A DNA stretch of 64,000 bases from Candidatus Microgenomatus sp. (GTDB lineage Bacteria; Patescibacteriota; Minisyncoccia; UBA6257; GWB1-50-10), in the NCBI GenBank assembly GCA_020724805.1, contig DYGI01000001.1, forward strand, positions 111,157 to 175,156. Reading direction: 5' to 3'. Under the pieces are notes generated by a model that was given only the letters and a program-made list of their open reading frames with translations, was not told the origin of the DNA and ran no database searches. The first letter of the stretch is position 1, and each line of letters opens with the position of its first letter. Shown one piece after another: positions 1-64,000 of the stretch. Both the position numbers and the translations under genes were made by a program.

Positions 1-19
1 GGTTTACTTTTATAGCGTT

Positions 20-355
20 ATGAAACAAGAGGAAAGAAAGGAGCTCGAAGCGAAGCTTAAAGAAAAAGAGGAGAAACTGGAAGTGCAGCTCGAGGACTTC
101 AAGAAGAGTCTCGATTTCGGCGACGAAACCGACCACTTCGAGGAGGAGGCGGACGAGGCCGAAGAATTCGGCACTTGGATGGGACTGAAGCGCATTGTGA
201 ACCGCCAACTTATACGCGTGCGCCTTGCGCTCTCGAAGATGAAGATAGGAACCTACGGTATTTGCGAATCGTGCGGAAATGAAATTGAACGCGATCTTCT
301 TCTGGCGGATCCGGAATCTCCCCACTGCAAGAACTGCAAACTGAAGCGAACGTGA
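20..355 (+). CDS. DksA/TraR-family C4 zinc-finger protein
   Basis: 111 aa with an N-terminal charged coiled-coil and a C-terminal CESCG...CKNC four-cysteine motif typical of DksA/TraR/YteA proteins. Confidence 0.6.
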   Translation: MKQEERKELEAKLKEKEEKLEVQLEDFKKSLDFGDETDHFEEEADEAEEFGTWMGLKRIVNRQLIRVRLALSKMKIGTYGICESCGNEIERDLLLADPESPHCKNCKLKRT

Positions 356-1890
356 CCACGGTTCCTAAACTTTTTACCGCGGAGTTGGACGGAATTGAGG
401 CGAGCGAAATCGAAGTGGAGGCCGACCTGAATGTCGGCCTCCATGCGTTCACCATCGTCGGGCTTGCGGACAAGGCCGTGGCGGAATCCAAGGAGCGCGT
501 GAACTCAGCGCTTAAGCACCTCGGAGTACGGCAACCCACACGCGAGAATCGCCGCATCACGGTAAACCTTGCTCCCGCTGACATAAAAAAAGCGGGCTCT
601 CACTACGACCTCGCGATTGCGCTCGCATATCTCCTCGCCAGCGAACAAATAAAACCATTCGACCCTGCGCGAAAACTTTTTGTTGGAGAGCTTTCCCTCG
701 ACGGAACGCTCCGCTCCGTCGCGGGCATTTTAAACATCGCGCTTTTTGCGCGGGAGCGCGGATTCACTGAAATTTTTGTTCCGAGCGAAAATGCGTCCGA
801 GGCGGCGGTCGTTCCGGAAATCTCCGCATTCCCCGTTTCTACGCTCCGTGATCTCGTAATGCATCTCGATGGCACTCGCACGCTCACTCCTCAACCACGC
901 GCGACTCTTGCTCCGCAGTTTCGCGCGGGCTCGGTTGCATTCGTCGATATCCGCGGCCATGACGCCGCGAAACGCGCGCTCCTCGTCGCTGCCGCGGGAG
1001 GTCATAACGTACTTCTTTCCGGACCGCCCGGCACCGGCAAAACCATGCTTGCGGAAGCATTCGCGGGGATTCTTCCTCCGCCGCAAGAAGAGGAAATACT
1101 TCATGTGACACGGATCTGGAGTGCGGCCGGTCTCACCATGAAAGAGCCGCTCGTCAATGCGCGTCCGTTCCGGGCTCCTCACCACAGCGCATCCGCGGTC
1201 GCTATCCTCGGCGGCGGCGCCAATCCAAAACCCGGAGAAGTTTCCCTTGCTCATCGCGGTGTCCTTTTCCTTGATGAGTTTCCGGAATTCCACCGGGACG
1301 TCCTCGAAGGCCTCCGCCAGCCACTTGAAAGCGGAGAAATACTTGTCGCGAGAGCCAAAAAAACCCTCGTTTTTCCTGCTCGTTTCACGCTTATCGCCGC
1401 GATGAATCCGTGTCCTTGCGGCTATTTCGAGGACCCAGCACATGAGTGCCGATGCAGCGCCGCGGAAGTATTCCGTTATCAAAGAAAAATATCAGGTCCT
1501 CTTCTCGATCGTATCGATATACAACTCGAAATACCGCGCATTCCCACCGAAGAGCTTCACGCCACGCGGGACCACACACGGGGAAATGATGAAAAAATCC
1601 GAGCGCGTGTTCTTTATGCGCGCGAATTCCAAAAAGAGCGCTTCAAAAAACATGAGCGCGTCCTTTTTTCGAACAGCGAAATGAGCTCGCGGGAGGCGGA
1701 ACAATTCATAACGCTTGATACTGAGGCCGACGCACTTTTAAAGCGCGCGCTCGATCGCTCTCTTCTTTCACCGCGCGGTTATTACCGCACCCTGAAAGTT
1801 GCGCGAACCATCGCGGATCTCGACAGGTCACCACAGGTACGTGCGCCCCATATCGCGGAAGCGCTTCAATATCGGGTAAAACAAGAATAG
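352..1890 (+). CDS. comM: YifB/ComM family Mg-chelatase-like AAA+ ATPase
   Basis: 512 aa; N-terminal Lon-like domain, Walker A LSGPPGTGKT, Walker B VLFLDEF, CxC..C motif, C-terminal MgChl domain. Confidence 0.85.
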   Translation: MTTVPKLFTAELDGIEASEIEVEADLNVGLHAFTIVGLADKAVAESKERVNSALKHLGVRQPTRENRRITVNLAPADIKKAGSHYDLAIALAYLLASEQIKPFDPARKLFVGELSLDGTLRSVAGILNIALFARERGFTEIFVPSENASEAAVVPEISAFPVSTLRDLVMHLDGTRTLTPQPRATLAPQFRAGSVAFVDIRGHDAAKRALLVAAAGGHNVLLSGPPGTGKTMLAEAFAGILPPPQEEEILHVTRIWSAAGLTMKEPLVNARPFRAPHHSASAVAILGGGANPKPGEVSLAHRGVLFLDEFPEFHRDVLEGLRQPLESGEILVARAKKTLVFPARFTLIAAMNPCPCGYFEDPAHECRCSAAEVFRYQRKISGPLLDRIDIQLEIPRIPTEELHATRDHTRGNDEKIRARVLYAREFQKERFKKHERVLFSNSEMSSREAEQFITLDTEADALLKRALDRSLLSPRGYYRTLKVARTIADLDRSPQVRAPHIAEALQYRVKQE

Positions 1891-1895
1891 GGAAT

Positions 1896-2684
1896 ATGGG
1901 AAAAAGATTGGGTCAACATTTCTTGAAGGACAAGAAAATTCTCTCTGCAATTGCGCATGAGGCTTTTTCCTTGTCCGCTCATCCTTATATTGTGGAGGTC
2001 GGTCCTGGGCACGGGGAGCTCACCAATGAGCTTCTCGCGCAAGGCGCATCGCATATTGTCGCCGTAGAACGGGATGTGAGCTTAGCCGAGCGTCTCGCTC
2101 GTTCACTGGCTCCACAATCAAGCGCGAGGTTGGAGATTATCAAAGGCGACGTGAGAGAGGTTCTTCCGAAGCTCCCCGCTATCCCCTGCGTTATCGTAGG
2201 CAATATTCCCTATTACCTTACCGGATTCTTGTTTCGACTCCTCGGCGACCTTGTGGCGCGCAGAGCTTTTCCTATCCAACGCGCCGTGTTTCTTGTTCAA
2301 AAAGAAGTTGCGGAACGTGCGATTGCCGATGCTCCGCACATGAATCTCCTTGCCGCAACTCTTCGGGGGTGGACTCGTCCCCACATTGTGTTCGCGGTTG
2401 CGCGCCATAAATTTTTTCCTCCCCCAAAGGTGGATTCTGCGCTCCTTGTGCTTGAAATCGAGCATGAAGCCACAGGGGAAGCTCTTTCCCATTACTTTGA
2501 AACCGCAAAAAAGTTGTTTCGCCAGCCGCGAAAAACGCTCGTGAACAACTTGCGAGAGTCGCTTTCGATTCCACGTGACGAGGCGGAACAAATAGTGTCG
2601 CTCCTTGGCCTCGCGGAGAGCGCACGAAGCGCGCTTCTTACGCAGGGACACATCAAAACCATTTCAAAAATGATGTATAATTGA
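1896..2684 (+). CDS. rsmA: 16S rRNA (adenine1518/1519-N6)-dimethyltransferase RsmA/KsgA
   Basis: MGKRLGQHFL start, VEVGPGHGELT SAM motif, NIPY motif; 262 aa. Confidence 0.85.
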   Translation: MGKRLGQHFLKDKKILSAIAHEAFSLSAHPYIVEVGPGHGELTNELLAQGASHIVAVERDVSLAERLARSLAPQSSARLEIIKGDVREVLPKLPAIPCVIVGNIPYYLTGFLFRLLGDLVARRAFPIQRAVFLVQKEVAERAIADAPHMNLLAATLRGWTRPHIVFAVARHKFFPPPKVDSALLVLEIEHEATGEALSHYFETAKKLFRQPRKTLVNNLRESLSIPRDEAEQIVSLLGLAESARSALLTQGHIKTISKMMYN

Positions 2685-2691
2685 GAGGAAC

Positions 2692-3483
2692 TTGGCGTCG
2701 CCAAGGCCTTTCATGACCCGGAAAACTATAGCCATAGCGATACTTATGGGAGGAGCGCTTGGCGCATTCCTCATTACGCGCCTCGCAACCCCTTCCGAAC
2801 GTGACTTGAAAACGCTTTCCATCACCCAAGGGCAAGGAGGAGAGCTTGCGTTCGCGTTCGGAAATGCGGAATTGTCAGGAAGTTTACTGGATACAATATC
2901 AGGTGATTCAAATTTCACCGAAAGCGTGGTTCAAAAATATGGGGAAGAAATTCTTCGGATAAATCCGAGAGGATCCTCCGCAAGTGCGGTCGCGCTTCCT
3001 CCGGAGGGGACACTCGAGAGCCTTATTGTGGAGGCGGTGGAGCGACCGTTTGTGTTTTCTTCGTTCACTGAACGCGATATCAGAACCTCCTCCGGAAAAA
3101 CTAGGGAAGCGCTCGTTTTCTATTTGAATACAATCGTCGCAATACAGGAGGAACGGCTCAGCGAACACGCGAGTTCACTGCTTGGCGCAGTTGCACGCTT
3201 CGTGAGTGAGAACAATGGGCGCGAATTGGAACTCGCACAAAACGCTATGCGACTTTATATCGGAGACCTCCTTAAAATTTCCGCACCCGCCCCTCTCGCG
3301 TCGTTTCATTTGGGATTGCTGAACCTCTGGCAAAAGCGAGTCGCACTTACGAATACCATCCTTGAAAGCGCGGATGATCCGTTGAAGATTGTGGCGGCGG
3401 TGGAACATCTCTCACAAACCGCGGAGGAAGAAACGAGATTGACCGAACTTCTTGTGTTGAATATTTCGAAACTTCATTTTTAG
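2692..3483 (+). CDS. hypothetical N-terminally membrane-anchored protein, first gene of the T4SS-like operon
   Basis: 263 aa ORF; TM helix after the MTRKTIAIAILMGG internal start; no recognisable domain; co-directional and abutting the next gene. Confidence 0.4.
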   Translation: MASPRPFMTRKTIAIAILMGGALGAFLITRLATPSERDLKTLSITQGQGGELAFAFGNAELSGSLLDTISGDSNFTESVVQKYGEEILRINPRGSSASAVALPPEGTLESLIVEAVERPFVFSSFTERDIRTSSGKTREALVFYLNTIVAIQEERLSEHASSLLGAVARFVSENNGRELELAQNAMRLYIGDLLKISAPAPLASFHLGLLNLWQKRVALTNTILESADDPLKIVAAVEHLSQTAEEETRLTELLVLNISKLHF

Positions 3484-3486
3484 CCC

Positions 3487-5274
3487 ATGGAATTCTCTCG
3501 CCGCTTCCTCGCGCTTCTCCTCATCGCCTCTTTTGCCGCGGGCGCATTTGCGCCCGCGTTCGCGTTTGCACAGGCGAACAACGCGGTCGCTGAATGCACC
3601 GTCGACATGGCCATAAATTCTTTGGGTGGAAAGATCCTTGGGGTAGCGAAGGACGTGGGAAATGCACTTATAGATGCGGTGGAGGACGTTCCTGTTGTAG
3701 GAGGCATCATCGAGGGAATAGGGGGTATTTTCGGCCTTGGGGAAGATGAGAGCAAAGGCTCAAGCGCCGATGACCCCATGTATGTGAAAGAATCGGGTGA
3801 ACAAAAGGATGAGGTCAAAAAACTTCAATTCGATAGCTGTATAAACGCTATCAAAGATACGGCGTTCAAGGTAGCACTCGCAAAGCTCAAAAAGCGTCTT
3901 TTGGACCGCATGACCGACGACATCATTGGATGGATCAATGGGAACGGGGACCCGAAATTCATTACTAACTTCGGCGATTTCTTGGAAGATGCCGCACAAG
4001 CTGCGGTAGGCGACACCGCGCGCGCGCTCGGACTTGCGGAACTTTGCACTCCTTTTAAATATCGCGTGCCACAATTACTCACCAAAGTACCCGAGTTCTC
4101 GGAAAGCGTGCGGTGCACTCTCGATGATATTGTGGAAAACGTCGAGGGATTTTATAACGACTTTGAACAGGGTGGGTGGCTCGCGTATACGGAACTCTGG
4201 AAACCGAACAACAACCCATTTGGAATATTTCTCAAAACGCATGACCAAATTCTTAAAGAAACCGCGAAGAAGGAGGATGAGGCGCGCGCGGCAGCGACTA
4301 TAGGAGGGGGATATACTCCGGTGTATCAGTGTGTTGAGTGGACGCTTTCCGGAGTTCGGAAAAGCGACAAAAAATTTGTTTCTTTCAAAATTCCCGCGGA
4401 CGAAAGTTTTCCGTATTTTCACCCGACGCTTCCCCCCGCAGAAAATTCTCCCGCCTACCAAAACGCTTTGAACACGCTCATAAAACCTAACTATGAGTGC
4501 ACGAGGCCGGAGTGGTCGCTCCCTCCCTCAGCGACCCAACAGATCGCTGCAATTCCTTACGTTGCCGACACGCAAGTGGTGGCAAACTCCGACGACCTTT
4601 CACCTTACGTGAATGCCATCTTCGATGCCGCAGTGAATCGCGTTATTAAAGAGGGGGTAAAAGGACTCCGCGGCAACCTTTCAAAGCTTAGAAGTGAAAG
4701 CACCACAGGTCGATCGCCCGAACAATACCCCGAGGGCGATCCGTACCGCGGCTACGGAGAGGAGTATGAGAACGCCACAAATTTCACACGGCAACTTCGC
4801 ACCGAGATAGGGGCAAAAATAGAATCGGCACGTGACAATGTGGGGATCGCGAGCACCACACTTACACGACTTGTGGCGCTTAATAATGAATTGATCGCCA
4901 CCACTACGCTTCTCGCCGATTGCGAGCAGGGAAGGACGGAAACAAGCTATCAGACGTGTGCGAACACATCATCAACGTTGGTTGCGGCAAATTCCGCGAA
5001 ATCGAGGTTTGTCGCCGACCGCGAATCGCTCACCGAAGCGCTTACCAAAATCCAGGAACTTGAGGATGCATTCGAAGAAAATACCGACCTCAGCGAGGCG
5101 GCGTTACGCGTGCTTCTTTCCAATCTCGGTTCGATACACCTTACGCTTAAAGACATGATTTCAAAGCAACAAGCCTTTGAAATGGGATTGCGAAATGGAC
5201 TTGTCATACAAAGGCAGGCGCTTCAGGCATGTCAAACAGGCATCTATTCGTGCACCTGGACTCCCGCTCCATAA
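3487..5274 (+). CDS. large secreted protein of the T4SS-like locus
   Basis: 595 aa with a cleavable signal peptide (LLLIASFAAGAFAPAFAFA-QA); no recognisable catalytic motif; starts 4 nt after the previous gene. Confidence 0.5.
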   Translation: MEFSRRFLALLLIASFAAGAFAPAFAFAQANNAVAECTVDMAINSLGGKILGVAKDVGNALIDAVEDVPVVGGIIEGIGGIFGLGEDESKGSSADDPMYVKESGEQKDEVKKLQFDSCINAIKDTAFKVALAKLKKRLLDRMTDDIIGWINGNGDPKFITNFGDFLEDAAQAAVGDTARALGLAELCTPFKYRVPQLLTKVPEFSESVRCTLDDIVENVEGFYNDFEQGGWLAYTELWKPNNNPFGIFLKTHDQILKETAKKEDEARAAATIGGGYTPVYQCVEWTLSGVRKSDKKFVSFKIPADESFPYFHPTLPPAENSPAYQNALNTLIKPNYECTRPEWSLPPSATQQIAAIPYVADTQVVANSDDLSPYVNAIFDAAVNRVIKEGVKGLRGNLSKLRSESTTGRSPEQYPEGDPYRGYGEEYENATNFTRQLRTEIGAKIESARDNVGIASTTLTRLVALNNELIATTTLLADCEQGRTETSYQTCANTSSTLVAANSAKSRFVADRESLTEALTKIQELEDAFEENTDLSEAALRVLLSNLGSIHLTLKDMISKQQAFEMGLRNGLVIQRQALQACQTGIYSCTWTPAP

Positions 5275-5280
5275 CCATCC

Positions 5281-7158
5281 ATGACTCGATTCTTCCGTTC
5301 ACTTAAATCATCGCGCTTCGGGACTTTGCTCGTCCTTGGAGGTTTTCTTTTGGGGTTCCCGTTTCCCGCGCGCGCGGGTCTTTTTAGCATCGAGGGGATC
5401 GCGGTAGGAGCCATTGGCGTCGTCGCTTACGTAGTGAATTACATCGCGGGCTACCTCGGAGGCATAGCGCTCGCCATCGTATCGTGGTTCACCAATGTCG
5501 CGATGGAGCTTAATCGCCGCGTACTCGACACGGATTCCATAGTCCACGTGGGGTGGAATATCACCCGCGATATCGCAAACCTTGGTTTTGTGCTCGTCAT
5601 TATAGTCATTGCGGTATCGGTCATGTTGCGTTTTGAAACCTATGGAAGCCGCAAAGTGCTTACCCGGCTCATCGCAGCCGCTATTGTGGTGAATTTTTCG
5701 CTCGCCATCATGGGGGTATTTCTTCAATTTGCCGACACTTTCACTAATTTCTTTCTCTCGCGCATTCCGAGTCCAAGCGATCTTGGAACCGCGCTCGCTT
5801 CATCGTTTGAGGCACAAAAATTCTTTTTGAACGCCCAAAATTTCAGTTCCGACGCCGTAAGCGGCGCTACTATCACCGCGTCCATGCTGTCAAACATCGC
5901 CTCGATGGTTTTTTCGACCGCGTTCGTCCTTATTGCAACCATCGTCATTGGCACCTTCGCCATCATGCTCCTTGTCCGTTACCTTCACCTTGTTATCCTC
6001 GGCATCCTCGCTCCTCTCGTGTGGCTTTTCTGGGTCATTCCCGACTTGGGGGGCCAATTTAAGACGTGGTGGAACGCGTTCATTAAGTGGACGTTCTTCG
6101 CCCCAGCCTCTTCGTTCTTCATCTACCTCTCACTTGTGGCGGTGGAACGCATGAAGGATATAAAACTCGAAGTGTTCACCGCAGGTTCCGGTTTCTTTGA
6201 GACGGTTTTTTTGAGCGTCGCAACGCAAGGCGCCCAAATGGTGGTTATCGCCGGTCTTATGCTCGGCGGGCTTATCGTTGCAAACAAAATGGGCATCGAG
6301 AGCGCGAATATCGGAATGAACCTCGCGAACAAGGCTAAGGCGGGCGCGATCGGATGGGCGGGCAAACAAGCTCAGCGTGGCGGACGAGCGCTCGGCGACA
6401 CTCTCCGTACTTCGGGAAGAAAATTCGATCCCACCACAAAACAGACCACCACCCGGCTTCAACGTTGGGGTTCAGCCCTCCAGGGGGTACCTGGACTTCA
6501 AGGTGTCGGAAGCTATCTTGCGAAACAGGGAACTGAGGTTCCCAAGAAACGTCCCGAAGATATAGAGAAGTACCGCAAGGATGAGCTTGAAGCGCTTACC
6601 AATGAGGGCATCGAGAAGCTTGCCACGCAGCGCTTAAGTCCGACGCTGGCTGACCCCACTCGGGTTGCCGCCTTAGCGCAAGAGCTGGCAAAGAGAAACT
6701 TGTTCGGAAATCTCGATCCCAAGCGTCAATCACAATTTATTGATGTGGCGGAACGCATGGGAACTGCCCAAGCTATCTACAACAATCGCCCCGATCTCGT
6801 TGAGCCTCGTCCAGGCGAGACAAAAGAAAAAGCGATTGAACGGGTTACCAAAAAAATCAAAACCGCTGACATTACCCAAATTTCTGACAGGGTATTGGGA
6901 GACTCCAGTAATGCGAGGCCTCCAGAGCGCAGCCAAATGACGGTAACGCTCAATCTCAGTAATCCACAACTTGGGAAACTCGGGACCGAAGGAAGCGCCG
7001 ACCAGATTGAGGCAATTCGTAACAGCTTGCAGTGGGCGCTTACCGCAACGCCTCAGCAATTACAGCAATTCCAACCACCCCTTACACAGGATGAATGGAG
7101 CAATCTCCAAAGAATGGTTGATTATATAAACGACAATCCTAACTGGCAAAACATTTAG
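5281..7158 (+). CDS. VirB6/TrbL-like polytopic membrane protein with hydrophilic C-terminal extension
   Basis: 625 aa; ~6-8 predicted TM helices in the first ~330 aa, then a soluble tail; this is the architecture of VirB6/TrbL-family channel components; it sits in an operon with VirB3- and VirB4-like genes. Confidence 0.5.
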   Translation: MTRFFRSLKSSRFGTLLVLGGFLLGFPFPARAGLFSIEGIAVGAIGVVAYVVNYIAGYLGGIALAIVSWFTNVAMELNRRVLDTDSIVHVGWNITRDIANLGFVLVIIVIAVSVMLRFETYGSRKVLTRLIAAAIVVNFSLAIMGVFLQFADTFTNFFLSRIPSPSDLGTALASSFEAQKFFLNAQNFSSDAVSGATITASMLSNIASMVFSTAFVLIATIVIGTFAIMLLVRYLHLVILGILAPLVWLFWVIPDLGGQFKTWWNAFIKWTFFAPASSFFIYLSLVAVERMKDIKLEVFTAGSGFFETVFLSVATQGAQMVVIAGLMLGGLIVANKMGIESANIGMNLANKAKAGAIGWAGKQAQRGGRALGDTLRTSGRKFDPTTKQTTTRLQRWGSALQGVPGLQGVGSYLAKQGTEVPKKRPEDIEKYRKDELEALTNEGIEKLATQRLSPTLADPTRVAALAQELAKRNLFGNLDPKRQSQFIDVAERMGTAQAIYNNRPDLVEPRPGETKEKAIERVTKKIKTADITQISDRVLGDSSNARPPERSQMTVTLNLSNPQLGKLGTEGSADQIEAIRNSLQWALTATPQQLQQFQPPLTQDEWSNLQRMVDYINDNPNWQNI

Positions 7159-7159
7159 T

Positions 7160-8044
7160 ATGACCTCGAAAGAACTGCGAGAAAAATTAGCAGAAGTTCC
7201 TCAAGTCATTCGCGAATGGTTCGGCTCCGAAGAGGTGGTGGCTCACATAAGAAGCTTGAGTAATGAGCTGGGGACTCCCCGAGAAAAGAGGGGCGCTATT
7301 CCCCGCCTTCTTCTTCGTCTTGAGGTGGGGGATTTGGAGCCTCAATTCTTTTCGGGCGAACTTGCCCAAGAGCTCGGCCTCACAAAGGAACGCGCGCTTG
7401 CCGTTGCTTCGGAAATAAGGAAAACAATACTCCATCCCAAAAAAGAGGCCCTGAGTGATTATGGTATCGACCAATTCCTTCTCGAAGAATTCAATCTCCC
7501 TATTCCGCGAATGCGTCGCGAAACCGTGACGCCTGTCGCGGCTCCTTCCTCAGCTCCGACGTTTGGGTCTTCGACCGCAATACTCCACCCGCCTTCTGTA
7601 CCGCAGGAACCTTCTCCACCTCCTTCTCCCACAACAACAAAATCCACAGTTACTCCTTTCGTGCTTCATGAGGAAAAGCCTCTTACTTCCGAGGCAAAGA
7701 AAGAACCCATGAAAGGATTTTCGCTCCCATTCGGGCTTTTTAAGCCTAAAGCTCCCGAATCGACTATTTCGAGAGCGAGCGTAGAAGCCCCCAAGCAGGT
7801 ACATTACAGCGAATACCGTTCCGGTGGCGCGCCTGGAGGCGGTGGAGAATTTATCAACTTAGAGACCTTCGGAAAAACGTCGGTTGCGCCAAAATCTGTT
7901 ACCCCGCCAACCCCTCCGCCTCCTTCATCATCGCCCGCCACTCCTCTTACAATCAAAAAACCCGACAGTGCGGGGCTCGCAAAAGCGCCAGAGAGCGGAA
8001 CTGGAACGCCAAAAATAGAAAAAAACACCGTGGATCTTCGCTAA
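7160..8044 (+). CDS. Pro/Ser/Thr-rich hypothetical protein
   Basis: 294 aa, low complexity with PPPS and TPPTPPPP tracts; start overlaps the previous stop. Confidence 0.4.
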   Translation: MTSKELREKLAEVPQVIREWFGSEEVVAHIRSLSNELGTPREKRGAIPRLLLRLEVGDLEPQFFSGELAQELGLTKERALAVASEIRKTILHPKKEALSDYGIDQFLLEEFNLPIPRMRRETVTPVAAPSSAPTFGSSTAILHPPSVPQEPSPPPSPTTTKSTVTPFVLHEEKPLTSEAKKEPMKGFSLPFGLFKPKAPESTISRASVEAPKQVHYSEYRSGGAPGGGGEFINLETFGKTSVAPKSVTPPTPPPPSSSPATPLTIKKPDSAGLAKAPESGTGTPKIEKNTVDLR

Positions 8045-8050
8045 CGTGTC

Positions 8051-8554
8051 ATGGCAACATTCCAAGTCCCACAGTTCATTGATGAACAACCGAAGGTAGT
8101 CGGGTTTCTCACGCTTCCGCAATTTCTCTATCTCGCCGCGGCGGCAGGAATAAGCTTCGCATCGTTTTACGTATTTACGTTCATTCTTTGGCTCTTTATC
8201 ACGCTTGTGGTCGCCACGGTGGCCATCGCGCTTGCATTCGTAAAGGTAAACGGGCAATCGTTCCCTGCGGTGCTCCGCTCCGCGCTCACATATTACTGGA
8301 AGCCGCGTATCTATACCTGGTCACGCACGCTTCCCGAATCAAAAATCCCCGGCGTTGCCGAACTCGAGAAAATCGAAGCCATCCGTCAACGTATGGGGAT
8401 CGAGGAAAAACTGAAATCGCTTGCGCTTCAGATTACTACCGGGAAAATTTTTTCTCGTCCCGCCGAAAAAGTCTCCAAGTCGCAGGAGTATCAGGTCGTT
8501 ACGTATCTCACCGGGGAGAAGAAAGTCGCAAAGCGGGTGGATTACAAGGAATAA
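8051..8554 (+). CDS. PrgI/VirB3-like small membrane protein
   Basis: 167 aa; N-terminal FIDEQPKVVGFLTLPQFLYL followed by two TM helices resembles PrgI/TcpE (VirB3 analogue) proteins; lies immediately upstream of VirB4, the canonical synteny. Confidence 0.45.
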   Translation: MATFQVPQFIDEQPKVVGFLTLPQFLYLAAAAGISFASFYVFTFILWLFITLVVATVAIALAFVKVNGQSFPAVLRSALTYYWKPRIYTWSRTLPESKIPGVAELEKIEAIRQRMGIEEKLKSLALQITTGKIFSRPAEKVSKSQEYQVVTYLTGEKKVAKRVDYKE

Positions 8555-8590
8555 TTGGTAACGCAGAAACAATAACGATACACTGAAGCT

Positions 8591-9238
8591 ATGCCGAAAG
8601 AACCCACTACGCCTACCCAAGAACTCGTCGACGTAAAGGAGATACGTGACGGCGTACTTTATTTGAAGAACGGCAGCGTTCGCAGAGTCCTTATCGTGTC
8701 CGGAGTGAATTTCGATCTTAAATCCGAAGCTGAACAAGGTCTTATTCTCGGAAGCTTTCAGAATTTCCTGAATACCCTCGATTTTTCGGTTCAATTCTTC
8801 ATACACTCGCGCAAAGTGAACGTCGACGCGTATCTCGCTTCCATGGGCACAAGGATGGAAGAGGAAACGAGCGAATTGCTGAAAATCCAGATCAGTGAGT
8901 ACATACAGTTCATCCGGACTTTCGTAGAAGAAAACGCCATCATTTCCAAAACTTTTTTTGTGGTAGTGCCGTATGAATCCTTGATACCGGAGGGTAAGGT
9001 AAGTGGCCTTGCGTCGCTTTTTAGAAAGACTCCGAAGACCGCAGGTTCGTCTCCACTGGGAAATAATCCGCAGGAGGTGCTTTCCCAGCTTGAGCGGCGC
9101 GTAAATCAGGTGGTGGATGGACTGGCTCAGATCGGTTTGCGGGCAGCGCCGCTTGAAAACGACGCGGTAGTGGAACTTTTTTACAACCTCTACAATCCGG
9201 AACTCGTGGAGGGGAAAAGGGCGGTGAGTAAAGAGTAG
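8591..9238 (+). CDS. VirB4/TrbE N-terminal domain protein (split VirB4, part 1)
   Basis: 215 aa; size and position match the N-terminal membrane-associated domain of VirB4; ends with TAG TAG 7 nt before the ATPase ORF, which is in a different frame. Confidence 0.5.
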   Translation: MPKEPTTPTQELVDVKEIRDGVLYLKNGSVRRVLIVSGVNFDLKSEAEQGLILGSFQNFLNTLDFSVQFFIHSRKVNVDAYLASMGTRMEEETSELLKIQISEYIQFIRTFVEENAIISKTFFVVVPYESLIPEGKVSGLASLFRKTPKTAGSSPLGNNPQEVLSQLERRVNQVVDGLAQIGLRAAPLENDAVVELFYNLYNPELVEGKRAVSKE

Positions 9239-9245
9239 TAGCGCT

Positions 9246-11000
9246 ATGGAAACCAAAATGCCAAAACCGTACGAACCCTCTTCGGAGGACACCCGCAGCG
9301 TTATCGCGCCGGCGGGAGCCGAGATGTCGTCGAACTATTTGAAGCTTGGGGATTACTACGCAAAAACGCTTTTTGTGTTCACCTATCCGCGCTACGTGGC
9401 AAGCGGGTGGTTTTCGCCGCTCATCAACCTCCCTGACATGCTCGATATTTCCATTTTCGTGCACCCCACCGATACCGGGGTAGCGCTGCGAAATCTCAGG
9501 AAAAAAGTTGCGCAAGTGCAGGCGGAGATGATGGAACGCGAAGAAAAGGGATTCGTGCGCGATCCCGTGCTCGAGACCGCATACCATGACCTTGAAAACC
9601 TCCGCGATACGCTCCAGCAGGCGCAGGAAAAGCTCTTTAAAGTGGGAGTCTACATCACGCTCTATGGAAAGTCTCCCGAAGAACTTTCAAAGCTTGAGGA
9701 TAAAATACAGTCCATTTTGGAATCCAAGCTGGTGAACATAAAACCGGCGCTCTTCCGCCAAGACGAAGGGTTTCTCTCGGTACTCCCTACCGGCTCGGAC
9801 AAACTCGAGATCAATACCCCCATGAACTCGGGGCCTGCATCTTCGCTTTTCCCGTTCGTATCGCCGGACCTCACTTCCGACAAGGGAATTCTCTACGGCA
9901 TCAATCTTCATAATCAATCACTCATCATTTTTGACCGTTTTTCCCTCGAGAATGCGAATGCGGTGGTGTTCGCGAAGTCCGGTTCCGGAAAGTCCTATGC
10001 GACAAAACTCGAGATTTTGCGCTCCATGATGATGGGTACGGACATGATCGTTATTGACCCGGAGAATGAGTACCAAAATCTCGCGAACGCGGTCGGGGGA
10101 AGTTATTTCAAAATCTCTCTCACCTCCCCAAGCCATATCAACCCCTTCGATATCCCGCTGATTCCTGAGGGAGAGGAACCGTCCGACGTGTTCAAATCCC
10201 ACATTTTAAACCTCACCGGCCTCGTGAAGCTCATGCTCGGTACGGTCACGCCGGAAGAAGATTCACTCCTCGACCGCGCCATTACGGAAACCTACGCATC
10301 CCGCGACATCAACGCGGAAAATTTTGGAAGCATCAAAGAATTGAATCCTCCTCTCCTTGAAGACCTTCAAACGGTGCTCGCGAATACCGAGGGAGGAAGG
10401 TCCATCGCCACTCGTCTTGAAAAATTTGTGAAGGGTTCGTATGCGGGATTTACGAACGCGCCCACGAACATCGACGTAAAGAATCGGCTGATTGTGTTCT
10501 CTATCCGCGACCTTGAAGAGGAGCTTCGCCCTATCGCGATGTATATCGTATTGAACTTCGTGTGGAACTTGGTTCGTTCCGAACTCAAGCGCCGCCTCCT
10601 TATCATCGACGAGGCGTGGTGGATGATGAAATATAAGGATTCCGCATCGTTCCTCTTCGGCCTCGTAAAGCGCGCTCGAAAATACTACCTCGGCATCACC
10701 ACCATCACTCAAGATGTGGAGGACTTCCTTCGGTCCGAATACGGCCGCCCTATCGTCACCAACTCTTCCATTCAACTCCTCATGAAACAATCGCCCACGT
10801 CCATTGAAGCGGTCGCGTCCGCATTCGACCTCACCGAGGGTGAGAAAATGCTCCTCCTTGAAGCGGGGGTTGGCGAGGGGCTTTTCTTTGCGGGTTTGAA
10901 ACATGTGGCGGTAAAAATCATCGCGTCCTACACCGAAGATCAGATTATCACCACGAATCCGGAGCAAATGCTCGAAATAAAAGGATTACGGAAGGAGTGA
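9246..11000 (+). CDS. VirB4/TrbE/CagE-family type IV secretion ATPase (C-terminal ATPase part)
   Basis: 584 aa; Walker A FAKSGSGKSYAT, Walker B LLIIDEAWWM (the DEAW motif characteristic of VirB4/TraC). Confidence 0.8.
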   Translation: METKMPKPYEPSSEDTRSVIAPAGAEMSSNYLKLGDYYAKTLFVFTYPRYVASGWFSPLINLPDMLDISIFVHPTDTGVALRNLRKKVAQVQAEMMEREEKGFVRDPVLETAYHDLENLRDTLQQAQEKLFKVGVYITLYGKSPEELSKLEDKIQSILESKLVNIKPALFRQDEGFLSVLPTGSDKLEINTPMNSGPASSLFPFVSPDLTSDKGILYGINLHNQSLIIFDRFSLENANAVVFAKSGSGKSYATKLEILRSMMMGTDMIVIDPENEYQNLANAVGGSYFKISLTSPSHINPFDIPLIPEGEEPSDVFKSHILNLTGLVKLMLGTVTPEEDSLLDRAITETYASRDINAENFGSIKELNPPLLEDLQTVLANTEGGRSIATRLEKFVKGSYAGFTNAPTNIDVKNRLIVFSIRDLEEELRPIAMYIVLNFVWNLVRSELKRRLLIIDEAWWMMKYKDSASFLFGLVKRARKYYLGITTITQDVEDFLRSEYGRPIVTNSSIQLLMKQSPTSIEAVASAFDLTEGEKMLLLEAGVGEGLFFAGLKHVAVKIIASYTEDQIITTNPEQMLEIKGLRKE

Positions 11001-11001
11001 T

Positions 11002-11502
11002 ATGAGCACGCCAAAATTCAACCTTATCGAGATAATTTTGGGGAGCATGGTAGCGCTCCTTATCGATATTGTGAGCATCTTCGCGGACCTTCTCGCGGGC
11101 GTCGGAGGGTTTATAGTGCAATCGCTCTCATGGCTCCTTTTCACACTGTGGTTTCACTTGAAGGGCGCGAAGGCGACCGCATCGCTTGTAAGAAGATTTC
11201 TTATTCCCATTGCCGTGCAGATCGTTCCGGTCATTCCCACCCAGATATTCACCTTTCTCGTATCCGTTTATATGGAGAATCATCCGGAAAAATTCGGCTA
11301 CGTTACAACCGCGGTTTCCCTTGCTAAAATGGACATAAAGAAATTGAAAAACATAAAAGAAGCGGAAGGGACGATGGCTTCTATAAAAGAGGGGAGAACG
11401 CAATATCGCGCCGCGCGCCGGGAATTCCAAAGAGAGCGGGATGATTATTTTAAGGAAAAAAAGGAAGGGACAAATAACGAACTCTATAAAAAAGCGGCAT
11501 GA
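11002..11502 (+). CDS. small polytopic membrane protein of the T4SS-like locus
   Basis: 166 aa, 3-4 TM helices, basic C-terminal tail; start overlaps the VirB4 stop. Confidence 0.4.
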   Translation: MSTPKFNLIEIILGSMVALLIDIVSIFADLLAGVGGFIVQSLSWLLFTLWFHLKGAKATASLVRRFLIPIAVQIVPVIPTQIFTFLVSVYMENHPEKFGYVTTAVSLAKMDIKKLKNIKEAEGTMASIKEGRTQYRAARREFQRERDDYFKEKKEGTNNELYKKAA

Positions 11503-12173
11503 AAAAAATCGTCTTTACCATATTAGTAGTCCTCATTTCCCTCGCGGCGGGAGCTGCAGGAATTTTCGCACAAAGTCAGCCCACCCAAGCGTTCGTAACT
11601 TGGCGCGCCGAGAACTTTTACCCTTCGTATTTCGAAGGTCGAGTCCTTCCTTCCTCGGGATCTTCTGTATCTCTCGCGGTGGAAGTAACGCAGGGCGGAA
11701 TTTTACGAGACCTTGCGCAGGCGGACATTGGTTGGCAGGTGGACGGAAAATTCATCGGGAGCGGACGCGGAATGAAGCAGGCAAAATTCACTGCCACAAA
11801 GGGGAGTGGAAACTCTCATTTCGTTCGAGTGTCTATCGCGCAAAATAGCGAGCTCGTTGAAGTGTCAGTTCGCATTCCCACCACTGCGCCCACGGTGGTT
11901 ATCGATGCACCGTATGTCGACAAACGAGGCACGGAGGGGAAAATTACACTTTCTTCTCTCCCTTATTTTTTCAACGCCTCTTCACTCGACGATTTTCGCT
12001 TTTCGTGGACCATTGATGGGGAACGTAGAGAGGTTGGAAGCGATACTACCCTTACCATCGCCGACGCTGCAAGCATCGTCGCGCGAACTTTTCGTATAGA
12101 CCTCGAAGCCTTGAATACTTTAAACCCGATGGAAACCGCGACCGCACGAAACCAATTCGCGATTACCCCATGA
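11499..12173 (+). CDS. secreted protein of the T4SS-like locus
   Basis: 224 aa with signal peptide MKKIVFTILVVLISLAAGAAGIFA; 4-nt overlap with the previous gene. Confidence 0.4.
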   Translation: MKKIVFTILVVLISLAAGAAGIFAQSQPTQAFVTWRAENFYPSYFEGRVLPSSGSSVSLAVEVTQGGILRDLAQADIGWQVDGKFIGSGRGMKQAKFTATKGSGNSHFVRVSIAQNSELVEVSVRIPTTAPTVVIDAPYVDKRGTEGKITLSSLPYFFNASSLDDFRFSWTIDGERREVGSDTTLTIADAASIVARTFRIDLEALNTLNPMETATARNQFAITP

Positions 12174-12976
12174 AACTGACATACATCGCATTAGTTGCGG
12201 GAATTCCTCTCCTTATGATGTCGGGGTCGTTTCTTGCGAACGCCGCTTCGTTTGATCTGCCAGATATTTCATGTCCGGCAGGACTCAATTGCGCCACTCT
12301 CCCAAGCTCCGAAAGTATTACCGGGAACCCTCTCGCGGGAACCCCAGGAAACCCCGCGGCGTATATCGCGCGCCTTTATCAGATTGCACTTGCGATTGCC
12401 GGCATCCTTGCGGTTGCTATCATTGTGACCGGGTCTCTTTTCTATACTTTCGCGGGCGGAAACACCGATCGGCAACGGGAGGGGAAAGACATGATAACCT
12501 CCGCGCTCTGGGGCGTCGCCCTTCTCTTCGGTTCGTATCTCATTTTGAACACCATAAACCCCGAGCTCGTAACGCTAGACCCTTTGAGAGGGCCATACGC
12601 CAGCACCACAAGCGAACGTATCAGTTTCGCTGGTCAACTTGGAAAATGCTCGCCTGAGTCCATTACAGGACTCACGCTCTGCCCCCCAGGACAGGACGAA
12701 GACGATGTCCCTGGGTGCGTTGATGGTATTACATTGAACCTTAGATTTTCGGAGATGTCTTCACAGTGCAGCGGAAGGTTTAGAACGATTGGTGGAGCGA
12801 CATTCATTTATAACAAAACGAACCCAAGTTTACCCGCGGTGTGCCACCCGTTTTATAAAAAATACAGCGCAACAAGTACCCAAGATAGAGCGACATATAA
12901 CCCAGATGTCGAATCTCCAAAACTTAGTGAAGCAAGTAGTTGGAAGCCTGGGGAATGGCAATTTTGTGGTAGATAA
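12170..12976 (+). CDS. VirB2/TrbC-like pilin candidate with Cys-rich C-terminal extension
   Basis: 268 aa; signal peptide, then two closely spaced hydrophobic helices (IALAIAGILAVAIIVTGSLFY ... ALWGVALLFGSYLILNTI) as in VirB2/TrbC pilins, followed by a Cys-containing domain. Confidence 0.4.
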   Translation: MKLTYIALVAGIPLLMMSGSFLANAASFDLPDISCPAGLNCATLPSSESITGNPLAGTPGNPAAYIARLYQIALAIAGILAVAIIVTGSLFYTFAGGNTDRQREGKDMITSALWGVALLFGSYLILNTINPELVTLDPLRGPYASTTSERISFAGQLGKCSPESITGLTLCPPGQDEDDVPGCVDGITLNLRFSEMSSQCSGRFRTIGGATFIYNKTNPSLPAVCHPFYKKYSATSTQDRATYNPDVESPKLSEASSWKPGEWQFCGR

Positions 12977-12982
12977 TATTCC

Positions 12983-14110
12983 ATGAAACCTGTTTATAAA
13001 ATACTCATTTCGCTTGGCGCGATCATTGCCGTTAGTGCCGCAGGATATTTTATTTGGTGGCTTTTCATCGATGCCCCTACGGATACCGGCCCTTCTCCGG
13101 ACGGTTCTCTTCCATCTAGTGCCGGTTCCGCTTCAACCTCCACTTCTTCCTCTGGAGAAATTTCCGATTCCTTGTTTGCAACACCGCGCGCGCTTTCGGA
13201 CCGCACCATTTTCGATTACTGGCTTGTTCCTGAAACCGGAGAAGTCTATTACTTCACATCCGAGGGGTATGTGTATGCGGTGAAACAAGGTCCTGACCTG
13301 GAAATTTCCCGTCAATCTATTGTGTCGCTGAACCGAACTGAACCTTCTCCCGATGGACGTAAAGTGCTTGTCTCATTTGGAAATCCCAATGACCCGCAAT
13401 GGGCGATATTCGATTCCGTCGATGCGGTGTGGCGCCCCTTGCCGCGTGAAATAGTCAACGCCGGGTGGGGGAGGGCCTCGAACGAACTTATCGCGTCGGT
13501 AAGAAACGGAAACGAGATAAATCTCTCGCTGGTGGACATATCAAAGACCCCGAATTCCTATACCGTTATCCTTCGAAGTTTTGCCGTTGAAGGAGTGTCT
13601 TTTTTTGCTCTCACCGAGGGGAATATTGGGATAGCAGAAAGAGCCTCTTCGTATGCGGGGGGGCGAGTGTGGAGTTTAAATCCTACCTCTAAAACACTTA
13701 CCCTTCTCCTTGCGCCAGCGCTCGGGCGTACCGTGAAAGTGGACATTAAAGAAAATGTGAGTTATCTCGGAAGCGCCGAGGGATTCTCCTTTGCGGACCG
13801 CTCACTCCAAAACGCTTTTCCTTTCTTTCTTAATACTCTCCCGGACAAATGCGCAGCACACGCGAGCACCACATACTGCTTCGTGCCAAGGAATTTGAGC
13901 GAGCGAGTAACGTTCCCGGACGATTACTTTATGCATGCGTTTTACAGTATAGATTCTCTTTATCAAATCGCGCATGGTGATGGAACTATTACACCTTTTA
14001 TTTTAGGAGATGTTTCTTTCGATGCTTCCCGCGTGCGCGCACAAAAAAATACGGTCTACTTTATAGACCGCTACACCTCGCTTCTTTACGCGCTCGCAGT
14101 CGCTCAATAG
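12983..14110 (+). CDS. N-anchored secreted protein with Ser/Thr-rich linker
   Basis: 375 aa; N-terminal TM/signal anchor, S/T-rich linker, C-terminal beta-rich domain; last gene of the co-directional block. Confidence 0.4.
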   Translation: MKPVYKILISLGAIIAVSAAGYFIWWLFIDAPTDTGPSPDGSLPSSAGSASTSTSSSGEISDSLFATPRALSDRTIFDYWLVPETGEVYYFTSEGYVYAVKQGPDLEISRQSIVSLNRTEPSPDGRKVLVSFGNPNDPQWAIFDSVDAVWRPLPREIVNAGWGRASNELIASVRNGNEINLSLVDISKTPNSYTVILRSFAVEGVSFFALTEGNIGIAERASSYAGGRVWSLNPTSKTLTLLLAPALGRTVKVDIKENVSYLGSAEGFSFADRSLQNAFPFFLNTLPDKCAAHASTTYCFVPRNLSERVTFPDDYFMHAFYSIDSLYQIAHGDGTITPFILGDVSFDASRVRAQKNTVYFIDRYTSLLYALAVAQ

Positions 14111-14112
14111 GT

Positions 14113-14541
14113 CTACGCAAGGCGCTTGATAATCACGCGCCTCTCCTTTCCTGTACCCACGCTCTCGGTGGTGAGTTCGGGGTGGGTAGCTATCTCTACG
14201 TGCACAAGTCTCCGTTCGTATCCATTCATGGGAGGGAGTTCCACTTCCTCTTTTGTGGTAACCGCCTTTCGCGCCGCTGCGCGGGCAAGTTCCGCAATGA
14301 GCCGCTCGCGTTCCTTCCGATAATAGTTCAAATCCACCACGTAAAGCGGAAGTTTTTCGCGCCGCATGATAAGGCTGACCACGTGTTCGAGTGCGGGAAG
14401 CATAAAACCTATTTCTTCGCGCGTAAGACCGTCGCCGATATGTACGCCGATTTTCCGGTGTTCTTCCTCGACCTCTACGCGAACTTCCGTAAAGCCCATG
14501 GAGGCGACGAGCGTGCGAATTTTTTCCGTTATTTGTTCCAT
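14113..14541 (-). CDS. jag: Jag/KhpB-like RNA-binding protein (KH + R3H)
   Basis: 142 aa with a C-terminal R3H-like segment (GYERRLVHVEIA) and the conserved position downstream of yidC. Confidence 0.75.
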   Translation of the reverse strand: MEQITEKIRTLVASMGFTEVRVEVEEEHRKIGVHIGDGLTREEIGFMLPALEHVVSLIMRREKLPLYVVDLNYYRKERERLIAELARAAARKAVTTKEEVELPPMNGYERRLVHVEIATHPELTTESVGTGKERRVIIKRLA

Positions 14542-14551
14542 ATACGAATGT

Positions 14552-15223
14552 TTAGCTGGTGGAAATCTCTTTTTTGATGGTCTTATTGATCACAATCTGC
14601 TGTCCCACCGAAAAGACCGTAGACGCGACCCAATAAAGCCCGAGAGCCGAGGGGAGCGAGGTGAGCACAATGAGCGATATGGCGGGTCCGGCAAAAAGCG
14701 CGAAAAGCCGTGTCATTTTTGCGGCCCCCTCATTCGCCCCTTTCCCTTGCGGCATAAGCCGCGCCTGAATGTACTGAAGTCCTGCCGCGAGAAGCGCTAT
14801 CGCGATGCTCTTCTCATCAAGATTTATTAACCCAAGAAAGGTGTGTGAGTCAAATACCGCGTTTCCCAATTCTCGTGTGAATATCTGGAAAAGTGCGATG
14901 AAGATGGGGAGCTGAAGGAGAAGGAAAAAGATTCCGGAGAGAGGATTTACCTTATGCTCGCGATATAAGGCCATGAGGGCGCGCCCTTGCGCCTCACGAT
15001 CTCCTTTATGATTGTCTTGAATTTCCTTTACTTTCGGCTGAAGCGTCTGAAGAATGCTCTGATCTTTTGCGCTCTTCCAAAAAAGGGGGAGAAGGACTAT
15101 GCGAACCGCGATGGTGAGAAGAATTATGGAAATTCCTAGGTCGTGCGGGGGGACCACTTGATGTATCCATACCAACACCGCAAATACAGGTTCATAGATG
15201 TATGCGTGAAAAAGTGATGACAT
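14552..15223 (-). CDS. yidC: membrane protein insertase YidC (short Oxa1 type)
   Basis: 223 aa, 5 TM, conserved YidC core motifs (PLSGIFFLLLQLPIF); sits in the rnpA-yidC-jag cluster. Confidence 0.85.
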   Translation of the reverse strand: MSSLFHAYIYEPVFAVLVWIHQVVPPHDLGISIILLTIAVRIVLLPLFWKSAKDQSILQTLQPKVKEIQDNHKGDREAQGRALMALYREHKVNPLSGIFFLLLQLPIFIALFQIFTRELGNAVFDSHTFLGLINLDEKSIAIALLAAGLQYIQARLMPQGKGANEGAAKMTRLFALFAGPAISLIVLTSLPSALGLYWVASTVFSVGQQIVINKTIKKEISTS

Positions 15224-15236
15224 AAAAAGTGATGTG

Positions 15237-15491
15237 TCAGATTTTCAGAGCTTTTTGTAGTTCGTTAACTAACTCGGAAAATGGGGTGTCCGCCGCTTTC
15301 TCTGACGCGACGATTGTGGTGGGCCGCGTAGGCAATGTCCCGCCCTTTCTTAACGCGGCGCGAATCCGCCTCCGGATGCGGTTCCGTGTTACCGCGAGAG
15401 CCGCGTTTTTCCGGGGAACCACGATAATGAACGGGGTTTTGGTCCCTTGCGGCGCGGCGCGTATACGGAAAAGCGGGGAAGTCCCGCTCAT
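15237..15491 (-). CDS. rnpA: ribonuclease P protein component
   Basis: RNR motif region VTRNRIRRRIR; start trimmed to the internal ATG (MSGTSPLFRIR) that follows the rpmH stop by 1 nt. Confidence 0.8.
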   Translation of the reverse strand: MSGTSPLFRIRAAPQGTKTPFIIVVPRKNAALAVTRNRIRRRIRAALRKGGTLPTRPTTIVASEKAADTPFSELVNELQKALKI

Positions 15492-15492
15492 T

Positions 15493-15630
15493 TTACCGCG
15501 GCGCGAGGCGGCGACGCCCCTTCCGCCGCCTCCGGCGCAGCACCGAACGCCCATTAGAGGTTCTTGAGCGAACGAGGAACCCGTGGGTCTTCTTTCGCTT
15601 ACGGCGGTTCGGCTTATAAGTGAAACTCAT
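15493..15630 (-). CDS. rpmH: 50S ribosomal protein L34
   Basis: Hand translation of the minus strand gives [45 protein letters not shown]; not in the ORF track because it is <60 aa. Confidence 0.85.
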
Positions 15631-15765
15631 AGCTTCACCAGCATACTAGAAAATACCCGAAAATTCAACGCGAAACGCTTACAAACCTTGTTCACACGCT
15701 ATGCACTCTTCACCCACATTCCAAACTTTTCCCGCATCTTGCTCCGCGCACGGAGCGCAGGTAGT

Positions 15766-17154
15766 ATGGTGGGTATTATGAACCCGAAAGAGCTGTGGAA
15801 GGCGACGTTGGGGGAGATAGAACTTCAAATCTCCAAACCGAATTTCAGTACGTGGCTTAAGAACAGCGAGTTGGTGGAGCGGAACGAACGCGAAGGTGTA
15901 GCGTTGGTGGGACTTCCTAATAATTTTGCGAAAGAGTGGGTTCGGAACCGTTACCACAAACTCATCCTTGGTTCCCTTCGTAATCTCGACAGCTCAATAC
16001 GGAACGTGGACTATGTTGTTCTGACGGGCGTGCGCGAAGTTCCCGCGCGCGTCGCTACTACCAAAGTTCCTGCGGCAACACCCCTTACCGACGAGCGGTC
16101 GCAGCTCCCTATAACCGAACTCAAAGTCGATCCGCTTACCAACCTTAATCCTCGATACACATTCGATACGTTCATTGTCGGCTCTTCGAACGAACTTGCG
16201 TACGCGGCGATTCAAGCGGTAATAGGCGCGGTCGGAAAAAAATACAATCCTCTTTTCATATACGGAGGAGTGGGACTTGGGAAAACCCATCTTCTTCAAG
16301 CGGCGGGAAACACGATTTCAAAAAACGTAGGGGGAAGAAACCGCGTGCTTTACGTGTCTTCAGAAAAATTCATCAATGATGTGGTGTGGGCGGTTCGCAA
16401 CAAAAGGATGGAGGATGTAAAGAAAAAGTACCGGGACGTGGACGTGCTCATTATCGACGACATCCAGTTTATTGGAGGAAAAACAACCACTGAACTTGAG
16501 TTTTTTTACACTTTTAACGCGCTTTATGAGCATTCAAAGCAAATAATCATCTCCTCAGACCGGCCTCCCGCCGCTATCCCCACCCTTGAGGAGAGGCTTC
16601 GCTCCCGCTTCGAGGGGGGCATGATAGCGGACATTACCTATCCGGACTACGAAATGCGCCTCGCTATCCTTCGCGCCAAACTTCAGGAACTCGGAACACC
16701 GCTCGACGATAAGGTCCTTACCCATATTGCGGCGAAAGTGCAGAAAAATATCCGGGAGCTCGAGGGCGTCCTCAATAAGGTTCTCTTCTTCCATCAACAT
16801 AAAGGGGGGGTCGATGTTAAAAAACTAGATGAGATAATTAATGAGACCACTCAAGTGACCGCAAAAAACGTGAGTGCGTCCGATGTTATTAAAACCGTTG
16901 CAGAGTTCTTTGAAGTTCCCATAACCGATCTTACGCAGCGCTCACGGAAGCAGGAGGTGGTGGAACCCCGCCAAATCGCCATGTTCCTTCTCCGGGACCT
17001 TCTTAAGCTCTCCTATCCCCATATCGGGGAGAAGTTGGGAAAACGGGACCACACGACCGCGATCCATGCATATGAGAAGATAAACAAAGAACTTAGCCAA
17101 AATCCTGCGCTCAACCAAAAAATAATGCTCATTAAAGAACGTGTGTATAAGTAG
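15766..17154 (+). CDS. dnaA: chromosomal replication initiator protein DnaA
   Basis: AAA+ Walker A GGVGLGKTHLL, Walker B LIIDDIQF, C-terminal DNA-binding helix; start moved to MVGIMNPKELW because the track start at 15583 overlaps rpmH. Confidence 0.9.
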   Translation: MVGIMNPKELWKATLGEIELQISKPNFSTWLKNSELVERNEREGVALVGLPNNFAKEWVRNRYHKLILGSLRNLDSSIRNVDYVVLTGVREVPARVATTKVPAATPLTDERSQLPITELKVDPLTNLNPRYTFDTFIVGSSNELAYAAIQAVIGAVGKKYNPLFIYGGVGLGKTHLLQAAGNTISKNVGGRNRVLYVSSEKFINDVVWAVRNKRMEDVKKKYRDVDVLIIDDIQFIGGKTTTELEFFYTFNALYEHSKQIIISSDRPPAAIPTLEERLRSRFEGGMIADITYPDYEMRLAILRAKLQELGTPLDDKVLTHIAAKVQKNIRELEGVLNKVLFFHQHKGGVDVKKLDEIINETTQVTAKNVSASDVIKTVAEFFEVPITDLTQRSRKQEVVEPRQIAMFLLRDLLKLSYPHIGEKLGKRDHTTAIHAYEKINKELSQNPALNQKIMLIKERVYK

Positions 17155-17305
17155 TTGCGACGGTACTTTCCCTTCCCCACCCTCACCGATTTTTTCCACA
17201 AGTTTTCCCACCCACTCACTAAAGAAAATTTGTTCACTGAATTGAAAAAAATGACATTTCCACATATGCACACCACCTACTACTTCTTCTACTGAATTTA
17301 TATAT
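17155..17305. other. candidate oriC (dnaA-dnaN intergenic): DnaA-box-like 9-mers plus an AT-rich unwinding element
   Basis: TTTTCCACA (17192-17200), GTTTTCCCA (17203-17211) and ATTTCCACA (17256-17264) are each 1-2 mismatches from TTATCCACA; an AT-rich run (TGAATTTATATATATGAAAATAATAG) lies at 17293-17318. Confidence 0.5.
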
Positions 17306-18415
17306 ATGAAAATAATAGTACTTAGAGGGAATCTTGTGGCAGGACTCGCTGCGGTCGAACGCGGAATTGGGGGGAGTGCAAATCTTCCTATCCTAAAAAA
17401 CGTTCTTATTTCAGCTCGTGAGGGAGGGATTTCATTCACCACCACCAATCTTGAACTTGCCATCACACACGAAGTGTCAGGAAAGGTTCTTGAACCGGGA
17501 GAAACCACGTGTCAGTTTGGGATACTGAATTCGATCGTAAAAAACGTCACTGCGGAGAGGATTACGCTCGAAAAATCAGGAAAAAAACTACTTCTCACCA
17601 CTGAGAATTACGAGGCGCAAATTCAAACACAAGACGCAAAAGAGTTTCCCTTGGTTCCGTCGGTATCGGAGAGCGCAAAAACCGCGGTATTCGGCGTGGA
17701 AACTCTTACCGATGCACTCCAAAGTGTGATCGTTGCGACTCAATACACCGATATTCGTCCGGAAATAAGCGGGGTATTGTTTCGTTTTCACGAAAGCGGA
17801 GTTACTTTTGTGGCGACCGACAGTTTTCGCCTCTCGGAGTACGTACTTGCGAGCAAGGAGCTCGCGGTGCACGGCATGGATGCGATAGTACCCCTTCGGA
17901 CCGCGGAAGAGCTTCTCCGTATAGTGCAAGGAGGAGTAAAAAATTCTTCAGTCGAGATAACCGTGGACACGAATCAGGTGTTGGTAAAAACAGCAGGAAC
18001 GCATATAGTTTCGCGGCTTATTGACGGGCGATTTCCAGAGTATCACGCGATCATTCCGAAGGAGGTCAAAAACGAAGCGACGGTGGCGCGAGAGGAGTTC
18101 ATGCAAGCCATCAAACTCACCAGCTCATTCTCAGGTCGGGCGAACGATATAGTGCTCGCGGTTTCCGACAACAAGAAATCGTTGGAACTTTTTTCGAGTG
18201 ATGCCTCTCTTGGAGAAAGTAGATACCATATCCCGCTAAAAATGAAGGGAGAGAAATTCTCCGTATCATTCAACTGGCGCTATCTCTTGGATGGGTTGCG
18301 GATCTATCGTGGTTCTTCAATAACGCTTGGTGTAAATACTCCCGACCGCCCCGCGGTCGTGAAAGACCCTTCCGCACCGCACCTCACCTATGTGGTGATG
18401 CCTATTAAGGCGTAG
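17306..18415 (+). CDS. dnaN: DNA polymerase III beta sliding clamp
   Basis: 369 aa, three-domain beta-clamp pattern; directly follows dnaA. Confidence 0.85.
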   Translation: MKIIVLRGNLVAGLAAVERGIGGSANLPILKNVLISAREGGISFTTTNLELAITHEVSGKVLEPGETTCQFGILNSIVKNVTAERITLEKSGKKLLLTTENYEAQIQTQDAKEFPLVPSVSESAKTAVFGVETLTDALQSVIVATQYTDIRPEISGVLFRFHESGVTFVATDSFRLSEYVLASKELAVHGMDAIVPLRTAEELLRIVQGGVKNSSVEITVDTNQVLVKTAGTHIVSRLIDGRFPEYHAIIPKEVKNEATVAREEFMQAIKLTSSFSGRANDIVLAVSDNKKSLELFSSDASLGESRYHIPLKMKGEKFSVSFNWRYLLDGLRIYRGSSITLGVNTPDRPAVVKDPSAPHLTYVVMPIKA

Positions 18416-21020
18416 ATGGTTCGCTGCGGAAAAATACATTAGTGCGCGACGAGGTCACTCCAGACTTGGAATACGCGCGGACTTCCAAAGAGTTTTGAGG
18501 CTCTAATGTGAGCGGAACCGCATAGCGGTAGTAATACGTGGTGCCCCAAATATTGAGTGCATGAATAAGCCGACGGTTGAAATAAAGCTCCACCCGGGAA
18601 AGCTCGTCTCCTTGCGCCCGGAGTGTTGCTGAAACAGAAAGAGGATTTGCATTGTCCATAAAAATACCCGCCGCAGGGAGAAGATTTTCCACATATACAC
18701 TCCCACTTAGAGGGGCGACTCCTCCCGTGTTGGTTTGTGCGGAGGTTCCAGATGAGGAAAACACAGAACCTTCAGGAAGTGGCGCGTTGTAAGAGGTGAA
18801 GTTGGGGACGTTGAGGCGCGCCCACGCAAGAACCTCTTCCTCCCAATTTTTGAACTGCGAATCATTCTCCGGTGATGAGGGAATTGGGCCATGAGGATCG
18901 CGGCGGTCGACGTAATAAAGAATGGAATGGACCTGCGGAAACGAACCTCCGGGCGCGGTGGCGGTGATATTCCAGTTCCCGTCGAGCATGGGTTTTGCGG
19001 GAAGCGTAATGGCTGCGGGCCGCTCGAACGGTTCCGATTCGTATCTCTCGAGCGCTTCCTTCATAAATGCGTTCCACACTGGGACCGCCGCGAGAATACT
19101 GGACCCCTGACGTATCATAGCTTGGTTGTTATTGTTTCCTGCCCACACGCCGACCGCGAGGAATGGAGTATATCCCACAGTCCACGCATCGCGATGGTCT
19201 TCACTGGTCCCGGTTTTGAGCGCCACTTCGTGGTCGGGGAATATTGTGAGCGCATTCGAGCTTCTGAAGATCGGATAGCGAAGGTCGGGGTCTGAAAGGA
19301 TTCGCGTGATAAGTTTGGCGGCAGTCCCGTCATCGACCCGCTTGGTGATATCGTGGTATTCCTCAAGTACGCGGCCCGATGAATCTTCTACGCGAAGGAC
19401 TAAAGTTTGGTCATGGCGAACCCCATTCCCGGCGAGTGTTGCGTACGCATTCACAAGGTCAATGAGTTTTACTTCGCCGCCTCCCAAGGTAAGGGAGAGT
19501 CCATAACGCCATCGTTCCTGCAATGTGGTAATGCCGTACGCGTGGAGCTTGGCGAGCACGTCATCGAATCCGGCAAGATAAAGAGTTTTCACTGCAGGAA
19601 TGTTCAAAGATTCTGCGAGCGCGTTTTTCATTTTTACGGGGCCGCGGGTAAGGCCGTCGAAATTTCCGGGCCGGTAGCTAGTTTCCGGATCGTCACGGAC
19701 ATCGAATTCGGTGGAAACATCGAAAAGTACCGTTTCGGGAGAATATCCTTTCTCGAAGGCCGTGAGATATATAAAAGGTTTGAGTGCCGAGCCGGGCTGT
19801 CGAAGTCCTTGGGTCGCAACATTGAAATTTCCCTCAAATTGGCAGCTGGTATTACCGATCGAGCCCGGCTTACACCCTGCGGGTTCAGGTGGGGACGCGT
19901 ATTCTTTGGAACCGACGAGCGCAAGCACCTGCCCGGTTTTCGGGTCTTGGGCCACAAGCGCCGCATTTGCACTGCCGTAGAGCTCAAGATTGCGGGCGGA
20001 ACCGTCGCGTATCGCGATTTCCGCAAGACTTTGCAGTTCCGCATCGAGTGTGGTGATGACTTTCAATCCTCCCCGTTCCACCAGCTCCTCGCCGTAGCGT
20101 TCCGTGAGGTATTCTCGGACCGCTAGGGAAAAGTGAGGGGCGACGATGACGCCAAGGGTAGGCTCAAGGAACGCGAGAGTCTCGTTTTTCGCGTCGTCAC
20201 GCTCTTTCGCGGTGATGAATCCAAGCTCCACCATGCGGTCCAATACATAATCCTTTCGCGCGGTAAGGTCGTTTATGTGAGAGCCCCATGGGGAATAATA
20301 CGAAGGGGCCTTGAGGAGGGCCGCGAGCGTTGCTGCCTCTCCAAGTGTTGCTTCACGGATAGATTTTCCGAAATAAATTTTTGAGGCCGCCTCGACACCA
20401 TACGCATTCGAACCGTAAGGGATTTGGTTCAAATAGAACCCGAATATCTCGTCTTTGGAATAACGGTCCTCGAACTCGATGGCGAGAATAAGCTCTTTTA
20501 CTTTTCGTAGATAACCCAAGAATCCTTGGCGCGTGTTGTCGCCGAGCACCGCATTTTTTGCGAGTTGCTGGGTGATGGTGGAGCCTCCCTGCACCGTTCT
20601 TCCCTCCCGGACGTTGGTGATGAATGCGCGAAGGATTCCCCTCCAATTGAACGCGGGTTGGGTATAGAATTCCGCGTCTTCCGCCGCAAGCGTCGCCTTT
20701 TTTACATGCGCCGGTATTTCCTCAAAAGGAACCACCGTGCGGCGCTCTTCGTTGTATATCTCGTAGAGGAGGTGCTCTCCTGTGCGGTCGTAAAGTTTTG
20801 TGGACTGACTTACCTGGCGGTTATGAAATTCATCGGGCGAAGGGAGTGATTGTAGGGTGATGAATATCCATACCACCATTCCAACCGCCGCGAAAAGAAC
20901 CAGCGCGGACCCCCAAAAAGCAATCCACGAAACCTTTCTTTTTCTTCGGAACGTGTTCCGCAGCGTGCGCCTCATATCATCTCCATAGTAACGATTTTCT
21001 TTGAGGAAAGGAACAAACAA
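18405..21020 (-). CDS. class A penicillin-binding protein (PBP1A-type transglycosylase/transpeptidase)
   Basis: 871 aa; N-terminal TM, GT51 motifs (EDxxFxxH-like AEDAEFY, GGSTITQQLAKN), transpeptidase SxxK and KTG motifs (KTGTSED). Confidence 0.85.
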   Translation of the reverse strand: MFVPFLKENRYYGDDMRRTLRNTFRRKRKVSWIAFWGSALVLFAAVGMVVWIFITLQSLPSPDEFHNRQVSQSTKLYDRTGEHLLYEIYNEERRTVVPFEEIPAHVKKATLAAEDAEFYTQPAFNWRGILRAFITNVREGRTVQGGSTITQQLAKNAVLGDNTRQGFLGYLRKVKELILAIEFEDRYSKDEIFGFYLNQIPYGSNAYGVEAASKIYFGKSIREATLGEAATLAALLKAPSYYSPWGSHINDLTARKDYVLDRMVELGFITAKERDDAKNETLAFLEPTLGVIVAPHFSLAVREYLTERYGEELVERGGLKVITTLDAELQSLAEIAIRDGSARNLELYGSANAALVAQDPKTGQVLALVGSKEYASPPEPAGCKPGSIGNTSCQFEGNFNVATQGLRQPGSALKPFIYLTAFEKGYSPETVLFDVSTEFDVRDDPETSYRPGNFDGLTRGPVKMKNALAESLNIPAVKTLYLAGFDDVLAKLHAYGITTLQERWRYGLSLTLGGGEVKLIDLVNAYATLAGNGVRHDQTLVLRVEDSSGRVLEEYHDITKRVDDGTAAKLITRILSDPDLRYPIFRSSNALTIFPDHEVALKTGTSEDHRDAWTVGYTPFLAVGVWAGNNNNQAMIRQGSSILAAVPVWNAFMKEALERYESEPFERPAAITLPAKPMLDGNWNITATAPGGSFPQVHSILYYVDRRDPHGPIPSSPENDSQFKNWEEEVLAWARLNVPNFTSYNAPLPEGSVFSSSGTSAQTNTGGVAPLSGSVYVENLLPAAGIFMDNANPLSVSATLRAQGDELSRVELYFNRRLIHALNIWGTTYYYRYAVPLTLEPQNSLEVRAYSKSGVTSSRTNVFFRSEPSTP

Positions 21021-21050
21021 AAATACAAACGCCCTTCGCGAATGAAGGGC
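21012..21050 (-). terminator. rho-independent terminator downstream of the ruvC block
   Basis: GCCCTTC-GCGAAT-GAAGGGC hairpin followed on the minus strand by GTTTGTATTTTTGTTTG. Confidence 0.5.
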
Positions 21051-21312
21051 GCCTGCGAAGTTTCGCGCGCGTTATTATTGCGCCTCATCCGGATTCGAAA
21101 GCGGGTCGTCACTTTCAGGCGCCTCCTCCTCTGAAGGGGTGGGAGTGTATGACCCTCCTTCGTCACCTGCCTCTTCCTCGAAGTCTTCGTCTGTCGAGAT
21201 CCCGTCCCCGAGGTAAGTCATGCGAAGTTCCGTATCGATCATGGAGTGGGAATGCATTTCAAAGCGACCTTTCGCGTACGTCGTGGAAAGTATAGAGAGA
21301 GAAAAATACGTG

Positions 21313-21786
21313 TCAACCCCTCGGGAGAGGTCCTGCGGCTGCGATTGCGATGGCGAGCGCGTCGGTCGTGTCGTCCGGGCCGCCATGGTCCTCAAGACGT
21401 AATATCCATCGAGCCATTTTCGCAACCGCGCTCTTATTGGCGTTCCCATCTCCCGTAACCGCCCGTTTCACCTGATTTGGAGTAAGTTCCACCAACGTTG
21501 CGCCGGTCTTTCCTGCGGCGAGCAGAATAACGCCACGAGCTTCGGAAACCGCCATCGCGGTGCTTCGATTGGCCGAGAAAAAAAGGCGCTCAATCCCGAT
21601 TCGTTCGGGCTTCGCACGCTCAAAAAAGGCCGCGAGCAATTTCTCAAGCGCCAAAAGGCGGTCGTTTTGCGGAAGTGCGGAAAGTTCCCAAGTTCCCATA
21701 TCCTCGCACCTCAAGGAATTTCCCCCAACATCAAGGAGCGCGTATCCTATCCGAGCCCTTCCCGGATCTATCCCGACCACCCTCAT
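21313..21786 (-). CDS. ruvC: crossover junction endodeoxyribonuclease RuvC
   Basis: MRVVGIDPG start and catalytic acidic residues; 157 aa; 4-nt overlap with yebC. Confidence 0.85.
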   Translation of the reverse strand: MRVVGIDPGRARIGYALLDVGGNSLRCEDMGTWELSALPQNDRLLALEKLLAAFFERAKPERIGIERLFFSANRSTAMAVSEARGVILLAAGKTGATLVELTPNQVKRAVTGDGNANKSAVAKMARWILRLEDHGGPDDTTDALAIAIAAAGPLPRG

Positions 21787-22301
21787 GGTTTTATGTTTGT
21801 AATGACGTTTTGGATGTCGTCGTGCGCTTGAAGCGCCTCCACCAAACGCGCGAGCGCTTCTCGCCCTTCTTGGCCTACCGGTTGAGGAAATTTCGGGGTA
21901 TTACCATCGAAGGCCCATCGCACGCTTCCTGGTTCCGCCCACTTTGCGCCGTGCTCCTTAAGAAGAGTTTTCACTTCCATAATAGTTCTATTTTTGCTGT
22001 CGGTAATCGCCTCAATGAGGAGCGCGACTCCTTCGGGGCCGTATGCTTCGAGAATGAGAGATTCCAGAAGTTCCTCTCCTTTTTCGCCGCGGTTAATAGC
22101 GCGTGCGATATTGTCGCTCGGCACATTGGACGCGCGCGCCTTTTCTATCGCGGTGCGGAGCGTGGGGTTGAAATCGGGGTTCGGCTCGCTTCGTGCGGAG
22201 GCGGTGATGGCGCGGAGAAGTTTTGAAAAGAGAGCGCCCCGTTTTTTATCCGTGGCCCCCTTGTGTTGTTTTATTTGCTTCCAATGACTGTGCCCAGCCA
22301 T
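21783..22301 (-). CDS. YebC/PmpR-family DNA-binding regulator (short form)
   Basis: MAGHSHWKQIKQHKG...KRGALFSKL N-terminus is diagnostic; 172 aa is shorter than the usual ~240 aa. Confidence 0.75.
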   Translation of the reverse strand: MAGHSHWKQIKQHKGATDKKRGALFSKLLRAITASARSEPNPDFNPTLRTAIEKARASNVPSDNIARAINRGEKGEELLESLILEAYGPEGVALLIEAITDSKNRTIMEVKTLLKEHGAKWAEPGSVRWAFDGNTPKFPQPVGQEGREALARLVEALQAHDDIQNVITNIKP

Positions 22302-22306
22302 GGTGC

Positions 22307-23449
22307 CTAAGAACGCTGTGCGATGAGCGGCAACGTTACGGTAAGTGTGGTGCCACGCTCGGCTTCCGAGGACACTTCGACGGTTCCGTCGTGAGCCTCA
22401 ATGATATTTTTTGCGATATAAAGACCAAGTCCACTTCCATTCGGTTCCACTTGTATGGCGTTTGAGCCACGCTCGAGTTTTTTGAAGAGTTTCCTCTCCT
22501 CTCCTCGGGGGATTCCGATGCCGGTATCGGCAATGACGATGGTGGCTCGAGAAGGATCGGCGGCGAGCTTCACCGTAACTGCGCCTCCCTTCACGTTGTA
22601 TCGAACCCCGTTATCGAGGAGGTTAAGAAGTGCAGTGCCGAGACGCGTGGGGTCTATATCTACCGGAAGTGAGGAAATCCCTTCATGGGTAAAAACCATA
22701 TTTACCCCGCGCTGCTCGGCGATGGGGGTTATGGTGCCGGTGAGTGTTTGAAGGAAAGATACAAGGTCGATACGCTCCCGCACTAGTCCAAACTTCCCAT
22801 CCTCGATTTTCGCCGCGTCAAGAAAATCGTTCACGATCTTAAGGCAGCGGTCGACGAGTGCGAGCGACTCTCCAAGAAGATTCGCGGTATTTTCGTTCCC
22901 TCCCTTCCCCATGCTTTCAAGAGACCACTTAAGTGCGGTGAGTGGCGTGCGAAGCTGATGCGCGGCAACGCCGACAAATTCGCTCTGCGAAGCGAGAACC
23001 TCCCTCGTTCGCGTTTCGTCCCGTACGATCTTCACGAACGCGGAAGGCGTTCCGGAGGAGTCCATGATGCGCATGGTATACGCGACCAGTTCGCGTCTCG
23101 GCTCTTCGAATGAAAGCGTTACCACTTGTGGCCACGTCCCGGTTTCCGAGCGCTCCACACTTGAAGGCGCGAGGGAAGGGAAAAGCGTTTGGGCGAGAAG
23201 GCGGTAGCGCGGTCGTTCCACGAGTCCCGGCTCGACCCTAATCCCCGAAAGTTCCTCTCGGCGGACTCCAAAAAGAGCCTCCGCCGCTTTATTGAATGAA
23301 AGGACGCTGAAATTGGCGTCGTAAATTATCACGGCATCGGGAAAGTCCCGGAATACCACCTCGAAAGACGTTTCTGCGAGCGGCAAAGCACCGTCTTTCC
23401 GTGAAGATTTTAGAGAGTCGAAAAGTGTATGGAAAAGGTTTCGCATCTG
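22307..23449 (-). CDS. sensor histidine kinase (PAS + HisKA + HATPase_c), no cognate regulator adjacent
   Basis: H-box AAHQLRTPLTAL, N-box LLNLLDNGVRY, G1/G2 boxes DTGIGIP and GSGLGLYIAK; start set to MRNLFHTL just after the polA stop. Confidence 0.8.
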   Translation of the reverse strand, partial: QMRNLFHTLFDSLKSSRKDGALPLAETSFEVVFRDFPDAVIIYDANFSVLSFNKAAEALFGVRREELSGIRVEPGLVERPRYRLLAQTLFPSLAPSSVERSETGTWPQVVTLSFEEPRRELVAYTMRIMDSSGTPSAFVKIVRDETRTREVLASQSEFVGVAAHQLRTPLTALKWSLESMGKGGNENTANLLGESLALVDRCLKIVNDFLDAAKIEDGKFGLVRERIDLVSFLQTLTGTITPIAEQRGVNMVFTHEGISSLPVDIDPTRLGTALLNLLDNGVRYNVKGGAVTVKLAADPSRATIVIADTGIGIPRGEERKLFKKLERGSNAIQVEPNGSGLGLYIAKNIIEAHDGTVEVSSEAERGTTLTVTLPLIAQRS

Positions 23450-23450
23450 A

Positions 23451-25919
23451 TTATGCAGCGTCCTGCCACGGTTCCATGCTCCCCCAATCGTCTCCCGTGC
23501 GGATGTCCACGCGGAGAGGCACCGAAAGGTCGACGACCGATTCCATAAGTTTTTGGATGGCGGGCGCCTGCGTGTGTAGCATACCGCGCGGCATCTCGAA
23601 GAGCAATTCATCGTGGACGGAGAGCACCATGCGAATATCGCGCGTCGTCGAGATGAGGTCGGCTATTCCGGCCATGGAAAGCTTCAGAATGTCGGCGCCA
23701 AGCGATTGAAGAGGCATATTAATGGCGGCGCGCTCCACTTCCCCCCAAGAACCTCGCTTCGAGGCCTCGCGGAACCATCGCCGCCTTCCGTGTTCGTTTG
23801 CCACATATCCGTTCGCTTTTGCGTCCTTCTTCACCCTTTCCTGCCACCGTCTTACCGAGGGGAATTCGTTGAAATACTCTTCCATGAACCGCTTGGCGTC
23901 GGCTAGTGAAAGACCGCTCGAGGCGGCGAATGCGCGAGCTCCCATTCCGTACACAATGCCAAAGTTCAATGTTTTTGCGGTGCGGCGCATGGGAGGAGTT
24001 ACTCCGGAAAGGGGAACGTGAAATACCTTTGCGGCGGTGAGCGCGTGAATATCCTTCCCTTCGCGGAACGCGGTGCGAAGTGCTTCGTCCTCGGAAACGT
24101 GCGCAAGGAGCCGAAGTTCAAGCTGTGAATAATCGAAGGATACGAGGGTAGTGCCGCGCGGAGCGGTGAATGCACAGCGAAGCAGTTTCGCCCATTTTGA
24201 CTCCTGTGGAATGTTCTGGAGGTTGGGGCGTTCAGAGGCGAGTCGCCCGGTTGCGGTACCTGTTTGAAGGAACGTGGTTCTCACTCGTCCGTCTTTTTCG
24301 ATGGCGGCCAAGAGAGGCTCAACAAAACTCGAGAATATCTTGAATGTTTCCCGGTATTCAAGGAGAAGAGGGACGATGGGGTGGGCGCTTTTGAGTTCGA
24401 GAAGAATATCCCGTCCGGTGCGCCGTTGGCCGGTGCGCGTTTTACGTTTTTTCTCGGTTCCAAGATTCAGGCGTTCAAAGAGAACTTCCGCGACCTGGCG
24501 CGGAGAATTTATATTAAAAGCTCCTCCCGCTTCTCTAGTGATACGCTCTTCGAGCGCGGCAAGTTCTTTGCGCATCTCCTGTGAGAGCGAGCGAAGGTGT
24601 GCCCGATCAACCGCGATACCGGTCCGTTCCATGAGCGCGAGGACCGGCACGAGCGGCATCTCGATTTTTTCGAATACGCCCATAAGTCCGTTCGTCGTAA
24701 GAGCATTGCGGAGCGCGAGATACAGCGCGCGGTCATCTTGGGCGCCGGAGCGGACAAAACGGGCAATAAGCGCCTCCTTGGAAAAATCTTGTTGATCTGG
24801 GTCGATAAGCCACCCGGCGATGAGGAGGTCAAAAAAAGGACCGGTGATCATTCCCGCCTTATCGCCCAAGTTTTTCAATATCGTTTTCCAATCGTACGCA
24901 ACCTTTTCTTTTTTACCCCGAAAATCTTTTAAGTGAAGAAGGGCGTCCTCCGCATCTTCAATAAATATCGAATCTTTGGGAACGGTATCGTCCGCGGGAA
25001 CATCCGCGCGAGGCGAAGGCATGTGGGAAAGGCCTTCAGGACGAGCGCGGAGACTTTCAAATCCCAATTGCGAGAAATATGCATTCACTTCGTTCTCGGG
25101 AATTCCGCGAAATGTTTCATGCGGTACATCGAGGGGTACCGCGGTATCGATGGTGGCGAGTTTTTTAGAAAAGCGAGCCTCCGTTTCGTGCGCTACCATG
25201 AGTTTTATAAAGCGTGCCTGAATACCGGCACGTTTCGCGCATTCCTCCACCCCGTCCTTTGCAAGCGCGCGGTAAATACCCTCGATGCTTCCAAAGCTGC
25301 GGACAAGCTTTAAGGCGCTGCCCTCGCCGACGCCGGGAACGCCTTTGATGTTGTCCGAGGCGTCGCCCATGATGCCCTTGAGATCGGGGATGTATTCGGG
25401 GCCGAATCCATACCGTTCTTTCACCGCGCGCTCGTCGTACACCATGGTTTCCGAAACCCCTTTTTTGAACGTTTCTACGCGCACGTACGGATCTTTCACG
25501 AGTTGGAGCGCGTCGAGGTCTCCGGTCAAAATAGTGACCTCGCGCCCGTCGCGAGCAAATTGCGTTGCAAGCGTGCCGATAATATCGTCGGCTTCCACCT
25601 TCGACATCTCAACGACCGGGATGCCGAACGTGCGGAAAAGTTCCCTCGCCTCAATAAGCTGGCTCACGAGCTCGTCGGGCGCTTTCGGACGATGCGCTTT
25701 GTAATCGGCGAATGAATCCTTGCGGTGAGTGGGCTCCGGACGGTCGAATGCCGCGTAGATGCCCGCAAATTCCCTCTCACGAAGAACCTTAAGGAGAATG
25801 CGCGAAAGGCCATAAAGCGCTCCGGTAGGTCGTCCGTCGGGCGCGGAGAGAGGAGGGAGCGCATGGAATGCCCTATGGATGAGCGCGTGGGCGTCTATAA
25901 GAAGTATGGTGTCGCGGGC
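23451..25919 (-). CDS. polA: DNA polymerase I (5'-3' exonuclease + polymerase domains)
   Basis: N-terminal FEN-like LLIDAHALIHRAFHA, C-terminal polymerase motifs (DYSQLELR, RRTAKTLNFGIVYG, VHDE); start trimmed to MARDT to avoid overlapping tsaE. Confidence 0.9.
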   Translation of the reverse strand, partial: ARDTILLIDAHALIHRAFHALPPLSAPDGRPTGALYGLSRILLKVLREREFAGIYAAFDRPEPTHRKDSFADYKAHRPKAPDELVSQLIEARELFRTFGIPVVEMSKVEADDIIGTLATQFARDGREVTILTGDLDALQLVKDPYVRVETFKKGVSETMVYDERAVKERYGFGPEYIPDLKGIMGDASDNIKGVPGVGEGSALKLVRSFGSIEGIYRALAKDGVEECAKRAGIQARFIKLMVAHETEARFSKKLATIDTAVPLDVPHETFRGIPENEVNAYFSQLGFESLRARPEGLSHMPSPRADVPADDTVPKDSIFIEDAEDALLHLKDFRGKKEKVAYDWKTILKNLGDKAGMITGPFFDLLIAGWLIDPDQQDFSKEALIARFVRSGAQDDRALYLALRNALTTNGLMGVFEKIEMPLVPVLALMERTGIAVDRAHLRSLSQEMRKELAALEERITREAGGAFNINSPRQVAEVLFERLNLGTEKKRKTRTGQRRTGRDILLELKSAHPIVPLLLEYRETFKIFSSFVEPLLAAIEKDGRVRTTFLQTGTATGRLASERPNLQNIPQESKWAKLLRCAFTAPRGTTLVSFDYSQLELRLLAHVSEDEALRTAFREGKDIHALTAAKVFHVPLSGVTPPMRRTAKTLNFGIVYGMGARAFAASSGLSLADAKRFMEEYFNEFPSVRRWQERVKKDAKANGYVANEHGRRRWFREASKRGSWGEVERAAINMPLQSLGADILKLSMAGIADLISTTRDIRMVLSVHDELLFEMPRGMLHTQAPAIQKLMESVVDLSVPLRVDIRTGDDWGSMEPWQDAA

Positions 25920-25926
25920 CATGGAT

Positions 25927-26388
25927 TCACTGGACCTGCTTAAATTCAATAACCCGTTCGTGGGGATTCCTCGCATGACTTAATTTTACCCGCAACGTAG
26001 CGGAAGGAAGGACGCGCCGAACATTCCCGGCCCATTCGATGAGGAAAAGGTTTTTCGGATTTTTTAACTCCTCGAGAATGCCCAATGGAGCGAGTATTTT
26101 TTTTGAGGCGCTTCGTACCCGATACGCGTCTACATGGAAAAGATTCCGATAGTGGCGAGTGCGGAGCGGATAGCGGCGGACGAATATAAAAGTGGGGCTC
26201 GGGAGATTTTTACGAATTCCCATCGCACGCGCAAAACTTCCCGTGAACGTGGTTTTGCCCGCACCCAAAGGGCCTTCAAGCGCGATTACGGTTGCGTGGG
26301 GGAGAGAAAGGGGGCGGCGGACCATTTCCTTTGCAAGCGCCGCAGCGAGCGCTTGGGTCATGCGAGGCGAATGCGAAACGATACGCAT
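25927..26388 (-). CDS. tsaE: tRNA threonylcarbamoyladenosine biosynthesis protein TsaE
   Basis: P-loop LEGPLGAGKTTFTGSFARAMG typical of YjeE/TsaE; 153 aa. Confidence 0.8.
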   Translation of the reverse strand: MRIVSHSPRMTQALAAALAKEMVRRPLSLPHATVIALEGPLGAGKTTFTGSFARAMGIRKNLPSPTFIFVRRYPLRTRHYRNLFHVDAYRVRSASKKILAPLGILEELKNPKNLFLIEWAGNVRRVLPSATLRVKLSHARNPHERVIEFKQVQ

Positions 26389-26392
26389 CGCG

Positions 26393-27415
26393 TCAAATAA
26401 GCGAGGGGTGCGGCGGGATGCCGAGGTGGAGATATGCGTCCTTGGTTGCCACCCGCCCCGCAGGAGTGCGGTGGAGGAATCCGAGCTTCATAAGGAACGG
26501 TTCGTAGACTTCTTCCACGGTTCCGGGGTCCTCGTTCATGGCCGCGGCGAGCGCCTTGAGGCCCACCGGGCCCCCATTCCACTTGGTGATGAGCGTGCGG
26601 AGAAGCTCCCGGTCCGCCTCTTCAAGTCCCAATGGATCTATCTCGAACATGGAAAGCATCGCCATAACCGCGCGTTCGTCGATTGAACCTGTGCCGTGCA
26701 CTTCGGCGTAGTCGCGCGCGCGTTTCAAAAGTCGGTTCGCGGTGCGGGGCGTGAAGCGGGCGGCTTTGGCGAGAAGCGAGCATCCGTCCTCGGAAAGGGT
26801 TATCCCGAGAATCCGCGCGGAGCGCATAAGAATACGTTCGATATCCTCGGTTTGGTAATAATCGAGACGGAACGTAGCGCCGAAACGTGAACGGAGCGGA
26901 GAAGAGAGAAGATTCACGCGTGTCGTTGCCGCAATGACGGTGAATGGAGGTAGGTCGAGCGAGAAGGCGCGCGCGGACGGGCCCTTTCCCATCACGAGGT
27001 GAAGCTTGCGTGCCTCCATCGCGGGATAGAGTATTTCCTCGGCAAGTTTTGAAACGCGGTGAGCCTCATCAATGAAAAGGATGTCTCGTGGCTCAAGGTT
27101 GGAAAGTATTGCAGCAATGTCGCCCGCTTTCTCAAGAGCAGGACCCGCGGTGGTGTGAACCTTCGCTTTTGTTTCGTGGCCGATGAGATTTGCGAGCGTG
27201 GTCTTCCCGAGGCCTGCTTGTCCGTAGAAAAGGAGGTGGTCGGGCGCCTCGGCGCGGTTTCGCGCGGCATCAATGATAAGGCGGAGGTTCCTTTTTACCT
27301 TTTCCTGGCCTACATACTCCTCCCATGTGGTAGGGCGGAGGGTGAGCTCGAGCGCGACGTCGTCGGGAGAGGCGTGCTCCTGGGGAGAAACTGGGGAAGG
27401 GGTGGGGATTGACAT
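26393..27415 (-). CDS. ruvB: Holliday junction branch migration helicase RuvB
   Basis: Walker A GQAGLGKTTLA, Walker B ILFIDEAHR, C-terminal winged helix; 340 aa. Confidence 0.9.
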   Translation of the reverse strand: MSIPTPSPVSPQEHASPDDVALELTLRPTTWEEYVGQEKVKRNLRLIIDAARNRAEAPDHLLFYGQAGLGKTTLANLIGHETKAKVHTTAGPALEKAGDIAAILSNLEPRDILFIDEAHRVSKLAEEILYPAMEARKLHLVMGKGPSARAFSLDLPPFTVIAATTRVNLLSSPLRSRFGATFRLDYYQTEDIERILMRSARILGITLSEDGCSLLAKAARFTPRTANRLLKRARDYAEVHGTGSIDERAVMAMLSMFEIDPLGLEEADRELLRTLITKWNGGPVGLKALAAAMNEDPGTVEEVYEPFLMKLGFLHRTPAGRVATKDAYLHLGIPPHPSLI

Positions 27416-27613
27416 TTTATTTCCTTTATGCTAGTATTCCATCGGAAAGATCGCGAAGTGAGACCTGTGGGTATACGGATACTTCTGTAGTTTAGGACGC
27501 CTCGGCTTCGGCGGGGGCACTCCTCGAGGAGATCCTTCCTCTTCCCGCGTAGCGTGAGGAGTTTTCGTGAACCATTCCCTGGTTTACGCCCACAGATCTT
27601 ACGGCGCGATCTT

Positions 27614-29290
27614 TTATTTTTCTCTCCAAAGGAGAGGACCCGTCACGCGCTCCACCTCGTCGAACGAGGTGATACCCTGGAGAACCTTCAGCGTCCCATC
27701 TTCCTGCATTGTAGTCATTCCCCCCTCGCGTGCCAAGCGCGCAAGGTCCAATTCCGTAGGATTTTTGTAGATTGATTCCTCTATCGGCTTGGTAATGGCA
27801 AAAAGCTCGAATATGGAAGTGCGCCCCCGGTACCCGAGATTCTTACATTCGGAACATCCTTTAGGCGCATAGACCGTTGGTTTTGCGTACGGCGTTCGAT
27901 CCACCCTCGCGGGGAGCGCTTTCATGAATTCCGCGATACGCGCCTCGTCCTCTTTTGAGAGAGGCGCTGCGACGCGGCAGTGAGCGCAAAGTATGCGCAC
28001 GAGGCGTTGCGCGATAACGAGCGAAAGTGCGGGCCCTAAAATTTGAGGTTGGATGCCGAGGTCAAGGAGTCGGGGCACGGCGCCCACCGCGTCGTTCGTG
28101 TGAAGCGTTGAAAATACGATGTGGCCCGTAAGGGAAGCGTTCAAAGCTATCTCTGCGGTTTCTTTATCGCGTATCTCGCCCACAAGGATGATGTTGGGGT
28201 CCTGGCGGAGGATGGCCCGGAGACCCGAGGCAAACGTGTAATTCGCTCCGGGGTCCACCTGGGTCTGCGAGATGCCTCCTAGGTGATACTCGATGGGGTC
28301 TTCGACGGTGATTATCTTTATTTCCGGTTTCCATACGTGTTTCAGAAAAGCGTAGAGCGTGGTTGTTTTTCCGCTCCCGGTAGGGCCGGTGTTCAAGATT
28401 AAGCCGTTGGGTTTTTTTATCTCCGCTTTGACTATCGCAAGATCGTCGGCGCGCCACCCAAGCTCTTCGAGATTTACTTTGAGCGCATTGGGGTCCAAAA
28501 CACGCATAACCACAGTCTCCCCATATTCCGAGGGGATGAGCGAAGTACGGACTTCGACGTCGCGGTCCTCGAGATCTATGGTGAAGCGCCCGTCCTGGGG
28601 TTCGGTCGCCACGTTCAATTTGAGGTTGGAAAGAAGTTTTACCCGCGTGACGAGAGAGTGATATACGGGCGTGGCAAATCCTTCGAACGCGGCATAGAGC
28701 AGTCCGTCAATGCGGTAGCGGAGCGTGCCCCCGCCTTCCCGCGGCTCGAGATGGATATCGGAAGCCCGAAGTGCCATGGCGCCCGCGATGATGATTTCGA
28801 GCATCTCCGACGTGAGAGGACTTTTGAATTCAGTGATGGCGACTTTCACGTCCTCGAGGTTTTTCATCTTTCCTTTGAGCGTCTCGAGGCGGGCATGGTC
28901 TATTTGCACCTTGCCGCTTATCACTTTTTCCTCCGTGGGAACGTACTGGTAGTAATGCCACTCGTGGGACAGCGAAGTGAGCGAAACCACCACTACCTCG
29001 ACGGTATAGGTTTTTTTGAGTCGCTCGATAATCGCCTTTGCGTCGGGCTTTTCGGGGTTGAAGGCCGCGAGGACGAGTTTTTTTCTGACGAGCTGGAGAG
29101 GAACTATGAGTGCTTCCTTTGCGTCCGCCTCCGGGACGAGCTGCATGGCGTCTATCTCGGTCGGGACTTTTACCGAGACGAGGTCGAGATAGGGAAGCTT
29201 GAGGGTCGCGGCGCGCCGCTTTGCGTCAGCTTCCTCGGCCTCTTTACGCTGCTTCGCGAGCTTTTCTTCCAGGGCTTTGGTTTGAAGCAT
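27614..29290 (-). CDS. pilB: GspE/PilB-family type II/IV secretion (pilus assembly) ATPase
   Basis: 558 aa; N-terminal GSPII-N-like domain, Walker A GPTGSGKTTTLYA, tetracysteine CxxC...CxxC, Asp/His boxes. Confidence 0.85.
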   Translation of the reverse strand: MLQTKALEEKLAKQRKEAEEADAKRRAATLKLPYLDLVSVKVPTEIDAMQLVPEADAKEALIVPLQLVRKKLVLAAFNPEKPDAKAIIERLKKTYTVEVVVVSLTSLSHEWHYYQYVPTEEKVISGKVQIDHARLETLKGKMKNLEDVKVAITEFKSPLTSEMLEIIIAGAMALRASDIHLEPREGGGTLRYRIDGLLYAAFEGFATPVYHSLVTRVKLLSNLKLNVATEPQDGRFTIDLEDRDVEVRTSLIPSEYGETVVMRVLDPNALKVNLEELGWRADDLAIVKAEIKKPNGLILNTGPTGSGKTTTLYAFLKHVWKPEIKIITVEDPIEYHLGGISQTQVDPGANYTFASGLRAILRQDPNIILVGEIRDKETAEIALNASLTGHIVFSTLHTNDAVGAVPRLLDLGIQPQILGPALSLVIAQRLVRILCAHCRVAAPLSKEDEARIAEFMKALPARVDRTPYAKPTVYAPKGCSECKNLGYRGRTSIFELFAITKPIEESIYKNPTELDLARLAREGGMTTMQEDGTLKVLQGITSFDEVERVTGPLLWREK

Positions 29291-29313
29291 GAGATACCTA
29301 TATTGTAGCGCAT

Positions 29314-29342
29314 TTGACTTTTCTAATATTTAGTGATATAAT
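29314..29342 (+). promoter_or_regulatory. near-consensus sigma70-type promoter
   Basis: TTGACT (29314-29319), 17-nt spacer, TATAAT (29337-29342); AAGGAG SD 7 nt before the 29373 ATG. Confidence 0.5.
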
Positions 29343-29372
29343 GAAACCAGAACAATACCAAGGAGCTCAGTC

Positions 29373-29822
29373 ATGAAAAAGCTTATGCTTTTCCTCGCGT
29401 TCGCGGGAATTGGTCTCGGTTCAAGCGGATGCTTTCCGCAGGTTTCCGAGTTCGTTCTGTATGGTCCCTGTGAGGACATGGCGTTTTATGCCATGAACGG
29501 AACGCCCCACTATATCGAAGTGGCGGTGGAGAACGAAGTGTTGGGTCCCATCGCTCCCGGCGATGAAGTGGTGTTCTCCAAACGTTTCGCGGCGTTCCAA
29601 AATCTGAACAAGGGCTTTGCGCTCAGAGCCAGCGTGGTTCCATTCAATCCGAACATCAGGTCCGCGACGGACGAGTGGCGGTTTACAAACAACGGGAATC
29701 GCTATTTCCGTTCATCAGGTTCCACCCCTCGAGTTGCCAAGAATGCGGTCGTGCGAGCGGTAGTTGAACTTACGAGCACGAACCCGAAGGCCCGCACGAA
29801 CCAGTTGAGATTCCGGTTCTGA
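29373..29822 (+). CDS. small secreted/lipoprotein-like hypothetical protein
   Basis: 149 aa; signal peptide MKKLMLFLAFAGIGLGSSGC with Cys after the hydrophobic core; strong promoter and RBS upstream. Confidence 0.45.
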   Translation: MKKLMLFLAFAGIGLGSSGCFPQVSEFVLYGPCEDMAFYAMNGTPHYIEVAVENEVLGPIAPGDEVVFSKRFAAFQNLNKGFALRASVVPFNPNIRSATDEWRFTNNGNRYFRSSGSTPRVAKNAVVRAVVELTSTNPKARTNQLRFRF

Positions 29823-29903
29823 GGGAGGGCGCCGAAGGGCAATCAGTGGCCCATTTCGATACATGTCGGAATGGGCCATTTCTTTTTCTATAATGAAACC
29901 ATC

Positions 29904-30761
29904 ATGGTCATCGCACTCTTTGGAGCCGATTCCTACCGTCGCAGCGAAAAAGCAAAAGAGCTCGTGGCGGCATATCGCGCGAAATATGAACACGCGGACC
30001 TTTTTTCGGTGGATTTGGAGGACGATATGGAGGGCTGGAATAGTGCGAAGGATTTTCTTCGCCAACCATCCATGTTCGTGGATTCCAAAGTGCTTCTCGT
30101 GCGCGAGCCGGCTTCGGTGACTGAAAAGGAGTGGGAAGAAGCGCTGCGCGAATCGGTTCGCGCGAAAGGGGTGGTAGTCCTTCTCTCCTCGAAAGAGAAT
30201 CCTGCGGACGCATTCCCGTTTCTCGGCGAGAAAGGGGTGGAGAGGCAGGAATTCGCGGAACTTGAAGGACGGCTTCTTGAGGTATTCGTCCTTCGGGAAG
30301 CGAAAGCGCGAGGAATTACGTTCGCGCCCGATGCGCTCAGATTTTTCCTTGCCTATCTGAGTTCGCTTGAATTGCGGAGCGCGCGCGCTTCTGCGGAACT
30401 CGACCGCATATTACTTGCGAAGTTTGCGGCGCCGGTTACTCGCGCGGACATGGAGCTTCTCACCGCATGGCTTCCCGCCGAGGATATCTATCGGGGACTC
30501 GATTCTATCCACATGGGGAAAAGCCCCGGAGAGCGCCTTGTTGCCCTCGAGCGGCTTCTCGGCGGCTATGATGCCGCAAGGATTTTTAATACGCTCGCAT
30601 ACGCGGTGCATGGACCTTCCGCCCTGGCGCTTGCGGCATACGATATCGCGATAAAAAGCGGGCGGCTCGAATATGAAGAAGCGCTCGTCGATTTCTCAAT
30701 GAGTCCTTCGAACAGCTCAGGAGTTACCCGCGCGGAATTCTTTTTGCGAGACGTGATTTAA
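29904..30761 (+). CDS. holA: DNA polymerase III delta subunit (HolA)-like
   Basis: Start MVIALFGADSYRR resembles the HolA N-terminus; clamp-loader delta-like helical C-terminus; adjacent to rpsT as in many bacteria. Confidence 0.5.
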   Translation: MVIALFGADSYRRSEKAKELVAAYRAKYEHADLFSVDLEDDMEGWNSAKDFLRQPSMFVDSKVLLVREPASVTEKEWEEALRESVRAKGVVVLLSSKENPADAFPFLGEKGVERQEFAELEGRLLEVFVLREAKARGITFAPDALRFFLAYLSSLELRSARASAELDRILLAKFAAPVTRADMELLTAWLPAEDIYRGLDSIHMGKSPGERLVALERLLGGYDAARIFNTLAYAVHGPSALALAAYDIAIKSGRLEYEEALVDFSMSPSNSSGVTRAEFFLRDVI

Positions 30762-30984
30762 GGCGTCGCGCTTTCCCTTTTTTGATAAGCCCCACCTTCG
30801 CCATTTTATCGAGGGTTTGATATGCGCGGGAGAGCGCTGCGCGGGTTTCTGCCGCATCATTCCCTCCAGAGAGCTTTCGCGCGTGTTTTACCGCATCACG
30901 GAGGGCTGCTTTTCTCGCGAGATTTTTGGTGCGCCGCCGTGCGTTTTGGCGGAGCGCTTTTTCGGCTGATTTCGTTCGTGGCAT
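30724..30984 (-). CDS. rpsT: 30S ribosomal protein S20
   Basis: 86 aa, MPRTKSAEKALRQNARRR N-terminus, basic helical protein. Confidence 0.9.
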   Translation of the reverse strand: MPRTKSAEKALRQNARRRTKNLARKAALRDAVKHARKLSGGNDAAETRAALSRAYQTLDKMAKVGLIKKGKARRLKSRLAKRIPRG

Positions 30985-31036
30985 ACCGCACCATTAAAAA
31001 GGACGCGTCACGCAAAGTCAACTATAATGAAGCGGA

Positions 31037-31624
31037 ATGATACACGCGTTGAAAGGAACGTTGGTGTCGGCTCATGAGGGGCGCATCGTGGTGGATTGCC
31101 ACGGAGTTGGCTTTCTTCTCTATGTGAACGACCGTACGCGTCGTGCGCTTCCCGCGCCCGGCGCGGAAGTGTCGCTCTTTACTCACTTTTATCTTCGCGA
31201 AGAGCGTGCGGAACTTTATGGATTTATGGATGCGCAATCGCTCACACTTTTTGAACTTCTCGATTCGGTGGCAGGAGTGGGTCCGAAATCCGCACTTGCG
31301 GTTTTGGATGCGGAAACTCCCGAAAATCTTATGGCGGCCATCTTCGAAAAGCGCACGGACCTTCTCACAAAGACTCCTGGGATAGGGAAGAAGACCGCGG
31401 AACGTATCGTGCTCGAACTTTCCTCGAAAATAGTAGCGCCTGCCGCCCATGAACGTACTGCGGCGATGGATAGGGACCGCGAAGTTGAAGAGGTCTTAGT
31501 AAACCTTGGCTACGGGCGAGAGCGGGTGCGGAGCGTTCTTGGAGCGCTCCCTGCCGCGAAGGAGGCGAACTCCGAAACGCGCATCCGCGAAGCATTGAAG
31601 GCGCTTGCGAAACGTTCCTTATGA
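31037..31624 (+). CDS. ruvA: Holliday junction DNA helicase RuvA
   Basis: MIHALKGTL start, HhH motifs (VAGVGPKSALAVL, TPGIGKKTAERIV), 195 aa. Confidence 0.9.
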   Translation: MIHALKGTLVSAHEGRIVVDCHGVGFLLYVNDRTRRALPAPGAEVSLFTHFYLREERAELYGFMDAQSLTLFELLDSVAGVGPKSALAVLDAETPENLMAAIFEKRTDLLTKTPGIGKKTAERIVLELSSKIVAPAAHERTAAMDRDREVEEVLVNLGYGRERVRSVLGALPAAKEANSETRIREALKALAKRSL

Positions 31625-32811
31625 ATTGGCTCCGCGACCGCTACCATCTCGCGCGCGCATATCTTGCCGACCTCTGGTATCGGCATCCAAGCCGCGACCT
31701 TGTAGTGGTGGGGGTAACGGGGACCAAGGGAAAGTCCACTGTGGTGGAGCTGCTTGCGGCCATCTTTGATGCCGCAGGCGAAAAAACCGCGTTCCTCTCT
31801 TCCGCGAGGGTGAAGATGGGCGAACAAGTGGATTGGAATCGTACGGGGAACAGTATGCCGGGGCTCGGTGCACTCCAAAGATTTTTGCGTCAGGCGGCGC
31901 GCGCCGGGTGCCGTTACGCATTTTTGGAAGTCACTTCGCAAGGAGTGCTCCAGCATCGACACCGTTTTATAGAATGGGATGCCGCGGTGTTCACGAATCT
32001 TGCACCCGAACACATCGAAGCTCACGGTTCGTTCGAAGCCTATCGCGACGCGAAACTTTCTTTTTTCGAGAGTGCGGCCCGCTCGGCGAAGGCTGATCGT
32101 GTAGTGGTAGTGAATAAAGACGATCTCTCGGCCCATTTTTTCATTGAAGTGGCGGAGCGTGGCGGCGCGCGTGTGATCGAGGTTCCTGTACGTGCGCGCG
32201 GCGAGGAACTCCAACTTGCCGGGAAGTGGGTCAGTGTGCCTATGAATCTCGAAAATGCGGCGCTTGCCGCGGCATACGCGGAAGTGTGCAGCGTACCGCG
32301 TCACCTCATACGAAGCGCTCTCGATGCGTTTCAAGGCGTGCCGGGGCGCCTTGAATATATTCAAGAACGACCCTTTGCGGCGGTGGTGGATTACGCGCAT
32401 ACACCGGATTCGCTTGCGCGGGTGTATGAACATTTAAAAAATACGCACCATGGACACCTTGTCTGCGTGCTGGGCGCGGCGGGAGGAGGGCGCGATAAGT
32501 GGAAGCGTCCGGAAATGGGGAAAACGGCGGCGGAATTCTGCGATACAATCATTCTCACAAACGAAGACCCGTACAACGAAGATCCTGCTCAAATTCTCTC
32601 CGAGATAGAATCCGGGACATCCGGCTTTCGTGGTCCTATTTTTAAAATTGTGGAGCGACGTGAAGCGCTCGCAAAAGCGTTCGCGCTTGCGAAGCCGGGC
32701 GATGTGGTGGTGGCGACCGGAAAGGGGAGCGAGTCGTTCATACATTTTGCGAAAGGAAAAAAGAGCGCGTGGAGCGAGCGCGATGAAATGAAAAAACTTC
32801 TTAACATATGA
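31621..32811 (+). CDS. Mur ligase family protein (central + C-terminal domains only)
   Basis: P-loop VGVTGTKGKST and Mur ligase middle/C-terminal pattern; lacks the N-terminal UDP-binding domain; 396 aa. Confidence 0.6.
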   Translation: MNWLRDRYHLARAYLADLWYRHPSRDLVVVGVTGTKGKSTVVELLAAIFDAAGEKTAFLSSARVKMGEQVDWNRTGNSMPGLGALQRFLRQAARAGCRYAFLEVTSQGVLQHRHRFIEWDAAVFTNLAPEHIEAHGSFEAYRDAKLSFFESAARSAKADRVVVVNKDDLSAHFFIEVAERGGARVIEVPVRARGEELQLAGKWVSVPMNLENAALAAAYAEVCSVPRHLIRSALDAFQGVPGRLEYIQERPFAAVVDYAHTPDSLARVYEHLKNTHHGHLVCVLGAAGGGRDKWKRPEMGKTAAEFCDTIILTNEDPYNEDPAQILSEIESGTSGFRGPIFKIVERREALAKAFALAKPGDVVVATGKGSESFIHFAKGKKSAWSERDEMKKLLNI

Positions 32812-32932
32812 ATCCCGTTAGAGGCAACCGAGTTTCAGAAATATGATTTACCATATTAATAACACACCATCGAACTCAAAGGTCTTGCGGTATCATCACG
32901 GTCGCCTTGAGGCGACCTGCCTCTAACGGGAT
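32812..32932 (+). promoter_or_regulatory. structured leader or MITE-like element bounded by a 15-bp perfect inverted repeat
   Basis: ATCCCGTTAGAGGCA (32812-32826) and TGCCTCTAACGGGAT (32918-32932) are exact reverse complements; internal hairpins AATATG/CATATT and GGTCGCC-TTGA-GGCGACC; the 3' arm ends on the AT of the downstream ATG. Confidence 0.45.
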
Positions 32933-34289
32933 GAAGCTCACGTTTTATGGAGGCGCACAGTCGGTAACCGGCGCGGCGTATCTCCTTGAATCAGGAGGCG
33001 CAAAACTTCTTGTGGATTGCGGACTCGCGCAGGGGAGCCGCTATGCCGAGGCCGCGAACTGGGAGCCGTTTCCTTATAACCCCCGCGAACTCTCTGCGCT
33101 TGTGGTAACCCATGCGCATATCGACCATGTAGGGCGTATTCCTAAGTTGGTTAAGGAAGGGTATACGAGTCCTATCTATTCCACGCCCCCCACCCGCGAT
33201 TTTTCCGAAGCGCTTCTTTTGGATTCCGAGCATATCCTTGGTGAAGAGGCGGAAGAGAAGCGTAAAGAACCGCTCTATACCGCAGAAGATGTAGCGCAGA
33301 CCGTGCGCCAATGGCAGGGAGTCGGTTACCATGAGCCGTTTTCGGTAGGGCCCTTCACCGTGGAGATGTTCGATGCGGGACACATTCTCGGCTCCGCGTT
33401 CATAGTGATCAGTGTGGAAGGGAAAAAGATCGTATTCTCGGGGGATCTCGGGAATAGCCCTGCGCCATTCATACAACCACGCGAAGATCTTCCCGGAGAC
33501 GCCGATTTTGTGCTCGTGGAGTCGGTGTACGGAGGTCGCGTCCACGAGAATATCGATGCGCGGCGCGACACGCTCGAAAACCTTGTGGAAGATACGGTGA
33601 AACGCGGAGGGACGCTTATGATACCGGCGTTTGCGCTTGAACGCACACAGGAGCTGCTCTACGAGTTGAATACGCTCACTGAAGAAGGTCGCATCCCTCG
33701 CGTTCCCATTTTCATAGACAGCCCGCTCGCGATACGCCTTACCGCGGTGTACGAAAAATATTCGCGGAACCCGCTCTATTTCAACCGGGATGCAATCGAC
33801 GCGGCGAAGCGAGGGGATGCTATCTTCAAATTTCCCGGACTTGCCATGACGATGACGCGCGAGGAGTCGGACGCTATTGCGAACGTGCCTCCGCCTAAAG
33901 TAATCATTGCGGGTTCCGGAATGTCGCAGGGGGGGCGTATTCTTCGACACGAAATGCGCTATCTCCCCGATCCGAAAAACGCCATTTTCTTCGTGGGATA
34001 TCAAACGCGTGGTTCGTTGGGACGGCGCATCTTGGACGGTGAAGCGGAAGTGACCGTGAATCGGATGAAAATCCCCGTACGAGCGCACCCCTCGGTCATT
34101 TCCGGGTATTCGGCGCACGCCGACCAACCGCAACTTCTCGAATGGCTCTCGGGTGCGCGCGGCGGGATACGGAAAGCGTTCGTGGTGCAAGGAGAAGAGG
34201 AAGAAGCGAACGCGCTTATGCAGAAAATGCGGGATGAACTTGCAATCGTCACGCACATTCCCGCGCCGAACGAATCGGTAGTGTTATAA
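32931..34289 (+). CDS. MBL-fold beta-CASP ribonuclease (CPSF/RNase J-like)
   Basis: HxHxDH motif THAHIDHVG, beta-CASP motifs, C-terminal RNA-specificity domain; start set to ATG 32931 (MKLTFYGG) rather than the TTG used by the ORF track. Confidence 0.7.
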   Translation: MKLTFYGGAQSVTGAAYLLESGGAKLLVDCGLAQGSRYAEAANWEPFPYNPRELSALVVTHAHIDHVGRIPKLVKEGYTSPIYSTPPTRDFSEALLLDSEHILGEEAEEKRKEPLYTAEDVAQTVRQWQGVGYHEPFSVGPFTVEMFDAGHILGSAFIVISVEGKKIVFSGDLGNSPAPFIQPREDLPGDADFVLVESVYGGRVHENIDARRDTLENLVEDTVKRGGTLMIPAFALERTQELLYELNTLTEEGRIPRVPIFIDSPLAIRLTAVYEKYSRNPLYFNRDAIDAAKRGDAIFKFPGLAMTMTREESDAIANVPPPKVIIAGSGMSQGGRILRHEMRYLPDPKNAIFFVGYQTRGSLGRRILDGEAEVTVNRMKIPVRAHPSVISGYSAHADQPQLLEWLSGARGGIRKAFVVQGEEEEANALMQKMRDELAIVTHIPAPNESVVL

Positions 34290-34296
34290 TTTTTGC

Positions 34297-34920
34297 ATGA
34301 GAATAAAGAAAACAGTTCCCGAACGTAATCACGGGAATCATCGGCACAGCTTGAAGTACAAATTCTGCGTTTCGGGTGCCGCCGAAACGGGACATTGTCC
34401 GCCGGATGCGCTTGAACGTGCAGAGGAATTGGGGAAAGTCATCGCGGAGCACGGACTCGTGCTCATGACGGGCGCGACAACCGGCATTCCTTATTGGTCC
34501 GCAAAAGGAGCCAAGGCGGCGGGAGGAACGGTTATCGGGCTTTCGCCCGCGGCATCAAAAGTGGCACACGTAAAGACCTATCGCTTGCCTTTGGATTACC
34601 ACGATGTGGTGGTGTACACGGGATTCGAGTACTCGGGGAGAAACCTGCTTCTCACCCGCTCTTCGGATGCGGTCATTGTGGTCTGCGGACGTATCGGCAC
34701 TTTGAACGAATTCACCATCGCGTTCGAGGACCAGAAGCCCATAGGAGTGCTCGAAGGTTCGGGAGGCACCGCGGACCAGATACGCGACCTTCTTCTGAAA
34801 TCGCACCGGGGCATGGGCAAGGTGGTGTTTGCGAAGGACCCCGAAACGCTTGTTACGCGCCTTCTGGATCTCATAGAATCCGAGGAGGAAAAGTACGGAA
34901 TTAAAGGTCGAGTGTTCTAA
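34297..34920 (+). CDS. TIGR00725/LOG-like Rossmann-fold protein
   Basis: 207 aa; FCVSGAAETG and GGTADQIRD motifs resemble the SLOG/LOG (lysine-decarboxylase-like) nucleotide-binding fold. Confidence 0.45.
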   Translation: MRIKKTVPERNHGNHRHSLKYKFCVSGAAETGHCPPDALERAEELGKVIAEHGLVLMTGATTGIPYWSAKGAKAAGGTVIGLSPAASKVAHVKTYRLPLDYHDVVVYTGFEYSGRNLLLTRSSDAVIVVCGRIGTLNEFTIAFEDQKPIGVLEGSGGTADQIRDLLLKSHRGMGKVVFAKDPETLVTRLLDLIESEEEKYGIKGRVF

Positions 34921-34930
34921 ATTTATTACC

Positions 34931-35221
34931 ATGGGATTTTTTTCATCCCTCTTCTCGAAGAAAAATTCGGCGCCGGTCGGTAAACCTATCGGAGTGGTAA
35001 CCCATTACTATGGCGGTATCGGGGTTGCTATTGTGCGATTCTCGAAGAATGTCGCGGTGGGAGTAAAAGCGCGCTTCAAGGGAGCGACCACCGATTTCAC
35101 CGAAACCATAAAGTCCATGCAGTACGACCACGAGGACATTAGCGAGGCAAAGAAGGGTCAGGAGGTTGGCGTGAAAGTGGACGGAAAGGTCAGGGAAGGG
35201 GACGAGGTCTACGAGGCCTGA
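34931..35221 (+). CDS. small hypothetical protein
   Basis: 96 aa ORF with a good gap-free fit between neighbouring genes; no recognisable motif. Confidence 0.3.
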   Translation: MGFFSSLFSKKNSAPVGKPIGVVTHYYGGIGVAIVRFSKNVAVGVKARFKGATTDFTETIKSMQYDHEDISEAKKGQEVGVKVDGKVREGDEVYEA

Positions 35222-35228
35222 AGACGAT

Positions 35229-36335
35229 ATGAACGGACGGTTGATGCTCGCCGCGGGGACGCTCGCGGGAACAATCATCGGCGCCGGTGTTTTCGCGTTG
35301 CCGTACGTGGTGGGAAAAGTGGGAGCCGCGACCGGCCTTTTTTATTTGTGTGGCGCAGCGTTGGCATATTTCGTGGTACACCGGATGTACGCCGCGATAG
35401 TGGTGAAAAACGAAGGTGCGCATGATTATGCGGGTCTTGCGCGGATCTATTTGCCGCGCGTTCCCGCATTCATCGCATCGCTCATGGTGGTAGGTGAACT
35501 TGCCTTTGCGCTTGTGGTCTACCTCGCGCTTGCCCCCTCATTCCTTGCGCTGATCACGCCGTTCTCGCCGTTCGCGAACGCGATCCTTTTTTGGGCGCTC
35601 GGCTCGCTGTTCATATTCGCGAGCCTCATGTGGCAAGGTTTTGCCGAACTCGCGGGTACGCTTTTCATTGTGGGCATTGTGGGTGTGGTATTGGTGGCAG
35701 GAAACGGACTTCCGTTCACTGTTCCCGCGTTTCTCCCCCTTGATCTCCCCACCGCCTTTTTGCCGCTTGGCGCGCTTCTTTTCGCGTTCATGGGGAGGTC
35801 CGCCATTATTCCTGTGGTCGAAGAATGGCGAGCCGCGCGAGAAAAGTTCTCACTTTCCCGCGCCATTGCGCTCGGCACGCTTGTTCCGCTCCCGCTCTAC
35901 GCGGTGTTTGTATTTGCCATGCTTCGCCTCGCGCCTTCGGCGGCTCCCGAAGCATTGAATAGCATAGGCTTTCTTCCGGCGCCCATCCTTTTCTTGCTCG
36001 GGCTTATGGGATTTATCACGCTCTGGACCTCCTACTTCATGATCGGCGCTAACCTCAAAGGGGTGCTCCACTTAGACCTCAAGGTTCCGACATGGGGAGT
36101 AACGCTTTTTGTGCTCGCATTCCCGCTCGCGGTGTATTGTATCGGTTTTGACACCTTCTTTTCTGTCGTCACTTTCACCGGGAGCGTACTTCTTGCGCTT
36201 GATGGCATATTCGTCGTGTGGATGTGGCTTCGCGCATTCCCCGCCCATCGCTTTCGCGCGTTCGCGGCGCCGCTCGTCGCAATATTTTTCGCGGCGCTTG
36301 CATACGACCTCCTTTCCCGTACCGGTCTTTTATGA
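35229..36335 (+). CDS. amino-acid permease-like polytopic membrane protein
   Basis: 368 aa, ~11 TM; N-terminal GTIIGAGVFALP motif as in aromatic amino acid/APC-type transporters. Confidence 0.5.
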   Translation: MNGRLMLAAGTLAGTIIGAGVFALPYVVGKVGAATGLFYLCGAALAYFVVHRMYAAIVVKNEGAHDYAGLARIYLPRVPAFIASLMVVGELAFALVVYLALAPSFLALITPFSPFANAILFWALGSLFIFASLMWQGFAELAGTLFIVGIVGVVLVAGNGLPFTVPAFLPLDLPTAFLPLGALLFAFMGRSAIIPVVEEWRAAREKFSLSRAIALGTLVPLPLYAVFVFAMLRLAPSAAPEALNSIGFLPAPILFLLGLMGFITLWTSYFMIGANLKGVLHLDLKVPTWGVTLFVLAFPLAVYCIGFDTFFSVVTFTGSVLLALDGIFVVWMWLRAFPAHRFRAFAAPLVAIFFAALAYDLLSRTGLL

Positions 36336-37705
36336 GTGATACGTTCCGCACTCAATGGCTTCGCGTAGCGCTTCTCGCGCTCGCATTTTCCATTCCTTTG
36401 GGGACCAAGAAATTCCTTTTTTCGTTCACCACCCCATTTTCCAATTTTTATACTTCGGAATACACCGCCGCATTCCTTTTTGCCGTTGACGCCCTTCTTA
36501 TTCTCGGGGTCGCGGGTTCCTTTTTCATGTTTCCGAAGCTTCGCGATGCAATGCGCGACACGCGCGCCCCTTTTCTCGCACTTTCCGCATTGCTTTTACT
36601 CTCAGCACTTTCACTGTGGTTCGCACCGTATCTTAGCTTCGGTGTGTACGCATTCACGCGGCTTTTCGGCGCGGTGATCGTAGGCGTCCTTATGTGGATT
36701 GGGATACGGAACGGCGCGGTGACGCCGAGAGAACCTATGGGAGCGCTTGGGACATCCGCAGCGCTTCAGGCCGTCATCGCGCTTTTCCAATTCGGATTGC
36801 AGAAAAGCGTGGGGTTGTGGTGGCTCGGTGAAACCGTCGCATTGGGACCCGAAACGCCGGGTATCGCGAATGTGATAGCGAACGGGGTGCCGTTCCTTCG
36901 TGCGTACGGCACGCTTCCGCACGCGAACATTCTTGCGGGATTCCTGGTGCTCGGCGTGCTCGCGCTCTCGTATCTTTTCCTTACCAGCGAGCGAATGAAG
37001 GCGCGGTACATGGCGGCGACAGGACTCGTGCTTGTTGTGGGCGGACTCGTAGTTACCTTTTCGCGTTCAGGTTGGATCGTCGCAGCGTGTGCGCTCGCAC
37101 TGTTCGCCCTCGCGCTCTATGGGCGCGGCATTACGTTCTGGAGAACAGTTTCTTGGGTGCTCATAATGGCGTGCGCGGCTGCGATGTTCCTCGCGTCGCT
37201 TTGGTTTGTGGTAATGCCGCGCGCGGATTTGAATGTCGATGAATCTCCGGTGCGCGATCGGTGGGTAATGAACGAGATGGGACTCGCGCTCATCGCGGAG
37301 CGCCCGGAGGGAGTGGGGATTGGAAACCAGCTTTTTGTCTCATATGACGAGGGAGCATTCCACAAGTTCGGTCTTACCGCGCGTGGTCAATGGCAGCCCA
37401 TACATAACATCTACCTTCTTATCGCGGCCGAAACGGGCGTACTAGGGCTCGTTGCGTTCCTTGCGTGCATCGGCGTTGCGATATTTTGGGGGCGTCGCCG
37501 CTTCGGGGAGTGGAGTATGGAGATGCGGACCGTGGTGGTAATGCTTTTATCTCTTCTTCTTTTCGGCCTTTTTGACCACTTCCTTTGGGATCTCCACGCC
37601 GGCCGGTTGATGTTGTGGGTGGTTTTGGGGATACTACTGGGGTTAGGTTCGCTTCGCTTGCCTCGTATGGACGACGCCATACGAGCGCATCGTTCGACGG
37701 TATAA
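36332..37705 (+). CDS. O-antigen ligase/polymerase (Wzy_C) family membrane protein
   Basis: ~12 TM with a periplasmic loop carrying TFSRSGW (conserved O-antigen ligase motif); ATGA overlap with the upstream permease. Confidence 0.65.
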   Translation: MSDTFRTQWLRVALLALAFSIPLGTKKFLFSFTTPFSNFYTSEYTAAFLFAVDALLILGVAGSFFMFPKLRDAMRDTRAPFLALSALLLLSALSLWFAPYLSFGVYAFTRLFGAVIVGVLMWIGIRNGAVTPREPMGALGTSAALQAVIALFQFGLQKSVGLWWLGETVALGPETPGIANVIANGVPFLRAYGTLPHANILAGFLVLGVLALSYLFLTSERMKARYMAATGLVLVVGGLVVTFSRSGWIVAACALALFALALYGRGITFWRTVSWVLIMACAAAMFLASLWFVVMPRADLNVDESPVRDRWVMNEMGLALIAERPEGVGIGNQLFVSYDEGAFHKFGLTARGQWQPIHNIYLLIAAETGVLGLVAFLACIGVAIFWGRRRFGEWSMEMRTVVVMLLSLLLFGLFDHFLWDLHAGRLMLWVVLGILLGLGSLRLPRMDDAIRAHRSTV

Positions 37706-37733
37706 TGCGTATGCGTATTCTCCCGTCTCATTC

Positions 37734-37805
37734 GCCCTCGTCGTTCAATGGATAGGATATCTCCCTCCGAAGGAGGAGATGCTGGTTCGATTCCAGCCGA
37801 GGGCA
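37734..37805 (+). tRNA. tRNA-Arg (anticodon CCG)
   Basis: Manual fold: acceptor GCCCTCG/CGAGGGC, anticodon stem TCTCC/GGAGG with loop CTCCGAA, T-arm GCTGG-TTCGATT-CCAGC; CCA not encoded. Confidence 0.75.
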
Positions 37806-37809
37806 CACA

Positions 37810-38436
37810 ATGGGGAAAATAGAAGAACTCCGCGCGCTTCAAGCGGAAATGGAAGAAGACAAAAAACTCCCCCTTCGGAGCGCGAATCTCGTGTTCGGCG
37901 AAGGGAGTCCTGATGCGGCCGTCTGTTTCATCGGCGAGGCGCCGGGCCTCACCGAAGACCAGCTGAAGCGCCCTTTTGTGGGGCGTGCAGGCCAGCTCCT
38001 CAATAAGCTCATTGAAGGGGTCGGATGGAAGCGCGAAGAGGTTTACATTACGAACATTGTGAAGCGGCGTCCTCCCGAGAATCGCGACCCGCTTCCCGAG
38101 GAAATAGAGGCATATCGGCCGTATCTCGCACGCCAAATCGCGATATTGAAACCCAAGATCATCGCGCCCCTTGGCCGCTTTTCCATGAACTATTTCCTTC
38201 CCGAAGCGAAAATAACGCGTGACCAAGGGAAATTGTTCCGCGTGGGAGACCATCTTGTATATCCGCTCTTCCATCCCGCCGCCGCTCTGAGGGGTACCGG
38301 CACCATGAACGCGCTCACCGAAAGCTTCCGGCGACTCCCCGATATTGTGAAACGGTATGAAGAACTTTTTGCAAAAGGAGCCGCCGCGCCTTCCAGTAAA
38401 GAAAATTTCTCTCAAACTTCGCTCTTCTCCTCGTAG
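37810..38436 (+). CDS. uracil-DNA glycosylase, family 4
   Basis: GEAPG motif (FIGEAPG) and FVGRAGQLL as in family-4/UdgA-type UDGs; 208 aa. Confidence 0.8.
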   Translation: MGKIEELRALQAEMEEDKKLPLRSANLVFGEGSPDAAVCFIGEAPGLTEDQLKRPFVGRAGQLLNKLIEGVGWKREEVYITNIVKRRPPENRDPLPEEIEAYRPYLARQIAILKPKIIAPLGRFSMNYFLPEAKITRDQGKLFRVGDHLVYPLFHPAAALRGTGTMNALTESFRRLPDIVKRYEELFAKGAAAPSSKENFSQTSLFSS

Positions 38437-38444
38437 CGGGTATA

Positions 38445-38804
38445 ATGACGGGGATGGGCGCGGCACTTCTCTACATTGCCCGCCGTGCAGCGTATCGACT
38501 GGCGGAATTTTTCCGCCACTGGTACGTAAAGAGCGCGAAGATCTATTTTAACTTTGCGCTCGAGCGGCTTGAGCGGCTCGATTATTTCTTCGCGTGGCGC
38601 ATCACGGCACGGCATCTTTTTCATCCGCTCTATCGCGATTATTCGGTGGTCGGATATGTGCTCGGGTTTCTTTTCCGCAGCGTGCGACTTGCGCTTGCGA
38701 GCGCGGTGTACGCGGTTCTTTTTGCGATCGTAATAGGAGGATATGTCGTGTGGCTCCTTTTTCTGCCGCTTCTTCTCGTGGTGGCGTTCGCCCCTTCGCT
38801 ATGA
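38445..38804 (+). CDS. small membrane protein
   Basis: 119 aa, 2-3 TM; ATGA overlap with the clp start. Confidence 0.3.
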   Translation: MTGMGAALLYIARRAAYRLAEFFRHWYVKSAKIYFNFALERLERLDYFFAWRITARHLFHPLYRDYSVVGYVLGFLFRSVRLALASAVYAVLFAIVIGGYVVWLLFLPLLLVVAFAPSL

Positions 38805-41302
38805 CAGGAATATATTTCAAAGACCCTCGTTTCGGCTTCGACGCATTCGGTGAATTTTTAGTCCGTTTGTGCGCCGCGGTGGCATATACGGCGCTTGTGG
38901 GCGCCACAGCAACACTTCTTACTGCGGACGATGTGTCGCCACGCGCCCTCGGAGTCTTTATAGCGCTTTTCCTTCTCGACCGGCTTTTCCACTTCCGTGA
39001 AGGCGAACGCACTCTTGAGGAGTTGAAAGACGGCGCAGTGAACGTGAGGAAGGCGCTCACGCCTGCCGCATATCGCGTGTTTCGCAAATCATTCCGCCGC
39101 TCGCTTAACTCCGGGAAGAATTTCTCTCTCGCGCTCCTCAAGGAATTGGTGCGCCGTTCCGATATCAAGGAGTCGCTCCGGCGGCTCGATGTGAAGCCCG
39201 CCGTGTTTATGAAAGAAGTGGAAGATGCGCTTGCATCCGAAGAAGGAACCGCGAAACTTTCGCGGGATGAGCTTATGAAAGAGGCCGAAACGCTTGCGGT
39301 GCGTGCGTTTTATGCCGCGCGCGCCACGGAGGAGCGATTTGTAGAGCCGCGGAGCTTTTTCGCCGCACTCGCGGCACACCCTCGTGCCCCACTCCCAAAC
39401 CTTTTCGGCGTTCATGAGATAAGCGCCGAGGACGCGGTCGAAGCAGTGGTATTTGGGCGTTTCAGGCGAACTTTCGCAGGACTGCGGGGGCTTCCCGCAG
39501 TGTTGGGAGGATTTGCTCACCACACAAAAGCCCTTCGAAAACGCGCGATGAACCGCGCGTGGACCGCGCGTCCGACCCCGACCCTGGATCAATATGGCGC
39601 GGACCTTACCAACCTCGCGCATCACGAAGAAGTGGGTTTTTTGATAGGACACGAAAAAGAGTTCGAACACCTTCTTCAGATACTCGCGCGCCCGGGGAAA
39701 CCGAACGCGCTTTTGGTGGGAGAGCCAGGCATCGGAAAATCCACCCTCATTGCGCACCTTGCTTTCCGCATCATCAAGGACCGTGTGCCGCCCGCACTGT
39801 TCGATAAGCGACTCATAGAGCTTCATGTGGGCGCCATGGTGGGAGATGCGACTCCGGAAGTTGCCGCGGGGCGCATGAAAGCCGTGGTGGAGGAAATACT
39901 CGCCGCGGGAAATATCGTGCTTTCCATTCCGAATGTTCATGAGCTTTTCCGCGCGAGAGATAAAGCGGGGGTAGACCCAATCGATATTCTTCTTCCGGTC
40001 TTGGGGAGCGGCACCATTCCCGTTATCGCCGAAACGTTCCCGAAGGAATTCAAGCGAGTGGTGGAAATGCGCTCGGACTTCATGGAACAGTTCGAAACGG
40101 TGGATGTGGAAGAAATAACGCCCGCCGAAGCGACGCGGTTTTTGACCTACACCTCGCTCCTCCTTGAACGCGAGTTTGACCTTGCCATCACATTTCGTGC
40201 GGTGCGCAAAGCGGTTGAACTCGCGCATCGTTACTTCGGTTCGCGGGCCCTTCCCGGGAGCGCCCTCGATCTTTTAAAGCAGGCGCTCGCGAAAGCGGCG
40301 AGCGAAGGAGCAAAAGAGCTTCGCGAATCGCACATCATTGCGGTAGCGGAGCGGCAGTCGAAAATTCCCATAGAATCTGCGGGCGGAAAGGAAGCGGAAA
40401 AACTTCTCAACTTGGAGAACATTATCCATGAACGTCTCGTGAACCAAGAAACCGCAGTGAAAGCAGTATCGCGCGCGCTTAGGGAATATCGGAGCGGCCT
40501 CTCACGCCGCGGTGGCCCCATCGCCACATTTCTGTTCGTGGGCCCCACCGGAGTAGGGAAGACGGAGCTCGCAAAGATACTTACCAAGGTTCAATTTGGC
40601 ACCTCTTCGGCAATGCATCGGTTCGACATGTCTGAGTATCAGACGAAGGATTCCATCCAGCGTTTCATCGGGAACCCGGATGGGTCGACGACCGGCGCCC
40701 TCACAGATGCGGTGCGCGCGCTTCCCTACGCACTCATTCTCCTCGACGAGTTTGAAAAGGCGCACCCCGACATCTTAAATCTATTCCTGCAGGTTTTCGA
40801 CGACGGGAGGCTTACCGACAGCTTGGGTCGTACCGCGGATTTTTCGAATACCATCATTATCGCGACTTCGAACGCCCATTCCGACTTTATTAAGGAGGAA
40901 ATCGAGAAGGGGAAGAAGAGCGTCGACATCGCCGAGGAGCTCAAAAAGCGTCTCACGGCGTACTTCAAGCCGGAGCTTATCAATCGTTTTTCTGATATTA
41001 TTGTGTTCCGGAATCTCGTGCCCGCGGAGGTGAAGCAGATATGTGTGTTTCTTCTCAAAGAAGTTACGGATACGCTCCGTGAAGCGCATGGGATAGATCT
41101 TACCGTCGATGATTCCGCGACCACGCGTATCGCTGAGCTCGGGTGGAGCCCGGTATTCGGCGCACGCCCACTTCGGCAGACCATTTCGGAACACGTACGC
41201 GGCGTGCTCGCCGAGAAACTTTTGAAACGTGAACTTACGCGCGGTATGAGAATTATGCTCACGTACGAACACGGCGCATTCGCATTTTCCCCTAAGCAAT
41301 AA
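38801..41302 (+). CDS. Clp/Hsp100-family AAA+ ATPase (ClpC/ClpA-like, two nucleotide-binding domains)
   Basis: Clp-N repeats, D1 Walker A GEPGIGKST, D2 Walker A GPTGVGKTELAK, sensor motifs; start trimmed to MTGIYFKD (track start 38594 overlaps the upstream gene). Confidence 0.85.
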   Translation: MTGIYFKDPRFGFDAFGEFLVRLCAAVAYTALVGATATLLTADDVSPRALGVFIALFLLDRLFHFREGERTLEELKDGAVNVRKALTPAAYRVFRKSFRRSLNSGKNFSLALLKELVRRSDIKESLRRLDVKPAVFMKEVEDALASEEGTAKLSRDELMKEAETLAVRAFYAARATEERFVEPRSFFAALAAHPRAPLPNLFGVHEISAEDAVEAVVFGRFRRTFAGLRGLPAVLGGFAHHTKALRKRAMNRAWTARPTPTLDQYGADLTNLAHHEEVGFLIGHEKEFEHLLQILARPGKPNALLVGEPGIGKSTLIAHLAFRIIKDRVPPALFDKRLIELHVGAMVGDATPEVAAGRMKAVVEEILAAGNIVLSIPNVHELFRARDKAGVDPIDILLPVLGSGTIPVIAETFPKEFKRVVEMRSDFMEQFETVDVEEITPAEATRFLTYTSLLLEREFDLAITFRAVRKAVELAHRYFGSRALPGSALDLLKQALAKAASEGAKELRESHIIAVAERQSKIPIESAGGKEAEKLLNLENIIHERLVNQETAVKAVSRALREYRSGLSRRGGPIATFLFVGPTGVGKTELAKILTKVQFGTSSAMHRFDMSEYQTKDSIQRFIGNPDGSTTGALTDAVRALPYALILLDEFEKAHPDILNLFLQVFDDGRLTDSLGRTADFSNTIIIATSNAHSDFIKEEIEKGKKSVDIAEELKKRLTAYFKPELINRFSDIIVFRNLVPAEVKQICVFLLKEVTDTLREAHGIDLTVDDSATTRIAELGWSPVFGARPLRQTISEHVRGVLAEKLLKRELTRGMRIMLTYEHGAFAFSPKQ

Positions 41303-41304
41303 AT

Positions 41305-41934
41305 ATGTTCACGAATATCAATCGGGTGGTAAAAACGTTGGTCACGGTGGATTTTTTCTACAACAGCGCGTTCGGGTCGTTCGGGCCCGTATTCGCCATT
41401 TTCATCGCGGGCGGTATCGAAGGCGGCTCAGCGGCGGTGGCGGGTCTCGCCACCACCACGTATTGGGTGGTGAAATCGCTGGCACAGCTTCCTATCGCGC
41501 GCTTTTTGGATAAGACCGATGGGGAGCGCGACGATTTCTGGGCGCTGTTTTTCGGATATCTCGCGAGCGCGTTCGTTCCGTTCGGATATCTTTTCGCTAC
41601 CGCCCCGTGGCACCTCTATGTCCTCCAGGGATTTTTGGGCCTCGCAATGGCATTTGCGGTGCCTGGGTGGTATGCCATTTTCACGCGCCACGTGGACAAG
41701 TGGCGCATCGGATTCGAATGGAGCTTGCAGAGCGTGTTTGCGGTGGGTATGGCCTATGCGCTTGCAGCCGCTATTGGTGGTTTTGTGGTGGACGCGTTCG
41801 GGTTCCGCATTCTTTTCACGCTCGCGGGATGCCTGGCGCTCGTCGCCTCGTTCCTGCTCCTCCCGCTTCGCAAGCACCTCATTGCGCGGGAACGTCCGGG
41901 GTCGGCGTTACCTGAGCAAATAAAGCATCGTTAG
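41305..41934 (+). CDS. six-TM membrane protein (half-MFS-like)
   Basis: 209 aa; hydropathy resembles one six-helix MFS repeat. Confidence 0.35.
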   Translation: MFTNINRVVKTLVTVDFFYNSAFGSFGPVFAIFIAGGIEGGSAAVAGLATTTYWVVKSLAQLPIARFLDKTDGERDDFWALFFGYLASAFVPFGYLFATAPWHLYVLQGFLGLAMAFAVPGWYAIFTRHVDKWRIGFEWSLQSVFAVGMAYALAAAIGGFVVDAFGFRILFTLAGCLALVASFLLLPLRKHLIARERPGSALPEQIKHR

Positions 41935-41941
41935 AAAGAAC

Positions 41942-42469
41942 ATGACCGAGCGGCGCGAAATATCGGCGGGAATGATCATTTATCGGCGTACCCGCGAGGG
42001 ACCGAAATTCCTTTTGCTCTATAGCGGCGGCTCGTACTGGAATTTTCCGAAAGGAAAGCTCATCGAAGGGGAGCGTAATTTCAGAGCGGCGCTTCGGGAA
42101 GTGGAAGAGGAAACGGGCATTGCGCCGCGCGACCTCCAATTCAAAAGCCATTTTAAAGTGGAAGACCACTTCACGTACGTGCGGAACCGTGAGAAGATTA
42201 GAAAAACCGTTACCTACTATCTCGCGGAAACGCGCAAACACGAAGTGCGCCTCAAAATAGTTCCTCCCGGGCATCAAGGGGAGAGACACGAAGGGTACGG
42301 ATGGTTCACACTGCGGGACGCCTCGAAATTCCTTCGCACCCCGAATCTCAAACGACATCTGAAATATGCCTACGACACCATCGTTCGTCGAAAAAGTGCA
42401 CCGTCTCGCCCGCGCGATTCCCAGGGGGCGAGTCGCGACGTACGCGGACCTCGCCCGCAAGCTTCGTAA
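41942..42469 (+). CDS. NUDIX hydrolase
   Basis: NUDIX box GKLIEGERNFRAALREVEEETGI; the C-terminal ~35 aa probably read through the overlap with the next gene. Confidence 0.75.
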   Translation: MTERREISAGMIIYRRTREGPKFLLLYSGGSYWNFPKGKLIEGERNFRAALREVEEETGIAPRDLQFKSHFKVEDHFTYVRNREKIRKTVTYYLAETRKHEVRLKIVPPGHQGERHEGYGWFTLRDASKFLRTPNLKRHLKYAYDTIVRRKSAPSRPRDSQGASRDVRGPRPQAS

Positions 42470-42671
42470 CCCGCGCGCGGTCCGCGCGGTGGGGAACGCC
42501 CTGAATAAAAGTCCGGGGATGCCACGGGTTCCTTGTCATCGCGTGGTCCGTTCGGATGGCTCGGTGGGCGGTTTTGCCTCCGGCACGAAGGCGAAGGTGA
42601 AGCTTTTGATGAAAGAAGGGGTTCGCGTGGAAAAGGGGAAAGTGGACCTTGTGCGGTTCCGTATGAGGTAA
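42366..42671 (+). CDS. MGMT-family DNA-binding domain protein with active-site Cys
   Basis: 101 aa with PCHRVV motif and helix-turn-helix, equal to the C-terminal domain of O6-alkylguanine-DNA alkyltransferase. Confidence 0.7.
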   Translation: MPTTPSFVEKVHRLARAIPRGRVATYADLARKLRNPRAVRAVGNALNKSPGMPRVPCHRVVRSDGSVGGFASGTKAKVKLLMKEGVRVEKGKVDLVRFRMR

Positions 42672-43035
42672 AAAAAGAGTCCAGCGGGCGCTCGCATCGA
42701 GGGCCGTACGCTGGACTCGCAGGTTCTCCGCTTCTGCGGAGGCTCCGGATTGCTTCGGAGCGAAGCGTGTGGTGGAGAGGGCTTCGTTCCCCACGGACGA
42801 GGAAAAACGCTCTCCACGCGTTTGGGACGGCCGGCGATGAATGAGTGCCGGCGAGTCAAGGAACAATGCTCGGAGGACCGAGCGCTATTACGATATTCCC
42901 GCTCGCGTTATCCGTCAAACCAAAAGCCCCGAAGGGCTTCTATCGGTGCAGTCCAAAGGACTGCATTCAAACTGGTGCGCCCGGTGGGGCGCGCGTTATC
43001 GATATAACCGCCACGGTGCCGCAGGGCGGCCGGTT
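42672..43035. ncRNA. candidate structured non-coding RNA (identity and strand unresolved)
   Basis: 364-nt ORF-free interval in a tightly packed genome with many nested perfect hairpins (GAGTCCAGCG...CGCTGGACTC 10 bp; CTCCGC-TTCT-GCGGAG; GCTCCG...CGGAGC; TGCAGTCC-AAA-GGACTGCA; GCGCCC-GGTG-GGGCGC). Confidence 0.35.
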
Positions 43036-43380
43036 TTACCGCACTGTTGCTACGATTTTCTTGAATACCGCGGGCTCGTCTTTCGCGAGCATGGCGAGCA
43101 TTTTCCGGTCCAGCTTCACCCCCTTCTTTTTCATTGCCGAGATGAGCGTGCTGTACTTCATCCCCGCCTCGCGTGCTCCGGCGTTCACCCGCGTGTTCCA
43201 AAGCGCCCGGTATTCCCGCTTCTTCTCTTTCCGGCCCTTGAAGCTGCGGCTCCACGCGTGGAGGAGCGCTTCCTTTGCGAGGCGCTCTTTGGATCGGCGG
43301 CCCCACTTGAAACCTTTCGTGTGTTTCAGGACTCGCTCGCGTTTCTTGTGTGCAATTTTCCCACGTTTTACGCGCGTCAT
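43036..43380 (-). CDS. rplT: 50S ribosomal protein L20
   Basis: 114 aa, MTRVKRGKIAHKKRERVLKHTKGF N-terminus. Confidence 0.9.
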   Translation of the reverse strand: MTRVKRGKIAHKKRERVLKHTKGFKWGRRSKERLAKEALLHAWSRSFKGRKEKKREYRALWNTRVNAGAREAGMKYSTLISAMKKKGVKLDRKMLAMLAKDEPAVFKKIVATVR

Positions 43381-43386
43381 ATTTTA

Positions 43387-43566
43387 TTAAAGGTATTTTC
43401 TTATCATTTTCGCGCCGTCATCCAACCCGCGCGAAAGACTTTTTCGGCGCATCTGCTTCGAGCTTTTGTTCCCGCGTGAGTGGCCGAGCGCCATCGCGCG
43501 ACGAACCACTTTTCCGCGCTTGGTGACGCGAATCCGGTCTCTTACGCTTTTTCGTGTTTTAGCCAT
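43387..43566 (-). CDS. rpmI: 50S ribosomal protein L35
   Basis: Hand translation: MAKTRKSVRDRIRVTKRGKVVRRAMALGHSRGNKSSKQMRRKSLSRGLDDGAKMIRKYL (59 aa; below the ORF-track cutoff). Confidence 0.85.
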   Translation of the reverse strand: MAKTRKSVRDRIRVTKRGKVVRRAMALGHSRGNKSSKQMRRKSLSRGLDDGAKMIRKYL

Positions 43567-43567
43567 A

Positions 43568-44059
43568 TTATTTCTTCTTCTCTATTTGAGTAACAAATCC
43601 GCGTCCCGCAAATTTCGGCTCCATCGTCATTACGTGAGGCACTGTTATCATCGGGAGAAAACCTTTGAGTTTCTGAAGCCCCCATTCTTTGTTTCCTTTT
43701 TCGCGGCCACGGAGGAATATCATTACCTCCACTTTGTGTCCCTCTTCCAAAAATTCCGCCGCCTTTTTCGCCTTCACCTCAAGGTCATTTTTTGCGGCGC
43801 GTGGAGTGATGCGCACATGCTTCAACTCCATCACCTTCTCCGCATGCCGTTGTTTCTTCGCTTCCTTCTCCTTCTCGTACCGGAACTTATCGTACGAGAG
43901 GATGCGGGCCACCGGGGGAGTTACGGTCGAGGTAACCTCGATAAGGTCCAACCCCTGTTCGGAGGCTTTTTTGAGCGCCTCCCCAAAGGAGAGCACGCCG
44001 AGGTTCTTGCCGTCCGCGTCTATCACCCGAAGTTCCCGCGCGGTTATTTGATTATTTAT
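43568..44059 (-). CDS. infC: translation initiation factor IF-3
   Basis: IF-3 N- and C-domains (RVIDADGKNLGV; KVEVMIFLRGRE); the conserved N-terminus INNQITARELRV extends upstream of the GTG used by the track, suggesting an AUA/AUU-type start, as is typical for infC; exact start uncertain. Confidence 0.8.
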   Translation of the reverse strand: MNNQITARELRVIDADGKNLGVLSFGEALKKASEQGLDLIEVTSTVTPPVARILSYDKFRYEKEKEAKKQRHAEKVMELKHVRITPRAAKNDLEVKAKKAAEFLEEGHKVEVMIFLRGREKGNKEWGLQKLKGFLPMITVPHVMTMEPKFAGRGFVTQIEKKK

Positions 44060-44110
44060 TCGGTAGCGGATGCCGATATGGTATGATAGGCACTGAGAAA
44101 AGTAAACCCC

Positions 44111-44422
44111 ATGAGAATTTCTGCGCCTGCGGTGACCAAATATATGAAATACGTGCTCGGGTTTATCGAGCTCTTCCTCGGGTTTCGCGTGCTCCTCATG
44201 TTCCTCAAAGCGAGCGATGTGGCGCCCATCGTGGACCTGCTCTATCGCGTGACGGACGTTATTATGGTGCCTTTCGCGGGCATCTTCCGGGATATCGCCC
44301 TTCGGAATGGGAGCGTTATTGACTTGAATGCACTTTCTTCAATGGTGGGGTACCCCATCGTGCTTTACCTTTTGAACGAATTGCTCCACCTCATCGCGAA
44401 AGACGAACCGTCGAAGCGATAA
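44111..44422 (+). CDS. YggT-like small membrane protein
   Basis: 103 aa, two TM helices; weak resemblance to the YggT/Ycf19 family. Confidence 0.3.
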   Translation: MRISAPAVTKYMKYVLGFIELFLGFRVLLMFLKASDVAPIVDLLYRVTDVIMVPFAGIFRDIALRNGSVIDLNALSSMVGYPIVLYLLNELLHLIAKDEPSKR

Positions 44423-44429
44423 AAAAAGA

Positions 44430-44465
44430 AAAGGGCGCAACCAGAGTATGGTGCGCCTTTTCATG
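44430..44465 (+). terminator. rho-independent terminator
   Basis: GGCGCAACC-AGAGTAT-GGTGCGCC stem followed by TTTTC. Confidence 0.5.
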
Positions 44466-44597
44466 ATGAGAGAAATTCATTTGTGCAACTTTGCGAGTTG
44501 CGTATAGTGAGCTTACGCTCGAAGGACGGTATTCCCTTGTTCGCGTACCGATATTAGTATAGCAATCCTTCGCGGCGCGTATTGTGGATAACTTTTA

Positions 44598-44630
44598 AAC
44601 AAAAAGAGCCCGATGTATTGGGCTCTTCGC
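44598..44630 (-). terminator. rho-independent terminator downstream of tmk and tmRNA
   Basis: GAGCCC-AATACATC-GGGCTC followed by TTTTT on the minus strand. Confidence 0.5.
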
Positions 44631-44650
44631 AAACGTGAAACCGATTCCTA

Positions 44651-45328
44651 CTACAGATCTTTCGGGAGCAAAGGCATGATGGCCGCCTGTACGCCGAGGA
44701 AAACCTCTTCCTCGGATTGCTCCGCGTTCACCACCGCGACCTTGCCGGCAAAGGGGCCGATGTAACGCGCCTTGAGGTAATTCGCGCGTGCCTTCTCGAG
44801 CCTTTCCTTTTTCTCGAAGAACTCGGTGTGGTCGCGCCCTTTTGCGATGCGCCGTATCGCTTCCTCGGCCGAGAGGTCGAGCAAGATGGTGAGGTCGGGC
44901 CAAATCATCTGCGGCCCGACGACGTCCTCGTGGAGCTTGATGAAGTCCTCCGGTGGCCGCCCCGAGAGCATCCCATAGGCGACCGTGGAGAGCGCATAAC
45001 GCTCTTTGAGGTACGGGCACGGAATTCCGAGCTTCGCGCGCTTTTCAAAGAGCGGGCGCATGAAGCAGGCGATCAGTTCCGCGCGGTTCAGGACGTAGAT
45101 GCGCTGGAATTCGTACGGATCCTCCGGGCGAGGGAGCTCACCCTTCAACATCTTCCGGATGGTCCTTCCGAGCGGGGTGCCGGAATCCGGGTCATCGCTC
45201 GGCTCGCTTGAGAACGGGACCTCGTAGTTGGTGAGTTCCCCGAGCCAGTCCCGTACCTTGTGCATCTGCGTCCACTTTCCCGCACCGTCGATGCCCTCAA
45301 ACGCGATGAGTAATCGTAGCGGTTCCAT
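44651..45328 (-). CDS. tmk: thymidylate (dTMP) kinase-like
   Basis: P-loop FEGIDGAGKWTQ (a variant of FEGxDGxGKST); start trimmed to MEPLRLL because the longer ORF would overlap the tmRNA 3' end. Confidence 0.65.
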   Translation of the reverse strand: MEPLRLLIAFEGIDGAGKWTQMHKVRDWLGELTNYEVPFSSEPSDDPDSGTPLGRTIRKMLKGELPRPEDPYEFQRIYVLNRAELIACFMRPLFEKRAKLGIPCPYLKERYALSTVAYGMLSGRPPEDFIKLHEDVVGPQMIWPDLTILLDLSAEEAIRRIAKGRDHTEFFEKKERLEKARANYLKARYIGPFAGKVAVVNAEQSEEEVFLGVQAAIMPLLPKDL

Positions 45329-45423
45329 GCCGCCTCCTTGTGATTTGGTGATTGGTTCGTGCTCCCTCCGTTCTAACGGAGAATAGGGGAAAGCACAAGA
45401 CCGCCTTTCGGCGGTCTTGTTGA

Positions 45424-45742
45424 TGGTGGACATGGTCGGAGTCGAACCGACGTGTAACGCTTTCGGTAAAAAGCCCTCTACAAGCTTATTTCTCTTACGA
45501 GAACAAATGGTTCGTAATTTTGCGCTCCGCTACTGAACCGTCTTACGGAGCGCGAGCCTCATTTATTACACCGGAGAACCCCTATGAGGCGTCGGGAGCC
45601 GATGTCCTACTTACGCGAAAGCGTAAGCGGGAGCTGCAACTTTAGAGTTGGCAGTTTTAGGTTTGACCATGGATTTACGAGCGAATGGTCGGCTCGGCCT
45701 GCAAGCTCTCTACTTCACGCGCTAACAAGGCCCGTCATGCCC
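45424..45742 (-). ncRNA. ssrA: tmRNA (ssrA)
   Basis: 5' GGGCATG pairs with 3' CATGTCC-ACCA, including a G3:U70 wobble (AlaRS identity element); T-arm GTCGG-TTCGACT-CCGAC; PK1-like GGCCGAG...CTCGTAAA; internal tag ORF GCC AAC TCT AAA GTT GCA GCT CCC GCT TAC GCT TTC GCG TAA (ANSKVAAPAYAFA) at 45611-45652; immediately downstream of smpB. Confidence 0.8.
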
Positions 45743-45743
45743 G

Positions 45744-46184
45744 TCAGCTATGTGCGCGGCGAAGCTCTCGCTCCACATCACGCTTTTTAATGACCTCGCG
45801 CTTGTCGTGCTTCTTTCTCGCCTTTCCGAGTCCAAGCTCGATTTTCACCAGCGCGCGGTGAGTATACACCTTCAAGGGAATTAGCGTCAAACCACTTTCC
45901 AATTTACCCGTCAAGTAACTGATTTCTTGGCGCGAGAGGAGCAGTTTCCGCGTCCGCGACTCATCATACCCGTCGGGCGCGTTCCCAGGCTGGAATGAGT
46001 GAATAGAGGCCCCTACGAGGTATGCCTCGCCGCCCCGGATGACCGCGCGGGCGCCCGCGAGGTCCATCCGCCCGAGCTTCGCGGACTTCGTCTCGTGGCC
46101 CGTCAAAACCACGCCCGCGACATATGTTTCCTGTATGTCGTAGTCAAACCGCGCCTGCCGATTTTCTGATAACGTCGCCATCAC
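45744..46184 (-). CDS. smpB: SsrA-binding protein SmpB
   Basis: 146 aa; SmpB core motifs and a basic C-terminal tail. Confidence 0.9.
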   Translation of the reverse strand: MMATLSENRQARFDYDIQETYVAGVVLTGHETKSAKLGRMDLAGARAVIRGGEAYLVGASIHSFQPGNAPDGYDESRTRKLLLSRQEISYLTGKLESGLTLIPLKVYTHRALVKIELGLGKARKKHDKREVIKKRDVERELRRAHS

Positions 46185-46208
46185 TTTTCAGCGTACTATA
46201 CTGAACCT

Positions 46209-46865
46209 ATGGCGGGAATACCGAAAAAGACGTTACGGGCGCTCATTGCGTTGAAGCCGGTATCCATCGCGCTCACTGGTTCTGCGGGTGGAGGGGAGAT
46301 GGGAAAGCGGAGCGATGTGGAATCGGCCGTCATTTTCCAGGGCCGGAACTATATTTCACGCCGAAAACTGAAGAAATTCACCACTGAGAGGTTGAAGATA
46401 TACCCATTTCGCTTTGAGGAGATATTGAAATTGAAGGCGAAAAGCCCGTTTGCCAACAAGTTCTATTTCTGGTGGCTTTCGCACAACTCCAAGACTGTGT
46501 ACGGCGAGCGGATTCTAGAAAACGTTAAGGTAAAGCTTACTGCGAGCGATCTTCGCGAAGAAATTGACCATGCCCGCGGTGTAGCGCTCGCCGCGATGGT
46601 TTCGCTCCGGAACGGCGACAAGGAAACCGCGCGGTGGGGATTCACAAAATCTTGCCTTCTCGCGACCGCCGCGGCGGTGGGCCTTAAAAGAAAGTGCCCG
46701 GCGAGCTCATACCAGGAAGCGGTGAAAATGGGGAGCGTGGTATTCCCGCGCTGGAAACGTCTCATACGGAAAGCGGAGCAGATGCGGCGCAGGGGAGGTA
46801 CGCCGAGCGAACAGGATATATTTGATAACCTGGAGTGTCTTTACTTCATACGAACGAACCTGTAG
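46209..46865 (+). CDS. hypothetical protein with NTase-like (GS...DxE) and HEPN-like (R-x4-H) motifs
   Basis: 218 aa; LTGSAGGGEMGKRSDVE resembles a minimal nucleotidyltransferase signature; LREEIDHARG fits the HEPN Rx4-6H motif. Confidence 0.3.
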   Translation: MAGIPKKTLRALIALKPVSIALTGSAGGGEMGKRSDVESAVIFQGRNYISRRKLKKFTTERLKIYPFRFEEILKLKAKSPFANKFYFWWLSHNSKTVYGERILENVKVKLTASDLREEIDHARGVALAAMVSLRNGDKETARWGFTKSCLLATAAAVGLKRKCPASSYQEAVKMGSVVFPRWKRLIRKAEQMRRRGGTPSEQDIFDNLECLYFIRTNL

Positions 46866-46945
46866 AGGACACTTCTTTGAACGCGTTACACTCCGGTTCA
46901 ACTCCGGACATGTCCACAAATAAAATGTTCTCGTTTCCAAAATAG

Positions 46946-47524
46946 ATGCAAATTTTAACTGACATAATTAATGCACTGAATAGTTATTCAGATACTATTA
47001 CGGCGATTTCAGCTGTAATCGTTGCTGTTTTGGCTCTATTTGGTTTGCGGGAATGGAAACTACAAACAAAGGGAAAAACAAACTACGAAATCGCACGAAG
47101 GTATTTAAAGGCGGCCTTACGATTAAGAGACGAATTAAAATACGTTAGGAACCCATTTATTCCTCTTTCGGAAACAAACGACGCTCTGAAGGAAAGCGGC
47201 ATTGAAAGTAAGGACCATTTAGACGAAAATCGAGCGGTCTATTCGCGTCGGTGGAAAAGAGTTCAAGAGGCCTGGACGAATTTAGAAATCGAGCTTCTCG
47301 ACGCAGAAGTATCTTGGGGAAACATTGCGGTTTCCGCCTCTAAACCATTGCTTGATGCCACGAAAAAGCTTTTTGCCGCTCTAACAATGTATCTAGATGG
47401 TCAGGGTCGAGATGATAAGTTGATTTATAATCATGGAAGCCTTGAAAAACCCGACGAATTTTCAGGGCAAGTTGACCAAGCAATCGAGCAAATTCGGGAT
47501 TTCCTACGCCCCCATCTACTTTGA
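46946..47524 (+). CDS. hypothetical N-anchored helical protein (AT-rich islet)
   Basis: 192 aa, N-terminal TM; low-GC codon usage. Confidence 0.4.
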   Translation: MQILTDIINALNSYSDTITAISAVIVAVLALFGLREWKLQTKGKTNYEIARRYLKAALRLRDELKYVRNPFIPLSETNDALKESGIESKDHLDENRAVYSRRWKRVQEAWTNLEIELLDAEVSWGNIAVSASKPLLDATKKLFAALTMYLDGQGRDDKLIYNHGSLEKPDEFSGQVDQAIEQIRDFLRPHLL

Positions 47525-47538
47525 AATTTCAATGGGAA

Positions 47539-47575
47539 CACCCGCCGAGAGGCGGGTGTTTATTTACCCCTCACC
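47539..47575 (+). terminator. hairpin + T-tract terminator module, copy 1
   Basis: CACCCGCC-GAGA-GGCGGGTG then TTTATTT then ACCCCTCACC. Confidence 0.45.
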
Positions 47576-47604
47576 GCGCAAAAAGGTGTAAAATTACAAT
47601 TGAT

Positions 47605-47847
47605 ATGAATTGGCTAGAGAAAAATTGGTTTAAAGCCTCTGTCGTAGTAATTCTTATTATCACAATCGGTGGCAGTTTCTATTGGTTTCAGTGGAGACCG
47701 AGAAAAATTAGAGTTGAGTGCAATGATTCTGCATTCAGGTCTTCGATGGAATCGTACGATGCGACGTCATTTACGCAAAGCGGGAGAATGGATTTGAAAG
47801 ATAAATTTTATAAAGATTGTTTAAGATACAACGGCTTTGAGGAATAG
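47605..47847 (+). CDS. small membrane protein (AT-rich islet)
   Basis: 80 aa from the internal ATG (MNWLEKNWF), one TM helix. Confidence 0.35.
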   Translation: MNWLEKNWFKASVVVILIITIGGSFYWFQWRPRKIRVECNDSAFRSSMESYDATSFTQSGRMDLKDKFYKDCLRYNGFEE

Positions 47848-47860
47848 CCCTTAATTAGAA

Positions 47861-48073
47861 ATGGGATTTTTTAGATCTTTTTTCGGTCACAAAATAATTT
47901 GTCCACACTGCAGCGAAGAAATTGAAGTAAAGTCTGCCAAGGAAATGGGCCAGATTGAATTGCTAGGAAAGGACATGGAAGGTTATATCCATCTACTACA
48001 CAAAGGACAATGTGGCGCGCATATTATTTGGAACACTCTTTCTGGAAAAGCCGAGCTCGGAGAAAATTCTTAG
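47861..48073 (+). CDS. small zinc-ribbon-like protein (AT-rich islet)
   Basis: 70 aa with CPHC...C..H pattern. Confidence 0.35.
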   Translation: MGFFRSFFGHKIICPHCSEEIEVKSAKEMGQIELLGKDMEGYIHLLHKGQCGAHIIWNTLSGKAELGENS

Positions 48074-48085
48074 CCTGACCTAGAT

Positions 48086-48460
48086 ATGTTCAAGGAGAAA
48101 TTTGATAAAAAATTTCCTGAAGCAAAAATACTTCGGGAAATGGAGCTGAAGCGCGCATCACGCAATCTCTATAATCGATCCTCTTTCGGAAGAGCAACAT
48201 CCGTGATTTACTTTATCGTTGCTATAGCAAGCATTTTTGTATATTGGAATTTTTTTGAAGCGAACATTTCTCTTTCAATATTTTACGGACTGATTACTTG
48301 GTTTGTCGTCACATATATTTTTGACAAAATCCTTATTAAACTTTTCGGCGTAGGAAAAACCGTAAAAAAAGTAAATGACGAGGAAATAGAAGTTGCTGGA
48401 AAACAGCTTGAGGAAACATTGAAAGAAAAGGGCAAATCAATGGATGATTTTTTGAAATAG
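48086..48460 (+). CDS. small two-TM membrane protein (AT-rich islet)
   Basis: 124 aa; central hydrophobic helices, charged termini. Confidence 0.4.
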   Translation: MFKEKFDKKFPEAKILREMELKRASRNLYNRSSFGRATSVIYFIVAIASIFVYWNFFEANISLSIFYGLITWFVVTYIFDKILIKLFGVGKTVKKVNDEEIEVAGKQLEETLKEKGKSMDDFLK

Positions 48461-48495
48461 CTCACGCGTAGTAAAAAGTAGCTACTAACAAATGT

Positions 48496-48528
48496 CCGCC
48501 TCTCGGCGGGTATTTATTTACCCCACCC
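48496..48528 (+). terminator. hairpin + T-tract terminator module, copy 2
   Basis: CCGCC-TCTC-GGCGG then GTATTTATTT then ACCCCACCC; same trailing motif as copy 1 with the loop sequence complemented. Confidence 0.45.
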
Positions 48529-48594
48529 ACCCAGTGTGTCCCCCCTAGGTAGGGACGCTTGAGCTATTAGGGCCCGCTATTCAATTGTTTTTCT

Positions 48595-50205
48595 TTGTGC
48601 GATAGAGTGAATGAAATGCTCCGTGACGAAGTTCTGAAACTCGTACAAAAACACGCTCCGAAGGGGACGGCGGTAACGCTTTCCGTACCCGAAGACGCGC
48701 GTCTTGGTCACTATTCCACGAATGTGGCGTTCGCGCTTTCCAAAATAGAGAAAAAATCACCTTTGGAAATTGCCGAACGTATTGCGTCTGACGTTACAAG
48801 TTCCAAGTCCCCAGCCATTAGTCGCGCAGTCGCTGCCGCTCCGGGATTCATCAACTTTTTCCTCGCGCCCAAAGCACTCCATGAGGAATTGAACGCTATC
48901 GCAAAAGCGAAGAAGAATTATGGCCGGTCAAAAGTTAAAAGTTCCAAGTTAAAGGTTCAAGTCGAGTTCGTCTCCGCAAACCCGACCGGACCCCTCACGC
49001 TCGCGAACGGCCGCGGTGGATTTTTGGGTGACGTACTCGCGAACGTCTTGGAAAACGCAGGCGCCGCGGTGGAGCGCGAATACTATGTGAACGACACGGG
49101 GAACCAGATCTTCACGCTCGGGAAATCGCTCCTCGCTTCGCTCGGCTTCGTGCCGGACGATGAAACTTTATACAAAGGCGAGTACGTCTCCGAATGGGCC
49201 GCGAAGCACAAGAAGGACGTGGAGAAGATGCGCAAAGACCCCGCGAAGCTCGGTGAAAAAGCGGCGGGCGATTTTTTGAAACTCATCAAACGCGCATTGG
49301 AAAAGGAAGCACATATCAAGTTTGACCGGTACACGTCCGAGAAAAAGAACATCCACGCAAAAGGGTACGTAAAGAAAGCGCTCGCACTTTTCAAGAAGAA
49401 AGGCGTGACGTACGAGAAAGAAGGCGCCACGTGGCTCAAAACCACCGCGGAAGGGGATGACAAGGACCGCGTGCTCGTGACGGGCGGCGGCTTCCCCACG
49501 TACTTCCTCGCGGACGCGGGCCACTACCTCGAAACCAAAGAGCGCGGGTTCAAGGCGAAGATAAATATCCTAGGCCCCGACCACTACGGATACGTGGCGC
49601 GCATCCAGGCCGCCGCGAAGCTCGTGGGCCTCGCAAACTCCAAGGTGCTCATCACGCAGGCGGTGCGCCTCATTCGGGGCGGCGCGGAGGTGAAGATGTC
49701 GAAGCGCAAGGGGAACTTCGTGACGTTTGAGGAAGTGGTGGAAGAGGTCGGGGCGGACGCCGCGCGCTTTTTCTTCCTCTCCGTGGCGCCCGAGTCCCAC
49801 ATGGACTTCAACCTGGACCTCGCAAAGGAACGCTCCAACAAAAACCCCGTCTACTACGCCCAGTACGCCTACGTCCGCGCGAAGGCGGTGGTCGCAAAAG
49901 CCGGGAAGATCGCGGGCAAGCCCGACCTCTCTTTACTCAATACCCCCGACGACGCGGCGCTCCTCTTCCAGCTCTCCCGCCTCCCCGAGGTTCTCGCCGA
50001 CGCCGCAAATGACTACGCCGTCCACCGGCTTACGCAATACGCCTCTACCCTCGCCCGCGCATTCCACACCTTCTACGAAAAGGAGCACGTGGTAGGCGAA
50101 GCCCCCGCGCTCGCCGCCGCACGGCTCGCGCTCGTAAAGGGGAGCATTATCGTGTTTGAAAACCTTTTCCGCATTCTCGGTATCAGCGCTCCTTCAAAAA
50201 TGTAA
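48595..50205 (+). CDS. argS: arginine--tRNA ligase
   Basis: Class I HIGH-type motif (SANPTGPLTLANGRGG), Add-1 N-terminal domain, C-terminal DALR anticodon-binding domain; 536 aa. Confidence 0.9.
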   Translation: MCDRVNEMLRDEVLKLVQKHAPKGTAVTLSVPEDARLGHYSTNVAFALSKIEKKSPLEIAERIASDVTSSKSPAISRAVAAAPGFINFFLAPKALHEELNAIAKAKKNYGRSKVKSSKLKVQVEFVSANPTGPLTLANGRGGFLGDVLANVLENAGAAVEREYYVNDTGNQIFTLGKSLLASLGFVPDDETLYKGEYVSEWAAKHKKDVEKMRKDPAKLGEKAAGDFLKLIKRALEKEAHIKFDRYTSEKKNIHAKGYVKKALALFKKKGVTYEKEGATWLKTTAEGDDKDRVLVTGGGFPTYFLADAGHYLETKERGFKAKINILGPDHYGYVARIQAAAKLVGLANSKVLITQAVRLIRGGAEVKMSKRKGNFVTFEEVVEEVGADAARFFFLSVAPESHMDFNLDLAKERSNKNPVYYAQYAYVRAKAVVAKAGKIAGKPDLSLLNTPDDAALLFQLSRLPEVLADAANDYAVHRLTQYASTLARAFHTFYEKEHVVGEAPALAAARLALVKGSIIVFENLFRILGISAPSKM

Positions 50206-50217
50206 GAAAAAGGTATT

Positions 50218-50251
50218 GCTTCATTTTTGAACATATGCGTAAAAATGAAGC
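50218..50251 (+). repeat. perfect 11-bp AT-rich inverted repeat (hairpin) after argS
   Basis: GCTTCATTTTT - 12-nt loop - AAAAATGAAGC. Confidence 0.5.
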
Positions 50252-50263
50252 AGGAAAGAAAGA

Positions 50264-50323
50264 AGGTGGGGAGTAGGATAGGGAGTGGGATAGGGAATGG
50301 GATAGGGAGTGGAATGGGGAGGG
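50264..50323 (+). repeat. tandem 12-nt G-rich repeat (about 5 copies)
   Basis: GGATAGGGAGTG / GGATAGGGAATG / GGATAGGGAGTG / GAATGGGGAGGG preceded by GTGGGGAGTAG; lies in the convergent intergenic region. Confidence 0.6.
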
Positions 50324-50404
50324 AAAAGAGGAACTTTAGTTTACCGCTCCCGGTGGTTTTTTAAGCTTCAATCATGTCGTATATACGACATTGTTGAAGC
50401 TGAT

Positions 50405-51346
50405 CTAAAGGGTGAATGTCGTCATTTGGAACACGACGAAGAGTACGTATACGAAAACAAGGCCGATACCTTCAAGGCGCGTGAGCTTTTTATCCGTTTC
50501 GTAGAAGCGGTTCAGAACCGCGACAAGCACCAAAGTAAAAATAAGGAGGAGATAATACGAAGAGCCGACTTCTGTTGTCATTGGCTTCACAATCGCAAAG
50601 ATGCCGACGATTGCCGGGTTCGCGATGGTGGAGCCGATGAGGTTGGAGAGCGAGAGCTCCTCCACGTTGCGGCGCCACGCGCGGATGGCAACGATGATTT
50701 CCGGAAGATTCGTGCCAATGCCGAAGAGGACGATGCCGACGACGAAAGGAGAGATGCCGAAATCTTTTGTGAGCAGCAGCGTGACCTCAATGATGTAGTG
50801 GGAAATAACCAAAACCGCCGCGAGACCGAGTATGATGAAAAACGTTTTTTCCGCAATGCCGCGGACAGTGTCGTGGCGCTCAAACTTTTCGTGGGGTCCT
50901 CGCGCCAAGAGGTACCACAGCACGAGTCCGTACCCCACGAGGAGCGCAATGCCGTCCACGCGGCCCAAATTTCCGTCCAAGCCGAGAAGGAGGGGCGCCA
51001 TTACAAATACGACGATGGGGAGAAAGGTTCCCGGTTTCGCGCCCGTTTGTATATTGCGGTTCAGTATTGCGGAGAACCCAAGGACCAAGCCGAAAGTCAC
51101 AAGAATGCCGCCGAAAAGATTACCGAGCGAAAGCGCGCGAATATCAAGGAGAAGGGAATTTACGCCCACCGCGAGCTCGGGGAACGAGGTTAAGAATCCG
51201 AGGATAATGCCGAACGCAAATATTTTCACACCGAGCGCCATACCGAGGCGCTTCACGTTCGTGACAATGAGGTCCGCGGATTTGCCGAGGAGATAGAAAA
51301 GAATAACGAGCGCGAGGGAGAGGCCGAATGTTCCGAGGTCAGGCAT
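50405..51346 (-). CDS. CaCA-family Na+/Ca2+ (cation) antiporter
   Basis: Two alpha-repeat motifs (GKSADLIVTNV...SFPELAV and GTNLPEIIVAI), ~10 TM; start trimmed to MPDLGTFG. Confidence 0.75.
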   Translation of the reverse strand: MPDLGTFGLSLALVILFYLLGKSADLIVTNVKRLGMALGVKIFAFGIILGFLTSFPELAVGVNSLLLDIRALSLGNLFGGILVTFGLVLGFSAILNRNIQTGAKPGTFLPIVVFVMAPLLLGLDGNLGRVDGIALLVGYGLVLWYLLARGPHEKFERHDTVRGIAEKTFFIILGLAAVLVISHYIIEVTLLLTKDFGISPFVVGIVLFGIGTNLPEIIVAIRAWRRNVEELSLSNLIGSTIANPAIVGIFAIVKPMTTEVGSSYYLLLIFTLVLVAVLNRFYETDKKLTRLEGIGLVFVYVLFVVFQMTTFTL

Positions 51347-51396
51347 ACGAAAATAGTAGCAAGGAAGCCGATTTCTCGCTACAATTGGATTAACCA

Positions 51397-54300
51397 ATGC
51401 TTCGGAATTTCAAAGAATTTTCGTTGCCCGCAGTGGAAGAAAAGATGCTCGCCTATTGGCGGGCCAATCGTGTTTTTGAGGCGTCACTCAAGAAAACCGC
51501 GAAGGGCAAAAAATTCATTTTTTACGAAGGGCCGCCCACCGCGAACGGACGCCCCGGCATTCACCACGTACTCGCGCGCGCTTTCAAAGACATTATTCCC
51601 CGCTACAAAACGATGCGCGGTTTTCACGTGCCGCGCAAAGGCGGATGGGACACGCACGGACTTCCGGTGGAGATAGAAGTGGAAAAAGCGCTCGGGCTCA
51701 AATCAAAGAAGGAGATAGAAAAATACGGTATCGCCGCCTTCAATGCGAAGTGCAAGGAGTCGGTGTGGAAATACAAAGACGAGTGGGAGCGCCTCACCGA
51801 GCGAATGGGCTTTTGGCTCGATATGAAGCATCCGTACATCACGTATGAGAACCGGTACATAGAAAAGGTGTGGGGGATTTTGGCGCATGTTGCGAAGCAG
51901 AAATTGCTCTACAAAGGCCACAAGGTGGTGCCGTGGTGCCCACGATGTGGGACGGGGCTTTCTTCACACGAACTTGCCTTGGGGTACGAGACGGTGGATG
52001 ACACGTCGGTGTATGTGAAGTTCTACGCACCGAAACTCAAAGCCTCCATTCTCTCGTGGACCACGACGCCGTGGACGCTTCCAGGGAACGTGGCACTCGC
52101 GGTAGGGAAAGAGATCAAGTACGTAATCGCAAAAGTTGGAGGAGAAAATTATGTGGTGGCGAAAGAACGAACGGCCGAGGTGTTCAAAAATGAAAAATAC
52201 GAAATAGGGAAAGAATTACGCGGGAAAGACCTCGTAGGTCTCGCGTATGAGCCGCTTTTCGATGTTCCTACGCTCAAATCCAAGACCTCGTACAAGGTGT
52301 ATGCGGCGGATTTTGTAACCACCGAGGACGGCACCGGCGTGGTGCACACGGCGGTGATGTATGGCGAGGACGACTACCGACTCGGAATGAAGGCGGGTCT
52401 CCCCGCGCGCCACACGGTGGATGAAGCAGGGAAGTTCACAAAAGACGTGAAGGGGTTTGCGGGACTTTTTGTGAAGGCCGCGGAAACCGAGAAAAAAATC
52501 ATTGAGTACCTGAAAGTTAAAGGTTTATTGTTCCAAGTCAAAAGTTATTCTCATGAATACCCTTTCTGCTGGCGGTGTAAGACGCCATTGCTCTACTACG
52601 CGCGCGACTCATGGTTCATCGCGATGTCCAAGCTTCGCACGAAGCTTCTTTCGGAGAACAAGAAAATAAACTGGGTGCCGGCGCACCTGCGCGACGGCCG
52701 CTTCGGGGAATGGCTTCGCGAAGTGAAGGATTGGGCCATCTCCCGTTCCCGCTATTGGGGTACCCCACTTCCCATATGGGAGTGCGAAAAATGTGGGCAT
52801 ATGGATGTTTTAGGCAGCATGAAGGAGGTGCAAGAACGCGCCGCATGCCGCAACAAGTTTGTATTTGTGCGCCACGGCGAAGCGGACCATAACGTACTCG
52901 GGCTCTGCGGAACGTATGAAGATACTAAGAAATTTACTTCACACCTTACCAAGAAAGGAATTGTCGCCATTCGCCACACTGCGCGTGCGATGAAAAAATT
53001 GAAGCCTGACTATATCGTGACATCGCCGCTTGTCCGCACAAAAGAAACCGCCGCGATACTCCAAGAAATTTTAGGAGGAAAGATAGTAGTGGAGAAAGGT
53101 TTGCGCGAAATGAACGGTGGAAAATTTGCGGGGAAACCGGTCGAGGACTTTTACAAACTTTTCGGTGGCGAGCACGAAATATTCGAGAAAAATCCTCATG
53201 GGGGTGAAACGTGGCGCGATATCCAAAAGCGCATGGGAGATGTGTTCCGCGCCATGAATGACCGCTATCACGGGAAGACCATCATCGTAGTGGGTCACGG
53301 CGACCCATTGTGGATTTTGAAAGGGATGCTGGAAGGCGCAACAGATGAGGAGCAGCTTGCCCTTGATTACCCGGCAACTGGCGCTCGGTACGATATTCAA
53401 ACTGGCATGCTCCCGCGCGACGCTGAAGGACGCGTGGATCTCCACCGCCCATACGTGGACGATGTGACGTTCGCGTGCACGAAATGTAAGAAAGGGAATA
53501 TGAAACGCGTGCCGGAAGTATTGGATGTGTGGTTTGATTCGGGTGCGATGCCGTTCGCAGGCAACGCAGAAAATGGAAAATGGACAATGGAAAATTATCC
53601 GGCGGATTATATCAGCGAAGGAGTGGACCAGACGCGCGGCTGGTTCTACACGCTCCACGCGATAGGGGTGTTGATGGGGAAGGGCCGCTCGTACAAGAAC
53701 GTGGTCTCTCTTGGGCTTGTGCTGGATAAGAATGGCCAGAAAATGTCGAAGTCGAAGGGGAATACGGTAGATCCGTGGGCGATGATCGAAAAATACGGCA
53801 TTGATGCGGTGCGCTGGTATCTCTACACCGTGAACCCGGCGGGTGAGGCGAAGAAATTCGACGAGGCGGACATCGGCAAAACGCTCCGGCAGTTTCTGAT
53901 GATGGTCTACAATTCATGCCTTTTTTACGACACCTATGCGAATAAAAATGAAAATGGGAAATGGAAAGTGGAAAATGTTGATCATGTATTAGACCGGTGG
54001 GTGCTCGCACGACTTGCGGAGACCGAAGATTTTGCCACAAAATCGCTCGAGAAATATGAGGTAGGAGAAGCGGCGCGTGCGATAGAAGCGTTTGCCGGTG
54101 ATCTTTCGCGCTGGTATATTCGCCGCTCACGCCGGCGGCTGCAAAAACCCGAAAGCGACAAGGATTACCGTGCCGCGTCCGCGACGCTTGGCTACATACT
54201 CATGGAACTCGCCAAGCTTATAGCGCCCTTCGCGCCATTCTTCGCCGAAGCGCTCTATCTTTCGCTCGTACCACGTAAGAAAGGGAAGGTGGAAAGTGTG

Positions 54301-54846
54301 CATTTGGAAGCATGGCCGAAATCGGCAAAGCTGAAGGCGAGCGATAAAAAACTACTGAAGGAAATGGAAGAAGTGCGCCGGTTTGCAAGCATCGGTCTTG
54401 CGGTGCGGGCAGAGAAGGGCATCAAAGTGCGCCAGCCATTGAGCCAAATGAAAATTAAAGGTGGAAAATGGAACAATAAGGAGCTTCTCACCATCCTTGC
54501 GGACGAGGTGAATGTGAAAAAAGTCGCGGTGGATCCAAAACTCAAGGAGGAAATATTTATAGATGTAAATATTACCCACGAACTTTTGGAAGAAGGGTGG
54601 TTTCGAGAACTTACGCGCACCGTGCAGGGGATGAGGCAGGACGCAAACCTCACGCCGAAGGATATTGTTGTGGTGTATGCCGAAGTTCCGCCGGAACTTA
54701 CCCACGTCATCCGTTCCCGTGAGAAGGAGTTCAAGCGGGAGGTGAATGCACGCGCAGTGGAATTCGCGCGCGGGAAAAAACATCATGCCGAGCTCCAAAC
54801 GAAAATAGGGGAGTTCCCCGCGTGGCTTGCGGTGAAGAAAATCTAG
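51397..54846 (+). CDS. ileS: isoleucine--tRNA ligase (type 2) with an inserted histidine-phosphatase (PGAM-like) domain
   Basis: PPTANGRPGIHH (HIGH), WDTHGLPVE, CP1 editing region, KMSKSKGN; between the Zn-knuckle halves CEKCGH and CTKCKK is a ~200 aa segment with FVFVRHGEADHN (RHG) and IIVVGHGDPLW (catalytic His), i.e. a complete histidine phosphatase branch-1 fold. Confidence 0.9.
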   Translation: MLRNFKEFSLPAVEEKMLAYWRANRVFEASLKKTAKGKKFIFYEGPPTANGRPGIHHVLARAFKDIIPRYKTMRGFHVPRKGGWDTHGLPVEIEVEKALGLKSKKEIEKYGIAAFNAKCKESVWKYKDEWERLTERMGFWLDMKHPYITYENRYIEKVWGILAHVAKQKLLYKGHKVVPWCPRCGTGLSSHELALGYETVDDTSVYVKFYAPKLKASILSWTTTPWTLPGNVALAVGKEIKYVIAKVGGENYVVAKERTAEVFKNEKYEIGKELRGKDLVGLAYEPLFDVPTLKSKTSYKVYAADFVTTEDGTGVVHTAVMYGEDDYRLGMKAGLPARHTVDEAGKFTKDVKGFAGLFVKAAETEKKIIEYLKVKGLLFQVKSYSHEYPFCWRCKTPLLYYARDSWFIAMSKLRTKLLSENKKINWVPAHLRDGRFGEWLREVKDWAISRSRYWGTPLPIWECEKCGHMDVLGSMKEVQERAACRNKFVFVRHGEADHNVLGLCGTYEDTKKFTSHLTKKGIVAIRHTARAMKKLKPDYIVTSPLVRTKETAAILQEILGGKIVVEKGLREMNGGKFAGKPVEDFYKLFGGEHEIFEKNPHGGETWRDIQKRMGDVFRAMNDRYHGKTIIVVGHGDPLWILKGMLEGATDEEQLALDYPATGARYDIQTGMLPRDAEGRVDLHRPYVDDVTFACTKCKKGNMKRVPEVLDVWFDSGAMPFAGNAENGKWTMENYPADYISEGVDQTRGWFYTLHAIGVLMGKGRSYKNVVSLGLVLDKNGQKMSKSKGNTVDPWAMIEKYGIDAVRWYLYTVNPAGEAKKFDEADIGKTLRQFLMMVYNSCLFYDTYANKNENGKWKVENVDHVLDRWVLARLAETEDFATKSLEKYEVGEAARAIEAFAGDLSRWYIRRSRRRLQKPESDKDYRAASATLGYILMELAKLIAPFAPFFAEALYLSLVPRKKGKVESVHLEAWPKSAKLKASDKKLLKEMEEVRRFASIGLAVRAEKGIKVRQPLSQMKIKGGKWNNKELLTILADEVNVKKVAVDPKLKEEIFIDVNITHELLEEGWFRELTRTVQGMRQDANLTPKDIVVVYAEVPPELTHVIRSREKEFKREVNARAVEFARGKKHHAELQTKIGEFPAWLAVKKI

Positions 54847-54859
54847 TATACTACGCACA

Positions 54860-55474
54860 ATGTGGCAGGGCTTCCACGAAAGCTACCAAGCAGGAAAAGA
54901 CCTTGAACAAGGTCTTTTAGGGACGGAACGGCATCTTGCTCCGGAGGGAAAAGTGCGACACGTTGAGTTTGAGGGAGAGGTAGAGCAAGTTGAGGGGTAC
55001 CTTCCGTTTGAGGCGGCAGTTCAGAGCGCGAAGGAAAGGAAAACCTTTTCTCCTACCGATCCGGAGCCGGAATTTGCGAACGATCTCCACGCAACTATAG
55101 GGGAAATGTTAGGGCTTAAGGATTTGGGACAATTGGAATACTACACTGCACTCGCGCCAGAAGGATCGCCGCTCACCTCATTGGATTTTGATCACGGCGT
55201 GGACGCATTTTTTGAGCTAAAAACCCCTGGAGAATCTGGTCAGGAACGCGTGACTCTCGATATCTCATTGCGCGACAAAGAACGCGTAAAGGCGGACGTA
55301 TTGTTACGGCTCTCTCCCGATTTTTCCCCTCCATCTACAAGATATGAACGGAAGATGATGTCGCCGGAGGAAAAGCAAATGTACCATGAAGCGCTTACGG
55401 GCTTCGCTCAGGAGATTATTGACAAATTCTTTGAAAAAATGCAGACTAAAAAAACGTCAGCCAAAGTTCATTGA
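54860..55474 (+). CDS. hypothetical acidic protein
   Basis: 204 aa ORF starting 14 nt after ileS; no motif recognised. Confidence 0.35.
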   Translation: MWQGFHESYQAGKDLEQGLLGTERHLAPEGKVRHVEFEGEVEQVEGYLPFEAAVQSAKERKTFSPTDPEPEFANDLHATIGEMLGLKDLGQLEYYTALAPEGSPLTSLDFDHGVDAFFELKTPGESGQERVTLDISLRDKERVKADVLLRLSPDFSPPSTRYERKMMSPEEKQMYHEALTGFAQEIIDKFFEKMQTKKTSAKVH

Positions 55475-55639
55475 CAAAAGGAACGGTATGGAGAAAAAGC
55501 TCAATCGGAAAAAAGAGAAAGATCTGAAGCGGAAACTTCTGGGAACCATCAGAAAGAAGCCCGATTCCCCACACCCGAAAGGCGAAAAGAAAGCGAATTG
55601 AACATGCAGCCCACCAAGCAATCGGTGGGCTGTACTCTT

Positions 55640-55879
55640 TTAGTCCATCCAGCGCCTGAGGAATCTCCCTTCCTTGTCACGGAATTGACCGAGGACGATG
55701 AAGATGAAGTCGATGACGACCCAGATGCCGAGGCCGCCCGCGGTGATTATCATGAGAATGCCGGTGCCGATTTTCCCCACGTAGAAGCGGTGGATGCCGA
55801 GCCAACCGAAAAAGCCGCAGAAAAGTGCGGCGGCGAGGCGTAGCTTCGGTGAGATTTCGGCGTGGTGCGTGGTTTCCAT
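55640..55879 (-). CDS. TM2 domain-containing small membrane protein
   Basis: 79 aa; GWLGIHRFYVGK motif and two TM helices characteristic of the TM2/NINE family. Confidence 0.6.
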   Translation of the reverse strand: METTHHAEISPKLRLAAALFCGFFGWLGIHRFYVGKIGTGILMIITAGGLGIWVVIDFIFIVLGQFRDKEGRFLRRWMD

Positions 55880-55882
55880 AGT

Positions 55883-56863
55883 TTAGATAAGTCCCACTTT
55901 CTTTTTCACCTCGACCATTTTCTTTTCCGCGATTTTTGCTGATGCGTTACCTCCCTTCGCAAATGCGGCGCATGCTTTTGTGGGGGAGATTTTCTTTTTT
56001 GCGGCTTGATAGAGCGCAAGCGCCTTCACCACTACTTCCGCCACATCACGTTTGAAGTCGGCATACCCTTTCCCTGCATATTTTTTCTCAAGTGAGGAGA
56101 TGCTCACACCCGAAAGGGAGGAGTGGATGAGGAGGAGATTTGAAATGCCCGGCTTACTCTTTTCGTCGTATTTTATCTCACGGCCGGAGTCGGTAGTCGC
56201 ACGACCAAGTTTCGCGCGGATTTCGGCGGGCGCATCGTCCAAAAAGAGGCATCCTGCGGGGCGGGACTTGGACATTTTCTTTTGCGGATCGTCCAAACTC
56301 ATAAGGCGTGGCACATTCGTGTGGAGTGCTTTCGGCTCAATGAAAGTTTTGCCGAAGCGGCTATTAAACTTCCGTGCAAGCGTACGCGCGAGCTCCAAAT
56401 GCTGGTCTTGGTCGTCGCCCACCGGTACCGCGGCGGTATCGTAGAGAAGCACGTCGGCGGCCATGAGGACGGGATAATCGAAGAGGCCGACATTTGCGGA
56501 TTCCGCGCCTTCACCGGATTTTTCTTTGAACTGCGTCATTCGTCGCAGTTCTCCCATTGGGGTAATCGTATTCAAAATCCATGCGAGCTCGCTATGAGCC
56601 GGGATTGAAGATTGAGCGAAGAGCGTAGCTTTTGCGGGCGAGAGTCCCGCGGCAAGATATGAACGCATAAGGTCCTCGATCTGCGCCTTTTTCTCTTTCG
56701 GGGTATAGCTTTCCGTGAGTGAGTGAAGGTCCGCGATGAAAAAGAAACACCGATATTTGCCGGAGTTTTGGAGCTCCACAAAGTTTTTCAGCGCCCCAAG
56801 GTAATTACCGAGGTGCAGCTTGCCTGAGGGCTGGATGCCTGAGATGAGAACGGGTTTTATCAT
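55883..56863 (-). CDS. trpS: tryptophan--tRNA ligase
   Basis: GIQPSGKLHLGNYLG (HIGH region) and KMSKS; 326 aa. Confidence 0.9.
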   Translation of the reverse strand: MIKPVLISGIQPSGKLHLGNYLGALKNFVELQNSGKYRCFFFIADLHSLTESYTPKEKKAQIEDLMRSYLAAGLSPAKATLFAQSSIPAHSELAWILNTITPMGELRRMTQFKEKSGEGAESANVGLFDYPVLMAADVLLYDTAAVPVGDDQDQHLELARTLARKFNSRFGKTFIEPKALHTNVPRLMSLDDPQKKMSKSRPAGCLFLDDAPAEIRAKLGRATTDSGREIKYDEKSKPGISNLLLIHSSLSGVSISSLEKKYAGKGYADFKRDVAEVVVKALALYQAAKKKISPTKACAAFAKGGNASAKIAEKKMVEVKKKVGLI

Positions 56864-56934
56864 CGATTTTCAGTATAGAACACAGCTCATCGCGAAACAA
56901 AAAGACCGGCGATGCCGGTCTTTTTGTTTCCATG

Positions 56935-58797
56935 CTATATCTCAATGATGACTGGAAGCACCATGGGGCGGCGTTTCGTTTTTGTGAAGATGAACTGGCC
57001 TATCTGGTCACGGACCAAGGTTTTCACGTACTCGCCGTCCACCGGTTGATAGTGGGGAATGCGTCCCACGAGGCCACGGATGTGCTTCCGGATTTCATCG
57101 AGGAGCCCTTGCTGCTCTTTAAGGTAGATGAAACCGCGCGAGATGATGTCCGGGTTTTTCAATATTCTCCCATCGCGCTTGGAGAGCGTAACAATAATTA
57201 CGAGCATTCCTTCCTGCGCCAAAGCGAGTCGGTCGCGGAGCACCACTTCACCCACATCACCGACGCCCAAGCCATCCACCATGACGTAGTAGGCAGGGAC
57301 TTCCTCCCCGGTCAGACGGATTCCCGTTTTGGATATTTCCACCACGAGGCCGTTATCAGCCACTACCGTGTCGACAGGTTTCAGCCCCAAAACCTCCTGT
57401 GCGAGGCGTGCGTTTCGAAGGCGCATGAAGTAGTAACCGTGGATGGGCAAAAAGTATTTTGGTTTTACGAGACCCATCACGGTCTTCAGCTCTTCCTGTG
57501 GCGCATGGCCCGACGAGTGAATGTCGAGCATCTTGTGGTGGTAAATCATCGCACCCTGCCGCGCGAGGTTGTCCTTCAGGTTCTGCACACTTTTTTCGTT
57601 CCCGGGAACCACCGACGAAGAAAGCACGATAGTGTCGGTCGGCTTGATGCGGATCTGTTTGTGCTCACCGTTCGCCACGCGCATAAGTGACGCGTTCGGT
57701 TCGCCCTGCGCGCCCGTGGAGAGCACCAAAACCTCGTGGTCCTTGTATTTATTGATCTCTTCTAGGGGGATTATGGTTTCCTTATTGAACTTGAAATAGC
57801 CGAGGTGCTGAGCGATCTGTACGTTGGTCTTCATCGAGTAGCCGGAGAGCGCCACTTTGCGTCCAAGGCGTTCCGCGATACGCACAATTTCGCCCAAACG
57901 ATCGAGGAGTGACGCGAAAGTCCCTACAATGATGCGGCCCGGCGCGGTCTTGAAAAGTTTCTCAAGCTCCGCTTCCACGATGCGTTCCGAGAGCGCGTAC
58001 CCGGGGACTTCGGCGCCGGTTGAGTCCAACATGAGCGTGTGAATACCCTGCTCACCGACCCACTTCCACGTGTCGAGGCCCCGCGGTTTCCCGTCGTTGT
58101 CGTAATCGAACTTGAACTCTCCGGGATGCACGATGTTCCCGACCGGGGTTTTCAGGATGATGCCGATACCCTCCGGAATGTTGTGCACCACGTCGAAGAA
58201 TTTTGCGGAGAAATGATTACCGAATTTGTGCTCTTCGCCGCCCTTAATAAGGATGAAGTTCGGTTTCGGAGAGTTCGGGAAATCGTCCTGCCGCTTCATC
58301 ACGATTTCTTTGGTGAGCGGAGTCGCGTACATTGGCGGATTCCCCAACTTATCCAAAAGATAGGGGACGGCGCCGATGTGGTCGTAGTGACCATGCGTGA
58401 TGATGACCGCCTTGATGTTCTGCTTTTTCCCCTCAAGATACGTGACGTTCGGAATGATGTAGTCGATTCCCGGGGTCTCTATCTCGGGGAACTGGAGCCC
58501 CATATCAATGACCACAATCTCGTCTTTGTACTCGAAGAACATCATATTGCGACCAATCTCCTCGAGTCCTCCGAGCGCCACGAAACGCACCGCATCCGGC
58601 GAGGATGGGGCTTTATTGGCTATTACGGGGCGATGAACGACCCGTCGCGCAGGGCGCGCGGTGTCGCGAAATCCTCTCCCTGACGGGCGCGGACCATCGC
58701 GACGCGACGTCCCGTGCCTCCCTGTCGATGCGCGACCACCTCTCCCTTCGCGGGATGCGGGTTTGCGCGCGCTTTCAGCGTTCTTACTTACCATCAT
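56935..58797 (-). CDS. rnj: ribonuclease J (MBL/beta-CASP) with Arg-rich N-terminal extension
   Basis: ITHGHYDH metallo-beta-lactamase motif, beta-CASP and RNase J C-terminal domain; ~60 aa R/G-rich N-terminal tail. Confidence 0.85.
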   Translation of the reverse strand: MMVSKNAESARKPASREGRGGRASTGRHGTSRRDGPRPSGRGFRDTARPARRVVHRPVIANKAPSSPDAVRFVALGGLEEIGRNMMFFEYKDEIVVIDMGLQFPEIETPGIDYIIPNVTYLEGKKQNIKAVIITHGHYDHIGAVPYLLDKLGNPPMYATPLTKEIVMKRQDDFPNSPKPNFILIKGGEEHKFGNHFSAKFFDVVHNIPEGIGIILKTPVGNIVHPGEFKFDYDNDGKPRGLDTWKWVGEQGIHTLMLDSTGAEVPGYALSERIVEAELEKLFKTAPGRIIVGTFASLLDRLGEIVRIAERLGRKVALSGYSMKTNVQIAQHLGYFKFNKETIIPLEEINKYKDHEVLVLSTGAQGEPNASLMRVANGEHKQIRIKPTDTIVLSSSVVPGNEKSVQNLKDNLARQGAMIYHHKMLDIHSSGHAPQEELKTVMGLVKPKYFLPIHGYYFMRLRNARLAQEVLGLKPVDTVVADNGLVVEISKTGIRLTGEEVPAYYVMVDGLGVGDVGEVVLRDRLALAQEGMLVIIVTLSKRDGRILKNPDIISRGFIYLKEQQGLLDEIRKHIRGLVGRIPHYQPVDGEYVKTLVRDQIGQFIFTKTKRRPMVLPVIIEI

Positions 58798-58842
58798 AAA
58801 TACTTATTTTTTTACTTTTCGTTCGACGTTTTTACCTCAATA

Positions 58843-58870
58843 TGTCTTGTGAGCGAGGAGGGAATCGAAA
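58843..58870 (-). repeat. partial tandem duplicate of the tRNA-Leu 3' end plus trailer
   Basis: TGTCTTGTGAGCGAGGAGGGAATCGAAA versus TGTCTTGTGGGCGAGGAGGGACTTGAACCC (the tRNA 3' end and trailer, starting 58871); 3 mismatches in 28 nt. Confidence 0.6.
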
Positions 58871-58877
58871 TGTCTTG

Positions 58878-58960
58878 TGGGCGAGGAGGGACTTGAACCC
58901 TCACGGCCTTGCGGCCATAGGCTCCTGAAGCCTACGTGTCTGCCATTCCACCACCCGCCC
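58878..58960 (-). tRNA. tRNA-Leu (anticodon CAG), long variable arm
   Basis: Manual fold of the reverse complement: acceptor GGGCGGG/CTCGCCC, 3-bp D-stem, anticodon stem TAGGC/GCCTA with loop TTCAGGA, variable arm GGCCGCAAGGCC, T-arm GAGGG-TTCAAGT-CCCTC. Confidence 0.75.
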
Positions 58961-59124
58961 TTGGTAAATCACTTTATCCGCAAGAAAGCCAACAACACGA
59001 GAACACTAACAAATATCAATTCGTACGAATAACAATGCGAGTTCGTTTGCGGGCTTACTTGCGGAGAGGAGAAATTGAACGTTACGGGAAGTGTAGCAGA
59101 GCTCGCTTAATTTGTCAAATGCGG

Positions 59125-60714
59125 TTACTCAAGCACGCGGACGCGCGTCACATTCCATTCGGCGACGTTCAAAAAACGATCGGCGGGCGTGATAAGCTCT
59201 CCGGAAGGGAATCCCTCGAGGTCCTCGCCGTGGACGTGCGTATAAGGAAGTGAGACGAGGAATACCGCAGGAACATCATTGCCTATCGTTTTCCATGCAT
59301 CTTCCGCAAGACGCGCCCTCGCTTCATGGTCTCCCTCGGTGCGGATACGCTCAAGAAGCGTGTCTACGGAGCTTCTTGCGTAGAGCGAAAAGTTCTCGCC
59401 GGTGCCTCCGCGGGATGCGGAGTGCCAAAAAGGGTAGAGATCGTCGGGGTTTAGGAACGCGTGAGGCGCAAGCACCATCTCATATGCGCGGGGCTCCAAA
59501 ATATCACTTCGAAAACGCGCGAGAGGTACCTTTTCTATGGTGACAAATGAGATTCCCGCGGCGCTCCAATCCTCAAGCACCATCTCCGCGGCCCGTACGA
59601 GAAAAGGAACGTCCGGTACGGTAAGTGTGAGCGAGACGTCCGTATCGTGTTTTGCGCGGGCGAGCGCGCTTGTCGCACTCTCGGTCGCGGAGATAAGCGC
59701 CGCGTCCTCCGATGACAGACCGGGGAAATAGCTTTCCGCGTCTCCTTGGAAGACTTCACGCGCGATACGGGCGCGATCCGTGGCGTGGGACAGCGCGAGG
59801 CGGAGGAAGGGGTCGGCGAGCGCATCGTTCGCGGAATTGTTCAGAAATATCCCGTAGTAACGGGGGAGTGCAGTGCGGGTAACCGTTACGCCATCCATTA
59901 CTTCGTGAGCCTCCGGGAATGGAGGGAGGAACCCGAAACCGTGAATGCGGCGAAGGCGAAATGCATCGAGAAGTGCAGAGGAACTCTCAAAAAAGCGCAC
60001 ATAAAAATCGGCAATGAACGGTTTTTCGCCGCCGAACCGCTCATTCGGCACAAGGTGATACTCGTCGATAAAACCATCTTTTGCTTTGGTGAACGAAGCA
60101 ATGCGGTATGGGCCGTTCCCTATCGGTTGAAGCGCATACTCCGACAAATGATAGTTTTTTACGGGGATGCGCTCCCAGATATGTTTAGGGATGATAGGAA
60201 GTCGCGCAAAAAGCTCCTCCATGAAGGCGTTCGGCGACGGGAGCGTGAGTTTCACCTGGAGCATGCTCACTCGTTCGGTCGAGACGCCGCGAAGCGCTCC
60301 AGAGAATGCGGATTCGGCGAAGGGTTCTTGCGCCACATTTATCGTGAAAACTACATCGTCGGAAGTAAGGGGAGTCCCGTCGCTCCACACGAGATTTTCC
60401 TTTAGTTTCAAGGTATATACGGTAGCGTCTTTACTCCGCTCGGAGGAGACAAGGAAGGATTCAAGCGGGGAGAAGAGGAGCGCGCTAAGGTCTTGGTCCG
60501 CGGGGTTTGCGGAAGTAATCGGGTTTACGATGCTCGGTTGTCCCACGATGCCTTCGCGATATACGCCTCCGGGAGCAGGAATGAAGGTAGAATGCGCCGC
60601 GACCGTGACCGAAGTAAGCGCCACGGAAGCAGCCGCAAGGATGAGTGCCGATATAAATGCGGCGCGGCGTTCCGCCGTGCTCCATGCTCGGATAATATCC
60701 CGCGCGAGATTCAT
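59125..60714 (-). CDS. extracellular solute-binding protein family 5 (OppA/DppA-like)
   Basis: 529 aa; N-terminal anchor/signal; SBP_bac_5 pattern (LVWSDGTPLTSDDVVFT). Confidence 0.75.
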   Translation of the reverse strand: MNLARDIIRAWSTAERRAAFISALILAAASVALTSVTVAAHSTFIPAPGGVYREGIVGQPSIVNPITSANPADQDLSALLFSPLESFLVSSERSKDATVYTLKLKENLVWSDGTPLTSDDVVFTINVAQEPFAESAFSGALRGVSTERVSMLQVKLTLPSPNAFMEELFARLPIIPKHIWERIPVKNYHLSEYALQPIGNGPYRIASFTKAKDGFIDEYHLVPNERFGGEKPFIADFYVRFFESSSALLDAFRLRRIHGFGFLPPFPEAHEVMDGVTVTRTALPRYYGIFLNNSANDALADPFLRLALSHATDRARIAREVFQGDAESYFPGLSSEDAALISATESATSALARAKHDTDVSLTLTVPDVPFLVRAAEMVLEDWSAAGISFVTIEKVPLARFRSDILEPRAYEMVLAPHAFLNPDDLYPFWHSASRGGTGENFSLYARSSVDTLLERIRTEGDHEARARLAEDAWKTIGNDVPAVFLVSLPYTHVHGEDLEGFPSGELITPADRFLNVAEWNVTRVRVLE

Positions 60715-60927
60715 TTATACGAGGAGATTCAAGAGTGCGAATCCGGCAAAGAGAACTACCGCCACAATGGTCGCGTAGAATATTCCCTTCTCAACTCCGC
60801 GCCGCGCATAGTAGGGCGTGCCGCTCCCACCGCCCCCAAAAATGCCGGACATCCCGCCCGAACGCTCTTGGATAAGTACGAGGCCGATGACAAGAAGTGA
60901 GATGATGATTTGGAGAATTGGTCGCAT
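60715..60927 (-). CDS. secG: preprotein translocase subunit SecG
   Basis: 70 aa, two TM helices separated by the Gly-rich loop GIFGGGGSG. Confidence 0.8.
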   Translation of the reverse strand: MRPILQIIISLLVIGLVLIQERSGGMSGIFGGGGSGTPYYARRGVEKGIFYATIVAVVLFAGFALLNLLV

Positions 60928-60936
60928 AAAAAAGTG

Positions 60937-61299
60937 TTAGTCGCCGAGTTTTTTTGCGCTCATGTGGAGCACTACGTTCACTGCGCTTACGACAAGCGCC
61001 CCCACGAGGAGCGCCATGTACCCCTCGATGGTAACCACGTCGCTCACGATGTCAAGGACGTAGAGGAGAAGTCCATTCACCACCACCGCAAAAAGTCCGA
61101 GCGTAAGCACCATTAAGGGGCCAAAGAAAAGTTTTAAAACGGGGCGGAGAAGCAAGTTCAATACCGCGAGTATCGCACCGGCGGTGGCAAGCGCTACGAA
61201 TTCGCTCGCCGCTGAAAATCCCGGCACGAACGAACTTGCCGCGAATAGCGCGACCATGTTCGAAACGACGGAAAAGATGATACGCCCGATAAACCTCAT
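60937..61299 (-). CDS. DUF360/holin-4-like membrane protein
   Basis: ~120 aa from MRFIGRIIF, 4 TM; ATGA overlap with the gpmI stop. Confidence 0.4.
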   Translation of the reverse strand: MRFIGRIIFSVVSNMVALFAASSFVPGFSAASEFVALATAGAILAVLNLLLRPVLKLFFGPLMVLTLGLFAVVVNGLLLYVLDIVSDVVTIEGYMALLVGALVVSAVNVVLHMSAKKLGD

Positions 61300-62849
61300 C
61301 TTAGATAGGATAACAAACTGGCGCCGGTCATCTCGGGAGGCGTGGGAATGTCCATAAGTTCGAGGAGGGTAGGAGCCACATCCGCAAGAAGTCCCTGGAC
61401 CGCGAAAGGATTCGGTTTTGAGGGGTTCGCACGCGCGAATTCCTTCGCGATGAGATAGCACGGTACCGGACTCGGGTTATGTTTGGTTTCGGGCTCGCCG
61501 GTGCGGGGATCGATGAGCACCTCGGCATTCCCGTGGTCGGACGTCACGATAAGGACATGTTCTCCTTCTTCCACCGCGACGAGGAGTCGTGCGAGTTCTC
61601 GGTCCACTGTCTCCACCGCCGCGACCGTTGCGGCGTAATTTCCTGTGTGGGCAATGATATCGGCGTTCGCGTAGTTGAGGAGAATGAAATCGAAACTTTT
61701 TTCCTTGAGCGCGAGAATGGCGCGATCGGTGATTGATTTTGCCTGCATGGCGGGACGCTCATCCTTTCGAAACACGTTTTCCGAGGGGATAAGGATTCGA
61801 AATTCATTGGCGAACGGTTCCTCGCGTCTTCCGTTGAAAAAATAAGTTACGTGCGCATATTTTTCCGTTTCCCCGATGCGCAACTGCCGAAGATTTCTGT
61901 CCGCGAGCACCTCACCGAGCGTGTGGACCATCGGCTCGGCGGGGAATGCGACATCAGCGTGCTTGCCGCGATGGTACCCGGTCATGGTGATTACCCTTAC
62001 TCGCTCGAGCGGGACGAGAGGGAATCCTGCGAACGAGGGATCAAGGAATGCATCGGAAATTTGACGCATACTGTCTTCGCGAAAGTTGAAAAACACCACC
62101 GCATCTCCGCTTGCTATGTGGGGCGCGCCATCGAGAACGCGGGGCTCTATGAATTCGTCGTTCAGCCCTTTTGCGTACGCGCCCTGGAGCACTTCTTCCC
62201 ACGTGGCGACTTTTGGCGCCGTTCCGGTGAGTGCGCGATATGCCTCCCGCGTGCGGTCAAAATGCCGATCGCGGTCCATGCCGTAATAGCGACCGCCAAG
62301 CGAAGCAATCTTCACATTGGACGCGCGCGCGAGGACGTTTGTGAGACGAGTGAGGAGCGTGCGCGCTTCGCGCGGTCCGCTGTCGATGCCGTCGGTGAAA
62401 AGATGGAGCGCCACCGTGACTCCCTGGAATAGCGCCGCAAGTTTTATCAACGCTTCCAAGTGCGCAAAAGAGGCGTGTACGATGCCACTCGTGAGGAGAC
62501 CCACGAAATGTACGGTTCCCTTCGTCTCTTTCGCGTGGGAGAAGGCGCCAAGAAGCGCAGGATTTTTTTCGAACGTCCTTTCGGTGATGGCGCGGGCGAT
62601 GCGTTCCGAGTGCTGCTCCGAGGCGCGCCCGGCGCCGAGAGTGACGTGGCCCACCTCGCTGTTTCCCTCCTCGTCCCAAGGAAGCCCCACTGCGAGGCCC
62701 GAGGCCTGAAGCGCGCACCCGGGATATCGGCTCTCAAAGCGGGCAATGGTTTCCGGCCTGGCGGCATGGATGGGGTTGGATTGGTCCTCGGCGCCCAATC
62801 CCCACCCGTCCAAAATGGCAAGTACGTACGTGCGATTCATTGTATTCAT
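61296..62849 (-). CDS. gpmI: 2,3-bisphosphoglycerate-independent phosphoglycerate mutase
   Basis: iPGM metal-binding and catalytic Ser region (ILDGWGLG, SEVGH, TSDHGN); 517 aa. Confidence 0.9.
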   Translation of the reverse strand: MNTMNRTYVLAILDGWGLGAEDQSNPIHAARPETIARFESRYPGCALQASGLAVGLPWDEEGNSEVGHVTLGAGRASEQHSERIARAITERTFEKNPALLGAFSHAKETKGTVHFVGLLTSGIVHASFAHLEALIKLAALFQGVTVALHLFTDGIDSGPREARTLLTRLTNVLARASNVKIASLGGRYYGMDRDRHFDRTREAYRALTGTAPKVATWEEVLQGAYAKGLNDEFIEPRVLDGAPHIASGDAVVFFNFREDSMRQISDAFLDPSFAGFPLVPLERVRVITMTGYHRGKHADVAFPAEPMVHTLGEVLADRNLRQLRIGETEKYAHVTYFFNGRREEPFANEFRILIPSENVFRKDERPAMQAKSITDRAILALKEKSFDFILLNYANADIIAHTGNYAATVAAVETVDRELARLLVAVEEGEHVLIVTSDHGNAEVLIDPRTGEPETKHNPSPVPCYLIAKEFARANPSKPNPFAVQGLLADVAPTLLELMDIPTPPEMTGASLLSYLR

Positions 62850-62925
62850 GGTAGCAGAAGGGTATACTCTTAGCGCAGCAAACCTACTAAAGTGTCGAAG
62901 GAAATCAAATCAAATTTCATAACGT

Positions 62926-64000
62926 ATGACATTATCACCACTTTTGGCGGCGCTTGTGGCGCTCGTGGCGCTTGTCTTGGGATATGGCATCAGGTTCGCA
63001 ATTGCGCGGAGGAAGGAGTCATCGGAAGCGGAGGAGAGTAAAAAAGAACTCGACGCGGCACGCGTAGAAGCGAAGGAAATCGTCGTCGCGGCAAAAAGCG
63101 AAGCGGCGAATCTTCTTGTCGCCGCACAGAAGGAGGAAAAGGAGCGAAGAGAGGAGCTTCGGAAACTCGAGGAGCGCCTCGCGAAGCGCGAGGATGATTT
63201 GAGCGTTGAGAGGAAAACCATCGATGCGGAGCGCGCGCGCCTGAAAGAAGAAGAAGCGAAGGTAAAAGCGCGCGAAGAGGAGACGAATACGACCCGCGAA
63301 AAGGCGGTAAAGGCCCTCGAAGAGGCCGCAAAACTTTCTCGGGAGGAAGCAAAACAAAAACTATTCTCCGAGATTGAAACGGAATATCGGGACGATCTTG
63401 CAAAAGCGATAGCCAAACTCGAGCATGATCGGCGCGACACGCTTGAAACGAAAGCGAACGAACTTCTCACCTCGGTCATTCAGCGATATGCACGGGACCA
63501 CATCTCGGAGATAACCACGACCGCGGTGACGCTTCCCGCCGAGGACATTAAAGGGAAGATTATCGGTAAGGAAGGGAGAAATATCCGGGCATTCGAGCGC
63601 GCCACGGGGGTGGAGGTCATCATCGATGAAACGCCGGAAAGTCTTGTTATTTCCTCATTCGACCCCTATCGCCGCGAGCTCGCAAAAATGGCCCTCGAGA
63701 AACTTTTGAAGGACGGGCGCATTCAGCCGGCAAAGATAGAAGAAAAAGTGGAGGAAGCGCGCGCGGAGCTCGACCAAAGGGTTGAGAAGCTCGGCGAAGA
63801 AGCCGCGTCTTCTCTCGGCATATTCGATTTCCCCAAGGAGATAGTGGCACTCATCGGCCGACTTCATTTCCGTACAAGTTACGGACAGAATGTGCTTCAG
63901 CACTCGCTTGAGATAGCGCACATCGCGGGCATGCTTGCCGCGGAATTGGGCGCGAACGTAGAAGTCGCGAAGCGGGCCGCGTTGGTGCATGACATGGGGA
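62926..64000 (+). CDS. rny: ribonuclease Y (3'-truncated by the window end)
   Basis: ATG 62926; N-terminal TM, long E/K-rich coiled coil, KH motif GKIIGKEGRNIRAFE, start of HD domain (HSLEIAHIAG...LVHDMG); not in the ORF track because no stop lies within the window. Confidence 0.85.
   Translation, partial: MTLSPLLAALVALVALVLGYGIRFAIARRKESSEAEESKKELDAARVEAKEIVVAAKSEAANLLVAAQKEEKERREELRKLEERLAKREDDLSVERKTIDAERARLKEEEAKVKAREEETNTTREKAVKALEEAAKLSREEAKQKLFSEIETEYRDDLAKAIAKLEHDRRDTLETKANELLTSVIQRYARDHISEITTTAVTLPAEDIKGKIIGKEGRNIRAFERATGVEVIIDETPESLVISSFDPYRRELAKMALEKLLKDGRIQPAKIEEKVEEARAELDQRVEKLGEEAASSLGIFDFPKEIVALIGRLHFRTSYGQNVLQHSLEIAHIAGMLAAELGANVEVAKRAALVHDMG

Follow-up and report, generated by a model that had tools for sequence, protein, structure and literature searches.

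What kind of machine is encoded by a gene cluster that sits beside the replication origin of an ultra-small CPR bacterium and carries a VirB4 ATPase with no conjugation genes in its surroundings? The DNA analysed here, a 64-kb stretch referred to as the window, comes from a Paceibacteria MAG that is Brennerbacteria/Jorgensenbacteria-like, and its positions 2692-14110 hold an operon of 11 genes (A to K, Table 1) for a VirB4-driven secretion machine. We propose with high confidence that this is the chromosomal non-conjugative T4SS typical of Patescibacteria (CPR), derived from the MPF_FATA conjugation apparatus of monoderms and in the arrangement of Paceibacteria; the confidence applies to its identity and general mode of action, and the direction of transport is judged separately.

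Table 1. Genes of the cluster and of its neighbourhood, in window coordinates.
Gene	Position	Strand	Description
DksA/TraR zinc-finger ORF	20-355	+	
comM/yifB	352-1890	+	Directly upstream context
rsmA/ksgA	1896-2684	+	comM, rsmA and cluster set apart by 5-7 nt gaps
A	2692-3483	+	263 aa (256 from ATG 2713), bitopic; N-terminal TM residues 13-31, extracytoplasmic domain
B	3487-5274	+	595 aa, secreted, signal peptide; conserved Cys-containing core ~120-400; C-terminal long-helix bundle
C	5281-7158	+	625 aa, polytopic, ~6-7 TM, hydrophilic C-terminal extension; VirB6/TrbL-like channel subunit ("extended VirB6")
D	7160-8044	+	294 aa, no TM or signal peptide; N-terminal helical domain, then Pro/Ser/Thr-rich region
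E	8051-8554	+	167 aa, PrgI/VirB3 family, 2 TM; membrane partner of VirB4
F	8591-9238	+	215 aa, TrsD-like; VirB4 N-terminal domain as detached gene
G	9246-11000	+	584-aa VirB4 ATPase, monoderm CD1110 / MPF_FATA type, first ~180-220 residues missing
H	11002-11502	+	166 aa, small membrane protein, 3 TM, charged tail
I	11499-12173	+	224 aa, secreted, signal peptide, beta-rich
J	12170-12976	+	268 aa, VirB2-like T4SS pilin; signal peptide; Cys-rich variable C-terminal extension
K	12983-14110	+	375 aa; TM anchor 4-27; disordered Ser/Thr-rich linker 30-63; predicted propeller 65-375
jag	14113-14541	-	
yidC	14552-15223	-	
rnpA	15237-15554	-	
rpmH	15493-15630	-	
dnaA	15583 (more likely 15778) to 17154	+	
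dnaN	17306-18415	+	

All 11 ORFs are on the plus strand, tightly packed between rsmA and the jag-yidC-rnpA-rpmH / dnaA-dnaN block, and their coordinates were exactly those given by a first-pass annotation of the same DNA. The close spacing that it described was also found, with gaps of 1-7 nt or overlaps of 4 nt, except for a 36-nt gap between E and F which it had overlooked. Gene A probably starts at the ATG at 2713, as in the gene call, rather than at the TTG at 2692. Since a tight co-directional run is already under way before A (rsmA, comM and the DksA/TraR ORF in the window; genes for a 394-aa hypothetical protein, PNPase, NYN and S15 upstream of it, all on the same strand), the operon boundary is not established at A. 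Hydropathy analysis was in line with the claimed signal peptides and membrane topologies: A, B, I, J and K showed a signal or anchor segment at the N-terminus, and C, E and H showed TM segments. The cluster had also been placed beside oriC. The dnaA/dnaN block and the minimum of the cumulative GC skew (~14-18 kb of the window) do adjoin it; oriC itself we only infer, from gene context and GC skew, to lie in that block, since DnaA boxes (two 8/9 matches at 17142-17200) showed no significant enrichment window-wide.

The enzyme of the cluster is a VirB4 ATPase in two polypeptides, as had been suggested. The Walker A (KSGSGKS) and Walker B (LLIIDEAW) motifs of G are intact, and G matched the Pfam families P-loop_TraG (TraG P-loop, 1.5e-29) and AAA_10 as well as the VirB4 structure 4ag5 in the PDB (9.5e-44). 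It scored 385 bits against the NCBIfam model of the CD1110-family VirB4 (NF045971, cutoff 325), aligning with profile positions 183-732 of 752, and in BLASTP it aligned with residues 224-772 of PrgJ (9e-44, 26% identity over 550 residues). The N-terminal part is therefore missing from G in both alignments. F, in turn, matched TrsD (1.2e-7) and the N-termini of VirB4 models in NCBIfam (VirB4_plasma at positions 103-233, 6.8e-9; CD1110 at positions 2-113, 9.9e-5), carried a precomputed match to Pfam TraC-like PF26593, and was aligned by hhalign at 99.8% probability with a 274-aa protein encoded upstream of virB4 in Pontibacillus. In six relatives (L048, L053, L055, L058, L067 and L073), F and G form a single ORF of 716-795 aa. 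Hence, F and G are best read as one VirB4 split into two genes. G is 60-92% identical in 80 Patescibacteria loci, and its identity to plasmid VirB4s does not exceed 36%, its nearest non-CPR relatives being those of Firmicutes and Actinobacteria (29-36%); by similarity rather than by a tree, it appears to belong to the Patescibacteria VirB4 clade.

Three further T4SS parts were recognised, and the PrgI/VirB3, VirB6-like and pilin-like assignments of the first-pass annotation gained profile support, partly through orthologues. E exceeded the gathering score of Pfam PrgI PF12666 (9.1e-8, 33 bits; gathering score 27), showed a weak match to TraL TIGR02762, and was aligned by hhalign with a 116-aa Pontibacillus protein (92%) and with C. 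perfringens PrgI (64%). C and J themselves fell under curated thresholds, and the VirB6 and pilin assignments were made through their orthologues. C gave nothing when we scanned Pfam and NCBIfam; a precomputed Pfam TrbL_3 match is recorded for the exact protein, five of 39 orthologues matched Pfam TrbL/VirB6 (best 1.1e-6) and one TrbL_4, and hhalign gave a 71% probability against a 779-aa protein of the Pontibacillus VirB4 cluster. J, with a two-helix hydrophobic hairpin at residues 66-127 (TM 72-90 and 108-126), scored slightly below the gathering score of Pfam T4SS_pilin PF18895 (2.2e-5, 24.9 bits; gathering score 26.6), the family matched by 36 of its 40 orthologues (best 6.3e-11). It was aligned by hhalign at 96.8% with the Pontibacillus "Mbov_0395 family pilin-like conjugal transfer protein". 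An isolated VirB4 remnant without HMM support, an outcome the first-pass annotation had allowed for, was thus not what the searches returned.

Conjugation genes were searched in 70.5 kb (the 64-kb window and 6.5 kb upstream) of the 570,864-bp contig. As had been reported for the locus, no relaxase, T4CP (VirD4), VirB11 or lytic transglycosylase / cell-wall hydrolase was found among the 37 further window ORFs scanned or in the 6.5 kb upstream. A relaxase or T4CP just outside the window had been considered; the 6.5 kb upstream of it held none, and the downstream side of the cluster lies inside the window, where none was found either. The only T2SSE-family ATPase in the window (27614-29290, 558 aa) is of the PilB/GspE type with an MshEN domain. 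The absence of relaxase, T4CP and hydrolase from this region argues for a non-conjugative system. VirB8-like and VirB1-like components were not detected at the locus, which leaves the crossing of the wall unexplained.

The cluster was then compared with 36 related loci of different Paceibacteria species. Gene order was collinear in all 36, indicating that the clustering is beyond chance, with C, E, F and G present in every locus and B, I and K in 29-34 of them (B in 34, I in 29). The flanks are housekeeping genes: rsmA was upstream in 35 loci, and dnaA lay within 10 kb downstream in 29, so that conservation next to dnaA and the claim of a chromosomally fixed locus were both borne out. In all 29 loci having both proteins, VirB4 identity was higher than DnaA identity (48-84% among species), and VirB4 was the best-conserved protein of the neighbourhood. 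Together with the intact Walker motifs, the constant order, the four universal genes and this level of VirB4 conservation support a fixed and functional system rather than a remnant.

The identity of the locus follows from the scores of G and E above their cutoffs, the TrsD-like F and its fusion to VirB4 in relatives, VirB6 as recognised through orthologues and the TrbL_3 record, the pilin family of the J orthologues, and the kinship of G with VirB4s of Firmicutes and Actinobacteria. A system of this type, without conjugation genes and beside dnaA, was already published in 2023-2025 and is not new; the interpretation is in the literature nearly verbatim (PMC10633639, PMC12102498, PMC12857230). 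A Patescibacteria VirB4 clade with TrsD, PrgI, VirB6 and VirB2-like pilins and without relaxase is known from Quinonero-Coronel et al. (2025, Microb Genom); across 2,407 Patescibacteria assemblies with this system relaxases are rare, and the Paceibacteria members neighbour dnaA, dnaN, ksgA, rnpA and rpmH (PMC12102498). Our locus shares with them the VirB4 of MPF_FATA ancestry, the separate TrsD-like protein beside virB4, PrgI/VirB3, VirB6, the PF18895 pilin, the missing relaxase, the lack of a nearby T4CP and the chromosomal setting; nothing essential differs, although its pilin gene is single instead of arrayed and neither a VirB1 nor a VirB8 homologue could be detected.

Genetic evidence exists for just one such system, SEML1_0006-0019 of the saccharibacterium Southlakia epibionticum ML1, found essential by Tn-seq and needed for epibiotic growth (Wang et al. 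2023, Cell; PMC10633639). It is likewise an origin-proximal chromosomal cluster with VirB4, PrgI, VirB6-like protein and PF18895 pilins, without relaxase or coupling protein, and with a presumed role at the host interface. Saccharimonadia, a different class of the phylum from that of our organism, have six pilin genes in an array, a gene (0006) for a phage-tail-lysozyme/glucosaminidase and, as 0012, an NTF2-like (VirB8-like) protein, none of which was detected here. Compared with the conjugative MPF_FATA systems of monoderms (pCF10 prgD-pcfC, Clostridium CD1110-type ICEs, pGO1 trs), the locus shares the CD1110-family VirB4, the PrgI homologue, the absence of outer-membrane core proteins and, with pGO1, a separate TrsD. 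Unlike them, it lacks relaxase, MobC, T4CP, a PrgK/CwlT-type hydrolase, a PrgL/TraM VirB8-like protein and LPXTG adhesins, has a VirB2-like pilin, and lies outside any mobile element. The closest plasmid-borne VirB4 (36% identity, also short at 621 aa) is that of the Pontibacillus sp. ALD_SL1 megaplasmid (NZ_CP062975, 350-361 kb), whose uncharacterised cluster also has the TrsD-like protein before virB4, the PrgI-like protein, a VirB6-like protein of large size and a pair of Mbov_0395-type pilin-like proteins; its annotation shows no relaxase in the 12 kb to each side. It differs in being on a Firmicutes megaplasmid, in an M23 peptidoglycan endopeptidase after virB4, and in that A, B, D, H, I and K have no homologues there.

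By homology, the two-polypeptide ATPase (F and G) would dock on E and C to form a translocon in the cytoplasmic membrane, and it would power the extraction of pilin J and its polymerisation into a pilus or a wall-spanning conduit. More speculatively, A, B, I and K might make up an extracellular stalk, tip or host-binding part; any role given to the accessory proteins A, B, D, H, I and K is guesswork. Such a machine would move macromolecules at the site of host-cell contact, without plasmid transfer. Tubular structures observed at a parasite-host interface are possibly T4SS pili (bioRxiv 10.64898/2026.06.21.733656).

As to direction, import of macromolecules from the host, such as nucleic acids, is judged the most likely, a tentative preference held at somewhat less than even chances. 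It is hinted at by comM immediately upstream on the same strand and by PNPase farther upstream. ComM belongs to a transformation-associated helicase family; both genes may be coincidental origin-proximal housekeeping. In S. epibionticum comEC is dispensable while the T4SS is essential (PMC10633639, PMC12857230), which argues that plain ComEC DNA uptake is not the essential role. Helicobacter pylori ComB and archaeal Ced are import machines driven by VirB4-family proteins without relaxase, and a functional analogy is possible, in which DNA import here would be conjectural; ComB differs in its diderm VirB7/9/10 core, and the Ced proteins were unmatched here (CedB 42.7 bits against a cutoff of 700, CedD 20 bits against 600).

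Export of effector proteins ranks second after import and is somewhat unlikely. The secreted B and I could then be substrates rather than machine parts, and the exported proteins would manipulate, permeabilise or kill the host, as with the Xanthomonas-type antibacterial T4SSs or Streptococcus suis 89K, nutrients being gained indirectly. The missing relaxase suits a protein translocator, Wang et al. suggested that the system "may instead export proteins" (PMC10633639), and protein-secreting T4SSs without T4CP are known, e.g., Ptl and Brucella VirB (PMC12102498). However, most effector translocators require a T4CP and none is nearby, no effector candidate with a toxin or enzyme domain was found in or near the cluster, and B, I and K are conserved and collinear as structural parts would be. 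A doubtful alternative is that VirB4, VirB3, VirB6 and the pilin build only an adhesive T4SS pilus for host attachment, through which no substrate passes. The conserved pilin, the essential pilin arrays of S. epibionticum (PMC10633639) and the predicted β-propeller of K, a typical binding platform, would fit it, as would the high variability of the Cys-rich extension of J (orthologues of 85-594 aa), expected of a host-binding surface. Against it, adhesion in Patescibacteria is already achieved via type IV pili (PMC12857230), the window itself encodes the PilB-type ATPase, and a VirB4 more conserved than DnaA suggests a role beyond adhesin assembly.

That the locus serves conjugation or mobilisation, with a relaxase, oriT and coupling protein located in another part of the genome or too diverged to be recognised, is very improbable. 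Patescibacteria commonly encode VirD4 homologues at a distance from virB4 (5,713 in 2,918 genomes; PMC12102498), G falls in a conjugation-type VirB4 family, and the DNA inspected is only 70.5 kb of the 570.9-kb contig; but of 3,035 Patescibacteria genomes only 103 have a relaxase, and in S. epibionticum the t4cp homologue is non-essential and the T4SS essential (PMC12102498). In all 36 species, moreover, the locus sits in a fixed setting of housekeeping genes, and neither an integrase nor att-like sequences flank it. The idea of a decaying, now functionless remnant of an integrated conjugative element draws on the missing canonical relaxase, T4CP, hydrolase and VirB8, on the two-gene VirB4, and on the slightly lower GC content of the cluster (0.50-0.52, compared with 0.54-0.57 in most of the window). 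It is effectively refuted by the conservation data: the collinear loci are too divergent to represent one element duplicated during assembly, all ORFs are intact and tightly coupled, the VirB4 split is itself conserved, with the fused form in some lineages, and the homologous S. epibionticum system is essential (PMC10633639).

For the non-conjugative T4SS favoured here, novelty is limited to A, B, D, H, I and K, which match no known T4SS component and correspond to the non-canonical neighbours left uncharacterised in PMC12102498; none matched PrgC-PrgM or PcfA. The first-pass annotation had listed four large secreted proteins without recognisable domains, and the 268-aa one is the pilin J. A evolves fast: it could be detected in 12 of the 36 full loci, in each case lying between rsmA and B; it had no Pfam or NCBIfam match, its 19-sequence profile found nothing in the PDB, and hhalign gave no match among pCF10, C. 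perfringens and Pontibacillus T4SS proteins. D, probably cytoplasmic, was detectable in 13 of 36 loci and matched no Pfam or NCBIfam family; its Pro/Ser/Thr-rich region holds short conserved motifs (PFxLHEEK, FKGFSxPFGFFK, EFINLE, VDLR). H has a conserved motif, (H/E)NHPEKF, had no family matches and is unrelated to the pilin and PrgI profiles; it was found at E<1e-5 in seven of 36 loci, and an ORF of ~120 aa occupies its position in the 18 loci with a recovered orthologue. I probably carries Ig-like domains; sporadic sub-threshold matches of I and 40 orthologues to PKD, PKD_3 and BiPBP_C were the only ones seen. For K, the prediction is an extracellular seven-bladed β-propeller anchored in the membrane. 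B and 39 orthologues, with invariant residues including C187, C210 and C338, matched no Pfam or NCBIfam family; its AF2 model was of low confidence (pLDDT 60, pTM 0.35; confident only in the beta-hairpins at 279-344 and the helices at 433-584), and Foldseek against the PDB returned nothing at E≤0.001. At E≤1e-3 the B profile retrieved 5,548 representative clusters, and at E≤1e-30 it still retrieved 2,542, which places B, by profile similarity, in a very large unannotated family of ~5,500 protein clusters.

The eleven plus-strand ORFs reported for the T4SS-like operon (A to K) matched the window sequence exactly, and their coordinates are collected in the table together with those of the other features. 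Neighboring ORFs of the operon are separated by gaps of 1-7 nt or overlap by 4 nt, the only exception being the 36 nt between E and F. The tight same-strand run reaches 5' beyond A through rsmA/ksgA and comM/yifB to an ORF of the DksA/TraR zinc-finger type. Before the window start, the run continues with genes for a 394-aa hypothetical protein, PNPase, an NYN nuclease-like protein and S15, which share the strand of the T4SS genes (L081 1319-6869, a stretch made up of the 6.5 kb upstream and window 20-355). The sole recombinase nearby is a XerC/D-like tyrosine recombinase on the opposite strand, about 9 kb upstream. A scan of 1-18.5 kb for sigma-70 promoters and terminators gave counts at or below the shuffled expectation and was uninformative on the operon boundaries.

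Features of the T4SS-like operon and of the rest of the window (presence: number of the 36 compared loci with a tblastn match)
Feature	Window position	Strand	Presence	Remark
DksA/TraR-type zinc-finger ORF	20-355	+		upstream of comM
comM/yifB	352-1890	+		upstream of rsmA
rsmA/ksgA	1896-2684	+		upstream of A
A	2692-3483	+	12	public gene call begins at ATG 2713
B	3487-5274	+	34
C	5281-7158	+	36
D	7160-8044	+	13
E	8051-8554	+	36
F	8591-9238	+	36
G	9246-11000	+	36
H	11002-11502	+	7
I	11499-12173	+	29
J	12170-12976	+	32
K	12983-14110	+	29
rpmH	15493-15630	-
PilB/GspE-type ATPase	27614-29290	-
Two ORFs beside the ATPase	29373-30761	+		no Pfam matches
tmRNA gene	45424-45742
GC dip	46000-48000
ORF in GC dip	46209-46865			no Pfam matches
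ORF in GC dip	46946-47524			no Pfam matches
IleRS-like synthetase	51397-54846	+		1149 aa

Downstream of K, jag and yidC (minus strand) are followed by rnpA and rpmH and then by dnaA and dnaN (plus strand). The cumulative GC skew reaches its lowest point at ~14-18 kb in the window, which places the T4SS cluster directly beside the inferred origin. A search for DnaA boxes gave 13 matches where 7.7 were expected, and 6 of 100 shuffles gave as many or more; no strong cluster was seen. Since the boxes showed no significant enrichment, oriC is placed by its gene context and the GC skew. The longest dnaA ORF (523 aa, GTG start, 15583-17154) overlaps rpmH. Since the DnaA proteins of relatives are ~455 aa long and their alignments to this ORF start at residue 66, the true start is probably Met66 at position 15778, and the rpmH-dnaA spacer would then be ~147 bp. 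The T4SS operon lies on the negative-GC-skew strand to the left of the inferred origin and would therefore be transcribed toward oriC, head-on to replication. All related loci have it in the same orientation to dnaA, and this head-on arrangement fits poorly with the published view that origin proximity simply raises expression.

The product of G is a VirB4 of the monoderm (MPF_FATA/CD1110) type, as in the T4SS of the Patescibacteria clade (PMC12102498). It scored 385 bits against NCBIfam NF045971 (VirB4-like conjugal transfer ATPase, CD1110 family; curated cutoff 325), matched Pfam P-loop_TraG at 1.5e-29 and the VirB4 C-terminal domain structure 4ag5 at 9.5e-44, and carries intact NTP-binding motifs in its sequence (Walker A, KSGSGKS; Walker B, IIDEAW). 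The match to NF045971 covers positions 183-732 of 752 only, and the alignment to PrgJ of pCF10 covers residues 224-772. Since both alignments begin late, G is missing ~180-220 residues at its N-terminus compared with a full-length monoderm VirB4. For F, matches were obtained to TrsD (1.2e-7) and to VirB4 models in their N-terminal regions, and a TraC-like Pfam match is precomputed. In six relatives (L048, L053, L055, L058, L067 and L073), F and G are fused into a single ORF of 716-795 aa; one of the fused proteins matches TrsD with residues 6-123, CD1110 with residues 163-770 and TIGR00929 along its entire length. The N-terminal matches and the fused proteins bear out the description of a split VirB4 in the first-pass annotation, with F as the detached N-terminal domain, and F is also the TrsD-like protein that adjoins virB4 in the Patescibacteria clade (PMC12102498). 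Since F and G are separate in ~65 other related loci, the split was gained or lost within Paceibacteria.

All of the 80 best genome matches of G were from Patescibacteria MAGs, with identities of 60-92% (92% in Brennerbacteria and 60-84% in Jorgensen-, Wolfe-, Lipton- and Giovannonibacteria). Plasmid VirB4s were at most 36% identical, the nearest coming from Firmicutes and Actinobacteria. These identities are consistent with a place for G in the Patescibacteria VirB4 clade. The closest plasmid VirB4 is encoded on a Pontibacillus sp. megaplasmid (NZ_CP062975; L085 5988-17006), in a cluster that shares TrsD-like, PrgI-like and VirB6-like proteins and two Mbov_0395-type pilin-like proteins with the operon; the annotation shows no relaxase within 12 kb of that cluster. 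Therefore, VirB2-like pilins and a split VirB4 are not unique to Patescibacteria among monoderms.

Other core components reported near virB4 in Patescibacteria were also found. E, with two TM segments, scored 33 bits against PrgI (PF12666; gathering score 27) and provides the PrgI/VirB3 component (PMC12102498). C is polytopic, with ~6-7 TM segments, and had no match itself in the current Pfam scan. Five of its 39 orthologues match TrbL/VirB6 (best 1.1e-6), a precomputed TrbL_3 match exists for C itself, and the large membrane protein encoded in the Pontibacillus (Firmicutes) VirB4 cluster can be aligned with it. This indirect evidence points to C as the VirB6/TrbL-like polytopic protein expected near virB4 (PMC12102498). 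J carries a signal peptide as well as a hydrophobic hairpin of two helices. Its score against T4SS_pilin (PF18895) was 24.9 bits, slightly under the gathering score of 26.6; 36 of 40 orthologues match PF18895, and the family profile aligned with the 'Mbov_0395 family pilin-like conjugal transfer protein' at 96.8% hhalign probability. J is thus the counterpart of the VirB2-like pilins (PF18895/PF04956) near virB4 (PMC12102498).

Conservation was assessed in the 36 loci in which virB4 is flanked by 9 kb or more on each side, presence being scored by tblastn at E<1e-5. The order rsmA-(A)-B-C-(D)-E-F-G-(H)-I-J-K-jag/yidC-dnaA-dnaN-PBP1A was collinear in all 36. The site near dnaA, dnaN, ksgA, rnpA and rpmH, which is that of the Paceibacteria and Microgenomatia T4SS (PMC12102498), is kept in 29-35 of them. 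Median VirB4 identity was 70% and exceeded that of DnaA in all 29 genomes with both proteins, by a median of 8 points, in loci that were chosen by VirB4 similarity, a selection that bears on this comparison. In the same loci, with the same choice by VirB4 similarity, VirB4 was far more conserved than DnaN, YidC or RsmA. The extracytoplasmic operon proteins are only 22-54% identical across the related loci. These comparisons describe a fixed machine under strong selection, whose surface parts evolve fast, and not a decaying mobile element.

The absence of further T4SS components was assessed by Pfam searches of the 11 ORFs and 37 further window ORFs, including the largest, and from precomputed annotation for the 6.5 kb upstream. 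Neither the scanned ORFs of the 64-kb window nor the 6.5 kb upstream yielded a relaxase, a VirD4/TcpA-type coupling protein, VirB11 or a peptidoglycan hydrolase. In this respect the locus agrees with the Patescibacteria clade, whose virB4 is not accompanied by a relaxase or coupling protein (PMC12102498), and it departs from a canonical conjugative MPF_FATA T4SS, for which a relaxase (MOB) with an oriT and a VirD4/TcpA-type coupling protein are characteristic. For a VirB1-like cell-wall hydrolase (PrgK, CwlT or TcpG type), no SLT, CHAP, M23 or lysozyme domain was present in the 11 ORFs, and none of the operon families matched PrgK, the C. perfringens SLT protein or the Pontibacillus M23 protein by hhalign. 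A, I and the other ORFs gave no profile match to PrgL, PrgD or PDB sequences that would mark a VirB8-like bitopic protein of the NTF2 fold (PrgL, TraM, TcpC) at the sequence level; VirB8 homology is usually visible at the fold level only. There were no VirB9/10-like matches that would indicate the VirB7/9/10 core of ComB, and the Ced import system (CedA/CedB/CedD) was not recognized either (CedB, 42.7 bits versus a cutoff of 700; CedD, 20 versus 600).

The scanned surroundings hold only housekeeping genes (PolA, RuvABC, Mur ligase, ClpB, aminoacyl-tRNA synthetases, RNase J, PNPase and others). With these flanks and an identical position in 36 of 36 species, the locus is not carried by a plasmid or ICE, and an ICE remnant was rejected on the conservation data of the related loci. 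The feature is real and was correctly interpreted, and it is an instance of a T4SS known from earlier publications. Quinonero-Coronel et al. 2025 (PMC12102498) found in 3,035 Patescibacteria genomes a monophyletic VirB4 clade nested in MPF_FATA, with which TrsD, PrgI/VirB3, VirB6 and VirB2-like pilins are widely associated; only 103 of the genomes have relaxases, T4CP homologues are mostly far from virB4, and the T4SS of Paceibacteria and Microgenomatia adjoins dnaA, dnaN, ksgA, rnpA and rpmH. In S. epibionticum, the T4SS (SEML1_0006-0019) has pilins, lacks relaxase and coupling proteins and was found essential by Tn-seq (Wang et al. 2023; PMC10633639), the only species in which its requirement for epibiotic growth has been shown (PMC10633639). 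The first-pass reading of a minimal, chromosomal VirB4-driven envelope machine that may serve DNA uptake or host contact thus coincides with the published conclusions (PMC12102498, PMC10633639).

By homology, F and G (VirB4), E (VirB3) and C (VirB6) form a membrane core, with J as a VirB2-like pilin. From T4SS biology, VirB4 would energise pilin extraction and the assembly of a pilus or channel. More speculatively, D may be a cytoplasmic adaptor and H a small membrane subunit, and B, I, K and A may form a wall-spanning or host-binding part. That the machine serves adhesion only seems improbable to us. Tubular structures, possibly T4SS pili, were described at the parasite-host interface in a 2026 preprint (bioRxiv 10.64898/2026.06.21.733656), and import of host DNA or other macromolecules has been proposed for the Patescibacteria T4SS (PMC12102498). 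Import of host macromolecules is also the direction that we tentatively favor, because there are no effector-like genes at the locus and these bacteria are metabolically dependent, and the comM/PNPase neighborhood adds weak support. Export of effectors is a somewhat doubtful alternative, against which the same lack of effector-like genes speaks, and a cryptic conjugation machine is very improbable.

Combined with import, the six non-canonical proteins A, B, D, H, I and K, which are conserved in collinear order, could constitute a Paceibacteria-specific module that replaces VirB1, VirB8 and adhesin functions and converts a conjugation-derived VirB4/VirB3/VirB6/pilin core into a host-macromolecule importer, with B and K as the extracellular host-contacting part and with functional coupling to the co-oriented comM and PNPase. 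We consider this larger scheme unlikely as it stands. PNPase and VirB4 have recently been linked, conceptually, to RNA parasitism in Minisyncoccota.

The remaining proteins resisted assignment by profile comparison. An all-against-all hhalign of the 11 families gave no pair that reached 20% probability, so H is neither a second pilin nor a second VirB3. Compared by hhalign with PrgC-PrgM and PcfA of pCF10, the C. perfringens CD1110-type plasmid T4SS region and the Pontibacillus cluster, only C, E, F and J were matched, and A, B, D, H, I and K had no match. Orthologue profiles searched against PDB sequences returned coiled-coil noise only for B and C, nothing for J and A, and weak TolB/WD40 hints for K, a protein with an N-terminal TM anchor and a predicted extracellular beta-propeller. 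Pfam scans of the B, H and I orthologue sets gave nothing recurrent. The B profile retrieved 5,548 representative clusters (2,542 at E<=1e-30) from 1.84 billion representatives, and no Pfam family covers B or its orthologues, so B belongs to a very large unannotated family. Its AF2 model is of low confidence (pLDDT 60), and Foldseek against the PDB found nothing significant, only generic helical bundles; a resemblance to TraC/VirB5 (1r8i; rank 41, E=1.4) was discounted as evidence. I is secreted and beta-rich, with sporadic sub-threshold Ig-like (PKD/BiPBP_C) matches, and H is small, with three TM segments and an (H/E)NHPEKF motif. D has no signal peptide, is Pro-rich and contains short conserved motifs, and A is bitopic, with no relatives detectable in the PDB.

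Much of bacterial diversity belongs to Patescibacteria, which have minimal genomes and live on other cells, and few of their machines besides the T4SS have been shown to be essential for the epibiotic lifestyle. Conceptually, the locus brings no advance on what has been published; it is a clean, complete Paceibacteria example from a 571-kb contig. The comparative gains are the collinearity across every locus compared, the conservation of VirB4 above DnaA, and a VirB4 N-terminal domain that is mostly split off and in some relatives fused. What value remains lies in these numbers and in the accessory proteins, which are conserved and uncharacterised. Candidates for the extracellular part, and sensible targets for structural and genetic work on how Patescibacteria tap their hosts, are B with its large family, the beta-propeller protein K, the Ig-like protein I and H, the small membrane protein with the HNHPEKF motif.

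Several other features of the window were recorded. The PilB/GspE-type ATPase (T2SSE, 1.4e-115) was considered as a VirB11 candidate and rejected, since its 558 aa and MshEN domain mark it as PilB/GspE-like; it belongs to a type IV pilus or a T2SS and not to the T4SS, and two ORFs adjoin it. In the GC dip, which lies just downstream of the tmRNA gene and holds two ORFs, the GC content falls to 0.47 from ~0.55 on either side. The IleRS-like class-I aminoacyl-tRNA synthetase (tRNA-synt_1, 3e-114; Anticodon_1; DUF5915) has a His_Phos_1 (histidine-phosphatase) domain (4.6e-32) inserted at residues 489-652, between the halves of its catalytic domain.

Follow-up and report, generated by a model that had tools for sequence, protein, structure and literature searches.

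A candidate lineage-restricted small RNA between the convergent rplT and MGMT-type genes of a Candidatus Microgenomatus genome

The operons clpB-MFS-NUDIX-MGMT and infC-rpmI-rplT of the genome studied here converge on an interval of 364 nt (42672-43035), and the locus raises the question of what occupies this space. The interval is bounded by the stop codons of an MGMT-type gene (42366-42671, plus strand; 101 aa; Pfam PF01035, 2e-28) and of rplT (43036-43380, minus strand). It is part of a stretch of 64,000 nt that was analysed as a whole and is referred to as the window. The neighbouring genes encode SmpB, Tmk, a YggT-like protein, IF3, L35, L20, MGMT, NUDIX, MFS and ClpB. The genomes of Patescibacteria are tiny and hold hardly any non-coding DNA, and the cells presumably live attached to hosts. 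The original prediction took the interval for an unannotated structured non-coding RNA. This is supported for a part of it, for which homologues, covarying helices, a conserved predicted promoter and an intrinsic terminator were found, and it does not hold for a single RNA of 364 nt. The conserved unit comprises about 210 nt on the minus strand (42884-42672), which is about 60% of the interval, and the remaining ~150 nt are made up of a terminator (T1) and a hairpin cluster specific to this genome. Judging from the sequence, we favour the reading that 42884-42672 is an independently transcribed, lineage-restricted accessory small RNA (sRNA) and that the rest of the gap consists of terminator hairpins. 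We assign this reading a probability of roughly 0.55.

Folding of the interval

The hairpin density ascribed to the interval was confirmed. All four stems that had been quoted for it were found in place, namely GAGTCCAGCG / CGCTGGACTC (42677-42686 / 42709-42718), CTCCGC-TTCT-GCGGAG (42726-42741), TGCAGTCC-AAA-GGACTGCA (42947-42965) and GCGCCC-GGTG-GGGCGC (42977-42992). Perfect hairpins of at least 6 bp numbered 10 in the interval, whereas the mean was 1.05 (SD 1.4) across the window and 0.76 in shuffles. The minimum free energy (MFE) of the whole interval was -178.2 kcal/mol on the plus strand (z -5.68) and -168.3 kcal/mol on the minus strand (z -5.78), and none of 100 dinucleotide shuffles folded as well. 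For GC correction, MFE was regressed on GC over 700 overlapping 364-nt intervals. The interval was the most negative of the 700 tested in the 64 kb, at -3.7 SD, and the tmRNA gene reached -3.3 SD on the same GC-corrected scale.

Structured intergenic regions are frequent in the 64-kb window. The interval had also been described as a gap that stands out. It is distinguished from the other gaps by its structure; by its length it is not, as apparent gaps of 200-580 nt occur elsewhere in the window according to a crude and unreliable ORF map. In this map, 22226-23451 (1224 nt, ~1.2 kb) appeared as a gap as well, which was rejected as an artefact of the ORF filter since a 434-aa histidine-kinase-like ORF fills the stretch. 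A replication terminus or dif site at the interval was likewise rejected, as gene orientation and GC skew across the window gave no support for it.

Parts and homologues of the candidate RNA

The comparative set consisted of 158 rplT loci, collected from genome and metagenome collections with rplT as anchor, and of 13 loci obtained by exact-protein look-up. The order rplT><MGMT-NUDIX-MFS-ClpB was conserved wherever contigs extended far enough. The 158 rplT-anchored loci supplied synteny and empty sites, with no carrier of the element among them. By its rplT protein, the window belongs to a Patescibacteria MAG, and Candidatus Brennerbacteria and Jorgensenbacteria are its nearest named relatives. 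Exact look-up with the window's L20 returned JGI Ga0246236_1000004 (571 kb) and GCA_020725245.1. Both are identical to the window over the region and thus offer no strain variation; the corresponding look-up with the window's MGMT protein gave no record.

Homologous intergenic regions were found in L167 (Logan SRR22388031), with an rplT-MGMT gap of 362 nt, and in L168 (JGI Ga0395806_0038828), with a gap of ~610 nt. Each of them aligns collinearly with the ~270 nt of the interval nearest to MGMT, which include T1, the promoter and the RNA, the RNA part accounting for ~215 nt. The homologues of the RNA lie at L168:2905-3178 (z -6.0) and L167:1001-1295 (z -2.1). In all three genomes the order is T1, promoter, 5' hairpin, CUCAUUCAY, a variable core, two hairpins (HPA and HPB) and a second terminator, T2. 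Locus L169 shows a terminator and then TTGACG, after which the contig ends. BLASTN (word size 7) of the interval against the related loci (158, later 175), the window, phages and plasmids gave no match beyond L167 and L168. Pattern-scan matches in the viral contigs L166 and L176-L180 were discarded as chance matches within phage coding sequence.

Read in the rplT sense, that is on the minus strand of the window, the interval would begin with ~95 nt of genome-specific hairpins, followed by T1, a sigma-70-type promoter and then the ~210-nt RNA ending at T2. Nothing corresponding to the ~95 nt adjoining the rplT stop (43035-42943) is present in L167, L168 or L169, where T1 directly follows the rplT stop. 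On the minus strand, the hairpin cluster found in this genome only (42969-43037) forms local hairpins at 43030-43018 and 42992-42977, and a third one (42965-42947) lies just outside it. On the plus strand, the ~95 nt fold into one imperfect hairpin of 64 nt (-35.7 kcal/mol) followed by UUUU. As T1 and T2 are without U-tracts on the plus strand, the cluster hairpin could terminate MGMT-sense transcripts before they become antisense to rplT, and this genome-specific cluster would shield rplT from antisense read-through. We only infer such a role, because the plus-strand fold of the cluster does not exceed shuffled sequences in stability (z -1.2).

The intrinsic terminator of infC-rpmI-rplT, T1 (42915-42942, minus strand), is formed by UAGAAGCCC-UUCG-GGGCUUUUG with a C(UUCG)G tetraloop and a U-rich tail. 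It aligns in position with the terminator behind rplT in L168 and L169, and a weaker counterpart is present in L167. A sigma-70-type promoter is predicted at 42890-42918 (minus strand), with TTGACG at 42918-42913, a 17-nt spacer and TATCGT at 42895-42890. The -35 box is aligned and conserved, reading TTGACG in the window, L168 and L169 and TTGAAG in L167. The window, L167 and L168 also share a -10 box of the form TAnnnY, a spacer of 17-18 nt and a 6-nt distance to the 5' hairpin. When 180 loci and the window were scanned with the full pattern (TTGAMG, 17-18 nt, TAnnnY, 6 nt, GCTCGG), only these three matched. The -10 boxes themselves (TATCGT, TACGGT and TATGGC) bear poor resemblance to TATAAT, and the promoter scan overall gave no enrichment over shuffles. 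By prediction, the candidate has a promoter of its own, as would be expected of an independent sRNA.

We infer both the transcription of 42884-42672 and its exact 5' end. From this presumed start to the end of the T2 U-tract (42672-42884, minus strand, ~210 nt), the candidate has an MFE of -101.9 kcal/mol (z -5.4). Its predicted fold opens with a 5' hairpin, GCUCGG-UCCU-CCGAGC (42868-42883), the stem of which is invariant in the three members (GCUCGG-N4-5-CCGAGC). Hairpin HP2 (42826-42857) consists of GCCGGC-N11-GCCGGC and an outer GAC/GUC stem, and L167 has the same GCCGGC-N11-GCCGGC hairpin. The central domain (42772-42817) is an extended hairpin of 46 nt in the window and differs strongly among members; in L168 it comprises ~103 nt and is branched, and a 51-nt block common to L168 and L167 is missing from the window copy. 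Next come HPA, GCUCCG-AAGCAAUC-CGGAGC (42742-42761), with 6 bp and an A-rich loop of 8 nt, and HPB, CUCCGC-AGAA-GCGGAG (42726-42741), which is a fold prediction. In a manual alignment, the position of HPB is taken by a hairpin of different sequence in L168 (CCCGG-UAGU-CCGGG) and in L167. At the 3' end, the intrinsic terminator T2 (42670-42718) combines a 10-bp GC-rich outer stem, an inner GGC/GCC and CUCG/CGAG stem and a U7 tract (-28.3 kcal/mol, z -5.3). The U7 tract overlaps the MGMT stop codon. T2 provides the intrinsic terminator that is expected at the 3' end of an sRNA.

The 11-nt loop of HP2 displays a conserved motif, CUCAUUCAUC (42845-42836), which carries CUCAUUCAY, and the predicted folds of all three RNAs place CUCAUUCAY in a hairpin loop. 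On their rplT-sense strand, the three intergenic regions (~1.3 kb) contain TCATTCAY four times, always within CTCATTCAY; ~0.04 occurrences are expected from the background over 2.1 Mb (0.029 per kb per strand). Of possible functional sites in single-stranded RNA, CUCAUUCAY would be the most promising, as a base-pairing seed or a protein-binding site. The sRNA would act in trans via this motif, placed in a loop or linker, by base pairing or protein binding. A search for trans targets in the available sequence with the complement of the motif gave self-matches only.

Covariation had been proposed as a check of the original prediction, and the helices do covary across the three homologous intergenic regions. 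Given the three RNAs as aligned by MAFFT without supervision, RNAalifold recovered the 5' hairpin, HPA and T2. In the 27 pairs of the consensus structure, which was derived from the same three sequences on which it was tested, 93% of the cells pair, compared with 30-43% when the partners were slid by 1-3 columns. Double-sided changes were present in 10 pairs of the consensus and in 0-1 of the slid controls, and none of 500 shuffles reached the observed percentage of pairing or the covariation score. Covariation is clearest in HPA, which is paired at 6/6 positions in all three sequences, with five of the six pairs changed on both sides. T2 is 80% identical to L168:3128-3176 and shows double changes that preserve pairing (outer U-A to C-G, inner C-G to U-A). 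The covariation statistics are weak because the family has three full members only; the covarying structure, together with the lack of coding potential described below, lends modest support from three sequences to an sRNA. A covariance model of the 3' module (R1) scored 111.7 bits in the window and 120.8 bits in L168. In a search of ~1 Mb of loci and the window it detected no new member, and it did not recognise the 3' end of L167. The minus strand is indicated by the U-tracts after T1 and T2, by the promoter and by the G-U pairs of HPA in L168 and L167, which are A-C mismatches on the opposite strand.

The interval could also contain no separate RNA gene and be a long hairpin-rich 3' UTR or terminator stack of the two convergent operons, which would stop transcription both ways and stabilise mRNA 3' ends. 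The genes are convergent, relatives have a single bidirectional terminator at the site, T1 and T2 are good minus-strand terminators, the plus-strand end carries a long hairpin and UUUU, and structured intergenic regions are common in the window, as stated above. However, one hairpin suffices in seven relatives, and the rplT unit is already ended by T1 ~100 nt past its stop. Moreover, a conserved -35/-10 pair follows T1 and precedes the conserved 5' hairpin at constant spacing, and HPA and HP2 are conserved and covarying although they have no U-tract. We regard a terminator stack as a serious, though unlikely, alternative.

As an sRNA, the candidate is of a known type, a promoter-to-terminator unit, and not a novel kind of system, and it matches no Rfam family. 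It resembles generic trans-acting sRNAs, which have their own sigma-70 promoter and a Rho-independent terminator, in being a ~210-nt promoter-to-terminator unit that lacks coding potential, begins with a hairpin, ends with a terminator hairpin and presents a short conserved motif in a loop. The narrow phylogenetic range and the gain and loss among relatives are further points of likeness. In contrast to generic sRNAs, it has no match to an Rfam family, its members are rather long (215-295 nt) with a variable core, and the host lineage is uncultivated. The literature searches turned up no account of sRNA families encoded on the chromosomes of Patescibacteria (CPR). If the sRNA reading is correct, it would provide a concrete, testable riboregulator in Patescibacteria, a conserved but dispensable RNA of 210-290 nt beside a core ribosomal-protein operon.

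Distribution among relatives and variability of the junction

Among related Patescibacteria, the sRNA family would be either present or absent at this one site. In L001, L163, L164 and L165, whose L20 is 85-89% identical to that of the window, the rplT-MGMT gap is 30-45 nt long and holds one terminator hairpin each. The gaps of L172 and L175 are short as well, and that of L174 contains ~135 nt of unrelated sequence. Over these seven close relatives the gap ranges from 30 to 135 nt, mostly with a single terminator hairpin. By comparison with the short gaps of most close relatives, the 364-nt interval is extra DNA. In a distance tree of IF3+L35+L20 (277 aa), carriers (the window, L167, L168 and probably L169) are interspersed with non-carriers (L001, L163-L165 and L172), and L174 is without the element though its L20 is 94% identical to that of L168. 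The interspersed carriers and the absence from L174 indicate a dispensable family. Since the element is missing from all seven close relatives, it could also be decaying DNA. The patchy distribution may be due either to several losses or to transfer.

The rplT-MGMT site looks hypervariable. In L168, ~250 further non-coding nt follow the terminator of the sRNA homologue before MGMT is reached. This stretch (L168:3180-3460) contains another CUCAUUCAC and its own terminator hairpin, CCGGTTGCCAC.../...GTGGCAACCGG, with a U-tract abutting the MGMT stop, and it may represent another RNA unit, unrelated to the first, that occupies this hot spot. Right behind the rplT terminator, a strong promoter-like site is found, reading TTGACG-17-TACTAT in L170 (L170:2846-2974) and L171 and TTGACA-17/18-TATAT in L002 (L002:3839-3900). 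The non-coding sequence after these sites is unrelated to the window element in all three. The contigs of L169, L170, L171 and L173 end less than 130 nt after rplT. Extra DNA at the junction was observed in L002 (607 nt) and L004 (343 nt) and also in L170 and L174, with no detectable similarity to the window element. L002 and L004 share another element, which in L004 is split by a repeated 104-nt hairpin element.

A more speculative and rather unlikely proposal is that the junction serves as a hot spot at which near relatives acquire, exchange and lose whole promoter-RNA-terminator cassettes. The window genome, L167 and L168 would then hold one cassette family with recurring CUCAUUCAY, next to apparently unrelated units at the same site (the second unit of L168, L170, L002/L004), which are mostly led by TTGAC or ended by a terminator. 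If this were true, the cassettes would provide ultra-small, host-dependent bacteria with accessory riboregulators that can be exchanged, and the shared motif could be a seed or protein-binding site common to them. The hypervariable intergenic site could also be used for finding further RNAs.

A patchy presence among near relatives that does not follow the IF3+L35+L20 tree would also fit what is left of a small mobile element of non-autonomous type (MITE-, PATE- or REP-like), or foreign DNA in a hypervariable hot spot, without host function. The same applies to the unrelated extra DNA at the junction in L002, L004, L170, L174 and the second unit of L168, and to the 104-nt hairpin-rich element that L004 holds in two copies. 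REP/BIME clusters and MITE-like elements likewise consist of several GC-rich hairpins between convergent genes and are patchy among strains. In contrast to these, the hairpins of the interval are all mutually different, no second copy was found within the 64-kb window, and terminal repeats, inverted or direct, are absent, as are target duplications beyond two stop-codon contexts. Similarity to the L004 element, phages or plasmids was absent too. Divergence among the three copies is about that of the flanking proteins, with the helices kept by compensatory changes, which suggests vertical descent under constraint. A mobile-element remnant appears improbable to us.

The repeat of L004, a Jorgensenbacteria MAG, is GC-rich and hairpin-dense. 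Its two copies (L004:2778-2881 and L004:174-275) are 93% identical, inverted and within 6.6 kb; one splits the element shared with L002 and the other adjoins a masked run of N. It looks like a MITE-type repeat, and its similarity to the window interval was not above shuffles. A near-perfect GC palindrome of the GCCTGCCCGCCGGTTGGCGGGCAGGC type was observed within the MGMT coding region of L175 (L175:~800-830), with a partial copy in L174 (L174:~860-872). It is also present in the L004 gap (194-213), short matches occur in L111 and L127, and a related hairpin is part of the L004 repeat. In L175 and L174 the palindrome is flanked by the NALNK and PCHRV motifs, at a place where in-frame insertions are present in L003, L004 and L018, and it could be a hairpin element with coding sequence as its insertion site.

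Known RNA families and coding content

On account of its size, the interval had been proposed to hold RNase P RNA, an SRP RNA, a 6S RNA, a riboswitch or a leader. RNase P RNA (bacterial types A and B), SRP RNA and 6S RNA are likewise hairpin-rich and of a similar size range, and a divergent housekeeping RNA of this kind, a riboswitch or a ribosomal-protein leader would account for both properties. These proposals found no support, as no Rfam 15 model matches even at E<=10. Rfam was searched in gathering mode over the whole window and 10 related loci, and in E<=10 mode over the interval and L002, L004, L167 and L168. Neither strand of the interval gave a match at gathering score. At E<=10, both strands of 42550-43150 gave two noise matches only, rli61 and Termite-flg, far under the gathering scores. 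The homologous loci L167 and L168 were without a match, and the related loci yielded nothing but tmRNA and tRNAs outside the interval and noise.

The RNase P RNA model (P4 helix, CR-I, CR-V) matched neither in the window at gathering score nor in 42550-43150 at E<=10, and the SRP (domain IV motif) and 6S models gave no match. Instead of the rod with a central bubble and paired ends that characterises 6S RNA, the predicted folds show local hairpins one after another, with the ends unpaired, and the folds of the window RNA, L167 and L168 contain no P1 or closing stem that pairs the 5' and 3' ends. The gene for RNase P RNA is essential and hence expected in each close relative. The element is missing from the syntenic site, and this site only is meant, in L001, L163, L164, L165, L172, L174 and L175. 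A housekeeping RNA is unlikely because of this absence from the same site in seven close relatives, one of them with an L20 94% identical to that of a carrier. For a riboswitch or leader, the interval lies on the wrong side, being 3' of the flanking gene on either strand, with no downstream gene to control. The L20 leader (Rfam L20_leader), the autoregulator of infC-rpmI-rplT, is also a structured RNA linked to the rplT operon, but the candidate is located downstream of rplT behind a terminator, has its own predicted promoter and does not match the model. We consider all these RNA classes highly improbable.

The interval had further been called free of ORFs, and no credible ORF was found in 42672-43035 by Pfam, HMMER or comparison of frames across the homologues. 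The sole ORF of at least 30 aa entirely within the interval is 42750-43007 (plus strand), with 85 aa and a TTG start. A GGAGG 7 nt upstream of this start would speak for a hidden small protein gene, or a pseudogene degraded from one. The 85-aa ORF has no Pfam match, though, and an exhaustive HMMER search against 1.84 billion protein representatives revealed no real homologue, only two low-complexity matches to proteins of 1,326 and 1,811 aa. The ORF is not conserved in L167 and L168. Peptide similarity among the homologues occurs in several frames simultaneously and only over T2; as it is not frame-specific, it does not indicate a conserved peptide. None of the homologous regions was found to encode a protein by Pfam, HMMER and frame comparison. 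ORFs overlapping the flanking genes gave no credible domain match in Pfam, and the public gene calls for the source genome have no gene in the interval. A protein gene or pseudogene is very hard to reconcile with these results.

Least probable, to the point of being scarcely credible, is a TIGR-type stem-loop guide-RNA array as in CPR bacteria and phages: such arrays consist of tandem, sequence-variable palindromic stems, are common in Patescibacteria and are missed by repeat finders, and TIGR-Tas is defined by an adjacent Nop-domain tas gene and by units with two 8-12-nt spacers flanked by box C/D motifs (PMC12045711), whereas the interval shares the tandem variable stems in a CPR genome but has no Nop-domain (Tas) gene within ~3 kb on either side, no regular, periodic unit length, and mostly loops of 3-11 nt, too short for two such spacers and box C/D motifs.

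The first 104 nt (42366-42469) of the MGMT-type ORF (42366-42671) are shared, in a different frame, with the 3' end of the NUDIX ORF that precedes it (41942-42469). Overlaps of 56-104 nt between NUDIX and MGMT ORFs were also seen in the relatives L001, L005, L006 and L015. The public calls for the source genome retain NUDIX and list no gene for MGMT, so that 566 nt behind rplT seem 'empty'. By calling nothing between rplT and NUDIX, the public annotation overlooks both the RNA candidate and the overlapping MGMT-type gene.

At gathering score, the Rfam 15 matches in the window were the tmRNA gene (45424-45742, minus strand) and two tRNAs. The tmRNA gene (112.7 bits) is located directly downstream of smpB. 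A promoter-like TTGACG-18-TATACT lies at 45861-45890 (minus strand), ~120 nt upstream of tmRNA and inside the 3' part of smpB; its -35 hexamer, TTGACG, is identical to that of the sRNA candidate. In a low-GC stretch, two terminator-like hairpins at 47537-47570 and 48487-48524, 954 nt apart, have a common tail (CCGCC-GAGA/TCTC-GGCGGGTRTTTATTTACCCC). Finally, a short tandem array of ~4 copies of the 12-nt unit GGGAGTRGGATA was observed at 50269-50316, between ORFs ending at 50205 and 50405.

Follow-up and report, generated by a model that had tools for sequence, protein, structure and literature searches.

The window, by which we mean the whole 64-kb stretch of DNA that was analysed, carries a tmRNA gene (ssrA), smpB, a lineage-specific gene here called ORF218, an inverted copy of the ssrA 3' end, a low-GC islet and argS (Table 1). 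The tag peptide of the window ssrA is ANSKVAAPAYAFA. Its 3' end is made up of a hairpin segment designated U1 (GGGCTTTTTACCGAAAGCG), the junction GCGTTACAC, a type-A T-arm (GTCGG-TTCGACT-CCGAC) and the acceptor strand CATGTCC, followed by ACCA. ARAGORN found this single tmRNA gene and no second one. The order of smpB and then ssrA is retained across 53 related loci, and the argS(-)/smpB(+) arrangement is common to many more distant relatives. The arrangement of the locus is identical in four independent assemblies of the same organism, so an assembly artefact was excluded. Another contig (L007), considered as a possible variant of the islet, was discarded since its sequence is identical to that of the window.

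Table 1. Features of the ssrA to argS region (positions of the window, strand where given, and basis or remarks).
Feature	Position	Strand	Basis or remarks
ssrA, functional tmRNA gene	45424..45742	-	ARAGORN; Rfam RF00023, 112.7 bits, full length
Inverted-repeat left arm, real ssrA 3' end	45426..45482	-	Repeat finder, allele comparison
smpB	45744..46184	-	Pfam SmpB, E 9e-43; directly upstream of ssrA, canonical pairing
ORF218, lineage-specific gene	46209..46865	+	218 codons; divergent from smpB
Inverted ssrA 3'-end copy, inverted-repeat right arm	46861..46917	+	Repeat finder, pattern scan, Rfam
U2 segment AGGACACTTCTTTGAAC	46866..46882	+	Matches the U segment of the real L089 ssrA, not that of the window's ssrA
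Junction GCGTTACAC	46883..46891	+	Invariant in all ssrA genes and all intact copies
Type-B T-arm TCCGG-TTCAACT-CCGGA, acceptor CATGTCC, discriminator A, C	46892..46917	+	Identical in window, L087, L091 and the real L092 ssrA
Islet module 1	46918..47575	+	GC 0.38-0.44; I192, hairpin, motif
I192, membrane-anchored protein	46946-47524	+	Module 1
Hairpin	47538-47560		Module 1, after I192
Motif TTTATTTACCCC	47559-47570		Module 1
Islet module 2	47576..48511	+	GC 0.35-0.40; I80, I70, I124
I80	47605-47847	+	Module 2
I70, zinc-ribbon-like	47861-48073	+	Module 2
I124, small membrane protein	48086-48460	+	Module 2
ATGTCC, hairpin CCGCCTCTCGGCGG, TATTTATTTACCCC; tentative trace of far-end copy	48491..48524	+	Analogy with L092 and with the L087 decayed copy plus terminator
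argS, conserved right flank	48616..50205	+	Pfam listing; divergent from smpB throughout the bacterial group

The last codons and the stop of ORF218 (CTG TAG) fall within the ssrA-like copy. Among 5.8 billion proteins this ORF had five homologues, all Brennerbacteria-like and one of them from a Candidatus Brennerbacteria genome. It gave a weak Pfam match to NTP_transf_2 (E 0.007) and no match in NCBIfam, and its AlphaFold model (pLDDT 60), in which the C-terminal domain is predicted to be helical, gave weak ANT(4')/HEPN-like structural matches, all with E above 0.03. A GS...DxE motif was also spotted by eye. We regard ORF218 as weakly nucleotidyltransferase-like. Its identification as a recombinase was rejected on the NTP_transf_2 signature, the structural matches and the NCBIfam result.

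The ssrA 3' end (45426-45482) and the copy (46861-46917) form a 57-nt inverted repeat, 77% complementary, which is the longest one in the 8 kb searched (43000-51000). The copy begins at the TGTAG containing the ORF218 stop codon, and the DNA that precedes these 57 nt does not resemble ssrA. A degenerate pattern that fits the ssrA end as well as the copy (GCGTTACACNNNGGTTCRACTCCNNNCATGTCCAC) matched just these two places in the 64 kb, and 100 dinucleotide-preserving shuffles gave no match. A restricted Rfam search gave a partial tmRNA match at 46878-46919 with 11.2 bits (E 0.022), the threshold being 47. The T-stem has changed from GUCGG/CCGAC to UCCGG/CCGGA and the T-loop shows one G-to-A change. 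After the final C of the copy there is AAA where ssrA has CCA, and the type-B arm region contains the 10-nt palindrome GGACATGTCC. The copy is derived from the ssrA 3' end. An earlier note, made from the letters of this DNA, had described a diverged ssrA 3' end at 46881-46920 of the plus strand. Both that stretch and the ssrA 3' end read as it quoted them, the resemblance stands against shuffled controls and is longer than it had noted, and the T-stem changes are indeed compensatory, with two base pairs altered on both sides. Its distance of 1.1 kb beyond smpB needs correction, as the copy begins 0.68 kb beyond the smpB start codon.

The set of relatives comprised the contigs of the ORF218 homologues and one Brennerbacteria genome obtained from a pattern scan of reference genomes. 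Six of these relatives were informative, and the Brennerbacteria comparison rests on about six distinct loci. In all six, ssrA and smpB are on the minus strand and an ssrA-like copy is on the opposite strand beyond smpB, with the same position and orientation in L087/L096, L091, L089/L090, L184 and L092. In L087/L096 and L091 the copy comes after the ORF218 stop codon, as in the window, and the 35-mer GCGTTACACTCCGGTTCAACTCCGGACATGTCCAC, which runs from GCGTTACAC to CCAC, is identical at 35 of 35 positions across the window, L087 and L091. The ORF218 DNA next to it is about 70% identical between the window and either of these two loci, and the adjacent 17-nt U segment agrees at 12 of 17 positions; at 70% identity the chance of 35 consecutive matches is about 4e-6. 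L184 and L089/L090 have an ORF218 nearer to that of the window (80-84% DNA identity), followed by a decayed copy (GCGACGTTCRCCTCCGACCATGT...) in which the 5' strand of the T-stem is gone. Written as a pattern, the decayed form is GCGACGTTCNCCTCCGAC. L092, the closest relative by smpB (90% DNA identity), has neither ORF218 nor islet; after its decayed copy come a terminator hairpin and argS. The inverted copy was absent in 40 or more further relatives that are more distant (smpB at most 68% identical), all of them with argS(-)/smpB(+)ssrA(+).

Being shared by the Brennerbacteria loci and absent farther out, the inverted copy is an old feature of the lineage and not a recent rearrangement of this genome. 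The decay plus inversion that had been proposed for this genome does not agree with a copy that is inverted likewise in all the Brennerbacteria loci examined. With regard to the origin of the first copy, a single inversion of smpB-ssrA was excluded because both outer flanks match the arrangement of the distant relatives. A remnant of an ancestral ssrA beside argS was also rejected, given that distant relatives have smpB and then ssrA, divergent from argS.

The real ssrA genes and the copies differ in the alleles of two segments. For the T-arm, allele A (GTCGG-TTCGACT-CCGAC) is present in the real ssrA of the window and of L089, allele B (TCCGG-TTCAACT-CCGGA) in the real ssrA of L092 and in all intact copies, and allele B' (CCCGG-TTCAACT-CCGGG) in the real ssrA of L087, while the decayed copies derive from type A. 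For the U segment, U1 is present in the ssrA of the window and L092, U2 in the ssrA of L089 and in the copy of the window, and U3 in the ssrA and the copy of L087 as well as in the copy of L091. The combinations U1+A, U1+B, U2+A and U2+B are all present, therefore recombination between the U and T-arm segments is required. The sole sequence lying between them is the invariant GCGTTACAC, which we infer to be the recombination junction. The real ssrA of L092 is window-like up to GCGTTACAC and then changes to type B, and both its terminator and the gene that comes next are others (orf176, with no Pfam match, in place of tmk). Therefore, exchange at the 5' edge of the T-arm also affects the working gene. 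In L087 the two arms are identical at 58 of 60 positions, and their sole difference is one compensatory T-stem pair. Judged from these alleles, the compensatory T-arm of the window's copy is simply the working tmRNA allele of its sister genome L092. Its maintained stem had been taken to suggest an attP-derived remnant; the same UCCGG/CCGGA arm works in the real L092 ssrA, so selection in place is not needed.

Homology between the window and L087, between the window and L091, and between L087 and L091 ends at the last bases of the copy (position 46920 in the window; blastn). What comes right after it differs at each locus: the four-gene islet in the window, a single inositol-3-phosphate synthase gene (ino1) in L087, and about 790 nt of unrelated DNA in L091. 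The ino1 gene of L087 is bracketed by the intact copy (10652-10711) and by a decayed type-A copy in direct orientation (11777-11806) with a terminator hairpin after it. The layout of L091 is alike, with an intact and a decayed direct copy around its 790-nt insert. Target repeats on both sides were seen in L087 and L091, and the window has on the far side just ATGTCC and a hairpin at 48491-48509. There, ATGTCC directly precedes the hairpin, in a layout resembling the copy plus terminator of L092 and L087. By this analogy, the stretch listed last before argS in Table 1 is possibly, and tentatively, the last trace of a displaced far-end copy with its terminator; a search for a decayed far-end copy in the window did not exceed shuffles. 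Cargo-free sites with only the decayed copy were found in L184, L089 and L092. In L089 an IS30-family transposase lies beside the site and the gene order with argS is broken.

The earlier note, which took the copy for an attP-derived remnant, had named relatives that lack the islet and still have the 40-mer as evidence against its reading. L087 and L091 carry the identical 35-mer with other cargo, and L092, L184 and L089 hold the decayed version and no islet. These five relatives contradict the copy as a remnant of the element that brought this particular islet. The origin from a tmRNA 3' end and the position at an edge of foreign DNA do hold, and a reading as an attachment site fits the relatives.

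The G+C content is about 0.55 in the flanks and 0.35-0.44 from the copy to about 48510. The low-GC islet that had been noted is therefore real and does start at the edge of the copy, while its right boundary, previously set at 48545, is nearer to 48511 by comparison with the relatives. The islet (about 46918-48511, some 1.6 kb) consists of two modules with four small ORFs (192, 80, 70, and 124 codons), none of which gave a significant family match. A 29-nt direct repeat (D12, the hairpin plus TTTATTTACCCC; 47542-47570 and 48496-48524, 83% identical) flanks the three right-hand ORFs. The motif TTTATTTACCCC is confined to this locus within the window, so that it was rejected as a general genomic signal; in L087 it marks the left edge of a conserved block upstream of argS.

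I192 has 67 homologues of 40-65% identity in diverse Patescibacteria, where they are single genes in variable or defence-like neighbourhoods (for example, HsdR plus DUF4268, or DUF3800). Members of the I124 family from Adlerbacteria, WWE3 and Parcubacteria share 65-84% identity, and in Adlerbacteria the family is found within an accessory gene cluster starting just downstream of a tRNA-Asn. Apart from this tRNA-Asn, no tRNA-like fragments adjoin the homologues of I192 and I124 elsewhere, and no repeat was found beside the tRNA-Asn/I124 cluster within the sequence examined. The islet genes were also considered as a defence system and rejected as such, the only match being a marginal one to a 4TM effector for I124 (E 0.01).

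No integrase or recombinase was found in the five ORFs with Pfam, PHROGs and PADLOC. The precomputed Pfam listing, which covers about 10 kb on either side of ORF218, contained no integrase, in agreement with the earlier statement that the islet has no integrase gene. Scanning IMG/VR with GGTTCRANTCCNNNCATGTCCAC gave 79 matches, all of them tRNA-Ala or other tmRNA ends and none with the GCGTTACAC context or the type-B arm. The copy and the islet had no blastn match in GenBank phages, and the viral collections contained no loci encoding relatives of I124 or I192. The comparison with attP sites that had been suggested yielded no phage or viral attP with the GCGTTACAC context or type-B arm of the copy, and no circular form, attP-bearing element or phage with the copy sequence was found in the viral and phage collections. 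In the distant relatives, repeats were searched for with the ssrA 3' end of each locus as the query. L102 and L159 have 18-nt direct repeats downstream of ssrA. L162 has a 23-nt direct repeat 2.3 kb from ssrA, which encloses DUF433, an HTH-type ORF (by eye) and DUF4238, with no integrase. These repeats indicate that small integrase-less islands bounded by ssrA-end repeats are normal in the related group.

In attention to the shared breakpoint, the differing cargo, the repeats and cargo-free sites of the relatives and the mosaic alleles, the explanation that we favour, with moderate confidence, is that the copy would be a conserved pseudo-ssrA attachment site collecting integrase-less cassettes. 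The ssrA 3' end, including the small hairpin, the T-arm and the acceptor, would have become fixed in inverted orientation in the smpB-argS gap of an ancestor of Candidatus Brennerbacteria, and since then mobile DNA whose usual target is the ssrA 3' end may have used it as a secondary landing site. An incoming circular cassette would carry its own ssrA-like stretch with a type-B T-arm and acceptor. A site-specific recombinase, acting in trans or since lost, would join the cassette and the resident copy by a crossover close to the invariant GCGTTACAC, either at the T-arm or immediately upstream of it. The cassette-borne type-B end would then remain on the left with the cargo immediately after it, and the older type-A end with its terminator would be displaced to the far side, where it would decay. 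In the window, the cargo would be the two-module 1.6-kb low-GC islet with its four small accessory genes, and the far-end copy would be almost gone. The recombinase, the direction and order of events and the present-day activity of the site are what we infer from the loci compared.

Two findings run against the simplest form of this model. The intact copies have a well-formed U allele like that of the tmRNA of their own lineage, and the cargo-free sites are decayed along their whole length. Therefore, a simple GCGTTACAC crossover into a decayed resident copy is insufficient. The incoming DNA may have brought the whole 57-65 nt, or ssrA may also contribute by gene conversion. The favoured explanation is further weakened by the lack of an integrase and of any attP or circular form in our searches, and by the missing clear far-end repeat in the window. 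The copy might also be a maintained device, that is, a decoy site diverting tmRNA-targeting mobile DNA from the essential smpB-ssrA pair or one half of an inverted repeat that exchanges 3' ends with the working tmRNA gene by conversion or inversion, a proposal to which we give little weight. Such a device would have as its signatures a 35-mer that does not vary, L087 arms that differ by one compensatory pair and the occurrence of the four U/T-arm combinations. If the exchange version were true, an essential RNA would have its T-arm and acceptor renewed time and again from a reservoir in the chromosome.

Other explanations must be considered. The copy could be an inert relic with no present role, an inverted ssrA fragment left between smpB and argS by one ancient rearrangement or secondary-site integration, beside which a non-essential divergent gap gains and loses accessory genes by illegitimate or homologous recombination. 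The lack of an integrase nearby and of any attP or circular form in our searches would be expected in this case, and the same can be said of the missing clear second repeat in the window, the decaying copies of L092, L089 and L184, the IS30 transposase and gene-order break at the same spot in L089, and the I192 homologues, which are single genes with no tRNA-like sequence within 1.5 kb. However, three independent cargo boundaries fall on the same nucleotide, and direct-repeat copies bracket the cargo in L087 and L091. Moreover, the type-B 35-mer is invariant despite about 30% divergence of its neighbourhood and the decay of the other copies, and a neutral relic should not stay identical. On balance, we consider an inert relic possible but unlikely. 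A smaller probability corresponds to a recombining pair of inverted repeats, in which gene conversion or inversion of the segment holding the ssrA 5' part, smpB and ORF218 would make the copy a periodic ssrA 3' end or a reservoir of alleles, and islands would have been acquired while ssrA faced argS. The presence of the four U/T-arm combinations between ssrA and copies is in line with this proposal, as are the arms of L087, identical at 58 of 60 positions and one compensatory pair apart, the U segments of the copies, which match tmRNA alleles of the same lineage, and the encoded CCA that the L087 copy retains. A terminator-like hairpin is likewise present after the real ssrA, after the decayed copies of L087, L091 and L092 and after the intact L091 copy. 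Nevertheless, the flipped form was seen in no genome or contig, with exact look-ups of ORF218, I192 and tmk and all the relatives giving one arrangement, and the present orientation is that of the distant relatives. The window arms, only 77% identical, would be a poor substrate for homologous recombination, and decay of the copy is tolerated in three genomes.

Since the coding region of ORF218 ends inside the copy, where its stop codon lies, it may be asked whether the copy acts as RNA, as a tRNA-like 3' module of the ORF218 mRNA that would be a processing or stability signal or a decoy binding SmpB. Its perfectly paired T-stem and the invariance of the 35-mer in three genomes would agree with such a role, but L184 and L089 hold an intact, well-conserved ORF218 followed by a decayed copy, and the 5' acceptor strand and D-loop analogue of a tRNA-like domain are absent. 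Besides, the minimum-energy fold of the isolated RNA does not contain the T-arm and is no more stable than shuffles (z -1.2), and covariation is nil since the intact copies are identical. As for an intrinsic terminator or structured 3' UTR of ORF218, the copy is not followed by a run of U (T in the DNA) and the terminator scan does not flag it. It is very unlikely, then, that the copy works as an RNA element. Least probable of all is that it forms the acceptor piece of a second, two-piece (permuted) tmRNA with the coding piece downstream, as might be suggested by Rfam, where tmRNA_permuted matches weakly at 46892-47058 (15.9 bits, E 0.48). Both this score and that of the standard tmRNA model are far below the gathering threshold (47), the 5' acceptor strand would have to lie inside the foreign I192 coding sequence, and ARAGORN sees one tmRNA gene only. 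The downstream partner is missing in L087 and L091, by which this proposal is effectively refuted.

The ends of tRNA and tmRNA genes are classic docking sites of islands, while little is known about the gain and loss of accessory genes in the streamlined genomes of the Candidate Phyla Radiation. Our results suggest a Brennerbacteria lineage with a fixed inverted pseudo-ssrA site that exchanges small integrase-less cassettes, whose genes, as seen here, encode membrane proteins of unknown function and, in one case, an inositol-3-phosphate synthase. If confirmed, the site would provide a marker sequence for mobile cassettes and for the missing recombinase in uncultured bacteria. It would also mean that such sites escape island finders that look for direct repeats after an intact gene. 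The work of Williams reportedly deals with the sublocation preference of integrases and with 'traffic at the tmRNA gene'.

Islander-type islands are located at the 3' end of a tRNA or tmRNA gene and are bounded by the regenerated gene and a displaced 3' fragment (PMC4383910). As in these islands, a fragment of the target tmRNA 3' end, with T-arm and acceptor, lies at the exact edge of low-GC foreign DNA, and the islet has a patchy distribution, being absent from L087, L091, L092 and L089. The replacement T-arm allele would come from the incoming DNA, the recombination junction, here deduced from sequence, is placed at the T-arm, and direct-repeat fragments surround the cargo in relatives of the window. 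Unlike them, the fragment is on the opposite strand to the intact ssrA, beyond smpB and ORF218, so that it lies upstream of smpB and not downstream of ssrA, and the islet is not between gene and fragment. The target is a pseudo-gene fragment and not a working gene, no integrase was found in the five ORFs or within about 10 kb on each side of ORF218, and the fragment is conserved across the lineage while its cargo changes.

Dehalococcoides has several small ssrA islands delimited by repeats of the ssrA 3' end, with cargo that varies by strain (PMC3146451; PMC2764846). Some of them have no integration genes and have been interpreted as cis-mobilizable elements gathered by accretion (PMC3146451). 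The 20-bp repeats of Dehalococcoides are direct, in tandem and downstream of the real ssrA, and many of its islands carry a serine-recombinase module, DsiB (PMC3146451; PMC2764846). The small size, the absence of an integrase in some islands, the insertion in the T-loop region and the differing cargo are common to both systems, whereas here the copy is inverted, 57 nt long and on the other side of smpB, and none of the loci showed a recombinase module. With respect to the features of a cis-mobilizable cassette, no integration genes were found in the islet or within about 10 kb of ORF218; L087 and L091 show two ends, which the window does not show clearly. The ssrA repeats of L102, L159 and L162, which belong to the same broad group, resemble the present case in their 18-23-nt ssrA-end repeats and in a small integrase-less accessory island, but they are direct repeats placed after the working ssrA, as is usual. 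Another known type of system is that of invertible segments of DNA, with rearrangement between inverted repeats. The two inverted copies, which enclose 1.4 kb with the 5' part of ssrA, smpB and ORF218, and the mosaic exchange of alleles are reminiscent of it, whereas the flipped form was not seen, there is no invertase gene alongside and the arms share only 77% identity in this genome. While it does not have the direct orientation downstream of the intact gene and the integrase of a classical island, the locus would work like a tmRNA-gene integration site.

The sequence of L092, the closest Brennerbacteria relative by smpB, differs from that of the window throughout from the ssrA T-arm onward. 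Its working ssrA bears the type-B T-arm, the allele of the intact inverted ssrA 3'-end copies beyond smpB, and is followed by a new terminator, unlike that of the window. A 176-codon ORF, for which Pfam gave no match, takes the slot held by tmk in the window, L087 and L089, and tmk was not found anywhere in the 8-kb L092 locus. In L097, the closest more distant relative, infC-rpmI-rplT directly follow ssrA, while ssrA and infC are separated in Brennerbacteria by tmk plus a small ORF; therefore, the slot downstream of the working ssrA looks like another insertion point.

The type-B arm creates a palindrome, GGACATGTCC, that straddles the 3' strand of the T-stem and the acceptor strand and that is lacking in the type-A arm of the window's own ssrA. 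This palindrome could be the core of a protein-binding site. An additional insertion able to form a hairpin, immediately before the 3'-terminal region, makes the ssrA genes of L089 and L090 approximately 40 nt longer than those of L087, L092 and the window.

Coordinates of the features described in the window and in related loci
Feature	Locus	Position	Strand	Remark
ssrA	L089	8656-9015		
Small GIY-YIG (homing-endonuclease-like) ORF	L087	9270-9515		
Small GIY-YIG ORF	L090	9134-9397		
Small GIY-YIG ORF	L089	915-1199		
IS30-family transposase	L089	10661-11644	-	NCBIfam E 6.5e-55
PD-(D/E)XK nuclease-family ORF	L097	5283-5948	-	argS-smpB gap
Perfect 10-nt palindrome GGACATGTCC	window	46904-46915		type-B arm
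Working ssrA and downstream ORF	L092	3994-4942		JAZDNP010000013.1
Slot downstream of ssrA	window	44651-45328		
ssrA-infC region	L097	6446-7325		outgroup
29-nt direct repeat (hairpin + TTTATTTACCCC)	window	47542-47570, 48496-48524		
I124	window	48086-48460		small membrane protein
Tandem 12-nt repeat, GGGAGTAGGATA and variants	window	50269-50316		

Small GIY-YIG ORFs were found in the ssrA-smpB gap of some Brennerbacteria relatives and, in L089, adjoining a tRNA-Arg; none lies between ssrA and smpB in the window. The IS30-family transposase of L089 directly adjoins its decayed ssrA-like copy, and on its far side the argS gene order is broken. Where Brennerbacteria carry the lineage-specific ORF218 and the ssrA-like copy, L097 has the PD-(D/E)XK ORF, with a cysteine cluster at its C-terminal end. 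Beyond argS, before the next gene (a minus-strand membrane protein of the Na_Ca_ex family), there are three overlapping 24-nt copies of the GGGAGTAGGATA tandem, spaced by 12 nt and amounting to about four units.

The 29-nt repeat, which encloses the three right-hand ORFs of the low-GC islet, may represent a second kind of insertion site. The hairpin loops of its two copies, GAGA and TCTC, are mutual reverse complements, and TTTATTTACCCC, absent elsewhere in the window, is found again in the corresponding locus of both L087 and L091. The family of the islet protein I124 keeps 65-84% identity across widely different Patescibacteria lineages (Adlerbacteria, WWE3, Parcubacteria); for an accessory gene, such conservation is unusual. 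In Adlerbacteria, the gene cluster that immediately follows tRNA-Asn includes a member. With respect to known proteins, I124 showed only weak similarities, to YqhR and 4TM-effector.
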